Positions 1 to 64,000 of a stretch of DNA of 64,000 nt are shown here, one piece after another; the stretch's first letter is position 1, and the number at the start of each line of letters is the position of its first letter. Origin of the DNA: Raillietiella orientalis (lineage: Eukaryota); contig JAYWIR010000006.1 of the NCBI GenBank assembly GCA_036172245.1, forward strand, positions 2,852,001-2,916,000, given 5' to 3'. The notes below the pieces were generated by a model that worked only from the letters and a program-made list of their open reading frames with translations, was not told the DNA's origin and ran no database searches. The position numbers were made by a program, and so were the translations under genes.

Positions 1-2189
1 GTGCCCACGCACTCCCATCCCCGTTCCGTGCGGCCTCGCTGGGGAGTAGCAGTGGTTTCCGGATGCACCGACCGCGCACCCTGATGACCAGCGAACGCCC
101 ACGTGCAGCGCAATTCCCCTCCTGGTTTCCGCCGGCTCGTCTTCACCTCGGTGGGCCGCGAGCCGTCCTTGGGATGTCCGAAGCTCTCCGACGCGGGAAT
201 TCTTCCCGCCTCCATCCGGCGGGAGCCAAGCCGCGTGTTCCACCGATCGCCGCATTCTGCAGCGCCCGCTCGCTGGAGAGGACCAGGCGCGGCCCTCGTT
301 TCATCCATGAGGGAGGACGCCACCATTCGATGCCCATAGGTGTTGACTTCCCACGGAGAAGTCGACGCAGAAGAGGAGCCGCCTGCTGCATCCGAACAGA
401 CGGCAAGGAGGAAGGACTCCCGTCGCCGCCTCCTGGAGCGCTGCGTCCTGCACCAACCCCCGCCGTTGCGCTCATCTCTCGGGAACACCTCGGAGGACTG
501 CGCGAAAGAACCTCCTGCCATGGATCCGAAGGGAGGGCAACCAGTCCAGAGAGGAATCCGCGACGAGGGCAGGTGGCTATCCTGATCCCAATCGCTGAGG
601 GACTCGAATAGCTTCTCGACCCATCGTCTCTCTAAATCAACCCACGCGTGAAGTAGTGATTGGTGATGAACGCCGATCTTAGGCCCGGTAAAGAGCGACC
701 TTTCGTGACCCTTTCGCCGCTTGCATCCTTCACCAGTTCTCTGAGAACCGTCGTCCTTGAAACTCGACGGACTTGTTGTCAGCTGGACGGAGAGAGTTGA
801 TGGACTCTGGCTGATGGTCGGGGTAACGCCGGAATGAGAGAGGTGGTCAACGGTGACGGGATCTTCGCCACGTATCAGCAGGATGGCGGCAGACATATCG
901 TCACGACGAGTGATCGCTGCAAACACGTTCGACCGTCAAGCAGGTTTTTTCGATGCCTCTCTCTCGCATCAGCAGATCACCTTGGCGTGCGACTGCCCAC
1001 GACGGAGAGAGGCACGATTTCCACAATAATTTTGTTTCAAAGTCCACTCTTGCGCGTTCGGGCCTGCGCCCACTCCGTGCAAGGACGGTCGGCTCCGGCT
1101 GGGTCCGCCGTTGCCCGTGCTCGGGGCTTCCCGCGTTTCGTTGTGTGACGTGTGGAAACGAGCTCTGTGCAGAGATGTGACTTCGGAAAATGCTGCACGG
1201 AGGCCTTCGTGCCGCCCGCAGGAACGCCTGAAAGAGTTCGAGCAAATCCACCTCGGGAAGTTGTGAAGCGGGTCGTCGCGAAAGGATGGAGTCCTGGGAA
1301 GGCAGATGAAAAAAAAGATGGGTGATGAAACGTCTGCCCGTGTCTTCCCATCCTCGCAAGTGCACACACGTGAGATACTCTGCGAATCAGACAGATACTG
1401 GCTGCTGCAGTGGGAGGACGGCGGGATTGATAAGCTCGAAGAACACGGAAGCGGGAAGCATCGGTCAGTGAAACCTCGCAGAGGATAGACGCGTGCTGAA
1501 GAACGACCACTCGTCCGAGAGAGACCAGGGCTGGAAACCATGGAATTCCGCTTAGAGGTCCGAGGGAGGCATCGTTCCGGCTGAACGCGGATGGATTTAT
1601 GGCGTGCCAACAACAGGTATATTCTTGAAGGATTTTTCCTCTCGTCTCCAAAGGGTGCTTGGATGCGTTGTTTTGCTGAAGAAGTACCGTGATACAAAAG
1701 TATTTTGTGCTCGACCTGCTATTTGGATCAAAAGATGTCGAATGCCGAGGCTGGAACGCGAAGCTGTTTCGGAAGACGTCGGTGCTGTCGTCCAGCGTGC
1801 AGAGCAGCGCCGAGACATATATCGGACGCCCCCCGAACGATCCCGAGAATAGACCGGGATGCATGGGCGAATCGCCTCCGGCAGCTGCAAAAGTGCTGTT
1901 TGCCCTTCTTTTGATTGCCGCGCGACGAGAGTATACTGGTTGGAGAGTATACTGCTTGGCGCAGCGGCGAGACCTCCCGAGCAGCGAGGAAAGCCACCGG
2001 TTCCAACTCCGGAAGATGAGCCAGCTCCCAAGAAGAAAATGCTGCTTTCGCTCTTGCAGTCCTTCGTGTAGTGTAGCAAGCTTTCCTTGGTGCAGCGATG
2101 ACTCTGGACAGGCAGGGAGGAAGGGAGAGAATCTGCGACAAATCCCAGATCTTTTCTAAAAAAGAAAAGAAGGTCCTCTAGAAGACTAG

Positions 2190-2950
2190 TTGTGTTGGCG
2201 GCCGTGTGGCTGGGATCTCCGCACGTAGCACCAAGCTTTGTGGGTTCGAATCCCCAACTGGAGGATCGATGCCGAGAACGGGAAGCGTATCGTGGGTTTC
2301 GAATCCCCCCGCAGGATGGCGCTCGTTGGATCATGGGCTTCATGTGCGGCACTCGTGGAAGTTGGAAACCGGATGCCTCCCGTTGAGCGGCTTCCAGGAT
2401 TGGAAGTCGAGCTTCCGGATTCTCTCCAGGAATTAGGAAACCGCTTCCCTCCGGGATTCCCTTCCGGTTGTAAAAATGAAGCCATATCATGATCTGGATG
2501 ACATCCTCTCGGGGGTTGTCTCTCCAGGGTGTAAGAAGTGCGCTGCTCCCTTAGGGGAGCTTTTTTTCGAGAAATTTGGAAGCGTTCCTTCAAGGCTCTC
2601 TTCAGAGGAGAAACAAGGAGCGGTGTCCTTTCAGGTTCCCTCTGGAGGAGAAATTCCATGAGCGGTACCTCTCTGGATCTCCTTTGGAGAAGCAGTGGGG
2701 AGTAACCTCCTTTGAGGAGCCCCATTGGAGAGAACAAGAGGTTCACCTCGGATACAACTGGGACGAGAGTTCCCCTCGGGGTTCCTCACCAAGCTTAGGA
2801 GGAACGGATTCCTTTCTCTGGAGCCTTCGTAGGTTCATAGGATGGTCCCTGCGGGGTTGTAACTTACAACTTGAGGTGTTGCACGCACCTTCGGGTGGCG
2901 TGGACAGCGTTAAAAAGCTCTGTGAGTCCTCCCTAAGAAGGCGAACGGTT
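2190..2950 (+). mobile_element. Copy of a dispersed repeat module (twin tRNA T-arm-like motifs followed by a GGAA/TTCC-rich low-complexity block); probably the 5'/ORF1 region of the resident Tx1/L1-like LINE
   Basis: Shared blocks (gggttcgaatccc; ccaggaat(t/c)a(a)gga; gaggaacgga..cc; tcgggtggcgtggacagcgtt) recur at ~9790-9950, 12245-12950, 14420-14950, 24660-25240, 28790-29240, 45290-45830 and 53850-54150. Synonymous changes between copies favour the frame HAPSGGVDSV(E/K)(E/K)L. Confidence 0.65.
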
Positions 2951-4109
2951 CTGTAGCACTACGAATCAAAAAAAAAGATGGAAGGAAAGCAGAGAGTTCC
3001 CATCATTCAGCAGTTTTACCTTTTGACATGGAATTCGCTCTTGGAGTACCTTCCTTCTTGCTGGAAGTTTAGAAGCTTTCCTCTCTATGAAGTACTTTAG
3101 ACAACCACTGAAGGTCAGATGGGATTCTGCTCTCTTTCTGCATCCATGCGAGGCGTTTTCCCGCCGTCAACGAACGTGTCTGCTTTCCTCATTGGAAATT
3201 GCCTACGTTGTGCTAAGAAGACTAAGAAGACTCCTTTCCAAGAAGACTACAATCGACTACACTGTGCCTTCGAGATGGTCATCTCGAAGGCTCAGTGTGG
3301 TCAATTCAAAACTCCAATCGAGAAGGCAGAAGCAAGCAACTCGGATCCGGAAGCAAATGGTACGGGAGGGAGGATTCCATGTCACCATCGTAGGTCACCG
3401 TCGCATCTCATACCCTTGTCACACGAACATCCTACTCCTCCAAGAGACCTCGTGCCTTCACGCTGGCGCAGCTATAATTTCTAATCATCCCGACTTTCCC
3501 TCTTGAAACATGGAAGTCATACTTCCCCATTCCCGCCTGCAGAATTTCGTCACAGGAATTCCTACACTCGCAGGAATCTTGCTGTTTCGCTATCCACCCG
3601 AATAGCTCCAAGGACTCCTCATTGTAGGAAGCGGCTGAGTCCGTGGTTTGGAGAGCTCGCCGGCACACCAAAGTATGCGTCTTGTTCAAGTGGCACGGGA
3701 AGAAGAAAAAGAAGGAACGAGCGGAATAAGATGACGTGCTTTTCTCTCGCGAGATGGGGGCACGTGGATCTCGTGGCAAAAGACCATTCAGCCTGCGTCG
3801 AGCCTCCAGAAAACCCATCCGAGAAGTCCCCGGCGATGAACCGTGGACGGTTGCAACATTTCCCCCGAAACTCTCGCATGATCACCCTACGTTCTGCACC
3901 ACATGATCCCTGTCAAACGGAACCGAGCGCCAGAAACTGTAGCATACGGAACCAAGACCAAAAGTCGCTGTCCCATGCCCCTGTCTCCGTACTATGGAGG
4001 CGGTGCGAGGACTCACAGCAAGCAAGTAATATCCAAAAGAAAGGGCAAATATTGATGGGGAAAAAAGAAAAAGGAGAGCTAAAAACTGCTCCTTGCTTTT
4101 CAAAGAAAG

Positions 4110-4560
4110 AGTCATGAGCACTTCGTTGCAAAATGCAATTCTAGAGCGCCTATCTCAGGCGCACTGAAGATGATTGATGCAGAGTAACTAAGATTCCAGA
4201 GGTTTCGCGATTCGGAATCTTCCAATATCATCCTAAGGTGGTTGTAGTATCTTCTTAAGTACCACCTTTCGGAGTGACTGCTTAGCAAGATCCTTGACGG
4301 CGACATCGGGGGGTGTTGGGAACTCGAAGCAACTGTCTATGATGAAAGGGTCTGCTTCATCGGACAGTCGCATCATTCCCTTTTTTCAGTCTCCGTAGAG
4401 ATACTGATTGGCAGCTCTTGCAAGAAGGTTCCGCGCAGTCTTCAGAAGCACGATGTAGGAGTAGCTGAAACTCATCGTGATGCTGCAAAATTCCCGTGTC
4501 TCTACAGATAAAAAAAATTGATACTCACCAAAGATTGGAACAAACAGTCCCTTCAGAATG
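4110..4560 (-). mobile_element. Degenerate LINE apurinic-endonuclease-domain remnant
   Basis: Broken frames with EN-like pieces (GEYQFFLSVETR; an RL-DR-like motif near 4150-4165). Heavily decayed. Confidence 0.3.
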
Positions 4561-7500
4561 AGAGATGTATCGAAAGAATGCTGACTTCTGGCCATGCAGC
4601 AGCAGCCGAGCCAGAACGAAGCCAGAACGGCATGATCCCCAATCAACCCGTGCTTTCGAGATACCTGCGTAACGGCATTTGCACCACGAACCAAACCGTT
4701 GGCACAGTGTGGGATTTTCTCCGAAGAAGAAGGAGGTGTTTCTCGGCAGCAGATTCTACCGGAGACTGGACCGATTCGCGCTTTAACCCTTTGGGTGAGG
4801 GGCTCATACGATTGAAACGTCCTGTGTTGACCACACGCGAGTCGCAGTGGCGACCTCTGCGGACGGCACTCTTTCTCGCTTGCCGCGTGCTCGATCGAGG
4901 TACCGACTGACCACATAAAGTGCTGATTCAATTTACTATTGTAATTGTTTATTTACACCTCATTAAATAGAATCGTTTCATTTTTCCCAAATGTACAGTA
5001 TTCATTTAAAAATGATAATTCCAATGAAATCAATAATTCATTTGGGCGTGGTAGAGCATAATAAATCGTATACGACACAACTACAACATTATGCTATTCT
5101 CGGTTTTTCAGAGAGTCACCTCTCGGACACTGGTTAGCCGATAGAAATAGAATTTCGTTTGCTGCCGTTGCTAAGGGAATGATAAGAACGTGAGTGCAGG
5201 CGTCCATCTCAAACGTGGATAGTGCCAAATTAATTCGCGTGTACGAGGTAGGTAGAAACATTTGCCAGACGCGTCGACGCGTCCACAATGCGCAAAGGGT
5301 TAAAAAAGAAAAGACCAGTGGCTCCGCTTCGATTGGGCCAAAAACCTCGGCATGGCTGCGTTTCCTGGACTTCGACCTCCACTCTTAGCTCATCTTATTA
5401 AGGCTCGTCGCAGGTACTCAGAGTTGCATCAGTACGCTGCAACGCCACGACTTTGCCACGACTCCAGCGCAGACCGTGTCCAGTGCGATCCACACGTGAC
5501 GAGAGTGTACACACCAAAGTGCTTGCGGGAACGCGAGCGTCCATCGGGAATGGCGCGCTCAGTGAAAATCTCCACAAAGGGCAGGGCAAGGAGGAGTCAG
5601 ACTCCTCACTGGGGCTTCCGAGAGCGGCCGGCCGAAGCCCCCAAGTCTCTCACTACTGCTGTTCAAATCCGGCGTGTAGGGACTCCTCCCTCCTCAGGAT
5701 TTGCTCTCCAGCACACTTTCAGGGGCCCACGAGCCAGAAAATCTCTCCACTCGCTGGAACAGAAGAATTCTTGTGTTCGCTCAGAGTGAGGGAGGCGGAA
5801 GTGAGCGGTGACAAACACCACGGCGCGAGAACGACGGCACTAAGCGAGCCGCTGCTCTGATTGACCAGCTGGCCGTGAGATGCAACGGCGAGTGCAGGAG
5901 GCAGGGAGATTCCACGACTCCTTTGAGAAACGCTTGCCGTTCCCGTTGCACTTGCTGAAATCCCACTCGGGATGGCATCGACTGCTTCGGCCGAAGCAAG
6001 AAGGATGGCCTCTGGCCAGGTCCGATGCCAGGTAGAACTTCTCACCCAGAATCACCGAGTCACGCATCTAATACAACTGAATGACATTTGTGCAGCTGGA
6101 GATGGCAGATGTCCTGCAAGGAACGGAAGAGACCACCCTCGCTGGAGGCGAAACTTGGGAGGAGTAGAGGAAGAGGGCGGAGGACCAACTAAGAAACAAA
6201 TAATCGGAGATTGGGAGGGACCGGCCTCACGGCAGTGAGCGTCATTCTCGAGGGCCCACGCAGGATGATGAAAAGATGTAAGTGAAAGACTTTCCCGCCG
6301 TTCCCCTGCTCTTCGCATGCAGGCAGTCGCAAGTGGTCCTCCGGGACGACGGTCACGCCCTCCCTTCCTCTATCATGAAGGTCACCGCTGCTCGCGCGCT
6401 GCGGAATCACCGGACAGGAGGAAGCTGCTGGCTTTGGAGAAGTAGACGCCCCTCGATGGAGGTCCTTGGTTGGAAGCACTGGGCAGCGGAATGCTCGCAT
6501 TCCTGACCCAGCCGCCCGCGTCCAAGAAGCCCGTGCGGCAGTGCACCCTCTATCCCGGAGGTGGGTGCTGCCCTTGGGCGCGCTCCTGGCCAAAGAGGGG
6601 TGGCGTTCTAGGGAGATCCCGGTGCCCACGGGTTCGACAAGATGGCCGTCCTTGTGCAATGAAGAGGAACAACAGGAAGTGCTCCAAGAAGACCGGGATT
6701 TTTCGCCGGGAACGCCGAGCAACTGGATCCACCTTCGCGGTCGCTGAGCGAGGTCTTCGGTCGTGCCTTTGTTCTCCAGTCGAAGCGCTATCCATTGCGC
6801 AATGATGGGCTTGATGAGCAGGAGCCACGTGCCAATGAGGCACTTCTCATGCTGCAGGAGTACCTACCTCTCCCTCATCTCACCAATGCAGGAGACGCCA
6901 GACCTGTAGAAGAATCGATGGAAGCGAACCAAAAGGAAAGAGAGATTGCTTTCCTCCCCGGATCAATCCGGATCAGCGCTGCTGCAGCTTCAACACAGTC
7001 TTCACCAGTGTTGTTTCACAATTTGTCGAAGAGTTCAAGCAGGACGGACGTACGCTTCGTGAGCGCGCAGTTCCCTGTGGCACGAGAAACACCACATTCG
7101 AACGCACAGGAAATAAAACATATCGGAGTTCCAAAGAGGGTTTTCAGAGCGGATGAGTTTTCGAGGAAGATTTCAAATAAAGGAATACTTGGAATAAAAT
7201 ATTATATCAGCATAATGTTATATAATACAATAACGTAATATTCCAGGATTCTGTGATATAATAGTATGATACTCAATGTGAATGACATGATACTGCATGA
7301 TTCTGTAACATAACCCGATTCTATGGCACAATAACACGGCATTCGGATGTTCTATGATGTGGTATGGGGAAATCGAAATGTCAAAAGGGAAAAAAAGCAC
7401 TTTGTTAGAATTACGGAAAAGTTAAACAAAGAGGATGAGGTAATTCATTCTGTAGCTTTTAACGCGTGCAGTTTGCACATCAACTAGAAGCTCCAAACTC

Positions 7501-8129
7501 AGTTGAACAAAAAATCCCTTAGATGGATGATTTGGAGGGTACAAACGGACGAAAATGAGCGCTCTGCGATGTTCCAATCGGTTCCCGAAAAGGACCTTCT
7601 AGGAGTAATTAATGCTGGAATAAGAATCGACCAGTGAAGCTGGCTGCATTCGGGAAGGATAAGTGCCCTCACCTGCTGGCGGCGCAGCGGGAAAAGGTCA
7701 CAAAGATTGCTGAATCGGAACTCCGATCCAACACTTTGCTCTTTCGCCTGCCCTCATGCACAGGAAAACGAACCGAATGGGGGTGAGCTCAGGGATCGCA
7801 GTGCTCTGGAAACGGCCATGGGGCAAAAAAGCCTCTCGAGACGACGTCACCTTTGAAAAGCTGCTCAGGCAGCAGAGTACACACCCCTCGTGATAGAATG
7901 CGGTAAAGCGATGGACCAGTGAAGGGAGGACGAGGGGCTTTTTTCCGGCTCCTGTCGCGTTTCAGGTCATTTTCCGGGATTCGCGCTGCAGGCAAGACGA
8001 CGATGAGAGGATGCCTTGAGAGAGAGTAGAGGGTAAGGAAGGAGCGGAAGGATCCTGCTCGGCTGGAGGACCGAACGACTGAGGAAGCTCATCGTAAACT
8101 TTCTGGAGGACGCAAAGCCAAAGCGATGA

Positions 8130-8680
8130 GGGCAGGGATATGACACTATTTAGGCAGCATCTTATCCTTTACATCATGACCCAGAGAAGTTCAAGTTGAT
8201 AAGTTCTCGCTCAGAGATGATGAAGATGGACTGGCATCGCCTCGCCATTTCCAGGAGACTGAGAAGAGCGCATTCCCGGGGGATGCTTCCTGTAAAGCTG
8301 CTTTTGATTATGGCACTCATAACGTCAGTCCCAAGTGCCATCGCTGCAAGAAGCAGAGGCATTAATCAAAATCAAGAGGACGATGGGAGCCCAGCGAAGA
8401 TTAGTGAGCCGTGTGACCCAGAGAGTTGGTTTCTCACTGTAGGGAGCTTCCCTTGACGGATATGGGTTCTGACTCGAAAGTCAGGAAGGCTATTTAACAA
8501 GAGAGGGACCGATAGCACCTCCGAAAGGATGTTCGAGAATCTTCGGAAGGAATCCCATGGCAACCGGGTTGCCACTTTAGATTAATATCGGGGAGAAAGC
8601 CATTTCTATGGTCATTCCCGATATGATTTCAAGTCCAGTTGAAATAATCAGCAGCAGCATCACTGGAGAGAACGAAAATG
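8130..8680 (-). mobile_element. Degenerate LINE reverse-transcriptase remnant
   Basis: Minus-strand pieces resemble RT motifs in the expected order: CYRSLS-LLN (cf. NYRPISLLN) and TGSIPRECALLSLL (cf. RGVRQGCPLSPLL). Confidence 0.45.
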
Positions 8681-9789
8681 GACGTGCATCCCTGCGATCT
8701 GCAATTCAATCTAGGAAGGGTCCCAGATCTGCGGGGCGATGATGGGGAAGGGGGTGGGGGAAGGGAATGAGAGAAAGGGGGAGGGGGAGAGAATCTTTGA
8801 AGCGCGTCGGTCTGCATTTCGTGATCTTCCGCGAAGGAGCCGCTTCCGAACGTTGTTGTCACTTGTCGCCAAAGTAGGTGATCCTTGGTGTGCAAGGGTC
8901 GCGCTCTCCGGTAATAAGCAGCTTCCGGTATGCAGCAAACAGATCGGCCTATCTCAACGGATCTTGCGGTCTCAGTCAGTCGTACGAAACAAGCGTTCAA
9001 GGACCGATCGAGTCGGCGGGACGCACCCGGCCAGGAACTCTTGCCGGAGAGCCCCAGCCCAGCGAGGAGACCATCCCGGGAAACGTCCGCAACGGATTTC
9101 CGTAACTCGGGAAGGCTATCGATAGGATCCATTGATGGGGCACCTGAGCTGCGCCGCACAAGATTGCCTCGCTTCTAGAAACGCAGCACCGGAGCGAAAG
9201 AAAAGTTGGCAGAGAAACCTGAATGGCGGTCAGGCGCCACGGAAGGTCAGCTCTAACGGAAAGGAAACGACCCTTCCAGGCAAACTCGCTGCTGGACTCT
9301 CGGAACTCGGCAGGATGGAAATCCTGCGCCGCGGCGGCGCACTGTTTCCTCAGCTCTTGCGCGTAGGCGGCAGGCTGCTTAGGCTGATCCGAAACGGAAT
9401 GCACCCCGCTGTCGTCATGGCGACGACCCGCAAGCTGGGATCTTCCGCCGGGAGGTAAACCCCTCTTGCTGTCTCATTGGAAATTCCGTGCTTCTTGGAG
9501 ATGCTGCTACCTACCAGCGAATCAACCAGATCTCAGGATCCAAGGAACGTTGGATGATCGATGAAGGAGCTGCCAGGAATGTTCCAGCCTGTATCATTAG
9601 CACAGAGGAAGACTCTCCGAGGGGTGGGGCACGCTTCTCCCTATCGCATCTATCCTAGTGCGATGAGAGCCCCGCACCGCACCCTACGACTCGTCGTGCC
9701 CCACGCGGCTGGAAAGGAAAGGGGCAACAACCTGGAACCCGCATCTTTCCATCTTTCGGAGGCCGCAGCTACGAAGACCGCCAAAGCGG

Positions 9790-9950
9790 GTCTGGGGGCT
9801 GCGGTCTCCGCCGCATGGCACCAAGCGCTGCGGGTTCGGATCCCACCCGGGGAAAAACTGACGCCGAGAACGGGGGGAAGCGTCTTGAATTTTGATCCCC
9901 TCTCCCTCAGGACGACGCTGGTTGACCTATTCGGGTGCGGCGGCACTTAT
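9790..9950 (+). mobile_element. Partial copy of the dispersed repeat module (tRNA-like part)
   Basis: gcatggcaccaagcgctgcgggttcggatcccacccggggaaaaactgacgccgagaacggg aligns with 2222-2290 and 14450-14510. Confidence 0.6.
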
Positions 9951-10914
9951 GGAAGCCAGGAACCGAATGCTCCCACTGATTGGCTGGGCTGGAAGCTTAT
10001 CCAACGGGGTCCTCAGTTGATACTCCCCTCGAATGTATGCACGGGAGACCAGGGAGGTGCTGTTGGTGGTGCATTAGGGCCCCTTCAAGGACAAGGAAGC
10101 GGAGAATACGGATTTCTGAGGGCGCCTCCAGCAAGCCGATCTGAAGAACGGAAACTTCCCCCCCACCAATGCACTTTCCAGGACGATACCGGTACGTGGG
10201 ATGATGCGGAATGCGTCTTCCCACTCTGCGGGTCCTCGTGGTGCTACCTACAGCTCGCCCATCCTTGTTCCTCCCTTGGGGCGCGAGGCTGAAGGGAGCG
10301 ACACTTCCATCCCGGTTTTCGTCCCGGGACCTGTGGCGCCGTCGTAGCGGAGGGAAGAGCTCGTTTGCGGGGAAGGAAAGGCGGAGGGAGGTTGCGGCCC
10401 TCACGCGTAAGATCCACCGCGGTGGGGCACTAGGGGTGGGTAGAGGAGTGCTTCAACTGCTGACTCAGGACGGCGTCCTCGAGGGTGAAGAATTCCGGAA
10501 CGCGTGGAGCGGGGTCGGGGCAGAGTCGACTCACCCGTGCTGCCCGCAGATGGCTGCGAAAAAGGAGAAGACCGAAGAGCAGAATGGGCTGTCGTATGTA
10601 GTCCTCCGCCTCGGAGGAAAAACTTCGCGTTCCAATCACGCATCCAGTCGGATCTCTTGGTCAGATGCCTTAGAAGGTCCGTGGCGCTTGGATTCGTCCG
10701 AGCATCCAACGGTCTATCCCCATGAGCTGCGTAGGTCGCGGCTTGGGATCGATCAGCACGCCGGTGTGCTGGCTCCATGGCAGGCTCTTACAGAGATTTG
10801 AGGCAGAGGAGTTTGGGATAGACGTCCCATGAAAGAGGTACCTTCCAGTGCGCCGCCCCGCGCGTGCCTCGGGCATAGGTGAACGCCATCTGGTAACCGT
10901 GCCTATAAAGTTCC

Positions 10915-11090
10915 ACACATGTCTCCAGAATTTTCAAGGAAAGTGGAATGGGAGTGCGCGAATGAGCCGAAAGCGTGCTGTTTCATGTTGCAGTCTCATT
11001 CTGAGTCCATCCAGGATGAATTTTTTTCTCCAGGATGGAATAAAATTGATGACGACAGGAGACCGTCCCATAAATCTTCACCAGAAAACT
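10915..11090 (+). mobile_element. Possible very old mariner transposase C-terminal remnant
   Basis: KRAVSCC..SPSRMNFFLQDGIKLMTTGDRPINLH resembles the mariner C-terminal K.AV..W..SQ..FF.DGI.KL..RW.KCI.L pattern. Weak match. Confidence 0.25.
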
Positions 11091-12244
11091 CGTTTAGGCA
11101 GTAATGTAGTAATGGGCGAATAGTAGAGTGATGTGCATGAATTATCCCCACAAGAAAGAGGGAAATCTGAACTGAAGTTCATGAAGGATCAAAGAATGAA
11201 AGGAGGGAAGAAACGGCTGGATTCTGGTTGCACAAATCACTCACGTGATTCTCCTGCTTCCCCAAAATAATTACACAATTATGCCGTGCAGCTGTGGGAC
11301 CCAAATCTCCTGCAAGAGACTGCAGTAGAGTCTCAGGAAGAAGCTGGCTGCTGGTATGAGAGTCTCGCGTTACGAAGCTCAGATGAATGCGGGACGGGTC
11401 TATGTAGGAAGAGTGCTTGGAAGATGCTAACTCTGCCGCCGTGTACAGCTCCGAAAGACCGAATGTTTCTTGTACACTTCCTCCCTGAAAATTCGAGAAA
11501 GCATCGACCTGGAGGCGACTCCTGCAAGGCGGCGTAAATGAATCGACAACTAGCAATGGCAAGCAGGAAGCACGATGCTTCTCATCAAGGAAAAAGAAAA
11601 ATCTTCGAAGAAAAATGCAAGCGATGCCTTGCACGTATCCACGGAGGCGGTTCGCTTTTTTTTCCCATCGTTTGCACCTCTTGTTGAGTTCCCTTCGAAG
11701 AAATGCTCTCCTTCCTCTAATCCTGCGGGATTTCCAGGAGGCCAACAGTAGTTCCAGCTCATTCCAAAGACTGTTGATTGCACCCGATGGCAGAAAAAGA
11801 AAAGAAGGGAAGGAGGGAAGAGTGCGAACAAACGAAGCGCACGTTCTCCGCCACCTGCTCTTGCTGTGCATTCTCTTCCTTTCATTCTCGTTGCGAGACT
11901 GCCTGATGATTCTTCCATCGAGGGTGGTGACCCATTCAAATTCCCCCGATACGTGTTCCGGGATGTCCAGGAGGGTAGCACTTCCTCTCGGGTGTGCTCG
12001 GCCTGTCCCTCCGTGGTTTCAGCCCGAGTCTCACACCGCGGCACCTCTTGCTGCATCCCGACATCTTGGGAACCTCAAGACAAGAGCGTTCTCTTGCTGT
12101 TCTCTTGCAGGCACCAGCTTGGAGCCAATCCTTGACACGTGCAGTACGAGGCAGGCAGCGTCCAGTACGAGGACATCTCATCTCCCTACCAAAGCGAGTT
12201 CGGCTTTTGCTTCGTATACCCATTCCTGGAACTTTTCTAATTCT

Positions 12245-12950
12245 TCAAGATAGGGGGTACCCCAGGAGGGGTCCTCTTTATGAATCCAGGAAGGACTCGG
12301 AGTCCGTTCCTCTCACGCCTGGAGAGGGATCCCCGAAGGGAACACACCTCCACCTTGGTTGTCTCCGAAGGGAACCCTTAAGGGAATCGCCTCCCTTATT
12401 CCCTCCGGAAAGACCGCCGGAGGGGTCCTTTCCATTTTTCCTTTTTTGAAGGGAACCTGGAAAGGATTCGCCAGTAGGAATTTCTTCTCCGAAGGGAATC
12501 CTCACAAGGGAACCACTCCTGTTTGCTCTTCCTCTGAAGAGAGCCAGGGATCATATCTCAGAAGGGCTCTGCTTCCCCGAAGGGATCATCTCTCTGCTCT
12601 GCTCTCTCTGAAGAGGTGGCGACACACCAACTCCATCAGTACGACACGGAGGGTGCCCTCGAGACGAGGGGTCCACCCTTTTGCACAATCGGGGGGGAAT
12701 CCCCACTCCTTGATTCCTGGAAAGACCCGGTATTCGAGTCTCATTGTTCCGGGCACTCATCAGAGTTATTCGATTTTAACCGCTACCAGTGCCACATTGA
12801 GTGAATGGAGGCGAACTAGCCTCATCTTGCGGGCGAAACTCGAACCCACGCACTGTGGGGATTCTTTCGGAGCATTCGAACCCGCGACGCATGGTGGTGC
12901 CACGCGCGGTGACCACAATTACAGGACCTCTAACGCGACCTACTCCTAGT
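12245..12950 (-). mobile_element. Copy of the dispersed repeat module
   Basis: Reverse complement contains cgcgggttcgaatg, gtgggttcgagt, tttccaggaatcaaggag and gagaggaacggactcc, as in the 2190-2950 copy. Confidence 0.65.
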
Positions 12951-13329
12951 GCCCCGGAGTAGCCCTCTTCACCCAGGTAGCCGGCTCGTCACGTTTTCGC
13001 AATCGCAGTCCTGTTTGCTGACGCATCGGTTAAGGATCGTGCTTTTGGTGTAGGAGGTGTCGAGGGTGTGTGCCTACCCTCTGCATCTTCTGCACCACCA
13101 AACCACTGGTGCCGTCCCCGCCAGTACAGGTGGAAGATCGCGTTGCGACACGTTGCTGAATCCTCCATCCGCCGATCGAAGAACAAGGAATGCCTGAAGC
13201 CAGGTGCTGCCCAGTTCCGGACGTGGTCTCCGCCTGACCCGGCTGCTTTGCGGTGAGGGGTGTCCATGCTGCCTTGCGATCAGTCATGCGTGGGGCTGGA
13301 GGCGATTTACTTGTGGCAGGAGTCGGCAC

Positions 13330-14000
13330 TTCTGCTGTTGCACTGGGATCTCTCCTGAAACGTACGCCGATACCACTGGACGCTAAAGAGGGCAAACCCG
13401 GATTGTCACAGCTGCGGGGAACGGGAACTACTCTCGCATCTGCTAATGGACTGTGTTGCCCTTCGGCCACGGTGGGAATGTTTGGGAATCACCCTACGGA
13501 TCCTGGTTGGCAACCTCAGAGACCTTGTAAAACTCTTCTCCCTACTTCCAGCCTCAGCTTTAGCAGCCCTGTGATGCATCCGTGGGATGGTGGCGGCTTG
13601 GTGTGATGCTGAAGCAGGAGAGAACGAAAGAGGCGCCATTGAGGATGCACGTCGCTTTCTGCGGATGGCAGCAGAATGACCCCACCTGGGTGCAATCATG
13701 ACCGACCTAGCCGGCGTCCTGCAAAGGATGTAAAGGACTTTCTAGAGGATATTAATAGTGATCCCTTCCGCGCCCTCCAGCTTCTTTTTCCTTTTGTTGT
13801 TTTTATTGCATTAACTGTCTTTCATTTTTCTTTCGTCCCCGCTCCCCCTACGCTGCCGGGGTGAACCTCGCCGTTCTGCGGACCAGCAGCCCGTCAGGTT
13901 CATGGTCAAATCGAGCGTGGTGGAACCACGTCTCCCACCACAAACTGTGAGCTTCTTCTTCATTTCAACAAACTCCCCGACGTGACCGAGTCGTGACTCA
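13330..14000 (+). mobile_element. Tx1/L1-like LINE 3' end (ORF2 C-terminal zinc knuckle plus 3' UTR)
   Basis: YHWTLKRANPDCHSCGERELLSHLLMDCVAL matches the L1/Tx1 ORF2 C-x2-C-x7/8-H-x4-C motif. It is followed by a T-rich UTR and a decayed terminus (aacaaactccccgacgtgaccgag). Confidence 0.7.
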
Positions 14001-14419
14001 AACGTCCGTTGGACCTTGACCTATGCGCCTTTCCAGCGTCCACGTAACGCCGTGAGTTCTGCTCTACTCCCCGTTGGTATCCCTGGCCACAGAACTCCTC
14101 GGACCTTCATCCTCTGGTGGTGCCTGCAGCTGCTCGTTCTCTGCCGAAATCAGAGTCCTTTGTCGTTAATCCTGTCCTTCCCTTTATCCCGAAGAGGCTA
14201 GCAGTGCGGGGCAGCCCGAAGAGCGAAGTTTTGGGTCTTTCCGTGTAGGCTGCTCGGAACATCACGCTGATGTTTCTGCACACGCAGACTCGTTTCCTTG
14301 CCCTGTCTGGCGAACTGATGCATCTCGAGCGAGCCATCTGATGCTGCTATCCAGGAAGGCCCATTCTTCCTTCTCGAATGATACCGTCTGTTGGTGGTGG
14401 CCACAACTAGAAAGAAAGT

Positions 14420-14950
14420 GCCCGCGTTGGCGTTCCGTGTGATCTCCGGGAATGGTATTAAGCGTTGCGCGTTCGAATCTCACCTGGGGAAGGACCGACG
14501 CCGGAAAATGGGTGGGTCATGGGTTTCGAGTCTCCCCGCATCACGGCTCTGGTTGACCTGTAGGCTTCGGGTGCGGCACTGGTGAAAACCGAAAAATTCC
14601 CGGATGCCCCACTGACTGGCCGGGATAGGAAGTTTACCTTCCGGGGTCCTTCCAGGAATTCAGGAATCAGAGATCCGGTTCCCTTCGAAATTCCCTTCCG
14701 TTTGCAAAAATAAAGCAGGTCAGAGTGTCAGAGGTGCGCCGCTCCTTTCTAAGAGGCGCCCCTCAGAGAAATTTGGAAACATCCCTTGGAGGTTCTCTTC
14801 AGACAAGGAAATGAGAAGCAGCCCCCTCCGGGAGTCCCTCAGGAGAGAATAAGGAAGTTCCCTTTGGAGTTTCAAACCAAATGTAAGAGGAACGGACTGT
14901 TTCCCCTCCGGAGTCTTCCTGGATTTATGGACAGTGTTTAAAGAGCCTTG
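14420..14950 (+). mobile_element. Copy of the dispersed repeat module
   Basis: gcgttcgaatctcacctgggga, ccttccaggaattcagga, cccttccgtttgcaaaaat and gagaaatttggaa are shared with other copies. Confidence 0.65.
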
Positions 14951-15055
14951 TGAACTTTTCCCTCCCCCTCCTTTCCTCAAAAGAAGCTGGAAGGAAAGCA
15001 GCGAAAACACAAGAACCCAAAGAACTCCCATCATCCTGTATTTTACTCCCCCTGC

Positions 15056-15968
15056 CCCAGTGTCGCCCGCCTTCCCTTAGGGACGCAAGAGGCACCGTGA
15101 TCACGGCAAGGTGGAAAGTGATTTGCTGCATGAAAGCAAAGAAGAAACCATAGGGTGTGGACAACACGGGGAGTGACGGACGATGCGACCCCGAGCGTCC
15201 CGCCCCACGGACTTCTACTCTGGGGAGATCTGCTCGGCATCCCTCCGGAGGTGGTGAAGTGGCTCCCAGCGTGCTGGAACAGTGGCGCACTCCCCCTCAA
15301 GTGGCAGGATTCGGCGTTCCTGGTGTTGCATGGGGGAATCCCGTGCAAAGCGCGCCTTCACCACTGGACACGGGAAGCGTGGACATTCAGTGCGACAGGT
15401 GCGAGAAGAAGGAGACCATCCCGCACCTGTTGTTGGACTGTGCTTCCCTCCGACCTCTTTGGGATCACCTCGCGACGATCCTAGGCATCCCGACGGGCGG
15501 CCCCAGGAACATTTTTGAACGCCTCTTGGCGCGTGCCGGTCTGCCGCCAGCGGCGTCCTTTGCAGTTCTCTGCCGCATTCGTGGAATCGTGGCAGAGTGG
15601 AACGCCGGAATAGGGCAGAATGGCAGGGACGCCATCCACTGGACGTGGATCTTTCTGAGCACCGCCTCGAGATGGCCTCACCTGTGCGCTATACGGACGG
15701 AACTTGCCGGCATCCTGAACAAGATGCAGAGAACGCCTGGCCGCGTACCGTGATCACTTCCTCGGCATGATTTCCCTTCTCCCGTTTTTGCGAGTTTATT
15801 TGTTTTGTTTTTGTTTTCCCTTCCCCCACGCTGCCGAAGGTGACCTCACCGGTCTGGCTACCGGTCCTCGGCAAGTTCATTGCGCGTGGTAGAACAAACG
15901 GTTCCATCATGAAAATGTATTTTTGTTACTAACGTAATAAATGTCCCGGCGTAACCAGGTGAGAATCA
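15056..15968 (+). mobile_element. 5'-truncated Tx1/L1-like LINE: ORF2 C-terminus (zf-RVT-like region, CCHC) and 3' terminus
   Basis: WNSGALPLKWQDSAFLVLHGGIPCKARLHHW..VDIQCDRCEKKETIPHLLLDCASLRPLW (frameshifted). AATAAA at 15936 is followed by the hairpin terminus. Confidence 0.85.
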
Positions 15969-17728
15969 TCCTGGACCAATAGTAACGATCTCCCCATGAA
16001 GCCCCTAATAGCCTTTGAAAAAAAAACTTTTCCATTTGAATACACTATGAAGATGATATGGCTTTATTCCCTTAATTATTTTGAGGGTGGGGAAGCATGC
16101 CTTCGGTGGGGAAGCGATGCCTTCACGCTTGGAATGTTGATGGATGCTTTTACCATGCAACCAGTTCATTTCCCATTCAAAATCTGGGATGTGGGAATCT
16201 GACCAGCTTTCTCAAGGATCTTTCGATTGTTTCCAAGCCTGCGGGCATGCTTGTTGCACTTTTTCTACAGAAATCCTCGATTTTGAGGTTGCTCTTCTTT
16301 CTGGCCCCAGAAAGCCAGCGCAGACGGCAGAATGCACTTGAAGCCTCTATCGGTGGTCTGTGAAAGTACTCCCATCCAGCAATTGCACTTTGAGCCTGCT
16401 CATTTGTATGACGATCATTCTTCATTGCATTTATGCCAGCTAAATCATGCTAATTCCGTGAGCTTACAAAGACAGCTAGCTCGAGAAATTTCCCGGACAT
16501 TCGGTAACGACGAGATCATGCGACCGCTGGTGGAATGGCGGTGGATTTTCCACAGAATCTGAACAGGCACGAAAACCACGTGACAAATCCTGCGTAAAAT
16601 TGAAAAGGTAATCTCGTCTCAACAAACAGTCAGGAAACCAAGAACCAAGAAAAGCAGTGTCCTTACTCTGAATTCAAGAAGCTGTTCCTCCCAGTGGGCG
16701 CAGTCGGCTCGTGCGAGCCGCCCCCTTCACCAATCTTCAGAACGAACGAGCATCTTCGTGGGTCTCACCGTTCTCTTGTTGCGTAGCCATCGAGCTGACC
16801 TTCAGTACGTTCTCTCGTTGCCATCGAGGCTTCGGACCTTCGGGCTGCGGCAAAGAGCTTCTGCAACTGCCTCAGGAGCACGTCATGGGCGGATTCAGAA
16901 CGAGCACCGATCGTCGTATGTGGTAGGCGCAGTTAAACACAGCTTAACACGGATTCCGAAGAATGGCCGCTGGGATGGTTGGACGCACCGGCATTGAAGA
17001 GCTTCGTTCTGAAGAGAATCAAATGTTTCGCCTGCTTTTCTCGTCGGTCCCGACATGTGTTTACGGAAGACCAACAGTCGGGAGAGCAGCAGTCGGGAGG
17101 CAAGTTTCAAACGGCAGACTGAGGTGCCAAAAGATTTCAGTCTGCCTCTTGGGTTTTTCGATGAGTAGGCAACTACGAGGGAGCTCTGGATAGTCGTTCA
17201 TGCATACAATCCGCCTGACTGGTCTCCAGCTTTCGAAGGACCGCTTAAAGTGAGATGACAAGCGATCTTTGTTTTCCTGGCCTGCATTTCCAGATAGCTG
17301 TCTACTTCTTGCATCACGGATACGAAGTCACTTGGAGAGAAAGAGGCTCTGTTTCGTAACCGGTACTCTTCTCGTAAAGCAGGTTCGAGATGGACGCGTG
17401 TCATCGTCGCTATGCCACGCAGCTTTCGTTTTTCTGACTCATGTGAGCAGCGTCTGATGCCTTTTCCTGCCTTTTTCTGTCCTTGTTGTATACTGAGCAT
17501 CTCAGAGATCCAACGTTTAGACTACCCTGGTGGTCCATTTAACAGCTGGAGCTTGAAGTTGCTTCCAAGGGTGAAAGTTCGTTCCCCTTAAGGATGCCGG
17601 ACCACTTGGGAATTCTGAGTGCACGACATCAGCTCCTCACCTCTTCATCCTCGATAGCAGAGAGCTTCACCAGCTCTTCCGAGAGCGCATCTTGAATCGG
17701 CCTCCAGTGACCACCACGTCTTCCTTCC

Positions 17729-18007
17729 TGCACCTCAAGAAGTGACTTGCATCTCAACGATTCGAGGAACGGAGAACTTGAAAACTGCAGTGCTGCTGAA
17801 CTGGCTGGACCCCCAGGCAGCGGAATTTTATGCAGAGGGTTTCAAAAAGCTTCTTCCACGGTTTCAAAAGTGTTTAGAAAAAAATGGTGACTACGTAGAA
17901 AAATGACACGGGGATGTATGTGATGAGAACCACCAATGAATTTCTAAATCTCTTATTTGTTCTTCCTTTATATCCGATTCGCCTTTACTTTTGAGATGCG
18001 CCTCGTA
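17729..18007 (+). mobile_element. Mariner (irritans-like) DNA transposon right end: transposase C-terminus, terminal inverted repeat and TA
   Basis: HLKK*LASQRFE...LNWLDPQAAEFYAEGFKKLLPRFQKCLEKNGDYVEK* (stop 17904-17906), then tttacttttgagatgcgcctcg-TA, the typical TACGAGG...TCAAAAGTAA mariner end. Confidence 0.85.
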
Positions 18008-19379
18008 TAATAATACATATATTAATCTTTATATGGATATATCTAAGCAAAAATATTTATTTTCTGTGATCTTTAATATATGCATATGTCAACAGTATAA
18101 TCAACAACGCATTAGTTTTACTAACAAAATGCATACCAGTGAATCTTAATAAATATACGTTCTAATAATAGTACTTTCAATAGACATGAATAACTACGTA
18201 TATTAAAATAAATTCGTCTATTCCCCTATGTGGAATAAGCACATGTGTTGACCCCATAGTGGCCTTTGGTGCATGGGATCCAAGTAGTGCCGATGTCCAG
18301 GGGAGATTGGGACTAAATACTCGAACTTCGCAAAGCTCTTCGCGCCTGGTCTGGGTTACCGGAGTCACTCGTACCGCCAGGGACGTCTGCTGTGAGCCAC
18401 TGGTCGATTCGGTCTGCTGGATTCCTCCACCAGCTTCAGAAGCCTATCCAAGGGTTCTTCGCTGCCATCTCATCCCGCAAAACTCATTTTTTGCGCCCGC
18501 AGACCAAAGTGAACTTTCTGGTTCATCGGATCTGACGAGTGTTGCAAGGAAACGCGTGCCAGTGGACATTTAAGAGAAATCAGGATGGCCTGTAGCGCAG
18601 GCCTCCGATACAAGACTTCGATACATGAATTTCTTTTATTTTTGGTCCCCGAAAGAGAAAGGATGCATCCTCGAAAACACAATCTCAATAAAACTTGAAC
18701 GTGCCAATTTTCTCACACTTTAAGCTTTCCCGTCCTTTCTGAACCGGTGCTTTCATCCACCAAGTGGAAGGAAAAGCGGGCTCATAAAACCGGTCCTTCA
18801 AGAAGGTCGGCTGAACAGAAGCTGGCACGGGAAAAACGGTTCCCAAATAACACATCGCTCGACGGAAAAGCTACGGAAGCATGAAGAGGGGTTTTGCGAC
18901 GACGAGAACTCGAGTGTTCGCTGTCGGGAACGCATGCAAATAATTAGCTTTTTGGCACATCTTTTCCGTGCCGCCCATCTTCTTCGAGAGTCATTTTCTT
19001 TTGCTTTCTCCGTGATCTCTTCACCTTCACGAAAACATTTCTCAAAAGCAGGAGAAACATCTTGAAAACGAATCGCAACGCAGGGAGAGAACTGGGAGAG
19101 CGAAACTGCGGAAGGATTTCCAATCACATGTGTTAACACGAGCGCGCGAGAGTGCGGTGGCACTTTCGCCATATCACGGAAGTGGCAACTCGGTCTCCCG
19201 TTCAGCACAGGTCAAATCACAATGGAGCAGCAACTGGCACTCCCCAATCAGCTGGTATTCGATCTTGACTCGCGGAAGGAGCAGGGTATTGCAGCAGCAG
19301 CGTCGAGGACGGGGACCCGGAGGTATGAGTTGGGCGGTGCTGAACTGCTGGACTCTTCTTCACCCTTTAGCGTTCTGCA

Positions 19380-20389
19380 TGATTATCACCGGGTTATTTC
19401 GGGGCATTTATTGCATGAATCAGCAAAAATACATTTGTGTGGTTTATCACCCGGTAAAGCCGGGCCGTTTATTATAAAAAATAATAAACATGCATTTGTA
19501 GGGCCGATGGCCCTGCATTGTCCGAAAATGCTTGGAACCTGCCGGGTAAACAGCATGCAGGCCGGCGAGGTTCTCCTCGGCAGCAGAGGGGGAAGGGTAA
19601 ACAAAAATAAAAATAAATAATAGAAAAAAACTCTGGGGCCACGATCGCTGGGGAAGGGATCGCTGTCCGCTGGAAGGCATCCTCTGCACCCTTTCCAGGA
19701 TGCCGGCAAGTTCCATCCGAGTACGCCCGGGTGGAGGCCATCTTGCTGCCGTCCTCAGGAAGCACATGGCATCCCCATCGTGCCACTCTCCTCTCGCGTA
19801 ACTCCAGGACGCCACAATTCCACCTAGGCAGCAACTTTGATCTTAGAAAAAAGGCCGAGAAGCGAAGCAAAGAGCTGCTGGGGATGAGGCAGGCGAAAGA
19901 GCATCGCGCATGAAGAGGAGCTTCATCACGTCCTTGCTATCGTCTGTCGGTGTGCCGAGGGCTGTTGCGTAACGCAACCACAGGGGCCGGAGGGCAACAC
20001 AGTCAAGCTGAGATCTTCATTCCCCACACTTGCAACAGTTGAGGTCCACAGCCCCCCGGGTCCAGTGAGAGCGGAGGGGTTTGCACGGTAGACCCTAGTG
20101 CAACAGCAGAAGTGCCTACTCCAGCCACTTCAGGTTGTTCTTCAGCGCTGAGGGCCACCTGAGGTCTTCGTGTGGGATTTCCAGCAGCTTATTCCAGCGC
20201 AACAGTCTTTTCGGTGACGTGCTTGGGGTCGCAGTGTCCGTGAGCTAGCCCGTGGTCCAACCACCTAGTTTCCTTTCTTCTGACTGATTTTGCAACTGAC
20301 CTCCGATTTGACCGTCTGGTTACTGCCCAGGTGCTCCCCGAACGAGGGCAGTGCCGCAGCTAGGGAGGTTCTTTGCGCCTACGCACACG
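19380..20389 (-). mobile_element. Tx1/L1-like LINE 3' portion (second subfamily), with two stacked termini at 19380-19412 and 19440-19473
   Basis: Homologous to 58395-59850. Carries AVDLNCCKCGE..LDCVALRPLWLRYATALG and two AATAAA-hairpin-TGATAA termini. Confidence 0.8.
19835..19865 (-). pseudogene. U2: U2 snRNA 5' fragment (about nt 2-32) inserted in a LINE
   Basis: Reverse complement is TCGCTTCTCGGCCTTTTTTCTAAGATCAAAG, versus U2 ATCGCTTCTCGGCCTTTTGGCTAAGATCAAAGTGTAG. Flanked by direct repeat agcaa (19830-19834, 19866-19870). The paralogous LINE site at ~58765 lacks the insert. Confidence 0.85.
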
Positions 20390-21960
20390 TGGTTTATCAA
20401 TCGGATATGCCGGGGCATTTATTTAGGAAAAATAAAAATACAATGAATTTTCTCGTGGTGAACCCAAGGCTCACCACGTAACAACAGCTTGCTGGTTGCC
20501 GATACAAAGACCGGCTAGGTCCATCCAACGCGCAGAGGTGGGAATAAAGTCAACAAAAAGAAACGAAAAAAATCAAACGCGGGGCGGGGATGAATGTCTG
20601 GGGGTGGGGAGGGAGGGGAAGGAAGGGATCACTATGTGCGCGGATGGATCCTCCAGATCCTGCTCAGGATCCTAGCAAGCCGAGTCCTACTTGCGCCCAG
20701 GTGGGCCACCTGGAGAAGTTTGGCACGAAGATGCGAGTCCAGTGGATGGCATCCCTGCCATTCTGCCCTATTCCGGCGTTCCACTCTGCCACGATTCCAC
20801 GAATGCGGCAGAGAACTGCAAAGGACGCCGCTGGCGGCAGACCGGCACGCGCCAAGAGGCGTTCAAAAATGTTCCTGGGGCCGCCCGTCGGGATGCCTAG
20901 GATCGTCGCGAGGTGATCCCAAAGAGGTCGGAGGGAAGCACAGTCCAACAACAGGTGCGGGATGGTCTCCTTCTTCCCGCACCTGTCGCACTGAATGTCC
21001 ACGCTTCCCGTGTCCAGTGGTGAAGGCGCGCTTTGCACGGGATTCCCCCATGCAACACCAGGAACGCCGAATCCTGCCACTTGAGGGGGAGTGCGCCACT
21101 GTTCCAGCACGCTGGGAGCCACTTCACCACCTCCGGAGGGATGCCGAGCAGATCTCCCCAGAGTAGAAGTCCGTGGGGCGGGACTCTCGGGGTCGCATCG
21201 TCCGTCACTCCCCGTGTTGTCCACACCCCATGGTTTCTTCTTTGCTTTCATGCAGCAAGTTACTTTCCACCTTGCCGTGATCACGGTGCCTCTTGCGTCC
21301 CTAAGGGAAGGCGGGCAGCACTGGATCAAGTGAGGTAGACGAGGCCCATCGCATCTTCTGTGGGTTTCGGACGATCTTCTCCAACGACATGCGAGTGTTG
21401 ACGTCTCGCTGCAGGCAGGCATACCCCGCCTCGCTCGAGCCGTGAATCTTTCTTCAGGAGAAGACCGACTCTTGAAGTCAGGCAGTGCAGTTCGAGGAGA
21501 GACAGGAGATCTAAGTGTTCTCATGCACCGGGACAACCATCTGGAGGAGTTATACCCGCAGCGCGTCAGCAACCTCTCGGGAGCGACGAGGAGGGATTAC
21601 TCCTCGCAACCGGTTGCGCTCTTCGCGAGGAGCCATGATGGTGGGTACCAGGGTGTGGTCCACAATGTTGCCACGAGGGCGAGTCTTCTGGATTGGAGCT
21701 GGCGCTCCATCCTCATGGAGTAAGGAGACTCAGTCCGCCGTCCTGACGAGGAGCACACAAGTCACCTTGCCTGCCTGGGAGGCTTTGTAGTGCGAGGTTC
21801 AGCCCAAAGGGAACTGTCTACCTCTCTGTTGAACCCCTTTATGAACGCTCTCCCATTCGAACCGTCACTGACCAGGAGCACGGGATCTTGAATCTGAAGA
21901 CGAGGACACGGCATCAGTGCATCATGAAGATTCGTGGATGCAGATGGAATTTCACAGCTT
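20390..21960 (-). mobile_element. Tx1/L1-like LINE, ORF2 C-terminal third and 3' terminus, inserted into the preceding LINE copy
   Basis: ORF 20664-21572 contains VDIQCDRCGKKETIPHLLLDC. Terminus aataaatgccccggcatatccgattgataaacca at 20390-20423. Confidence 0.85.
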
Positions 21961-23194
21961 CTTTTCAGTAGCCACTGGGCGAACCGAGACGCGTTCTACG
22001 TTTCTGACCGGTCCCTGGATTTGACGAAACACAAATAATAGCGGAAAGGTTGGCGGGTCAGGGTTCCTTGCTCGTCGGCATGCTGCGTGCCGTATCCCTT
22101 AAGCTCCACCCGGGGGAAGAGAGAGAGGCCGGAAACTTCTCGGAGATGTTCACATGAAGTGGCTATAGGCGGCCTGAGGTCAGCGGAATCCATCTGCCTC
22201 TTTTGCAACAAAAGTGTTCTTCACCTCCGGTGCGAACGACTCTGGATTCCAAGCCCTGAAGCGATCTACATTTTCAGTACAGTACACACTTGTACGGCAT
22301 GGATCACTGACAGTCCTCAAAGCAGCGTTGGCATCCCTCTTTATTAGAAGCATCGCATTAAAAAAAAAAAAAAATCCAAACGAAGAAGCAGTATTACGTA
22401 AACGCGCCCATCTTGGGCAAGCATGTGTCCAATAGCAATACAAATCACGTGACTAGTAATTAACAAAAGATGAAACAAAATCCATTGTAACAATTTATTT
22501 CACTATAGATTGATTTATAACGATCTTTAACTCACTGAGTACCTCACTCGATGAACACAATAAAAAATGGAATGACAGCTATGAATCACCTTGATAAATC
22601 ACACTTTAATTTAGCAAAGGCAAGCATTGCTGATCAGCATTTGCCACACCCAAATAAGAGCCATAAGAACTAAGCCAACGATCCATCGGAAAACAACAAG
22701 GGTCAACAACACGAAACTACTCTAAAATTGCCATTCACCGTCGTGATATCAGTCACCGGGAAATGAGAAAGGTAGTGAGCCCTGAACAAACAAAAAGCTC
22801 TAAGCAAACCTCTGAAGAGACAATGTATCAACTTGTGTAGGGATAATTTTACCAGCTGCTTGGGGAGGCAGAACGGGAAGAAGCGTGCTGCCATCACAAA
22901 CAGCAAAACAGGATAGACTCACATGGCACATTGGCAGCGGTGGCCATTCACCAGAGATATCTGTGAGGCACACCAAAGCAGAAATGTATGCAACAATCCC
23001 CTCCCTGATAACTGAGTGGGAGTCCAGGTGCCATGCCCCTGATGAACAGGGACTACAAATAGCCTCAGTGTGCAAACAGACCCTCGTGGCCATCTGCAGG
23101 CAACAAAAAGAAGAAAAATGCCATCAGCTATGTGCTACAAGATAAATGTTGCAGGGTGCATTCATGTCTTCCATCATCAGTTGGCAGCACCCTG

Positions 23195-23895
23195 CTATCC
23201 TCCACCCACAACACGTCCTTCACTATCAGCATTTTTTCTACGTAATCAGCAAAAATATCACGGAAGCAACCCCAAGCCTTTTCTGGAGCATTTTACTGCT
23301 CGTTTGATTGTTGGTTTCACCCCTACCCCCCAAATACGCATAAGGAACACCACGGATGTTCTGATCCAGATCAAAATAAAAATGTTTGTTCTTGACCCTC
23401 GCAGTACGACCCCTCAGAAGCACAAGACGAGAATCACCATCATCAGTCCCAAATTTTTCAAAAAGTTCAGTTAAGGAATCTCGAAATTCCAGCGTTCTCC
23501 GTGCTCGGGTGGCAATTGGGGAGCGGGCACCATGGTGGTCTGTGATCTGGACACTCGCAGAAAGAGTCCTCTAGCATTCTCTTTTAGATACAGGCAATAG
23601 CACCGACTGTCTTTTGCCATGAACTCTGACTTCAGTTTGCCACTTTCTGGACTGGCCCTAGAGACAATCCATCTCGACCACCAAAATCTGTTAGACGGAA
23701 CACAGCTGCAATAGATAATGCCCGGAAACTGTGTTTCTGCTATCGCCTGCACTGATCTCAGCAACCTTAACGACCTCTTCGATTCTGCTCCGCATCAATA
23801 GGAAATCGTTTTGATCGAATGTGGAGACTGAGAGTTCCAAGTTCCTGTTGGAACGATTCATCAAAATGACCATGATCAGAAACTGGAGAAGCCAT
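23195..23895 (-). pseudogene. PURA: Pur-alpha (PUR-repeat nucleic-acid-binding protein) pseudogene, intronless, several frameshifts
   Basis: Three PUR repeats in shifting frames: [124 protein letters not shown]. These match arthropod Pur-alpha as I recall it. Confidence 0.9.
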
Positions 23896-24279
23896 ACTCC
23901 TATAACAGTACACGGAATGGCACAGTTAAAGCACCACTTTGGATAGAATGGTATTCACCATTGTATTTGTTTCGGCATGAAACATCGAACTTCTCACATC
24001 AGATGGAATGCATTTCCAAGATCTCGTTTAACGGAAATTGGTAATTCAATAAACCTTACAACTGACTGCAAAACTGTACATGGGTACGAATGTATTTTGT
24101 ATGCATGATTGAGTTTATGTTAACGATGACCATTTGCCTCGTTTGTTTCCATTTTCAACGCGATTCGTTCCCCGAATACGTCATGAAAAACACCCTTAAA
24201 GAGTCTTGCCATCTTCGTTTACTACTGCTTGCTGTAGTTCCGGATTTGCGCCGCCAGAGGATGCCGCTGTAGCAAGGAG

Positions 24280-25240
24280 AACCTTGCTGTACCACCTTGC
24301 CATCAAGGTTTTTCCCTTGGAGAACACACTAGAAAGTTCGGAACGCGATTGCGGTGAAGCGAACTCGAAAGCGTAGTGACGTTCCACGTTGCCGGAGTCA
24401 ACCAGCGGCACTCTGCGACAGGAAAGCTGCACAGTGGACGGAGGTCGACCCAGCGCGGAGACGAAAGCAACACCCGGCGCAAAAGAGCAAGATGGAAGAT
24501 CGTGCCCGAGAGTAAGGAGCTCCGGGCGAGGGGAGTCGTTCGCGGTCATTCCGCTTTTTGTGAACGCACCACAGGCCACGAGCGTATGGTGCCAGGGACG
24601 ACCCAGGGCCATCATCGAGTTTTCTTTTTTTTGAAAGTTGGGGGTCGGAGGGGGTTTGCTAAGCGATCACGGAACTCGTTAACGCTGCCCACGCCAGCCG
24701 AGTGCGTGTCACTCTTCAAATTAAGGGGTAGCCCCATAGAGACTACCCCATGAATTCAGGAAGGGTTCCGGAGGAAGGGATCCGTTCCTCTCACGCTTGG
24801 TAGGGAAACCCCGAAGGGAACCCTCGCCCTGGTCGTCTTCGAAGGGAACCTCCTCTTCTTCGTTCTCTCAGGAGGGACCCCAAGGTTTGTAGGGGCAGCT
24901 CCTCGTTTCTTCTCCGTGGAGAACCAGGAAAGCATCGCTCCTGGGATTTCTTTCTCAGAAGAACCCTCCGAAAAAGATCCTCCTCTCTTTCCTCCTCCTC
25001 TGAAGAGAACCTGGAAGGGACGCTTCCGAATTCCTCCGAAGGGTCGCTCCTCGAAGGGAGCAGAGCACTTCTTGGACACTCTGTGGAGATGTCATCAATC
25101 CACCAGCTCCATGGTACGAAATGGAGCGAGTTCCTCCCTCCCTCCCTCTTCCTCCCCGAAAGGGAAGGACGGGTCCGTTTACACAACCAAAGGGCAACTC
25201 CTTGATTCCTGGCTCCCCACCGGGGCGTGTGGACGACTCG
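24280..25240 (-). mobile_element. Dispersed repeat module continuing into ORF1-like sequence
   Basis: Same module as 2190-2950, followed by NEFRDRLANPSDPQLSKKRKLDDG and HYAFEFASPQSRSEL. Confidence 0.6.
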
Positions 25241-25249
25241 TGACCAGTG

Positions 25250-26050
25250 GGGACTCCTACGAGCCGCGACTATGGCATCACATGGACTGGCTGCAAGGGA
25301 GGGCGGCCCACGAGTCTTTTGAACTGTGGCTGGACCGAGGACCCCCAGCGGATATGAGTCAAGCCCCGAACTCTGGACATACCACCGCTGATGAATCGAT
25401 AGAATCAGCTTGGGAGCGGTTCGGGCACCCAACCTTGAACCCGCAAGCTATCGGAACCATCCTATGGAGGTCGACACCGCCTCCAGACATCCGGGACCGC
25501 CTCCTGACGTCTTGCCATGAGGGAATCCCGTGTGGCACGGGGCACCAGCATAGGAAAAGCAACCCGAAAGACTCAGAAGCCCCGCGTGCGGGAGCGCGGC
25601 AGGTCAGCTACACGCGTTCACCTGCAGGAATCTCTCCCTGGACAGGAGAGTGATCAAGAGGACGATGGGATTGCTATCCGAAGCCGGAGCCGAGCTCCTT
25701 GGCGGACTCTGCCTAGGAGAATGCGTCGTTCCCTTGAGCGATCCCACGTTGAGGTCCACACTGGCCTTCCTCGCGGGAACCCTTTTCATCAGGAGAACAT
25801 CACTTTGCAGGGGTACGGAGGTCAGTGCACGCGAGATGCCGACAGACCTCCTCAGAAAGATAGAGGCTCAACAGGCTGTGGCAGGGCGCTGGCCTGGACC
25901 ACCTCCTACACTTTGATCTTAGCCAAAAGGCCGAAAAGCGATCCTCCTACTCTCTGAAGAGGAATCAGGGAGCCGGGAGACTACAGCTCGGTGCAGGAGG
26001 ATGCAAAAGGCACAGTGGCAGGTATGCAGCGAGCGGTCCACCTTACAGTC
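25250..26050 (+). mobile_element. Diverged Tx1/L1-like ORF2 C-terminal remnant
   Basis: ILWRSTPPPDIRDRLLTSCHEGIPCG parallels WNSGALPLKWQDSAFLVLHGGIPCK. A related piece lies at 26387-26530 (VWTSDLPLDTQDDLLMFYHGGIPSG). Confidence 0.55.
25906..25942 (-). pseudogene. U2: U2 snRNA 5' fragment (nt 1-37)
   Basis: Reverse complement is ATCGCTTTTCGGCCTTTTGGCTAAGATCAAAGTGTAG (36/37 to the recalled invertebrate-type U2). Flanked by direct repeat cctcctac (25902-25909, 25943-25950). Confidence 0.95.
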
Positions 26051-26939
26051 CACCTTCTGCCGCTGCAGAAAGACTGAAGGACTGATTAATGGAATTTACA
26101 TTTTTCACAGCAAGTGCCAAGGCTTGACCGGATCCTCATCCGAAGGAGATAACTTGCTAAGATTGAGGTCAGCAACGTACATTGTTATGTTGCTCTATGG
26201 TTACGGTTTTGTTTGATCGATCAGCAAAGTTTCGGAGGCGAAATCAGTTCACATCAGCTCTGACCAAATCAGGAATCCAACTGCTGGCTCCTGATCATCA
26301 GAGCGAACATCCGGGAAGCGGCGACGAAGAATCACGACGAGGATGACTCTCTGTCTGCGGCCACCAGCCGCTACGGATGCCACCAGGTGGACCTGCTGGC
26401 GGTTGGAGCCACGGTCTGGACGAGCGACTTACCACTCGACACTCAGGATGACCTCCTGATGTTTTACCACGGAGGCATCCCGAGCGGCAAGAGGGCGAAG
26501 CACGCCAAGCTGAAGGAGGTGACCGGCCTGCAGACGATGAAGAAGATGGGCATCCTGGAGGGGATGTTTGAAGGGAACAGCAATGTTCTCCGATTCAACT
26601 GCACTACTATCGCCCTCTTCATCACGAGCATCGTGATAAGGACAAAAATGCGGACTCGGATGAGCAATGCGCCGGCAATTTGAAAGGATTATTGAAAAAG
26701 GAACTTGGGATCAGGAGCTGTGGACGCATTTCCACTTGGACTTACCGTTACATCCTGCAAAGAATCGAGGACAACATACTCAAGTGAATGGAATCCCCAC
26801 AAGAATCTAGTGACCTCATTCCCTAAAAATACCCCAAAAAGCAAGTGACACTCTGTGGTATTCAAACTCCAAGAAAGTGGAAATGAGCAACAAACTGTGG
26901 TACTCTGAATCAATTGGATATCAACATAAGGTTACCAAA

Positions 26940-28232
26940 TACATTCACCCCACCGCGAGTCGGACTGGGGAATATCCTGGGAAGTCTGGGAGTCGGGTCA
27001 AGGGAACAAATTGGGTGGCTACAGAGCGGCTGCCCCTGTTCTGAGGAGAAGCTCCTGAGGCAAAGCGGCGCTGGGAGCCACCTTTTCGTGCGCTCTGCTG
27101 CAAACATGCTACTCCTCGGGTGCAAGAAACTCACGCTCCGGATCCAACCACAGGGAAGAAGTGTGCTCCTAGGAAGAGGGTGGAATAGGCCACGCTGAAG
27201 CGGATGGAGCGACAGCCCCAATTCAGAAGACTTGCCCTGGCAGCGAAATTTTGGTCAACGCCTCGGTTCGCATCTGCACGGCTCCTCACCAGAAGAGCGA
27301 CCGGCTGCAAAGGATTCACCTCGATCCTCGTTGCCAACGACACCAGTCTAAGGCAATGTGACCATCAGCTGCGTCGATTGGTTGTCTTGGTGCAGCCTGC
27401 TTCCCCGAGAACTGCATCGCCTGGCTTCAGGAGTCGGTCTTCGCCTGGGGAATGATCCACGACTCGAGCGAGGCGGGGTTTGCCTCCCTCCGGAGAGGGA
27501 GGCACTCTCGACATCCCCAGTGGCACCCTACCTCTGAAGTGGTAGGAGCTCGCGTTGCTGGTGTTACATTGGGGAATCCCATGCAAAACACTCCTCCATC
27601 ATTGGAAACTGAGGAGTATAGATGCCAATTGTGATCGGCACGGCGGGAAGGAGACTTTCCTGCACTTATTCATAGACTGTGCTGATCTCCGAGCCATTTG
27701 GGATCGACTCTCGTTGATCCTTAAAATCCCAGTAGGCAAGGCAAAGAACATTTTCCGGCGCCTCTTCATGCGTGACACCCTGCCGCCAGTCGCACCTCTA
27801 GCAGTTCTCCTGCTGTGTACGCAGAATCATGGCAAGCTGGAACGTTAAAAAAAGGGGTCACATGATCAGGGATGCCATCCATCGAACGGCAATCTTCTTG
27901 AAAACCTCTTCCCGAAGGCTCCAACTTCAGCAAACAAATGCAGAACTTGTCAGCATCCTGAATAGGATGCAGAGGACGCCTCATGGCAATAGCGATCCCC
28001 TCCTCACCCTTCCCTCCCCAGAAAACATCCTTTCCCAGCTATTTTTGGTTTGTTTTTTGTTATGTTTTCCCTTCCCCTTCGCCGCTGGAGCGGACGTCAC
28101 CGGTCTGCGTACCGGTTTTGGTGAGTCTTTCGCGCGTGGTAGAACCACCTGTTCTACTACGATATTGTAAACATCACGACTTTATAATAAACTTTTATAA
28201 TGAGTGCCCCGGCAAATCCGGTTGACAAACCA
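26940..28232 (+). mobile_element. Tx1/L1-like LINE, post-RT ORF2 to 3' terminus
   Basis: LVLHWGIPCKTLLHHWKLRSIDANCDRHGGKETFLHLFIDCADLRAIW. Terminus tgccccggcaaatccggttgacaaacca ends at 28232. Confidence 0.85.
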
Positions 28233-28789
28233 CAGAGAAAAACGGAAACTCCTGAGAAGAGGGAAACAGCAGCCACGCGGAGGAGAAGCCGGCGCCGGCG
28301 ACAGGCGAAAACTAGGGTCAATTAGATCACGTGGGCAAGGAGCCCACTGATCGGAAAAACTCTCCGAAGAGTGAGCCGACGTAACAGGACGTGACCTGAA
28401 CGGCCTCAACTTGGCCGAGGAATCCACAACGAGTATCAGCAACACCATAAAGTGCCGCCTCCGTCTGGAGCGGGCTTTTCTTCTGCCCGTGTCTGGAAAA
28501 AAAAAAAAAAAAAGAAAAGAAAGAAACACTAAGGTTCATGAAGACTGCAAAGCTAAGACCAAATGAACATGGTTGACTCAGACGGGTGCAACACCCGAGT
28601 CTGCAGCTCACCGTAAGAACGGCGGATCGACATCGCTGAAAGTGCGGGACCGCGTGCTGCCTCACGCAAATGGTGGGATGGAGGTGGAAAGATACTCGAA
28701 GGAGCACAACTCCAGACTACGCAAAGAAGAAACTGCTCCTAAAAGGGGGCCTGCTTAGGAGACCGTGTGGCTGCAATCTCCACTCATGG

Positions 28790-29480
28790 TAACAAGCTTT
28801 GCGGTGAAAATGGAGCCATCCATCACGTACTGTGGAGCTGGTTGATACCCCGATCGGGGGTAGCCTCTCCAGAGCATCAAGAAGCGCGCTGCTACTTTCG
28901 GGGAGAGCCCCCTCCAGGGAAATTTGGAAGCGTTTCTTCCGGATTCTCTTCAGAGGAGGAAACAGGGAGCTGTCGGTTGTCTTGAGGGTGCCCACTGGAG
29001 AAGAAAATTAGGAGCGGATCCTTTCCGGGTTCCCTTCGGAGAAGAAACGAAGGGGGGTCCTTCCGCAGAGAACAAGGGAAAGGGTTCCTTTCCCTCCCAA
29101 GCGTGAGAGAGGAACGGACTCCTTTTTCCAGAACCCTTCTTGGATTCATAGAGTGGTTCCTCTGGGATTGCCCCCTACCAATTGAAGAGTGACATGCACC
29201 CTCGGGTGGCGTGGACAGCGTTGAAGAGCTCCATGTCCCCCCCCTCCTCCCCCGAGGAGGCAGACGGGTCTTCAGCACTTGGCGAACCAAAAGAAAAAAG
29301 GAGAGCAGTCATCAAGGAGGTCTGTGCGGCCTCTTTCCTGTCTGCTGCGGGGGTGGGAGGTTTACCTTCTACAACACGGAATGGCTCTTCAAGCGGCACG
29401 CGGAGCGCGCAAGCGTGTCCGATGCGGAGAGGCGGGAAAAATCTTTCACTCCGTTTGACCCTTCGTCTTCCGGAATTGTG
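28790..29480 (+). mobile_element. Copy of the dispersed repeat module
   Basis: Contains gagctggttgatacccc, gggaaatttggaagcg, gagaggaacggactcc and catgcaccctcgggtggcgtggacagcgttgaagagctcc. Confidence 0.65.
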
Positions 29481-29740
29481 ACCTCGTTGATGTTTGAAAC
29501 GAAGCCTCCCACGCCGCTTTCACGGATCGGGGAAGATCGCGGACTCCGTGCCCGGCCGTTCCCGATGAACAGTAGGCGATTGCGGCAGCAACTTGCCCGC
29601 TCGCATCCGCGGAAGCCACTCCAGCTGCGCCAGTCTCCTCCCCCTTCTCAAGAGGGCGCATTCGTTATCTCCATTCATTATCTTCACCGACAGGGAAGGG
29701 GCACAATCGTACGGGTACGGAAAGCTTCGCCGCGAGACGC

Positions 29741-29820
29741 TGGGTTGTCACCCGGATTTGCCGGGGCGTTTGTTCATTTTATATTTTTTTTTAAAAAAAA
29801 ACATTACAAAAGTCGTCACT
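29741..29820 (-). mobile_element. Isolated LINE 3' terminus (very short 5'-truncated copy)
   Basis: Reverse complement aacaaacgccccggcaaatccgggtgacaaccca is nearly identical to the 28200-28232 terminus. Confidence 0.75.
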
Positions 29821-30189
29821 AGCAGGTCACTGGCAATCAACAGGTAGGGTCACTGACCTTATCACCTCCAGGCAATTAGGCTGGTGGGTGGACTGACGAA
29901 GGTTGCCTCGACGTCAGAGGGGAAACGAAAAAAAAAAACTGTAATGAGGAAGAAAACGAATTTGTGCGCACAGGAAGGAGTCAAAATCTGCGAGAGGCCT
30001 CCCTCTGCATCCACTCGAGGATGCCTCGCGAACAAGTTCCTCTTTCACTTTCTTCAGGTGGTGCCATTCTCGTTGGCCTCCACAAAAAAAAACGTAGGGC
30101 AAAGTGGATGTAGGGCGTCCCTAGAGAGGCCGCCACAGTCCCGCCCAGACAGCAAAGAGATGCTGAGGATGCAACTGGAGGCAATGTCT

Positions 30190-31105
30190 CGCACGTGAAG
30201 AGGGGCTTCGGTGCGTCCCTGAGCGCTGGAGAGACCTTGGCGGCTGCAGACCATCCTCTCCTGGTTCACCAAGTTTCTTCCGGAGGAGATCGCCCTTCCT
30301 GTAGCGCGGGGTCTCTGTCTGGCAGCGGCCGCCTCGCATGCAGGGAAGAGTGGTCATCGTGGGCAAAGCGCCTGCAATCTCCCGGGACTGCGAGCTCCCT
30401 CCCTGAATCATCCCTTCAGGAAAGCCGTGCCGAACGGTCAGAGCTGGCTCCCGGTCTTCTCCCTGCGTCCCACAAGACTCCGGTTGACGTGTTGCAGTCG
30501 GCTACGATGAAAAGTGCACCCTACAGCGGGAGACCCTGGCATCCGCCTGCTGTCAGGAGCCGAGCTATTTTTCGACGGCCTCCTGAGCCGCTTCCTCCTT
30601 AAACATGACCCGGCAAAACCGGATCTTCTGAGGCAACTGGTTGGTCGGGAAACTCAGCATGGAAAGCAGCACCGATCACGTCTCTTTCGACGGACACCTG
30701 CGTTTGCGGGTGGACAGGCTAGGCGGGACTCGGTCACGCCTCCCACGCGGAGGCAGGACAGGAGAGCCGGTGCGGTGAAGTAGAAACGCTCCCGCACCTG
30801 CTCCTGGATTGCGGTGTTCTCCAAGGACTGTGGCGGAGGCTGGCCTCAGCTCTCCAGCACCAGGGGGACACCGCAAGAGACTTGATGCGCCGCTTTTTCA
30901 CGCCAGGCGACCTGTCTTTAGGTGCTGTCATCGCAACGGTCTGTTGCACCCGCACCATCGGCAAGGCCCACCGAGAGTTGGAGAAGCTGGCCATTGTTCG
31001 TCAGCCCACCGGAATAGCCAGCGCGAACATGTCGTCGGCTTCCGAGTGGGCCCATCTTCCAGAGGGCGTTAGGAGCGAGATCGCCGGTATGCATAGCCGG
31101 TTCTG
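30190..31105 (-). mobile_element. Degenerate LINE reverse-transcriptase domain
   Basis: Pieces in RT order: TVAMTAPKDRSPGVKKRRIKSL (cf. ITLIPK..KNWRPISL), GGCQGLPL*GALFIVA (cf. GVRQGCPLSPLLF), FAHDD (cf. YADD), LVNQER. Confidence 0.6.
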
Positions 31106-31109
31106 AAAG

Positions 31110-31356
31110 AGTGGAACGGCCGAACCAAAGACCCCTGTCCCCTACCCTCCCCATATCTTTATTTTTATTTTTTATATGTGTATTTGTGGTCCCCTTCCTC
31201 CCGTTCCGGACTTTCTGTATACCGACCTGCGTGTCGGGGATCCCCCCCTTCGTTTCTTCCTTTCCCGTTTCGCTTCTTCTTTCGTGTCCTTTTTCCGGGA
31301 ACTCTGTTCCTAAATAGTTTAGAAATAAAGGCCCCGGGGCACTCGGGTGACAAACA
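31110..31356 (+). mobile_element. LINE 3' UTR and terminus
   Basis: T-rich UTR, then aataaaggccccggggcactcgggtgacaaaca (31324-31356). Confidence 0.65.
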
Positions 31357-32817
31357 GGAGAACCCACTTCGTGGAGTCTGCGTGGAGGCTGGTTCAACAT
31401 CCCGGAAGCAGAGGAACGCTTCCTTGACTTCCTATGAGGTGCCGATGGACGTCCACCATGCCAGTTTCGGCAAGGGAATGCGCAACGAGAGGACTTTTGT
31501 CCTTCACTGAGCTGTGCCAAGGGAGGTCAGTTCAGCGCAAGGGCCGAGCGTCAAGTCAACCAAGCTCTTCAGCCTTGCCGAACGACCAGGGGTCAAGAGT
31601 GCTCGCAGGTTTCCCACCCGGTTACGCCGTTGTCCCTACCACTTGCCATGTGGAGTTCGATGCAGAGACACACGGGATGGGGAAAAAGATGAAGAAACGG
31701 GAGAAAAAATTTGTTTTAACTATTTGTCTCGGGGTCCGGGAAAGGACTACAGTGTGTCCCACGACATCTCGCTTATCCTCTGGTTGATGCTTTCGTTTAT
31801 GCGCGACTTTTCAGGAACATTGTCCGCTTTTATCAACAACCTGCGGCTTGCGGTGACTGCGAGACCGGCTTCAGTCACACCTCTTTGGTGCCGGAGGCTG
31901 ATGAACCGAAGGTGGATAAGCACATGCTCTCCAGCCTGCGGTTTGTGAGGAGATGATTTCGACCATCATCGCGAAAACAATGGCAAGCTCACTTTCTAAA
32001 CCCTTTCATCAGGTTAGACTCGTGCCACAGCGTGTGGTCGCCTACATTTTGACAGCCTCGCTGACCTCCATATCAGTGATTTTGAGAGATGTTGCTACTG
32101 AGGTGCAATAGAAAAGAGTGATCCTCAGTGAAAAGTATGACTAATTGTCCTCCAATGCTGAGAGAAAGCCGCAAAAACACGCTGCGCGAAATACTCGGAA
32201 AAACTTCATTCATATGAGTTATTTTATAGGAATGAATTGAACATTAATGGAACGTTTACACTGCTAACACATGTCGAGAATTGTGCATTGATGTTGAATT
32301 CAAATTAAACTGTAAACAGCCTTTATCACATGGAGATGGATTCGGTGGCATGAATAATCAGGAAGAACAATCTATTTGTAAATAAGAATCCACACACTTG
32401 GCACTCCTTAGTTTTCATGCACAGCATGTTAATCTTTCAGGATGCCGATTTGAAATATTATTGCAGCATTGGTTCACATTTCCCGTATTAATAGGGGAAC
32501 TGTCACAATTTGTGCTAAGTTGAAAAACTTTGTATGCCAATACAAACACAGTTTGTGCGCAAGGTAAAATCTATAATTTTCAAGTCCCTTTGGTATGTGA
32601 GCTTTTTATGCACGCGTACATGTTCAGGTTGTGCGGGTAACACTTGATGGCGTTTATGCTGCATAGGTATGATTTTCTTTTTTCAGTTTCTGGTTAATGC
32701 CATTGTTTGAATATCATTTTGATATGTTATTTTTCTGTCACCGTGTTATATGTTTGAAGGCTTCTACTTGATTTCTAATTTGCAAGTATTATGTAGATTT
32801 GTGGGTGTTTCGCAAAC

Positions 32818-33511
32818 ATGCCTACATGGGGACAGATTCAAGCACAATTGAAAAATCCAACTAACCCAGTTGTCTTTATGGATATAAGTGTTGGGACAAC
32901 AGTAAGCCCTTGTCATTCTTTTTGTCTTACCCAAATGTGCTTCAAATTTTAGGAGATTGGCCGAATGATATTTGAACTTTTTGCAGATGTAGTGCCACGA
33001 ACATGTGAAAATTTCCGGCAGTTTTGTACAGGAGAATACAAAAAAGATGGTGTTCCAATTGGATACAAGGGTTCTATCTTTCATAGAGTCATCAAAGACT
33101 TTATGATTCAAGGAGGTGATTTTGTAAATGTAAGTAATTTAATCCACACCCTGGACACCTTACTTGTAAACTTTACTTCAGGGAGATGGGACAGGAGTTG
33201 CAAGTATCTTTGGTGGCATGTTTGTAGATGAAAACTTCATTTTGAAACATGAAGGACCAGGTCTCTTGTCTATGGTAAGTATATTGATGTGGTATTTTCT
33301 AATTTTCTTGTAGGCAAACAGTGGAAAAGATACAAATGGTTGCCAGTTCTTCATAACCTGTGCAAAATGCGATTTTCTGGATAAAAAACATGTTGTATTT
33401 GGTCGTGTTATTGATGGATTGTTAGTAATGCGCAAAATAGAAAATGTACCCACTGGACCCAATAACAAGCCAAAAATCCCTGTAATAATATCCCAATGTG
33501 GGGAAATGTAA
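32818..33511 (+). CDS. PPIH: Peptidyl-prolyl isomerase H (U4/U6 snRNP cyclophilin H), 183 aa; exons 32818-32901, 32953-33129, 33182-33274, 33314-33511
   Basis: [105 protein letters not shown] introns of 51, 52 and 39 nt keep the frame. Confidence 0.96.
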
Positions 33512-33524
33512 TCTTTTGCGACTT

Positions 33525-36453
33525 TTATTTTTTTTTACCTCTGGGATTGAAGATTGTGAATTTGTTGGAGTGTGTTCTGCCCTTGAAGCTCTACAAAAAC
33601 ATGACACATTCTAGATATATAATTACCCATCCTTACCTTTAATTTCTGGCCAATCTGTTTATGCATTTGGAATGCATTTCTGGTATGCAGAATTGATCCA
33701 TTGTGCTGGAACATGCTGTAGTCAACAGAAGCATAATTGTAAGATTGGAAAGGTGTGAATGGTGGATTTGGAAGCAGAGGTGCATGCATTTGATTATGAG
33801 AAGTTTGGAAAGAGGTTAATGGCATATTGTGGATTCCTTGCTGATTTGAAGGGAGCTGGTTAGGTATGTCATGATGGGATTTGTGCTTTAAAGTACATTC
33901 AGAATTGGAATTATGGAAAAAGTAATGCTTCTTCTTCTTTGTTTTAAAAATATTGATTTTCGTGATTTTCTTCATATTCTGCATTTGACTGACATTTAGA
34001 TCATGGTCATTTTCGTTTACCACTTGATTTCCAGTTTGTACATCACACACATTACTAGGATGTTCTCTAGGTACAGATGCATTGCTCTGCACTACATCAT
34101 TAGATGATTTTCTCCTCTTGAATTTCTTCTTGATTTGGTTAAGTATTTTTCGTTTCTTATTCGGTTGGCTTTTTTGAACAGAACCTTCAACTGCAGCATC
34201 CTGGTTTTCAGCAGACAACTGAGACACATTTTCTGAAACCTCATCTGTGGGACATGACTGCTGACCAGACTTGTCCTGTTAAATGATTTGTAGACTTAGT
34301 TAAGAGCAAAATATTATTTACCTTCTTATTGTCATCAGTCTTTTGCTCTGCTTCATTAAGCATCTTTGTTGCTAAGTATCGGCTGTAAGGGCTAACAAAG
34401 TTTTCACAAAGCACAGATTTTACTAGTTTGTTTTCTTGAAATAGAGTTATGCTGGGATGTGACTTAACCTGCCAAGCCTTTGAGAATTTTGAAGGGGTCA
34501 TGGTTACAGATGACTTATTTTGAGATTGAGGTAGTTCATGAGGGCAATAAATCACACTATTCACATCAATTGCTGGATGGCTTTCTACCAAAGGCAATTC
34601 CTGACCAGTAGGCTGAGGTACAAGTGATTGTTCTCGGACATGCAAAACTATTTGATGTAACTCTAACAAATATTGTTTCACTAAAGGAGGCACTGGATTA
34701 CAGCATGCCAATATGCCCTGCATCTCACGGGGCAGTGTTTCAGCAATTGTAAGAAGCATATGATTGGGTAACACATAACCAAGAGATTCATCCTGTTCTC
34801 TGGCCACCTGATCACGCCATTTAAATAAATCACGCAATGCACACAGCTGGCGGTTATTGAATTGTTTGCAGCTTCGTTCATATAATTCCAAGTGAGAATT
34901 GGGTGTTAGCATAGGTTTGTAATAGCGCAGACAACAGACCAAACAACTCTGATCCCAAACAGCCTTCAGCAATTTACTACCACCTTTTTCAAAAAGTTCA
35001 TTTCTTAATCTACTATAAATGTAAGGTAAAAAATGGGAATCCATACGAGCATAGTGAGCCATTTCTTCTGAAAGAGGCCGAATGCGCCAATCTGCTAATT
35101 GAAACCTCTTGTTTGTTTCTATCTGACAGTAGTGCTGCAGTAAGGCTGCCAATGACAATCCTGACAAACCCAAATGCCTTGCAGCTATAAATGTATCAAA
35201 CATGTTGACTAAGTAAAGACCCAGATCTCTCTGTAGCCACTCCACATCATGAGTGGCACCATGCAGAATCTTCACTATGTTTTCATTAGTGAACACCTCA
35301 TTCAACTGTTCCAGATCATCTCTCAGTTCCAAAGCATCCACTAAGTAGTCCACATCTTTTGTGGATATTTGCAAAAGGCATGTAAGACCCTGATAGCTTC
35401 GATAAGAATGATGCTGAAAACATCACACAGAACCACCTGTTGCATGTTACTATCTCTAGCTTACCTCCACATCCACACCAATTTCTTGATGGTTTCTAAT
35501 GTGATTCATCATGTCAGTGAGCTTCTCCACTGTGTCCACAAAATGCAGGGGGGTATCTCCAATTGCTTTAGGAGTAGTAATTGTGGCAAGACACAGATGC
35601 TCATCCTTGGGTTGGAATAGTTCCAATTCATATTGATATGGATGTGAGTAAACTCTAAAAACCATTATGTGAATTATTCTCAGAACTCTTACTCTTGGCC
35701 ATTTTCATCAAATTCCAAAAGAATGGCCAATGGTTTTTTAGAATTTGGTTTATTTTTTATGGTAGGTACAAATGGTCCTGGGCTATTATCAATTTTTGTT
35801 TTAAATTTCAACTGGGGTCTCACAATATTCCTTGCTGCTAAAAGAGTGATTTCTGTTGATTCATTTCTTCTGACTCTCGTCTGAAAATTGTTTTTGGAAA
35901 GCACTTGATCAAAACATCACTGACCACTTGATTCCAGATGCTATTTGCTGGAATTTTACGAGTGACAGACGTTAGAATAACAGGATCTGATACTTTCTTT
36001 AATCCTTGCAAATCATCCAAAATGTTATTCTGATAACAAAACTCATTTTTTATATTCCCAAAACACAAACATTATTAGCATACCACTCTTTCTAATGCTT
36101 GATCATTTGCATCCATGATTCGTTCATACATGGACTCCACATCATTAGGCCAAAGTTGCTTTTTTATTCCTTGATATTGCAAAAGACATGAGATTCTAAA
36201 GGCAGAAAACTCATTGCAACAAGTTATTCTCAAAAAATTATCGAACGTACAAATTAAATATTCTACTTCCTTCAGCCTTAATAACATCTCGAAACCTCTC
36301 AAAACTTGAATAGTAGTCCCAATCATCTCCTGCACCTGGTAATTCCTTCGCCTGCTTAATAGCATTCAGAGTTTTATTAATAATCTGGCTTGCTATGTCA
36401 TTTGTTAAAGCTTTATCTTCAGATGCTTGCTTTTCGTTTGTGTCGTTCATCAT
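33525..36453 (-). CDS. EXOSC10: Exosome component 10 / Rrp6 3'-5' exoribonuclease, about 864 aa; exons 36251-36453, 36084-36195, 35925-36029, 35693-35880, 35465-35654, 34322-35413, 33637-34275, 33525-33590
   Basis: PMC2NT-like N-terminus (LPGAGDDWDYYSSF), ARNIVRPQLKF, DEDD motifs (VDVEHHSYRSYQG, LHGATHDVEWLQRD, YARMDSH) and HRDC (WRDQVAREQDESLGYVLPNHML). All introns are GT-AG and frame-preserving. The last intron is inferred; read-through would stop at 33535. Confidence 0.95.
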
Positions 36454-39400
36454 CAACTAGTACTACAATTACGGAATACAATGGTTGATTACTTCACACG
36501 GTAAAATAAGAAAAAAGAGATTTTCCTCTACACCAAAACACATATAGACACAGCCATTAAAAGGAACTTTGAGTATTAAGCTTCCATTCCATTATCAATG
36601 ATATTTAGAAAACAAAAATACGTATTCAAAATATACTTGAAATACCTGTCAAAATTTTTTGTAACATCCAGTTGCTATTTTCAGGTTATGAAGTTACATC
36701 ACTAACACTACCACATGAAAACTTCATAACAGTCATAGTAACTCCAGAAGTACCAAGTGGAATCAAAATTCGAAAATATGCACATAAAATCAACGTATGC
36801 AAAAATAATATGAAGTAGAGCTTTTAGTCTCAAGCGCATTGCACTTAGATTATGAGATAAAATGATATCAATACCTTATATTTTTTATACTCGTGAACAT
36901 TCATATTTTAAAAAATTTTTTTCTTTATTGCTGCTTCTAAAAAGAAACATTCACTTATAATCGAAGTGTGGTGTTTTCGGTGATTTTGTACTTGAGTCTT
37001 TCATTATTTAGTTTATTCTTGGAATTTCTATTAGAAAATTGTTTCTCAGACAAACTGTTCCACCATATTTATCGTCTTATGTCACTAGAGTTTATTCGAA
37101 TTTTTCATGATTATCTTTTGTCATTTCAAATCATTATCCCTGATATAGACTTCACTTGTGGCTCATCAGCAAAATGCTGTTAAATTAAAATAGATTGCTC
37201 TACATTCCCACAAATTTGTGACAGTCGTTAGATATCGACGAGTGTACACTCAAATCAAATGATAAGATCAATAAAAAAACAATTCTCGTGAAGTTCAAAG
37301 ATTGCAATATTTCTCCCTTTATAATAAAACATACTCTACAGTTCTCAAAAATTAGATTTCTTTTATTTAGTGTCAATGATTCACACCCATGATTGAAAAT
37401 ACCTCGATTGTTGAGAATGATTCATCAAATGTCTGAAAAGTATTTTCATTTTATGTTCACAGCAATCGTGGATGTGAATCTTGTATTGGAGCTGGAGAAA
37501 CTCAGTGCATTTCATAAAAAACTAAAATGGAGTTTAAAGTACACTGATTCATCGATATGTGAATTGGGATTTGAAACATAACTCGTCCGATATTTGAGAA
37601 TCGCGGCCGCTCGACCCGCATAATTAAAATAGTATCCACACATTGGGAACAATTCACAAACAAGTTCTAGTTCTTCATTGTGAACGCTCATGTGCTCTTA
37701 ATTTAGATTTCAAAACCCCTTCAGTCATAATCGTTTAACATCTTTGGAACTAGAACAGATAATTACACAATGGCAAAATTTTCATAAGCGGACTTGCCTT
37801 ACTTTGTTGCCTTGTTAGAACCATTCATATTCCATCACTTGTCGATAAAGACATCAAAGCATCAAAGCAGACATTCAAAAGCCTTTGATGGTCACTACGA
37901 TTTTTATTCAGGTGTAATTCTCCGTTTTACTTTTCTATGGATGTGTAAACTGCTCCTTAATATCCATTTATAAGGTGACATAAATACACTCTTATTTAAT
38001 AGACTTGTCCATAGGTTTGAGTACTTATCTATTGCTAATAAGACTATTCCTTATCAGTAGAATTATTTCTCCATTCGAACTTGGCTTTGGTTACAATTCG
38101 TCCTGAGGTGAAGCATTCAGCCTATTGTACTGATATTGTTGAATTGAGGATAATAGACTCATTTACATGTTATCATGTTAGTACAGGAATGTCGCGAAGT
38201 GATTTGATGAAACTTAGTTTGGATTTTGACTTCCTTTATAAATCCTTTTGGAAATTTGTGCTTAATGTGAATCTGATGTTTTCAAAGTTTTCGTTGATCT
38301 AAAATGAATTTACAGATATCTTGAAGGTGATCAAATCTTCATATGTTTATTTCCCCTTGATCCAGAGTAGTTAATCTCAAAAAGTTCTTGAGAACCATAA
38401 GGCAAGATTCACCAGAGGATCAGATATCTTGATATTGTAACAAGATCAAAATAGCCTATGTGTACTATTTCGAAATTCTCGTTAAACATAAAATGTCTTA
38501 TAACATCAGCATTTTTATGAAATTAGTAAAACAGAGAAGGAGTTTATTTATTCTAGTACAGTAACTGATACAATTATACATTTGCTAACATTCTTTTCCA
38601 TCCCTGATATTATTTTTGACACAAATTAGGATTTCGATCATGTTGTGGTTTTATTTCAATGTGTGCGACGACATTTCTAACTTATTTAACTTCTTGTTTC
38701 CTTAATAATCCTGATCGTATCATAACTGTGGCTATTTCACAATTATGGTTACTGCAGAAAATGAACAAATGGTTCTCTTTGTACTGACAATCAGGCACAG
38801 TTATAATTATGTTGAAAATTTTCGAGTCCAGACCACTATTGTGATCAAGAATGCTCTTTTGGTTTTGAGATGTGGTTCTTTGTTCAACCATAATAAATCG
38901 CTAGTGTCACTCGTGGAAGAATGCTCCATGCTTGTGACGTTCCCGGGAGTATTCTTATCAGCAATTTGAGAATTCGCTAATTCATGAAAGGTTAATGAGA
39001 CTAGCAAGGGTGACTGCATAAATGATCCGGAGCTTATGTCTCAGATTGAACATCGGGTAGTACGAAGACTTTGAAACTGAGCATGGAAGCATTCAAAAAT
39101 TTGTACAAACGGAAATCCTAATATCAGAAACAGCATTTGCAAACACTGGAGTGAACAAAAGCTGAATCAGTAACCTGTAATCTGAATGATTTTCGTGCCT
39201 TTCTAGCGTCCCTTATACCCAAATCGTCACGACCAAGTCGTAGAGAGAGTGCACGAAACCTTCGTGCGTCCTCCCTAAAACACCGCAGCCGACGCTTGCT
39301 TTGAAATTCAAAAAATTTCTGCTTCACTTTGTGAAATTCCTGGATAGCAAACTGCTCCCGCACCGAGTCCCTAACCGTGTTTCTACACTAATGTTCCCAT

Positions 39401-39596
39401 GCAAGCTCTAAATTTCAAACCGTGACTGGCGATCTGCCTGTGTTCAAGGTAGCCAGCCGTGTTGCTCGTCAAGCGATAGCCCATTTGGGAAAGTGGGCTC
39501 GTGTTAGCAACGTGTGAATTTGAATTCAACCACACAATATGTCTCACTCCGAGGGAAAATGCAAGCATGGGAAGAAAAGATGAAAGCAAATATGCG

Positions 39597-42351
39597 ATGA
39601 TAAGTAAAAAGCATAAGAAGCATAAATCGGATCGAAGGCAAAAGCATGATTATTGTGAGTAAATTTGGGAATGTGAACGTTGGCAAAGTTAGTGGTCGGT
39701 GTAATGTGGGAATGTGTATGTACTTGGTGTTGCATAATCAAAAGTCAACAGTTTAGCGGTTTCATGTAGCTTGTAAATTGCACAGAGTATCTGCCGTGAT
39801 GTTAGTATTGGAATTGTCGTATAAAACAGCGTAGAATATGTTTGTGTTTGTAATGAAATTCCCTTCTATATGTAATCAATTCTAAAGATCCCTACGAGTA
39901 CGCACCTGATGAAGCTTATGAAACAAAACCCGAAAAATCAGGAGGCCTCAAGTTAATTTTAAAGGTGGGTGGAGGATCCTCGACACCCGAGTACAGTGAT
40001 TCACCTGGGACCACATATTCTATTCCTGGTTATTGTAATTATGCCGAAGAAAGCTTAAATAAAGTTCAAATGAGCGTGGAAAGATATTTTGACAGGCACA
40101 AAAAAAGTAAGAAAAAAAAGAAGAAGAAAGAGAAAGAAAGAGAAAGGCATGAGAAAAAACACAAACATCAGCATCGTGGAAAGGTACAATTACCATGCTT
40201 ATCTGGTGGATATATTAAAGCTTTCATCTTCTTGTCAATATACTGTATATAAGTGAAGTTTAGTTCACTAAACTTTGCTGCTTGTAACGTAATTTTTGTG
40301 GCTATTTTATTCTTTTTAAAGGAACATTATAAGCAAGAGATAACAGGAACTGCAGACTGTGAATCTATGGAGAAACCACTCAAAAGACTATCCAACATTC
40401 CATTGTCCGAGAGACCTCACCGAGAGCCTAGAACTTGTGTTCTCAAACAAAGGCAAGGTAGAAGACCTCTTCAGGTGAGCATCTGGATTAGAAGACGATG
40501 TTAATAGTAAACAGATGCTTCTGGAGTATTTGCTACATTGCTTTGAGAAAAAGGATCCCCATCAGTTTTTTGCATGGCCTGTGACGGACACTATTGCTCC
40601 TGGCTACTCAGCGCTTATCACATATCCAATGGACTTGAGCACCATGAGACATAAGATTGAGAAAGGAGAATATGATACATTGGATGAGTTCATGGTGGGT
40701 TAGATTCACCCAAGCTGGTGTTCTATCAACTCTGAAGGATGACTTTCGCCTGATGTGTCACAATGCCTTGGCCTACAACCAGCCTGATACAGTGTATCAT
40801 AAAGCAGCAAAGAAACTACTGCATACTGGTTCCAAACTTACTTCTTGGGAGAAGCTGCTTTCTCTGCGTTATAATTTGCCTTATATCAATGAGCTGACAC
40901 CTGAGGAGTTGGGCATTCCCGAAAGACACTTTGTGACAGAAGGAAACAGTGAGGAACCTGATCTTATGAGAAGAGAATGCAAGACGGGAAAAATCGGAGA
41001 TAGGTACTGATGTCATTTTCATGAAGCTGCTAGGTGTCTGTTAGCTGCTTTGAAGCTATTGCAGATGATGTGCCTCCAGAGGAGCTTTTGGCTCAAGCAC
41101 AGCAAGCAGCCTGCAATGCAGCTGTAAAGCTCAGTCTTAAGAAGCCTCATTCTAAGGTAACCCAGTGTTCTAAAAAAGCCTGTGATACTGTTTTCTGTAG
41201 TTTGGATTCTTGAGACAGAAAGAAGATGGTAGCACTACTCTGGCTGTTGTGAATCCTAGTCCTGGTGATGAGGAAAAGCCTGTCAACCTAGGGATGCTTA
41301 CTGGAAAATTGGCGCAGGGCACAGGAAGCATACAAAGATTTCAGGAAGACAGGAGGAATCTTGTTTATCCTGGTTTGTTTTTGAGTTTTGTATATTTTTA
41401 TTGCCAACTTTGTTCCAAAAGTAAAACCTTTGTATTATGGCCCCTTTGGTTCTTTTGCACCTTCCTATGATTCCACATTTGCTAATCTCACTAAGGATGA
41501 GTCAGAGCTAGTCTTGAGCACTTATGGAGATTCTTTAGGAGTCCAGTATACCCAGAGGTAGGCTTGGCATTTTCTAAACATTCCAAAGCTTTTTTAGTCT
41601 TCTGGATTTTGCTAAGAATTCCGAGTTTGCTATGCAAATTGTAGATGATCTGCTGGATACATTGACTGATAAAGAACATCGCAAGACAATTCAGACCTTG
41701 CAGCAGCAAGAAGCTCCTCCCAAGAAACCTGTCACTATTCCAAATGCACCCACATTGCAGATCCGCACTAATTCGGATGCTACTGGCTCAGATGCTGAAT
41801 CTTTGAAATCACTTCAGGAATTGGGCATTGACATTTCTTTTCTTGAGGAATTTGGTAAGGATAACTAAATGGAGCTGATGAAACTTTGTGATGTATTAGA
41901 GAGAGTCACGGGTGATCAGACACTGAACAAAGAGACTCAAGATCAGCTGCAACTACAACTGGCAGATACTGCTGCGCTATTGCAGAAGTTGCAACAACTT
42001 CAGACAGAGAGACTAAGTTGTTGCCCTCCATCCCACCTACAGCATTTAGCAGGTCCAAGCAAATTGGAGCTTCAGCTTGGTAAGAGCTCTTTGAATCTAT
42101 AGCTCTCATGTTCATTAGCTGAGAAAATAAGTCACCTCCTGCATGAACTTTGCAAGCAGTTCCCACCTAAGGCTATAGTATCTACATTGGGTCTCCGAAA
42201 AGCTATGGGTATCTCTGTGCCTCCTGTTCCTGTAGCCAATTCTAAGAGCAATACCAGTAACAATGCTGATTTGGAATCAGAACTGCAGAAAATTCTTGGA
42301 GAAGATGGCATGCGCACTAATTCAGAATTGCAGCAAATTTATAGCCATTAG
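39597..42351 (+). CDS. BRD7: Bromodomain protein BRD7/BRD9 family, about 680 aa; exons 39597-39654, 39888-40183, 40322-40474, 40515-40694, 40738-41003, 41045-41156, 41201-41372, 41422-41557, 41598-41854, 41900-42079, 42119-42351 (alternative in-frame ATG at 39567)
   Basis: MISKKHKKHKSDR, LKLILKVG, bromodomain (KKDPHQFFAWPVTDTIAPGYSALITYPMDLSTM..CHNALAYNQPDTVYHKAAKKLLH) and DUF3512-like YYGPFGSFAPSYDSTFANL. Ten GT-AG introns give a continuous frame. Confidence 0.94.
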
Positions 42352-45289
42352 TAACTGCAGTATTATAGTCAAGACATTGGAAATAAGTAATTTTGTTGGA
42401 AGGGCTTTCTGCATGAATTTATGGAGTATACCAATTCAAGGCAAATGTTGCATCCTCCCTCTTAGATTTAAAACAGTTCTTTTTATAAAGTACTGATATG
42501 TGATGAGAAATAAGTGCTATGATGTAAGACAGTATATTCTGTAGGAAAATGTAATGGATATTCAAGAACAGTTATAATCAAGGAACGTTAGAAATTGCGA
42601 TTAACTTTTATTTTTCTGATCTTTACTGTTATGAAAAAAAAAAAAAAAAAAAGAATTGATGTGGTTTCAGAAGATAAATAAATATATTGAAATGACGAAT
42701 GGCCTTTCGAATTTCCGGAAAGTTTTTGGAAATTTTTGATATTTTCAAAAAAAATACTTTTTCTAACCATTTTCTAATTCTAAAAATTAAGATTTCCAGA
42801 AAAAATTCAGTTTTTCAACCAGTAGTTTTTCTGGTAACATCTCCACGCCCTGATCATTACTGATTGTTCAAATATTTGCTTTTGTGGATGGGTTGAGCCA
42901 TAAAACTTGCAAGTATGCAATATTGGTTCGATTCTTTACTGTGTTGTTAGCCACATCGGACGCTCGTAAATTCTAATGGACTATTAGAACTTACGAATGT
43001 CTAGTTGCCATTCTTTCGAGTGGCAATCTTTCCCACCTGTGACTTCAACATTTACGGTCTCTCACACGAGTTTGTGCTCTCATATCGCAGACCACTTTTC
43101 CAAGTGCCCACCAACAGTTTTGTATTTAACCTATGACTGGTGTCGTGCAACAGATCGGCGAAGCAATGCAGTCACGAGCCACGTGTACTCTTAAGCACTT
43201 CTCTTGCACCTTATTCCACTCATCAGTTGATCCATAGCCTTGCTGAGGTCATATTCGACTAGACATCTATTGCTGTGGGGGTTTGTTGGATCACGCGTCC
43301 TCATATTTAGCCTCTTAAAAAGGAAAGGGAATTATGCTCTTTGTTAATGTAGTTGCTATGTCGAGATTACTGGTAAGGGTTGGCTGAAACATCGTAGTGA
43401 CGTCATTTTGAGTGCCTTCCCTATAAGTTGGAGTTTCCAACCATTAACTTTTGCTCACGATATTGCCTTGCAGACTCTTATGCACGATGAGATCGTTCTT
43501 CTTGTGTGGGGCACTTGTAGTCGTGCTGGCGCCTTCCCAGCCCTGGCAATTTCGAGATTCATTATGTTTCCAGAGTTGCATGCTGCATTTTTGTTTCCAG
43601 AGCTTTTCCATCTGAAAGATTAGCTTCCTCGGCATGAATTGTTTGTTTGTGTAAGCTCCTGATAGGAATTATCGATTGGATGAAATTAATGGCCTTCCCC
43701 ATGTTGACTTTAGTCGTGCACATACAGCAGTATCTTTGCTGCGATTCACTTTAAATGCATGGCTGGGGAAGCAGCTATCTTCTGGAATCCCTAAAGATCT
43801 CTTACCTCCTCTTGCTACAACATCTGCAGCAACCTCTACTTTCGGCGTCTCACACTCAGGTGCAGTGCATCCGTACATGCACCTCAAGCAGATGCATTCA
43901 GACAAAACATGACCGCAAGCGCTTCTGGCGCTCTAGCCAGTAACATCCTGCTTGGAATCAGAGACACTAATTTTATGCGTTTAACCTTGGTACCTTTGCC
44001 GTTGCTATATTGCAAAAGTTATTTCGATCTGGTGAAAATTAGAGCATCGTTTGAGTAGGATTTTGTAGAATCTCCCTTCTGTTTCCCAATCATTGCTTTT
44101 TCTCAAGAAAAAAACTCAAAACTACCTCACGCAATCCCTGTTCTCTTCAAATCGGTCGGAGGAAATTGCGGCTGAATACGTGGCATAAGACACACGATAA
44201 CGTCATCAAATGAAAAAAAAGCAAAAAAAATTTTGTGTGTAGCCCACTTCCTCCTGCCCTCTCTGGCAGTGGTCTCACTGCACATTTTGAGGAGGAAGAC
44301 TGGCAAGGCTCGTGCAAGACGGTTGAATTGTCAGTTGACCTATCTCTTCCGGTACTTTTTCGAGAAATTTGGGCTCGGCTATTCAGGTAATTCTAGTTCC
44401 GGGTTCTCTGACAGACAGCAGACTGAAAAGGACTGGCACTTAAGCATGGATTCGAGTAACCGGTAGCGAGGTGGCAAAGGGGGCAACCAGAACTACTTTA
44501 GAGAATATCAGAAAATCCTAAAATCCTAGAAAACTTCCAATTTGTGCAAGTCTTTCCTCGTTTCAGCAATGAGCTTCATTCTTCAAGGACAAAGAACCGG
44601 TGAGATTGCTCTTCTTCTGGGCACCACAGCAACCAGAAGAATCAAAGCGAGGCGATGATTTTCGCTATTGTAGTGGAAAAGTAGACTGTTCTCTTTATGC
44701 ACGATTTTCAGCATCCTTTGCTGTATGTGAGCCTGTGCCGGAAAAGCTGTGCCTTTCAGCTCCTCGCCGCTCCATCCTCAAAACGATCTGAGCGAGATGA
44801 ATAACACAAAGACAGATGCCACAAACAGTCGTTGTTTCAAAACAGCACATATTCACTTTTTGACAGAATCAGTAAGATAGATCCACTTGGAACGCTGTCT
44901 CAACTTCCATGCATTCTGTGGTACCATCTCACATGAACCGCTTCATCCCGTCAATGGGACCAGAGGGCCGTGATATTTCGTCATTGTTTCATCATTACCA
45001 ATCAAAAGAAGAAGGAGAAAAACGACGCTCAGGAAGATCGCCTCCAGGTTTGATGAACAGAACATGCAAGTGCACGTCCGACCTGCAGAAAACGTGCTCT
45101 AAAATACTGAGATCGAGAAGACCAGTTTCGCCAGATGTCCATGCAAGCATAATAAGCCCGTAGACGTGGTTCTGGTGGCAGAAGTGCATCCCATCATATT
45201 GGTGCGTACCTCCTGTACCGTTGCACCACGGACTGCTGTTCACTTCATATGAACAGTTGGGATAAGGAGGCGCTCTCTCGGCGGCTTAC

Positions 45290-45830
45290 GAAACTCTTTA
45301 ACACTGTTCCAGGCCACCAGGAGGTGGATGCTAACTCTTCAAGTTAGGAGGTACCCCGGGAAGGGGCAACCCTGTGAATCCGATGAGGGCTCCAAATGAT
45401 GGAACCCGTTCCTTTTACTCTTGGGAGGAAACCACGGAGGGCTATTCTTTCTTATTCTCTCTGGAGGGATCTTCCGGAGGGGTTCACTCCATTATTTTTT
45501 CTCCGAAGGGAACCCGGAAAGGATGCGCTCTTGGAATTTCCTCTCCTGAGGGAACCAGTGAGGGAATAGCTCTCTGTCACTCTCTTTACAGAAAAGTAAC
45601 AAAAAGCAGACGTTAAAGGGAGGAGCGCACTTCACACTCTGAAGAGGTATAAGTCCACTAGCTCCATGGTACGGCTGCATTTGCACAACCGGAAGAGAAC
45701 CTTGAAGGGTTCCTTGATTCCTGGCAGGACCCCGGAATATTTTCTTTTAAATCCCAGCCATTCAACAGGAGCATCTGGTTTCCGGCTTCCACCAGTTCCG
45801 CACTTAAAGTGCCTGGGCGTTCCGTTGTGG
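45290..45830 (-). mobile_element. Copy of the dispersed repeat module
   Basis: Reverse complement has tgcggaactggtggaagccggaaacc, ccaggaatcaaggaa, ttccggttgtgcaaat and cttgaagagttagcatccacctcctggtggc. Confidence 0.6.
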
Positions 45831-46430
45831 GACTTCTGCTCCACAAAAGCTCCAGCCGTCTTCAGAAAGCACTGCAGCGCTCGGCCCGTTCCAAAGAAAC
45901 GAGTTTCATCTGCCGGAACGGACCGTGGTGTGAAACACGTTCATGATCCCTCCCCTCCGCCCCCTGCTTTTTGTTTGCCCCCACTATGCAGAACTAGAAA
46001 GCGGACGAACGACCTTCTCTGGATCGCCCTCTGGGGCAAAGGGAGGTCCCGAGTCCTCCTAAAGGACTTGTGTGCTTCGCGCCGGGATGGCGGCCTAGTT
46101 CTCCTGACGCTGGAGCGAATGAAGCTGCAGCTCCAGTTTCAAACACTGGCTCTCATGGAAAAATTCTGGAGCACCATCTGGTGCCAACCTGCATGTCTTC
46201 TCGTCCAGCAAGCCACCGATAGCGTGGGACTCTAGTCTTTCCTTGCACGCCTTCCACGCAGCCTCATCCAGTGCGGACTGCGCCTTCGGCAGGTGGTCAC
46301 GCTGGTCAGGAAAAACGGATGGATCTCGTGCCACCCCTCGCGAACGGTAGTTCCTGGTCGCAGGAAACCGTTCGCACGTGAGCGAGGATCCAGGAGCCAA
46401 GAACGGAACAGGTGTGACGTTTCCTGTACG
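45830..46430 (+). mobile_element. Tx1/L1-like ORF2 fragment just downstream of the RT core
   Basis: LLWIALWGKGRSRVLLKDLCASRRDGGLVL matches the L1/Tx1 FLW.GK...V....L......GGLGL motif. Homologous to 27130-27400 and 21570-21790. Confidence 0.7.
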
Positions 46431-49107
46431 CGCACAACAACAACTGCACGCTCCCGGAGATCCTGGAAGATCCCATGAAGATTGCGTGGGCAAGCAGAAC
46501 CTCCCTCGTCGCCGCGCTGCCCTTCCTTAGAGAACACTTGGGCAGCAGCCTTGCGGTTATCGGACTGTGTTACTGTGAAAATCTTTGGAAGGAGAAGAGG
46601 ACTGGACGAGTGGACGAAAGCTTAGCATCAGTTGGCTTCATTTATAAAAGTTTTTCATGTTGAAACATACATATGCAAGATGATATCCATTTGCATCTAT
46701 CATTTCATCTATTTGCATTTGCATGTATGTCGTGACTGCGAAACCAAAACTGTGGATATGATTCATATCAAAGTATTACTTTATATGCTATTGTTTGCCT
46801 TTGTGTATTCGCACATACCATGGTCTTAGTTTCAAAAACTTTTTTATTTTACTTTTGAGTTCCCTTATGCTGTAGCTCTCATAATTTGTTTACTCGTATT
46901 TTTAAGAACTACTATTCATTTTTAGAAGTTATTGGAGGTAGTGTGAAAGTACCATGTACCAAGAAAGAGGAAATTCTATAATATGCGGTTGGAATTTCTC
47001 ACGACACAAGCAGATGCATAAAAAGAGCTTCAAATTTAAACCAATGAAATTGTGAATTAGTTGCATACGCTTCATGTTATTTAGAGGCTTACTGTTCCTT
47101 TAAGGCATCTCGAAAGCATCGTTTCCTGAAGCAAATTTATGATCTTGAGAAATCGCCATATTACACTTTGAAATGGATATTTCATGTACTTTAGCCGGCT
47201 TTCTATCTTTGGAATAAGATCCCTTCTTATGAATCATGAATCGGAGTGAAATTTTCCATTCCAACTGAAAAAGAAAATCAAAGATGAATCAGAGATGCAC
47301 AATCAGAAGAATTCATATAGACTTGAGCGTGTTTCTGCAAACTAAGTCTTTTTTTCTTGCTTTCTCTGTAATTTTCCATGGAGCCAAGAACTTTTTTCTT
47401 ACTTTCTAGAGAGCGCCATCGGAGAGGCTGCTGTCTTCTTTTCGAACTGATCACCTTCCTAGATCCTATATAATTAGATAAGTGCCTAATGATGCCAAAA
47501 AGCTAGGTATGAAAAAGGATCTGTTATGCAAGAGAACGTTCAGGAACCCTAGAAGACATGCTAATGAAATATCATGGGAGATCAGACGGATCAACACACT
47601 GAAATGAAATCTTATCCCAAATACGCAGAACAGAGACCACCGAGGAACAGATGAAAGTTTGCAAATGAGAAGACGAACAGAATTGAATCTCTAGGAGAAG
47701 CATCGGATGCGACTCGTCAGAAAGCCGGCAGTCCACATGGTAGTCTATGCCATAAGAGTTGGAGTGTTGCAATGGTATGCAAGGTACTGGTAAAAGGAGC
47801 TAAAAACTCAGAACATTTACTAACAGAAGATTCCATTTGACATACTGTCTCAGATGCTATCACCGCTATTACGACAACTATCAACAGCAGTTAGGTGATA
47901 ATATGGAAACTGTAAAGGAGACGCATCACAGTGCAGCTCAGTACTAGTGTTCTCATCAATAGTAAGCATTCTCATCATCTCCATGACGAAATGTAATCTC
48001 TATCTGGAAACGGTCCATACTGCTTCTGGTTACAAGGTCAAATTTGCTTATTTGCTATACCTAAATGAATAAAAAGGGGTGAGAGTTCATTGTTTGTTTC
48101 TATTAAAGATCATTCAGAAGAAGAATATACGGCTAAAGTGGAGCAACAATCTAACATGATACTTTTCCAAACCAGTCCTACAAGTAAATGGATTAAATAC
48201 TTTTCCAATGTGACAATTATAGCTTACTGTATATTCCTAGAAGACCCATACGTCCGAGAAACGAGGTAGTACAGTGCATCTGCATCAGGAACAGAGGTTA
48301 TCCCAATCTTGTTCAAAAAACTAGAGAATCATCAAAAACATATGCTTTTGTTTGCAGTCCACAGGTGACTTCGACAGAATGATATCCGTACTTAAAGCGA
48401 ATGGAGACTCCATAGTGTGCGTGTTGCTTTTTTTATACTGGGAGAGTGGTTGAAACCAGGAAATGCTTCACATGGCAGAGAGAGAAAAAAAAGAAAAACT
48501 CCTAGGACACAAAACGAAGTAACTATGTCGTCTCCAGTCCTACAAGCAGAGGGTGAATTTATTTAAGAGACCTGTATAGAAAAACAATGTTTGCACGAAG
48601 GGCAACAGTTTTTTTTTTTTTTTTTATGTCCTAGTTCTTGAATGCACTCAACGTCACTTTTTGGTAGGATCCGTATTTTATGTCACTGGGGTCTGGTCAC
48701 TGGAGGATCTTCGGAGCTGCTATCGCCTGGTCATTATCCTTATCAAAACCACGTCGCGTTTCCATGCTTACGGGTTTGCAGTGCGATCTGGTCTTGGTCT
48801 TATTTCCATTTGAGGACAGGTATTCAAATGGTGCCATTTACGTACAGGCTGATTCTGGTAGCACTGCTTCGTTTCGATTGCATGCTTGAACACGAAAGTG
48901 CAACTGATTGTTATTTGGCAAGAAAGAAAAATCAGTTGCCGTTACCTTCGTTTGCCGTTCCCGTTTCAGCTACCCCGACGACCGCTGCAACCCCCCGGAT
49001 GTGGCGTCTGTCTTTGTTCTGAGTGCACGCAGCCAGACGCTTGCTGGTGATCCCAGCAGCCAACCCGTTCGGCGACTCCGTGCCTGCAGCCAGGCAAACT
49101 GTTGGTG

Positions 49108-50310
49108 ATGTCCGGTCAGCCCAACATTAAACAAGGTAATTATGTGCCAGAAATGGAAGGCTTGAATTTCGCGAGATTCTCGTCAATTACTTGTGATCGC
49201 TGAGGCTCTCGATGCAGTTTTCCCAAGGGATTGGTATGTTTACACCAGTACTGGTGCAGTGTGAAGTGCGTTGCACGGGAAGAAGTCGTGACCTGTGTTT
49301 CCTGACGTTACCTAAATGCAACCCGTGATGGCAGTTTGCTGAAGTCGTGTGTGTTGGACGACGCGTGTATGTCGAGTCGTGCTGCCCGGGAATCACCAGA
49401 GTTGAATGCGACACGCGTGTTGCAAGGGTGGCAGTGTGTGCTATGTGTTCGTGCATCGTTCCTCGGTAATCTTGCAAGGAACTTTTCCGTCTTGTTGCAG
49501 ATGATTGCTCCTGTAGTTTGTTTTTTGCCATTCCGGAACAGAACCAGATTGCGATGGTGCATAAACTGAAGTGGGAGTTATCCTGAATTTGATCTATATT
49601 TGTAGAACCCCGTTTTCCTGCGAGGCATTGAGTGAATGGCAAGTTTTCGAAATACAGCCAACAGCATTCATTTGATCATTTGCTCTCTCTATACTCGAGC
49701 AATCTGATGGTCATAATCGTTATGCAGCATTTCATTATATTTCATGATGACAGTACTGTTGAATTCACTATGGCAATTTCTGCCTGATTATTATATGGCA
49801 CGGTATTTGTTGGTGGCATAATTTCATTGAGAAAAGATTTGATAGAAAGGCTTTATTAGGAAATCAGGGCGAAATGGATTTCTATAACTGTTAATGAAAA
49901 TTAAGCATCCTGGATAGCACCCAAAGTACTTTCAAAATTTTTCATTCCAAATATAGAACTCCAAAATAGGAAAATTCTGGAAGAGTTGCAGCTTCAAAAG
50001 AAGCAGCTTTTATCAAAGTCTGGGTCTGTTAGCTCTGTTAAGCTTACACCTTCTTTGCCAGCAAATGTGCCATTCAATGTAAGTGTTCTTCAGTTGATTT
50101 TCAGCATTATATAAATATTGTGTACATGATCTTCATTTGTAGCCTATTAGCATGCCCTATGATGGTCAGCATATGCTCATTTCATCTCAACAAAGATCAG
50201 CACTTCAGCATGCCCAGATGACTTCGCCAGGTTACTTTATTCCTCAGGATTCTGCATTTGGAAATTTAATTTTACCAGTAATTCCTCGACTTGAGAAATC
50301 TGAAATGTAA
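49108..50310 (+). CDS. INIP: SOSS complex subunit C (INTS3/NABP-interacting protein), 105 aa; exons 49108-49135, 49957-50078, 50143-50310; missed by the ORF track
   Basis: MSGQPNIKQ|ELQNRKILEELQLQKKQLL...|...QQRSALQHAQMTSPGYFIPQDSAFGNLILPVIPRLEKSEM*. The C-terminal GYFI.QDSAFGNLILPV.PR is the SOSS-C signature. Introns are 821 and 64 nt; exon 1 is the least certain. Confidence 0.9.
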
Positions 50311-50356
50311 GTTTTGGGTAGGTTTGGGGTAATAATGGTATCATGTGTGCCAGGCA

Positions 50357-51007
50357 ATGAAGCGTAAGCAGCTGGAAAGCAAGTTGGAGCCGCTACAATC
50401 TTTCACTCATCCAAAGGTTCATTTAGAACAGTATGCAACATCACCTCATATTGCCAGTTGTATGTTGTTCTCTATTGAATATAGTTTTGGAGAAGTGAAA
50501 AACCAGCTGGTAGCTGATCTAGGCTGTGGTTGTGGTGTATTAACTGCAGGATGTTCTTTACTAGAAGTTGGACATTGTGTAGGAATTGACATTGATTGCA
50601 GTGCTTTGCAAGTGGCTGCTGCAAATATGGCAATGTTGGATGTGACATGTGTGGATTTTTTGACTGCAGATGTTATTGAAGAAAACATAGGTCTATCTTT
50701 GAAGCAGCAGTTTGACTGTGTGATTATGAATCCTCCATTTGGTACTAAGCATTTTCCTGGTGCTGACTTGGCCTTTTTGAGACAAGCGTTTCTGTTATCC
50801 ACAGGATCTGTTTATTCATTGCACAAAACGTCTACCAGATCACATGTGATAAGAAAGGCAGAGCAGTGGGGAGCTGAAGTGGAAGTACTGGCTGAACTGC
50901 GCTATGATCTCCCTCGTAGTTACAAGTTTCACCAGAAGAGTTCAGTTGATATTGAAGTGGATTTCTATCGATTTGATGTACAAAATAAATTGAAGAAACT
51001 TCAGTGA
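50357..51007 (+). CDS. METTL5: 18S rRNA m6A methyltransferase METTL5, 216 aa, intronless CDS
   Basis: PKVHLEQYATSPHIA, SAM-binding ADLGCGCG, catalytic NPPF, VYSLHKTSTR, AELRYDLP.SYKFH.K.SVDIEVDF.RF. Confidence 0.96.
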   Translation: MKRKQLESKLEPLQSFTHPKVHLEQYATSPHIASCMLFSIEYSFGEVKNQLVADLGCGCGVLTAGCSLLEVGHCVGIDIDCSALQVAAANMAMLDVTCVDFLTADVIEENIGLSLKQQFDCVIMNPPFGTKHFPGADLAFLRQAFLLSTGSVYSLHKTSTRSHVIRKAEQWGAEVEVLAELRYDLPRSYKFHQKSSVDIEVDFYRFDVQNKLKKLQ

Positions 51008-52033
51008 AGTACAAGATCACAGAAGTTCGCGTCATTCATTTTTTTAAGGTCACATATAAAACAAATTATGAATATTTCTTGGTTCACCAGAACGAAAAGT
51101 TTGTTAAGTGTATGTGGTGTACCTAGAGCATTAATGTTGCTGTGAACTAAACCAATGAAAAAAGAAAGTGGATTGTGTCTGTGAACTACTAACTACTTTC
51201 ATTGTAAATTAAATAAATAAATTGAAAAGATGAGCTTCTTTAAAGAGTGTGCTAGTGAAGTGGTTTTTAATGAATGGAAACCTAATGGAATTGTAGAAAC
51301 TGCATACATCCCAGTGTCAGCATCGACTGGATTCTGGTTCACGAAATCCCTCGATTTCACCTTTTCAAAGGTAGCTTTCTCCTGTTCTTGCACACCTTTG
51401 CTGTTACAATCCCCATTAAGCTTCCCACGTTTGAAATGTGGCTGTGATTTGTTTCACAACATCAGATGATGGATTAGCAGATATCTCTTGCTGCTCTTGG
51501 TGCTGCATGATTTACTGCATGCTTCTGTGCAAAGCTTTTCTGTAAAGTTCTTTTTTGAGTTTGGATTCTCGAGTTTCTCACAGTGATCCGAAATTTCATG
51601 TTCCTCAGTACCAAGGATAAAAGGAATCAGATTTTGTTCTAGCAAACCAGTGGGATATGTGTGAATGGATATGCTTAACGAATCAGCAATGATGTCAGGT
51701 AACTGTGGGTTACATGTGGTTTTGGAGTGCTTTGCATAATCATGATGGTTGTAACTGTACGCCAGCATGTCCCATACCTTGTCATGTTAGAGCCAACAAC
51801 TTCACCTGTGCCTGGTGCAAAGGCATCATTTGTTTGTGTCCTTCAAGCAATACGTCGATGTTTGAGTTACAAGAGGAAGGAAAGGTTCTGTTGTACTTCA
51901 CTGAGCAATGGGATCCACTGCCCATTTGTAGCTTTAAGTATGTTTGTGTGCCCTGATGCAAAGTGCTCTCATTGGGCCCAGTTCATACTTGCATGGGTGT
52001 CCTCCTGGGAATTCTGGACTCTGTGAATGCTGT

Positions 52034-52067
52034 ATCGCTTCTCAACCTTTTGGCTAAGATCAAAGTG
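52034..52067 (+). pseudogene. U2: U2 snRNA 5' fragment (nt 1-34)
   Basis: ATCGCTTCTCAACCTTTTGGCTAAGATCAAAGTG, followed by a repeat of its end (gatcaaagt-gatcaaagt). No downstream U2 sequence or Sm site. Confidence 0.9.
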
Positions 52068-53849
52068 ATCAAAGTACTCCTGGTGTCTCACAAATACCAC
52101 TAATTAAGTGCAAGTGTTGCTTTCTGTGAATCTTTCAAATTTCTTCATGTGAAATGTCCAGGTATCCCAGGTGTGTTGGATCAGCTTTACCATCGATGAA
52201 AAAGTTCACCCTTCATCCTCCATGGGTGCATGGTGGGTAGGACGAGGGTGGAACTACGGTGTGGAGAGAGATTACAAATGAGTAGGTACGTCGGTGATGG
52301 AAATGGAAGAAAAAAAAAATATTGAAACAGGACCAAGGCGTCGTTCCCGTTTAAATTTGCACACGACGCTAGTACTATTAAACAGTTTTATGGATTGATG
52401 CCCGGATCTTTGTGCGTTTTGCATATGTCACGCGCGATCGATTAAACCGATCGAATAGTCAAATGGATTTACCAGCCTCGGTTTCGATCATCATGTAGCC
52501 GGCCACGCTCCCTACAGCTCCTATTGCCAACTCTTACCCGCGGTGCTTCTCCGAAACGGTTGTGAAAACTTCGCCTGTGTGTATTTGTAATTGCATGCCA
52601 ACATCCGGATTGCCTTTAGACAATCCAGTGGTGGACGCTTATTCGGCTCACACGGCCCTCAGTGCTCATTCTTTTCTCGTTTCATCTTGGGCATAATTTT
52701 CGGAGGTTTTCCTGGACTCTTCTTGGTCAAGAAACGGAATGCCCACGGCAGCCACTCTTGATACGTGACAAGCAGAGAGCTTGTAATTGCTTCACAAGCA
52801 CGCGAAACGCTGCCATTCAAAAGGCGTTCGAGATCTCAACGTAGCATCACAGCAACGTTGTAACCACGCGCCCTTGTTATCTTTAGAAATCTCATTGCTG
52901 TCATTCCCCAGCTTCCATTTTTTTAGTCAAGTTACAACTGGAAAATTGTCTCTCATTTTGCACTTTTTTTTTTTTTTTTTTGTACAGTACGTATAGGTAC
53001 TTTCGGTTCCTCTTACAACCTGTCTGATCTCCCCTCCAAGTTCCACATCTGACTTCTGCGAGTCCTTCCCTCTCCCAATGCTGCCCTGCCCCCAAATTCT
53101 CTGCCGCGGCCCCCACAGATCATCTTTTCCCCTTATTATGTGTTCTTCCTCCTATACTCTGGTCTCGGTACCGCCGTTATGTATGACTTCCAGCATCATC
53201 ACATGTTACATGTTATATCACCACGTGGTTGGTTTTGCTTTAGCAGCTTCTGGTTCCACCGCATCATTGCAGGTTGCTTTCGACACCAGCTTTCCCCTCC
53301 CCTCAAGAGTCTCCTGCCTCACAGGATCTTCCGTGGAACCTCTATAAAACCCAATCCATCGGGCCTGATTACAAGTCGGTGGGCAAGGCTGACATCAGGT
53401 AACAAAGGTGCTTCCCTGAGAACACGCCCGCGGACCCTGACCCTGACCGAAGAACATCGAAGTAAGCGATGCTGAGCGTTGCCCTGATTTTAGGAGACCG
53501 TCGTCACTTAGGTTTGTGATCCCCACGTTTGATCCCCACGTGACCTCGGCGCCAGTCCTCCTGGGTTCAGGAGGAATCCAGGTATCTCACAGAGATGTAA
53601 GCAGATGTTTCAAATACATTCGACTTTCCGACGGCCTGTCAATTCTGAAAGGGAAGAACTTTGGTCTCCTTGGCTGGAAAGATTGCCTAGAAGGGACTTT
53701 ATCTTTGTGTGTGCATGGGAATAGAGCCCCCGTCCCCACACCAAGAAAACTCGAAGAAAGAAATCGAAGCCGATTGTTTTGCGGCTGCCTTCGATAACAG
53801 TCCTTCGGGTCTTTCCTGGGATTGTTTCTTGACCTTCTGACTAAAGGCA

Positions 53850-54330
53850 ATCACCGAGGGGAGTATCAACCAGCTCCGTGGCACGCTCCATTTTCAGATC
53901 CCGAAGGGAACCCCGAAGGAAATCGGCTCCTTGATTCATGGAAGGACTCCGGCCAGTCAAAAGGAGGTGCTGTTTCCAGCTGCTTCCACCAGTGTCGCAC
54001 CCGGAAAAGCCAACCAGTGTCATCCTGCGGGAGCGACTAGTAACCCACGACGCACCGTCTATTCTCGGCGTCAATCGTTCCCCATGCGGGATTCAAACCC
54101 GCGAGGCGATTCGTGCCACGCTGCCGTCAACGCGGGCGTCCTGGAGTGGTTTCCGAGGAGGTGGGTAGTGCCAATGCAGATGAGGTCTTCTCAGCGAGAG
54201 GAAGAGAGCAAGAAGAGGACGCATAAGGTGCTCGTCAGAGTTCAGGTCGCAAGGGCGCTCCACAACTAGAGCTCGCACGAGAGATGATGGAGAGGCAAGC
54301 AACAGGTGCTGCAAGACATGACGGAGGTCT
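53850..54330 (-). mobile_element. Copy of the dispersed repeat module plus upstream sequence
   Basis: Reverse complement has cgcgggtttgaatcccgcatgggga, ccttccatgaatcaaggag and ggagctggttgatactcccc. Confidence 0.6.
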
Positions 54331-55329
54331 TTGGATTCTTATGCTGCAGGAGGAAGAGGGTTGTCAGTGTTGTTGCACCGGGTTCTCCCGGTCGACTGTC
54401 TCACATGCACTCGCCTCCATGCAAATGCCACTGAAGCGATCCTATTTACCCGGTCCACGCGTATCTTGCAGGGCTCGAGTGAATCCGAAATTCTGCAAGT
54501 GCATGGTAACCGGGAAAGTTTTTTCCCCTGAGTGTTTCTCTCCCCAGCCACAAATTTTTAGGAGGGGTCGGCACTTGCTGCAGGTATGGCCATGTGTCCT
54601 TCCTCTTTTCCTTCTTTCCGTAACGTCGTTTTCCCTCAAATCCTTCAGCTCCTTTCGGTTGTTCCCTGCCCATCTGGAAGCGCGGGCACGTGTTTGCACC
54701 CATTCTCCACGATGTGTACGAGCCATGTCTTCGCCCTCGCGTCAGCCACGCCCATCACTCACTAAGCTGTCGTCCAGCAATGACACCGAACAGCTGGAAA
54801 TGCGACAAGAACAAGATCCAGGTTGCTTCCCGTATCGCAGCAGTCCAGAGCCGTTTCATGATCGTCTCCATCGTCGGCCAACTGGTGCGCGCTCGGTCCT
54901 AATTTGCCGTGCACAAGAAAAACGTCTTGCTATTTTTCCGACTCGTTTACGTAACCAAAGTCTTCGCAGACCCTCAATGCATGCTCAGGAATTTATGGAT
55001 GCCATTCTTTTCCTCCATAATGCGGACTCTCCCACTAAAAAAGCCAGTCTGAATGTCCCGGGAGACAGTTGCCATTACTTTTCCTACGAGGGTTCCCATC
55101 TCCGATGATCTCACGCTTAGCTCATCATGTAACTGCACTTGGAGTGACAGTGCAGCCTACGTTAACGGTTCGCAGACATTTATGGGATACTCCTCCCTAC
55201 TCGGTCATTGGGAACTCGATGACAGCTCTCCGCGATGCGCGCTTCGCTATCAGACGCCATTTTGAACGCCGGATGCATCCGTAGCATCTGAGCAACTTCC
55301 TGAATAACTGTCAATCAAAGGGAGAAAAA

Positions 55330-57200
55330 AATCCGAGAAGTCGTGTAGGATCCGACCTGTCTCCGACGAGTTTGGGTCTAGGCAGGAAAAAAAATAATAA
55401 TTGGGGAAACTCACCGAGAGAGCTTTCGTCGATTGGGGTTTGCCAACAATTACGCAGAGGAGTTCCTGAAAGAGGGTGGAAGAGCTCGCGCACTCCAAGG
55501 AAACTCCTAGGCAGCTGGTTGACAACATTGAGCCTCGGGAAGACCATGGGCTACGATGCCACCGCTGTGGAAATCTCCTGCCAAACTCGTAAGAAAGGGA
55601 CCACGGAGGACCAGGGGCTCCGGACTGTGTACATGTCTCCATCTCTCCAGCCGAACTTGATGCAAGTTCTCCGGGATAAGCCTGACCAGCTTCCTCTGAA
55701 GGTGCTGCGTTCGAGAAGTCATTTTGGGGGTTCCGGAGCGCGCAGCATGCGTTCCCGGAAAGCTCTGGTAGCCCTCTGCTTGCACGTTTCGATTCTGTGG
55801 CTGACAAGTTCATACTTCCTACACCTCCATTCTTGTACTTGGAGTTGACAGCATCCTTTCCTAGCGGCCTACCGCTTGGTACACGTCGAACTGCTACAAA
55901 GGTGGATTCCACCTGCCGCAGAGAACGCCTGTTTAGGGAACACGTGGGATCCTAGACCTTCATGCATGTTGATATTCTTTTGCAAGAGTCCCAAGTGGTA
56001 GTAGAGAATGAGCGCTATCGCCAGTCACCTTCGGGACGGACGGTGCTCTGTGAAGACAGAGCAGACTGCCTTGCGCTTTGTAGCGAAGTGAAATTCGTTT
56101 GCCGGTTTTCCTGATCAGTGAAGGAGAGGACCGCGGACTTCAGATCAGGTGCTGGACTGGATCTCACTTTTCAGTGACGAAAAAAAGATTGATTTCTCTC
56201 TGCCGGATGAAGACATGCGCATCCAATGACATGCTCTCAGTGGCCAACACCTCGTTTCGAAAGAGTGGTCATTTTTGTTCCCGAACAAAATGACCACTCG
56301 GCCACGTCGCGTGACTTCTCTTTGGAGCTGGAGTCGGCGTCCTGCTGTGGAAACTGTGCGACGGAAGCTCATTTGTGAGGTGGCCAATGACTCCGGACCT
56401 TCCGCAGCCTGCGCGCTGCGCCGATGACCCTGGGGATTTTATGCAGGTGGGACCTGCCATCTTGACACATCCCTCAAGAGCCATCTGCCGCTGATCTCTC
56501 TCGCGATCTCCCCTCCCCCCAAAAAGAAAGTCGGGCAGCCTCAAAGCTGCTGGCCGCTCGTGGCACGTGTCTACAATGCCGCGGATGCAACACGGTGGTC
56601 ACGATCTTAGCGGCTCACTAGAGAACGTCCCGCACGCAGAAACGATAAAGCGAGTCCCTTAGGGGGTCCACCCGATAGCTCAGTGCTACTGCCAGCCTCT
56701 GTCAGAAGCCAAGGGGTATGCCGCAGTTCGTCACCTGAACACCTTGAGCAGAAAAAGGATGGATGGATGATCCGAGCAAAGGGATTCTTTTAGCCATCGA
56801 TGCGAGAAAGGACGTGCAAAGCATCTCTGTGCTTATGGAAATGCACGGCGAAATTTAAACTCATCAAGGAGACAGCTCGGAGGGATGAAACTGGGTAGAG
56901 GATGAGCAGGCGAACGGTGAGGAGGATCGGCCAGAAGCGCCGTCCCGACAGCTTCCTTGAAAGCCCCAAAAGGCGAGAAGCACGAGCCCTTGCCACTAAA
57001 GCGGAATAGCGAGACCCGCCTCGGGCTAAACGAAACATCTTGCAGGAGCAGAGGCAACCAGGGGTCCCCGCTCTACCGCGCCAAATCTTCCCCTGAACGT
57101 GGCCTCCACCTCGGGAGTAGATGGCCAATTGATCGGTCCACGGGGGATGATCAGAGTTCTCCCTAAATCCCTGCTCGCAATGGATTCACGTGACCCTTTG
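55330..57200. mobile_element. Cluster of LINE ORF2 remnants (EN-RT linker on + at ~55330-55920 and ~56750-57200; EN-like on - at ~56100-56420)
   Basis: TLSLGKTMGYDATAVEI (cf. L..GK.PG.DG...EFY) and RRGRVVILFGNK (cf. SRGVAILF). Confidence 0.4.
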
Positions 57201-58394
57201 ATGCAGGACCGTTTCTTCTGTGCAGGAAAGCGAACAAGCCATCAAAGCAGCGGTCCACTGCTCCTTTCCAGCCTTCGGGGGAAGGAAAAGGAAAAAGAAA
57301 AAAAAAAAATTCGATCCCGCATCTTCCAGACGAGGCGTTTTAGAAAACTCTACAATCCAAAGATAGACCCGGGCCTTTTCCTTCATCCCAGGCAAGCAAG
57401 TCCTCGCCTTCTACCTGCTCGTCCAGTCGCCCTAGAAAATCTCGAGCGACCTGGAGGTTTGAACTCTGCACCCAACGCGCTTCTCTGCTTCGGAAGAACT
57501 CTTCATCATGGGTCTCGAGGGATCAGCGGGAGCTAGGATTCTGAGTGAGGAACAGTATCCGAAGGGTTTGCTTTCTTCCCCTTGAGAAAAGAGGGCAGTA
57601 TCCGCAGGATTACTACCTTTGGGAACAGAGGGCATTATCCGGAGAGGACCTAAGAGGAGGAGCCTCTGTATTCGGCTGGACCTGAGGAAGGCGGAGAAGG
57701 AAAGACTCTGTCTGTTAAACTGTGGGGGGGATGGCAGATAGACCCATCCGGACGGGACCACGGATGCATCCGCGTGGGTCCTCAGTTCGGGCGCGGTGGA
57801 AGGGGGAATGGGGAGGACTGTTTCCTTGAGTCCTCAAGGAACGGTGGGGAGTGCGTGCGCTTCTCGGCTCGGGACGTGTCCTCGACTCGCACGTTTGAAA
57901 TCCCTGGATCCCAGATCGTCTCATGGAGACCCAAAGATCCAGGCAGCCTCGCCGGGAAGTGGCGCGGAAAAAATGGGGGGACCCGGTCCACGGCCAGGCA
58001 ATCCCGAGAGAAAGCTTCACACGAGGCGCCTTCGTGGTACTGACCTCACCCCGCTCGACGTGGCTCACCCGACCACGCGAGACCTTGTCGGCAGCACCGG
58101 GAGAGGAGCGCCGACCGGACGCTTGAAGAGACGCGCTCCTGTTTTTCGGCGTCTTCGCTCGGCTGACGGGCGAGAGCTCATCCGGAAGAGCGGACAGCGA
58201 CAGAACGGAGCTCAGAAGACGAAGGAAGGTCAGGACCAAACTTCTCGGCGGGGTCCGATCGAAACTGGAGCAGCAGTCAGGGGGCAAACAAGAAAAACGG
58301 AGAGGGGGGGGGGTAAGGAAGGCATCTTCCGCCACGGGGATCGCCCACTGAGACTGGACGCGCGGCGGAAAGGGCTACCGCGAGCCAGGCAGGC

Positions 58395-60000
58395 CACAGT
58401 TTATTTTTAAAAATAAACATACAAAGTGTAGGGCATTGGCCCTACATCGTCCGTCTCTCGGAACCTGCTCAGTAGCCGGCACGCAGGCCGGCGAGGTTCG
58501 TCCCGGCCGAGGAGGAGGGAGAGGCCAAAAAAAATAAAATAAATAAAAATCAATAAAAAAAAACACTTGGGGGCACAGGAAGCGATCAGTGTCCCTCTGG
58601 AGATGTCCTTTGCATCCTATGCAGGATGCCGGCAAGTTCCATCAAAGTATGTCTCTGTTGGGGCCATCTTGCTGCCGTCCGCAGGAAGCGCAGGGAGAAG
58701 CAGATGGCATCCCCATCGTGCCACTCTCCTCTCGCGTAGCTCCAGGTCGCCACAATTCCACGTAGGCAGAAAAGAGCTGCTAGGGATGCGTCAGGTGAAA
58801 AGGCATCACGCACGAAGAGGCCCTTCATCAAGTCTCTGGGATTGTCCGTCGGTGCTCCAAGGGCCGTTGCGTAACGCAACCACAGGGACCGGAGAGCAAC
58901 ACAGTCTACGAGCAGGTGCGGGAAGTATTCCCGTTCCCCACACCCGCAACAGTTGAGGTCCGCAAACTACGGGTCCAGTGAGATCGGAGGGCGTTGCATG
59001 GGATACCCCAGTGCAACAGCAGAAGTGCCGACTCCTGCTACTTCAAGGGGAGGACCCGGTTGTCCTTCAGCGCTGAAGGCCACCTGAGGTCTTTTTTTTT
59101 TTTTATTCAGGTTGAGCTGCCGCCCTTCCGCCCTGCCTGCGAGCTCCTATCGCTCCGACGTCTGGAGTCCGCTTCGCATCCGCTTAAACAGAACGGCAGA
59201 GACTTGTGTGTTGCCCGCGGTCTTCCCGCTTACCTTTACGAGCCGCAACCGAGGCTGTGGATGTCTTTGCAGGAGTTCTTCCCTGACTGGGAGGTTGGAA
59301 TTCCGGCTGCTGCTGCCCCCCGACAGCATGCGGCCGTGTTGCCGTTCCTCTTCGGTGTCCTCCGTCTCCAGCATGCCTCCACCACCATCCCGATCTCGAA
59401 TGACATGAAAAGCATCGCTCAAACCTCTCAAGCCTCCTACTTCTTCGCGCCACATGCAGGCTGCGGCTGCAGCTCCCACGCCGCATAGCAACAGCGATCT
59501 CTTCGATGCCATTCTTTCAGACGCAGTTCAAAAGACGTCCGGAGCTATCGACCCTGAAAGAAAATTTCTTTTCTTCCTCTGTTTTTCCGTTTCCACCTGA
59601 GGTCTTCGTGTGGGAGCTCTTCCCAGCAGCTTACTCCATCGCAGCAGTCCCTTTGGTGGGGCACCTGGGGTCGCAGCGTCCGTGAGCTGGTCCGTGGTCC
59701 AAGCACCTAATTCCTTCTCTCTTCCGCCTATCTCACATCGGACTTCCCATTTGGCCGGCTGATTACTGCCCAGGTGCTCCCTGAGCAAGGGTAGTGCCGC
59801 GGCTGGGGAGGTTCTTTGCGCCCACGCACACGTAGTGGGCTGCACGATGACATTCTGCAGAGAGCGGTCGCTGTAGAAAAAGTGCAGCAGTCGCTGCCAC
59901 ATCTCCAGGCTCGTTTCGTTCTTCTGGGTCCAGGTGCAAACGTTTTCCTGGAACCAGGCACTACCGTTCGCGGGCCGGCAGAAGATCCAGTTGGTTCTGG
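58395..60000 (-). mobile_element. Tx1/L1-like LINE 3' portion, same subfamily as 19440-20389, interrupted by an insertion at 59094-59592
   Basis: Long alignment to 19470-20389. Contains DLNCCGCGNGNTSRTCS*TVL (decayed knuckle) and KELGAWTTDQLTDAATPG. Confidence 0.8.
59094..59592 (-). mobile_element. About 500-bp polyadenylated retro-insertion with a 14-bp target-site duplication
   Basis: ccacctgaggtctt occurs at 59080-59093 and 59593-59606. A T13 run with ttattcagg at the left end reads AATAAA running into poly(A) on the minus strand. The empty site ggccacctgaggtcttcgtgtggg is seen at ~20153-20176. Confidence 0.85.
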
Positions 60001-61449
60001 TCAGCTTGGCCATCCGCCGGAGCTCCATCCCGCAGCTGCACACGTTGCGTCTGCGCCGCCGCGTCAGGAACGAAGACAGTCCCGTGTAGTCGCTGGCAGG
60101 CCGCGTAGTCCTTTTGGGGAAACCAGTGGTCGCCCGAAGGTCGCAGCGACACAATGCGACACACGGTCCCCGGCAGTAAGGCACCCGAACAGGAGGCGCC
60201 AGGACACGAGGGGTCTCCTGTCCTTTCCGCCGCCGGAGACGTGCCAGCTCCGGGGGGGGGAGTGCCCTCTGGCGGTTTCCCTGGTGACTGGAGGTCGAAC
60301 CCCACCTTCTCCTTCTCGGGGAATTGAAAATCGCTCTGCATCTCGGCTCATCTCCCGCCGCTGCTTGGTTGACACGCTCTTCGCTGCAGCACGAGGTGGC
60401 GTCGCGAGCGCGCGGTCAGGGGCTGCCGGCTACCCGCTTCCGTATCGGTTCCGTTGCTTCTCCCCCGCCTCTTCCCGAAAGTTCCTTCCTTGCCCTCGAA
60501 CGATGCTTGCTGACGCGTCCTAGTCGGTCTCAGCCACTCAGTCTGGTCCCCCTCTCCCTTGGCGCGCTCCTCACGCTCGGTCCCGTTCTGCCGCTTACCC
60601 TTCCCGACGGGTTTGTCCTCCAGCCTCGTGAAAAGTGTAAGAGTCATCCATCAGCTGGGAAACAAGCCTCCCGCTGCAAGGCCGCAGAGCGCCTTGCAGT
60701 GGGAGGCTGTGTGAGTGGCCCAGAGGACAGGTGGACGTCTTCCGGTCGGGTTCCTCTATTCGGGAAGATGTAAGGCGCACTGAGCATCGCTCAAAGCAGG
60801 GAGGTGTGGGACGTCCGTCTCTGGATCCAAAAAAAGGGGGGGAGAAGATGGGGGGGGGGAGGAAAAAGAAAGAAAATCAACAGCTCCGAGCTCGTTGGTT
60901 TGAGAGATTTCCGCAACGCGGCGCATCGGACGCCCTGGCACGAATGCACTGCACCTTCTCCCCGACGCGCGCAATGGGTGCGGAGGAAGCGTTCCTCTTT
61001 CAGGGGGAGGATGATGCGCGACGATCTCCTTGGAAGTCTACTTCGCCTTGTCCTCCCAAGGAAGGGAAGGACAAGGGCCGAAAGCGGGTGTTTCTCCCGC
61101 GGCGCGCGCAGAAAGTTCGCCTCGATCCGAGGAAGGACTCCTCCCGTAGGTGCGAGGGATCTCAGCAGGTCGCTCCATGCCTTTCACGTGCTCCGTTTGT
61201 CGCGCAAAGGGGCATCCCGGTGGATCCGCTGCCGTTTCAGAGCACAGCAGGAGACCCCCAGTCCCCTCAAGCAAACAAACAAACGCGCGCGCGCTCCGTC
61301 AGGGCAAAGGTGCGCCTCCAAGGGCCCTAGGTCTCGCTACCTTGGACGATCCGGGGAAGGCGATCAGTCAGCACCTCGCTAAGGAAGGGGATGAAGGATG
61401 GAGAGTGGGAGAGGTAGTCCGTCTTCCCCTCACTCCCATTCCCTGAGAG

Positions 61450-63915
61450 ATACGTAAGATCGGCTGTCTACCCGAGTTCCCGACGAAGCAGCAGGGAAGC
61501 TGAGTCCGAGGCATTCCCGGTGCCTAAGGGTGCGCGATCCCCGGACTGGGACGGCCTGCTCTACGAGAGGTGCGGAAGTGACGTGCATGCGGCGAAGGGG
61601 CGGGCCGCGCACCAAAACGTCAGCTGCTCGCCTGGGGGAGTCTGTTGGGGAAGGGGGGTCTCAGCTTGTTCTCTAACGCCCTCGAGGCTGCTCGTGGGCG
61701 CGCTGCGGCATGGCAGAGGCGGAGGCTCCCGACAGACACGCCGAGAACGCGCGTGAAACCCACGAAACGTGCCAACTCCAGGATCCGAGGAGCTCCTCCG
61801 CCCGCTGGTGCTCCCGGGACCGCTCGCGTGTGGGAGGCGAGGACAGCCACCCGCCTCGCGTCGCGCGCGCGTTCCTGAGCCAAGGAACGTGGTCTTTGGG
61901 AGCCCCGGACAAAGAGCTCGTCTGTGCGCCTCGCCGTGTTTTGGCATGGGCAGCCGCCGCATGTTCCTCCGGGGAGAGGTGGCTCTCCCGTCGCAGTCTC
62001 CGAATTGGACCTTCGCAAGGAAGAAGGGGGGGGGTACAACATGTCTCCTTGGAGGTCGAATCGAGGCGCGGCAGGGGTGCCAGCCAGCGCGTACCCATCA
62101 ATCACGCGACACCTCCAGCCAAAGACCACGTGCCAGCGGCCCGGAACTCGTGCCAGGCAGGAGCGGCAGAGAAGCATCTGCATGTCGGCGGCTCCCGTAA
62201 AGGAACAGAGCCGGGATGTCGCACCTCGGAACGAGCGTGGCTCCCCGCAGGTGGCTCGACGATCGGGAGCGATGTCGCCGGGATGTTCCGCGCGGCCGAA
62301 GTAACCCCGAGCTCAAAAATGACCGGTCTTTTCCGGAGTCTGACGGAAGGGTTCGCGGAGGACCGACTCCGACCGGCTTGACTCCTTCCCCCATAAGATG
62401 AGGAGAGGCGGAGAGGATCGAGGGGTACGCGACTGCGCGGCTCCCGTGCTCGGGAAGGCTGCGAGCACCTCCGAGGACGCGTCCTTGGGAACGGCGGCAG
62501 CAGACGGTGGAAGGCAAGCACCGTGGTCCCCGGTGCAGGTCGTCAGGAAAGAGGGAGTAGCAGCGAGAAACCAGGAAGGTTTCGGGATGGAATAGATCGG
62601 ATGCTGGAGAGGAATGTTTCGACTCGAGCGCGCGCCCCCCTCCCAGCCCTCTCTCTCGGTCCTCCATCTCGAGACTGGGCCAAGTTATCTGCTCCGCCGA
62701 GACCTCAGGCAGAGAGTTCCTCCCTTCCTCCTCCCTGATCGATAATTTGGGAAATTTGAGCCCGTGCGTCACCGGGAGATCGCGAACTGTGCGACGAAGG
62801 ACTCCAGCAGGAGCTGTGAGGAGCCACAGAGGCTTTTGGGGGACATAGGAGTTTCCGGTTCCTGCAGCGCTCTTGGCAGAGGCCGAGCAGCCCCAGCGAT
62901 CGATGCGACGTGTGCGCCTGGGTCTGCCGTGGCACCGCGGAGACTCCAGAGGAAGACGGGACGCTCCATCAAAGGGGATGGGCCCGCAGGATAACCAACG
63001 AAGACGGCTGGAAGCTTGGTCAAACTACATCACTGGAAGAGGTCGTCTGGGAGCGCCTGGGGAGTCTCCGAGAGAGAGAAACCGACCTCTCCTTCGGTTT
63101 CCCTATCGGGATGGGAGTTTTGCCTGTGAAATGTCGGGGGCTGCCCAGCTCCCGTTCGGGCGCGCAAACTGGCCAATGCGGCGATCCTCAGAAGCCATTT
63201 TTTCCTCCTCCTTCCCTTCCCTCCCTTCTTCGTGCTCCGTACTGTGAGGTGAGCACACGGAGACGCTGCTCTCGAGGTGGGATCCTCTGATGGAGGCCCC
63301 CATCATTCAGAAAATGCAGAGGACGCACGGAGACTTGACCCGTCCGACCGGTTTCCTAGGAAGGCGGAAATCCAGCCCAATTCCCTCGGGACCGATGAGT
63401 GGCAACCGAAGTTTCGTCTTCCGCCGCGCTGCAGTCACCACGGAGCGGGAAGCCTTCCACTTCACCCGCGGTCTGCTCAGAGTACGGTCTGCTTTCGCCG
63501 TGTCTCTTTCTCTTCCTTTTTCTGTCCCGGGTGCAGGAGCATGTGGATGAGCGAGCCAGAGCGGTGTAGGGAACCTACGAACCCCCTCCATTTCATCTTC
63601 GGGAACTGTCCGGAAACCGGAAGAATCTTCCTCTAAACCTTTCCTGATCCTTCTTTCACGACGCTCCTTGCAACACAGAGCTCACGCCAGCTTCCCACCT
63701 CCATTTTCACGTACCGCTACTCTGCACTCCCTTCTTCATCCTAGGTTGGCACAGCGCAGCCTCCTTGCCACAGCGCTGCCCTCCCTACGGGAGGCAAATG
63801 GCAGCAGCCAACTGGCGAATTAGGAAGTCTCTTGAGAGATTGCAAGCAGGAGGAAGAAAATGAGTGGTTGGACCACAGGAGAGCTGACTGATGCTGCGAT
63901 CCCAAGTGCCCTTTA
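61450..63915 (+). mobile_element. Mixed LINE debris: ORF1-like decayed zinc knuckle (~61550-61680), ORF2 pieces (~62900-63360, ~63770-63915)
   Basis: YERCGSDVHAAKG is CCHC-like. 63770-63915 matches the reverse complement of 59660-59810 (gagtggttggaccacaggagagctgactgatgctgcgatccc). Confidence 0.4.
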
Positions 63916-64000
63916 ACGTGGACTTGGGCTCTGGGGCGAGTTGCTCGGTATTCCTCGCCAAGATCTGAAGTTGTCTCCAGTGTTCGTAGACAGCAGCGCT

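Follow-up and report, generated by a model that had tools for sequence, protein, structure and literature searches.

The pairing of INIP with METTL5 is not new, as it is known as a dicistronic gene in Drosophila. FlyBase lists the pair CG42374-CG9666 (Mettl5) as 'all di/polycistronic', with 11 nt from stop to start (Crosby et al. 2015, PMC4528330, supplement file 2), and the available part of a further study describes on the CG9666 mRNA a 129-aa conserved-peptide uORF that is found from Diptera to Artemia and has EST support (Hayden and Bosco 2008, PMC2276209). The available portions of PMC4528330 and PMC2276209 yielded no INIP or SOSS-C name for the upstream ORF of CG9666, and we found no published statement that the ORF upstream of Mettl5 is INIP/SOSS-C. 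By eye, this fly ORF shows SOSS-C motifs. CG42374 is presumably called a SOSS-C homolog elsewhere. Operons resolved by spliced leaders occur in nematodes and tunicates. Viral termination-reinitiation is known from calicivirus VP1/VP2 with its TURBS, from influenza B M1/BM2 at a UAAUG and from victoriviruses at an AUGA; the calicivirus-type motif UGGGA is complementary to 18S rRNA. For the Drosophila genes stoned and Snapin, dicistronic translation proceeds via an AUG-free first cistron (Wall, Phillips and Kelly 2005, J Biol Chem 280:27670, as cited in the available part of PMC4528330), and conserved nuclear bicistronic loci of green algae are described, in the portion of PMC11892635 at hand, as using leaky scanning with tunable output of the second ORF.

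An earlier note on the window, by which we mean the whole 64-kb stretch of DNA analysed, had proposed a dicistronic INIP-METTL5 unit in which splicing creates an AUGA overlap between the stop of one gene and the start of the next. Its statements about the sequence all hold on re-reading the letters, and the features concerned are as follows.

49108..49135, + strand: coding exon 1 of INIP (SOSS complex subunit C), starting at ATG; donor aag/GTAATT; in-frame join to exon 2
49136..49956, + strand: INIP intron 1, 821 nt, the sole long intron of the unit; GT..AG verified; required for the open 105-codon frame
49957..50078, + strand: INIP coding exon 2, containing the motif NRKILEE..KKQLL, seen by eye also in the Drosophila CG9666 upstream ORF and in related loci L051 and L056
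50079..50142, + strand: INIP intron 2, 64 nt; donor aat/GTAAGT
50143..50310, + strand: INIP coding exon 3, ending in the unspliced form at TAA 50308-50310; match to Pfam SOSSC (PF15925), 2.1e-17
50307..50353, + strand: candidate mini-intron across the INIP stop, 47 nt, aat/GTAAGT ... GTGCCAG/gc; donor 9.0 bits, acceptor 0.0 bits
50335..50345, + strand: two out-of-frame spacer ATGs (50335-50337 and 50343-50345), both within the candidate intron
50357..50360, + strand: ATGA, the METTL5 start plus the INIP stop of the candidate spliced form; same overlap in related loci L022 and L041
50357..51007, + strand: intronless METTL5 ORF (18S rRNA m6A methyltransferase), 216 codons; match to human METTL5 (PDB 6h2u)
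50984..50989, + strand: first AATAAA 3' of INIP, 15 nt ahead of the METTL5 stop, from a motif scan
51208..51221, + strand: ATTAAATAAATAAA cluster, likely the poly(A) signals of the unit, from a motif scan

The upstream ORF was identified as INIP by the Pfam match of its exon 3 translation, and its three coding exons join into a single open frame. The 216-aa METTL5 product contains NPPF and aligns over residues 2-208 with the human protein (4.5e-68), and a protein search returned 2135 homologs, those with names being METTL5 and the best match being 57% identical. The idea that the intronless METTL5 is a retrocopy was dropped because METTL5 forms one unbroken match in 80/80 related loci, including those with kilobases of flank. 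A scan of 49958-50983 for AATAAA or ATTAAA found neither, in agreement with the claim that no AATAAA lies between the two genes; the earliest signals begin at 50984, 51208, 51212 and 51216. Further 3', the ORF at 51230-51466 matches no Pfam family and lacks a counterpart in the related loci. FRA10AC1 and profilin, which flank INIP-METTL5 in copepod-like contigs, were not found in the 64-kb window.

Of 80 METTL5 loci on metagenome contigs, 47 have INIP immediately 5' of METTL5 and in the same orientation. Because gene order and strand recur in this way, the adjacency is, as judged from sequence comparison, certainly more than chance. Upstream ORFs of related loci proved to be Pfam SOSSC in all cases tested (7/7), and in the METTL5 tree the clade of 29 rows that includes the copepod reference has INIP in 27/28 loci, the contig of L055 ending inside METTL5. 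Clustering METTL5 at about 90% identity reduced the 47 loci to 28 clusters, with one representative per cluster. A shared 22-nt leader starts 14/80 contigs; the next gene is INIP in 11 of them and FRA10AC1 in three, and several of the 26 contig ends inspected terminate in A runs. Since INIP is uninterrupted in contigs with the leader or an A run but split by introns in the window, many related contigs look like processed mRNAs bearing the common 5' leader and poly(A).

Together with the FlyBase pair CG42374-CG9666, these loci lend the proposed dicistronic unit strong support from orthology. Very probably, a single promoter upstream of 49108 gives rise to one mature mRNA carrying both ORFs; the locus is best explained as the local ortholog of the arthropod dicistronic gene represented by the fly pair, and this explanation taken as a whole, with the candidate intron and the reinitiation set out below, has an even chance. 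A METTL5 tree leaves the window unplaced on a long branch. The EXOSC10 tree excludes it from the insect clade (support 92/98) and likewise from a chelicerate-plus-lophotrochozoan clade (98/94), and has it adjoining Daphnia and a barnacle in an order that is not resolved. The best match in the EXOSC10 protein search is 59% identical; a lamprey EXOSC10 top match (827 bits), which carries the domain in three copies, was rejected as a close relative. Given that the nearest relatives are only 56% identical in METTL5, and given the long branch, it is uncertain whether rules drawn from the relatives transfer to the window.

At the junction, a 46-nt spacer (50311-50356) separates the INIP stop from the METTL5 ATG (50357-50359) on the same strand. 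The letters ATG TAA occupy 50305-50310, with GTAAGT beginning at 50307, and a CAG ends at 50353, which makes the stretch between them 47 nt long. Joining 50306 to 50354 would read GAA ATG CAA TGA, with TGA (50358-50360) overlapping the METTL5 ATG as ATGA, and would add one residue to INIP, whose end would change from ...SEM to ...SEMQ. The spacing, the perfect donor over the TAA, the CAG acceptor and the overlap obtained on joining had all been read correctly by the earlier note. A stop/start overlap exists in the spliced form only, the distance in the unspliced form being 46 nt. The frames opened by the spacer ATGs at 50335 and 50343 end at 50365-50367 and 50358-50360, crossing the METTL5 start.

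The odds lean slightly towards 50307-50353 being one more of the 38-64-nt mini-introns of this genome. Sixteen of the 18 validated introns in the window fall within that size range, which bears out the claim that 47 nt is a typical length, and the candidate is central and modal among them. Its donor, aat/GTAAGT, is the same as two validated donors, one being that of INIP intron 2, and equals the best validated donors. Only 13 GT sites in 40 kb reach its score of 9.0 bits, namely five training introns, one EXOSC10 intron (by frame continuity), one probable intron, the candidate itself and five others, all of them outside the sense strands of recognised genes. GTAAGT as such occurs six times in the 40 kb: three copies are validated donors, one is the candidate, and two are antisense to the BRD-like gene and the stretch downstream of it. 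The acceptor scores 0.0 bits. In sample, the 18 validated acceptors all score higher, from 3.8 upwards, and leave-one-out scoring puts one of the 18 beneath it, with a matrix trained on only 18 validated introns from the window's four multi-exon genes. The candidate is 36% G and 6% C, against 12-28% G in the 16 validated mini-introns. A yTnAy branch motif is absent from it but also from 5/16 validated mini-introns, and so is uninformative. When both strands of the 32-52 kb stretch are scanned, 172/3494 GT-AG pairs in the 38-64-nt range score at least as high, 15 of the 172 being validated introns; the pair is therefore not significant alone, and the 18-intron matrix fails to separate it from chance pairs.

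Spacers in the 28 related clusters vary in length between -4 and 204 nt, and 21/28 do not exceed 50 nt. They are ATG-free in 25/28 cluster representatives, with 3 ATGs observed against 15.7 expected in 1107 nt, and stop and start overlap as ATGA in the two loci listed above and as TAATG in L051. Splicing out 50307-50353 would thus delete two ATGs from a kind of spacer that is ATG-free in most related lineages, which we count for the intron. None of the 47 related loci shows an intron at this spacer: genomic DNA in the L009 cluster (11 loci), L005 and L045 encodes the short spacer directly, and the 167-nt spacer of L056 holds no convincing intron resembling the candidate. Splicing that creates an AUGA at the INIP-METTL5 junction is, from these comparisons, neither shown nor refuted, and plausible; we put its probability at roughly 0.55.

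A dicistronic mRNA that retains the 47 nt seems rather unlikely. INIP would then end at its TAA and METTL5 would start 46 nt on, reached by resumed scanning, by relay via a five-codon frame (50343 to TGA 50358-50360) or by internal entry. Such a message would account for the weak acceptor, for a G-rich make-up beyond the range of the validated mini-introns and for the fact that no relative shows an intron at this place; three related clusters (L001, L011 and L037) have spacers of 32-49 nt. It would also leave METTL5 behind two out-of-frame ATGs, the first of them in a frame that crosses its start, where 25/28 related lineages have none; at least two ATGs nevertheless arise in 34% of shuffles of the 46-nt spacer, as for unconstrained sequence, so they need no special cause. 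The exact GTAAGT on the sense strand is harder to reconcile with retention, as the other sense copies in recognised genes are only real donors. The earlier note had offered a further alternative, in which the CAG acceptor at 50353 serves the trans-splicing of a spliced leader in an operon. A polycistronic precursor would then yield an INIP mRNA and a METTL5 mRNA beginning leader-GCA-AUG. We regard this as disfavoured and quite improbable, even though an AG lies 3 nt ahead of the METTL5 ATG, trans-splicing would strip all upstream AUGs and so explain the lost AUG depletion described below, and relatives that group with a copepod have a common 5' leader on their mRNAs. That leader joins 5' of INIP or of the further-upstream FRA10AC1 in 14/14 leader contigs and never stands beside METTL5, and no AATAAA or ATTAAA precedes the acceptor (49958-50983) to end an INIP mRNA. 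Moreover, with a consensus cis donor 47 nt 5' of it, the acceptor should go to cis-splicing, as is known from nematode trans-splicing. The 64-kb window holds no leader-like sequence (at most 5 mismatches) and, with 0 Rfam matches at the gathering threshold over its whole length, no spliced-leader RNA, a weak point given that it covers 64 kb only.

The remaining alternatives concern how ribosomes come to METTL5. From the INIP AUG to the METTL5 AUG, 22 representative relatives have 34 ATGs against 113.8 expected, compared with 259 against 234.3 in their METTL5 ORFs; this strong depletion over INIP points to leaky scanning in the copepod-like relatives, a mechanism described for two Drosophila dicistronic mRNAs (Wall et al. 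2005, as cited in the available part of PMC4528330). The same stretch of the window shows no depletion, with 8 ATGs in the spliced and 10 in the unspliced form against 5.0 and 6.4 expected, and this count brings close to refutation the idea that 40S subunits here bypass the start of INIP and proceed to that of METTL5, which we consider hardly credible. The loss of depletion also shows that translation of METTL5 has ceased to depend on scanning through INIP, which would suit an own METTL5 transcription start within INIP (in intron 1 or exons 2-3), the adjacency then being a relic and the two proteins coming from separate mRNAs. The 821-nt intron 1 is far over the 38-64-nt norm and could therefore hold regulatory DNA, and according to the part of the FlyBase survey available many dicistronic loci also yield monocistronic transcripts (Crosby 2015, PMC4528330). 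Even so, an own start appears improbable: FlyBase has only di/polycistronic transcripts for CG42374-CG9666 (PMC4528330), INIP is kept in 27/28 loci of the copepod-reference clade (L055 being cut inside METTL5), and any start upstream of 50345 leaves AUGs before METTL5, with only 11 nt past the last one.

For the preferred reading, a spliced dicistronic mRNA, termination-reinitiation fits because the 8-10 ATGs inside and after INIP exclude leaky scanning here; with 8 internal AUGs, INIP would let no scanning subunits leak through, and METTL5 would be translated after termination. Removal of 50307-50353 would take away the TAA stop and the two spacer AUGs. INIP would then end one codon later, its UGA overlapping the METTL5 AUG as AUGA, and ribosomes finishing INIP could restart at the overlapping AUG. 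A transcript that retained the intron would present two decoy AUGs, with frames running across the METTL5 start, and would be expected to give little METTL5. Counting against reinitiation in the window, restarting after an ORF of 105 codons is usually inefficient, and the last 164 nt of INIP (50143-50306) contain no TGGGA. A more far-reaching reading, which we hold to be doubtful, is that this lineage gave up leaky scanning and acquired a stop-straddling mini-intron, such that splicing writes the coupling AUGA and retention leaves the shut-off decoy AUGs.

The locus is a further case of an old two-gene messenger, joining two unrelated housekeeping genes, one for a DNA-repair/Integrator-associated peptide and one for an 18S rRNA methylase. 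Leader-trans-splicing animals, which are able to separate the pair, nevertheless keep it on a single mRNA, of which we found no published report. Lineages seem to differ in how METTL5 is translated, copepod-like animals having an AUG-free INIP and others an overlapping or near-abutting stop and start, and the genome of the window may create its overlap by splicing; we found no published report of either. If the reading of a stop-straddling intron is true, the intron would act on a cellular mRNA as a translational switch operated by splicing, and the locus would be a simple natural setting in which to study termination-reinitiation and how intron retention controls it there. The available part of a Drosophila preprint reports that METTL5 loss alters uORF-dependent translation, and METTL5 could therefore exert feedback on its own synthesis by reinitiation.

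Among the systems described so far, the green-algal loci, as far as the available text of PMC11892635 goes, resemble this one as conserved nuclear two-ORF mRNAs, but they belong to another kingdom and other genes, and their leaky scanning misfits the window. The mechanism of stoned and Snapin is matched by the copepod-like INIP-METTL5 mRNAs, with their threefold AUG depletion before the second start, whereas INIP of the window is not depleted and the mechanism misfits. Nematode and tunicate operons likewise have same-strand genes tens of bases apart and an AG just before the downstream ATG; the window differs in its cis donor and its lack of an upstream poly(A) signal, and leader-bearing relatives retain INIP and METTL5 on one mRNA. 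Viral termination-reinitiation shares with the window, if it is spliced, an AUGA-type overlap after a long ORF, and with L051 a UAAUG, but here the message is cellular, UGGGA is absent and the overlap would come from splicing. To our knowledge, a stop/start overlap made by splicing has no precedent. The nearest likeness is to CG42374-CG9666, which has the same two families in the same order and strand, a very short gap from stop to start (11 nt in the fly) and an upstream peptide with, by eye, the NRKILEE..KKQLL and FIPQDS.FGN..PRLE motifs of the window's INIP. The fly products are known only from shared transcripts and the window is known here from DNA alone. In place of the short fly gap, the window has a 46-nt genomic spacer with two ATGs, which the candidate intron over the stop would turn into a 4-nt overlap.

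INIP, which encodes SOSS complex subunit C, and METTL5, which encodes an 18S rRNA m6A methyltransferase, follow one another in the window with the following layout:

49108-49135, 49957-50078 and 50143-50310, + strand, INIP coding exons, a single open 105-codon frame
50357, + strand, ATG of the METTL5 open reading frame, 216 codons
50984, then a cluster at 51208-51221, + strand, first poly(A) signals (AATAAA/ATTAAA) in a motif scan

Both gene names in the earlier note are upheld: translated INIP exon 3 matches the SOSSC Pfam family (2.1e-17), and the 216-codon frame, with its NPPF motif, matches human METTL5 (6h2u) over residues 2-208 (4.5e-68). INIP ends in ATG TAA (50305-50310), and the stop, donor, acceptor, METTL5 ATG and the ATGA formed on joining, all described for 49.1-51.0 kb, were re-read exactly. 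The motif scan found no AATAAA or ATTAAA in 49958-50983, in agreement with the claim that no AATAAA lies between the genes. A 79-codon open reading frame at 51230-51466 (+) lies 9 nt past the ATTAAATAAATAAA cluster downstream of METTL5, directly behind an AG; it matches no Pfam family and has no counterpart among the 80 related loci.

These 80 METTL5-bearing loci were gathered from metagenome contigs with a METTL5 alignment, and INIP was sought in them with the exon 3 peptide. The synteny check proposed earlier came out positively: in 47 of the 80 loci INIP lies directly upstream of METTL5 and in the same orientation, grouping at ~90% METTL5 identity reduces these 47 to 28 clusters, and all seven upstream ORFs tested are Pfam SOSSC. 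Among the 33 loci without an INIP match, 17 are uninformative, since under 300 nt precede METTL5 in them; INIP was not found in the 16 with enough room, most of which fall in tree clades far from animal references. The pair also has a published record. Hayden and Bosco 2008 (PMC2276209) describe a 129-aa conserved upstream ORF on the Drosophila CG9666 (now Mettl5) mRNA, with ESTs as far as Artemia, and SOSS-C motifs can be seen by eye in the upstream peptide printed in their supplement. According to the supplement of Crosby et al. 2015 (PMC4528330), CG42374-CG9666 is dicistronic ("all di/polycistronic"), with 11 nt from stop to start, and FlyBase mentions a small gene that has its 3' UTR in common with the fly pair. 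The dicistronic reading of the earlier note is thus right by orthology, but the arrangement is not new, since the same pair is already annotated in flies. Our literature search found no paper naming the METTL5 upstream ORF as INIP or tracing the pair beyond the Hayden and Bosco ESTs.

Many of the contigs look like processed mRNAs because INIP is unbroken in them but split by introns in the window; A runs close several of the 26 contig ends inspected. A 22-nt leader is common to 14 of the 80 contigs and is followed by unrelated sequence, so that we take it for the presumed spliced leader of these crustacean-like animals:

L001, L002, L003, L006, L007, L008, L011, L021, L028, L030, L034, L037, L039 and L040, leader GCTTGATTCACTTCTACAAGAG (at most 4 mismatches), starting within the first 15 bases
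L006:1-2796, L011:1-2974, L003, L033, L026 and L046, one-strand row of FRA10AC1 (PF09725), INIP (PF15925), METTL5 and profilin (PF00235)

In the tree, the leader-bearing contigs fall in a clade (29 rows) together with a copepod reference, and the four-gene row occurs in contigs grouping with this reference (FRA10AC1 upstream in five loci, profilin downstream in seven). One of them, L011, has the leader at one end and an A-rich stretch at the other. The gene after the leader is INIP in 11 of the 14 contigs and FRA10AC1, which precedes INIP, in three; it is never METTL5, so animals capable of trans-splicing still keep the pair on one mRNA. The row looks like a spliced-leader operon with INIP-METTL5 left uncut. 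The operon alternative for the window, in which METTL5 would receive a spliced leader at the acceptor ending at 50353, is quite unlikely given that the leader adjoins METTL5 in none of the 14 contigs; GCTTGATTCACTTCTACAAGAG itself is absent from the window in a search with up to 5 mismatches. By analogy with the orthologs, INIP and METTL5 very probably share an mRNA in the window as well. A METTL5 transcription start of its own inside INIP is the unlikely alternative to such an mRNA.

The candidate intron is best judged against its surroundings, an AT-rich block at 32-52 kb with five recognisable genes, INIP and METTL5 among them:

32-52 kb block, + strand, cyclophilin gene
32-52 kb block, - strand, EXOSC10
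32-52 kb block, + strand, BRD7/9-like bromodomain gene
33591-33636 (46 nt), 34276-34321 (46 nt) and 35414-35464 (51 nt), - strand, three further EXOSC10 mini-introns, two required for an open frame, the third probable from its high splice score
43805 (-), 45209 (-), 46818 (-) and 47775 (+), strong donor-like sites by splice score in 42400-49000, the ~6.5 kb from the bromodomain gene to INIP, where no recognisable gene was found

Best protein identities are 57% for METTL5 and 59% for EXOSC10. Trees give the window long branches; it groups neither with insects nor with chelicerates plus lophotrochozoans, and stands beside two crustaceans in an unsettled branching order. A lamprey protein annotated as uncharacterised, P0124, contains three tandem copies of the EXOSC10 exonuclease/HRDC region, which inflated its homology-search score. 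The flanks of the gene island are GC-rich (55-64% G+C) and crowded with long ORFs in all frames; near-identical ORF translations at 15134-15481 (+) and 20900-21247 (-), in opposite orientation and ~5.5 kb apart, are probably transposable element copies flanking the island.

Homology and frame fixed 18 introns in the block, and frame continuity two more in EXOSC10. As 16 of the 18 measure 38-64 nt, 47 nt is the local norm, as had been claimed. The 47-nt candidate runs from a GTAAGT donor at 50307 to a CAG acceptor ending at 50353. Joining 50306 to 50354 gives GAA ATG CAA TGA, which adds one glutamine to INIP and overlaps its new stop with the METTL5 start as ATGA. The cyclophilin gene (33495-33510, +) closes with the nine bases GAA ATG TAA just as INIP does, but the next two are TC instead of GT; we regard the likeness as coincidental.

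The donor, aat|GTAAGT, is identical to two validated donors, one within INIP. Its score is reached by just 13 GT sites within 40 kb (both strands of 32-52 kb): the candidate itself, five training introns, two EXOSC10 introns (one frame-confirmed, one probable) and five others, none of which is on a recognised gene's sense strand. GTAAGT is found six times there, at three real donors, at the candidate and at two places opposite the BRD-like gene and the region downstream of it, against ~13 expected by our estimate from base composition for 32000-52000, which suggests that cryptic consensus donors are avoided. Both ATGs of the 46-nt spacer between INIP stop and METTL5 ATG lie within the candidate; the frame of the first crosses the METTL5 start and ends at 50365-50367, and that of the second closes at the TGA of the overlap. 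Two ATGs in 46 nt would be expected in <1% of cases at the relatives' rate, and two or more arise in 34% of shuffles of the window spacer, as in unconstrained sequence. Against these points, the acceptor, at 0.0 bits, ranks below 17 of the 18 real acceptors when these are scored leave-one-out; G content is 36% versus 12-28% in real mini-introns; 172 of 3494 GT-AG pairs of mini-intron size score as high overall; and no related locus has an intron at the junction. On balance we put the probability that the segment is an intron at about 0.55. That the same dicistronic mRNA simply retains the 47 nt is a minor but real possibility, to which the weak acceptor and the relatives point.

In relatives the spacer measures -4 to 204 nt (<=50 nt in 21 of 28 clusters), with an ATGA overlap in two clusters (L022, L041) and TAATG in one (L051). 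Over 1107 nt of spacer, three ATGs were counted where 15.7 would be expected, and 25 of 28 clusters have none. From INIP AUG to METTL5 AUG, 22 representatives have 34 ATGs against 113.8 expected, a threefold depletion that is a signature of leaky scanning, whereas their METTL5 ORFs show none (259 versus 234.3). Wall et al. 2005 reportedly describe this mechanism for other dicistronic mRNAs of flies. The copepod-like clade accounts for the depletion; L056 has none (8 versus 8.8), L051 is weak at most (3 versus 4.2), and the insect-like L009 cluster has four ATGs in 144 nt of the last INIP exon. The window groups with these undepleted forms (8 ATGs spliced versus 5.0 expected, 10 unspliced versus 6.4), so leaky scanning through INIP cannot serve METTL5 there and is very improbable. 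The second cistron may, as these counts suggest, be translated differently among lineages.

In the reading we favour, a single promoter upstream of 49108 would give one mRNA with its end past 51005 or past 51221. At least some transcripts would lose the mini-intron, and ribosomes, having terminated INIP at the UGA within AUGA, would start again on METTL5. The layout and the gene identities are the established parts of this reading, and the shared mRNA is expected from the orthologs. Both the splice across the INIP stop and the reinitiation are predicted from sequence, and an AUGA created by splicing is a reasonable, testable hypothesis. UGGGA is a motif of the calicivirus type; since a motif search found it absent from INIP exon 3, the locus stands outside that viral class, even if the two should work alike.
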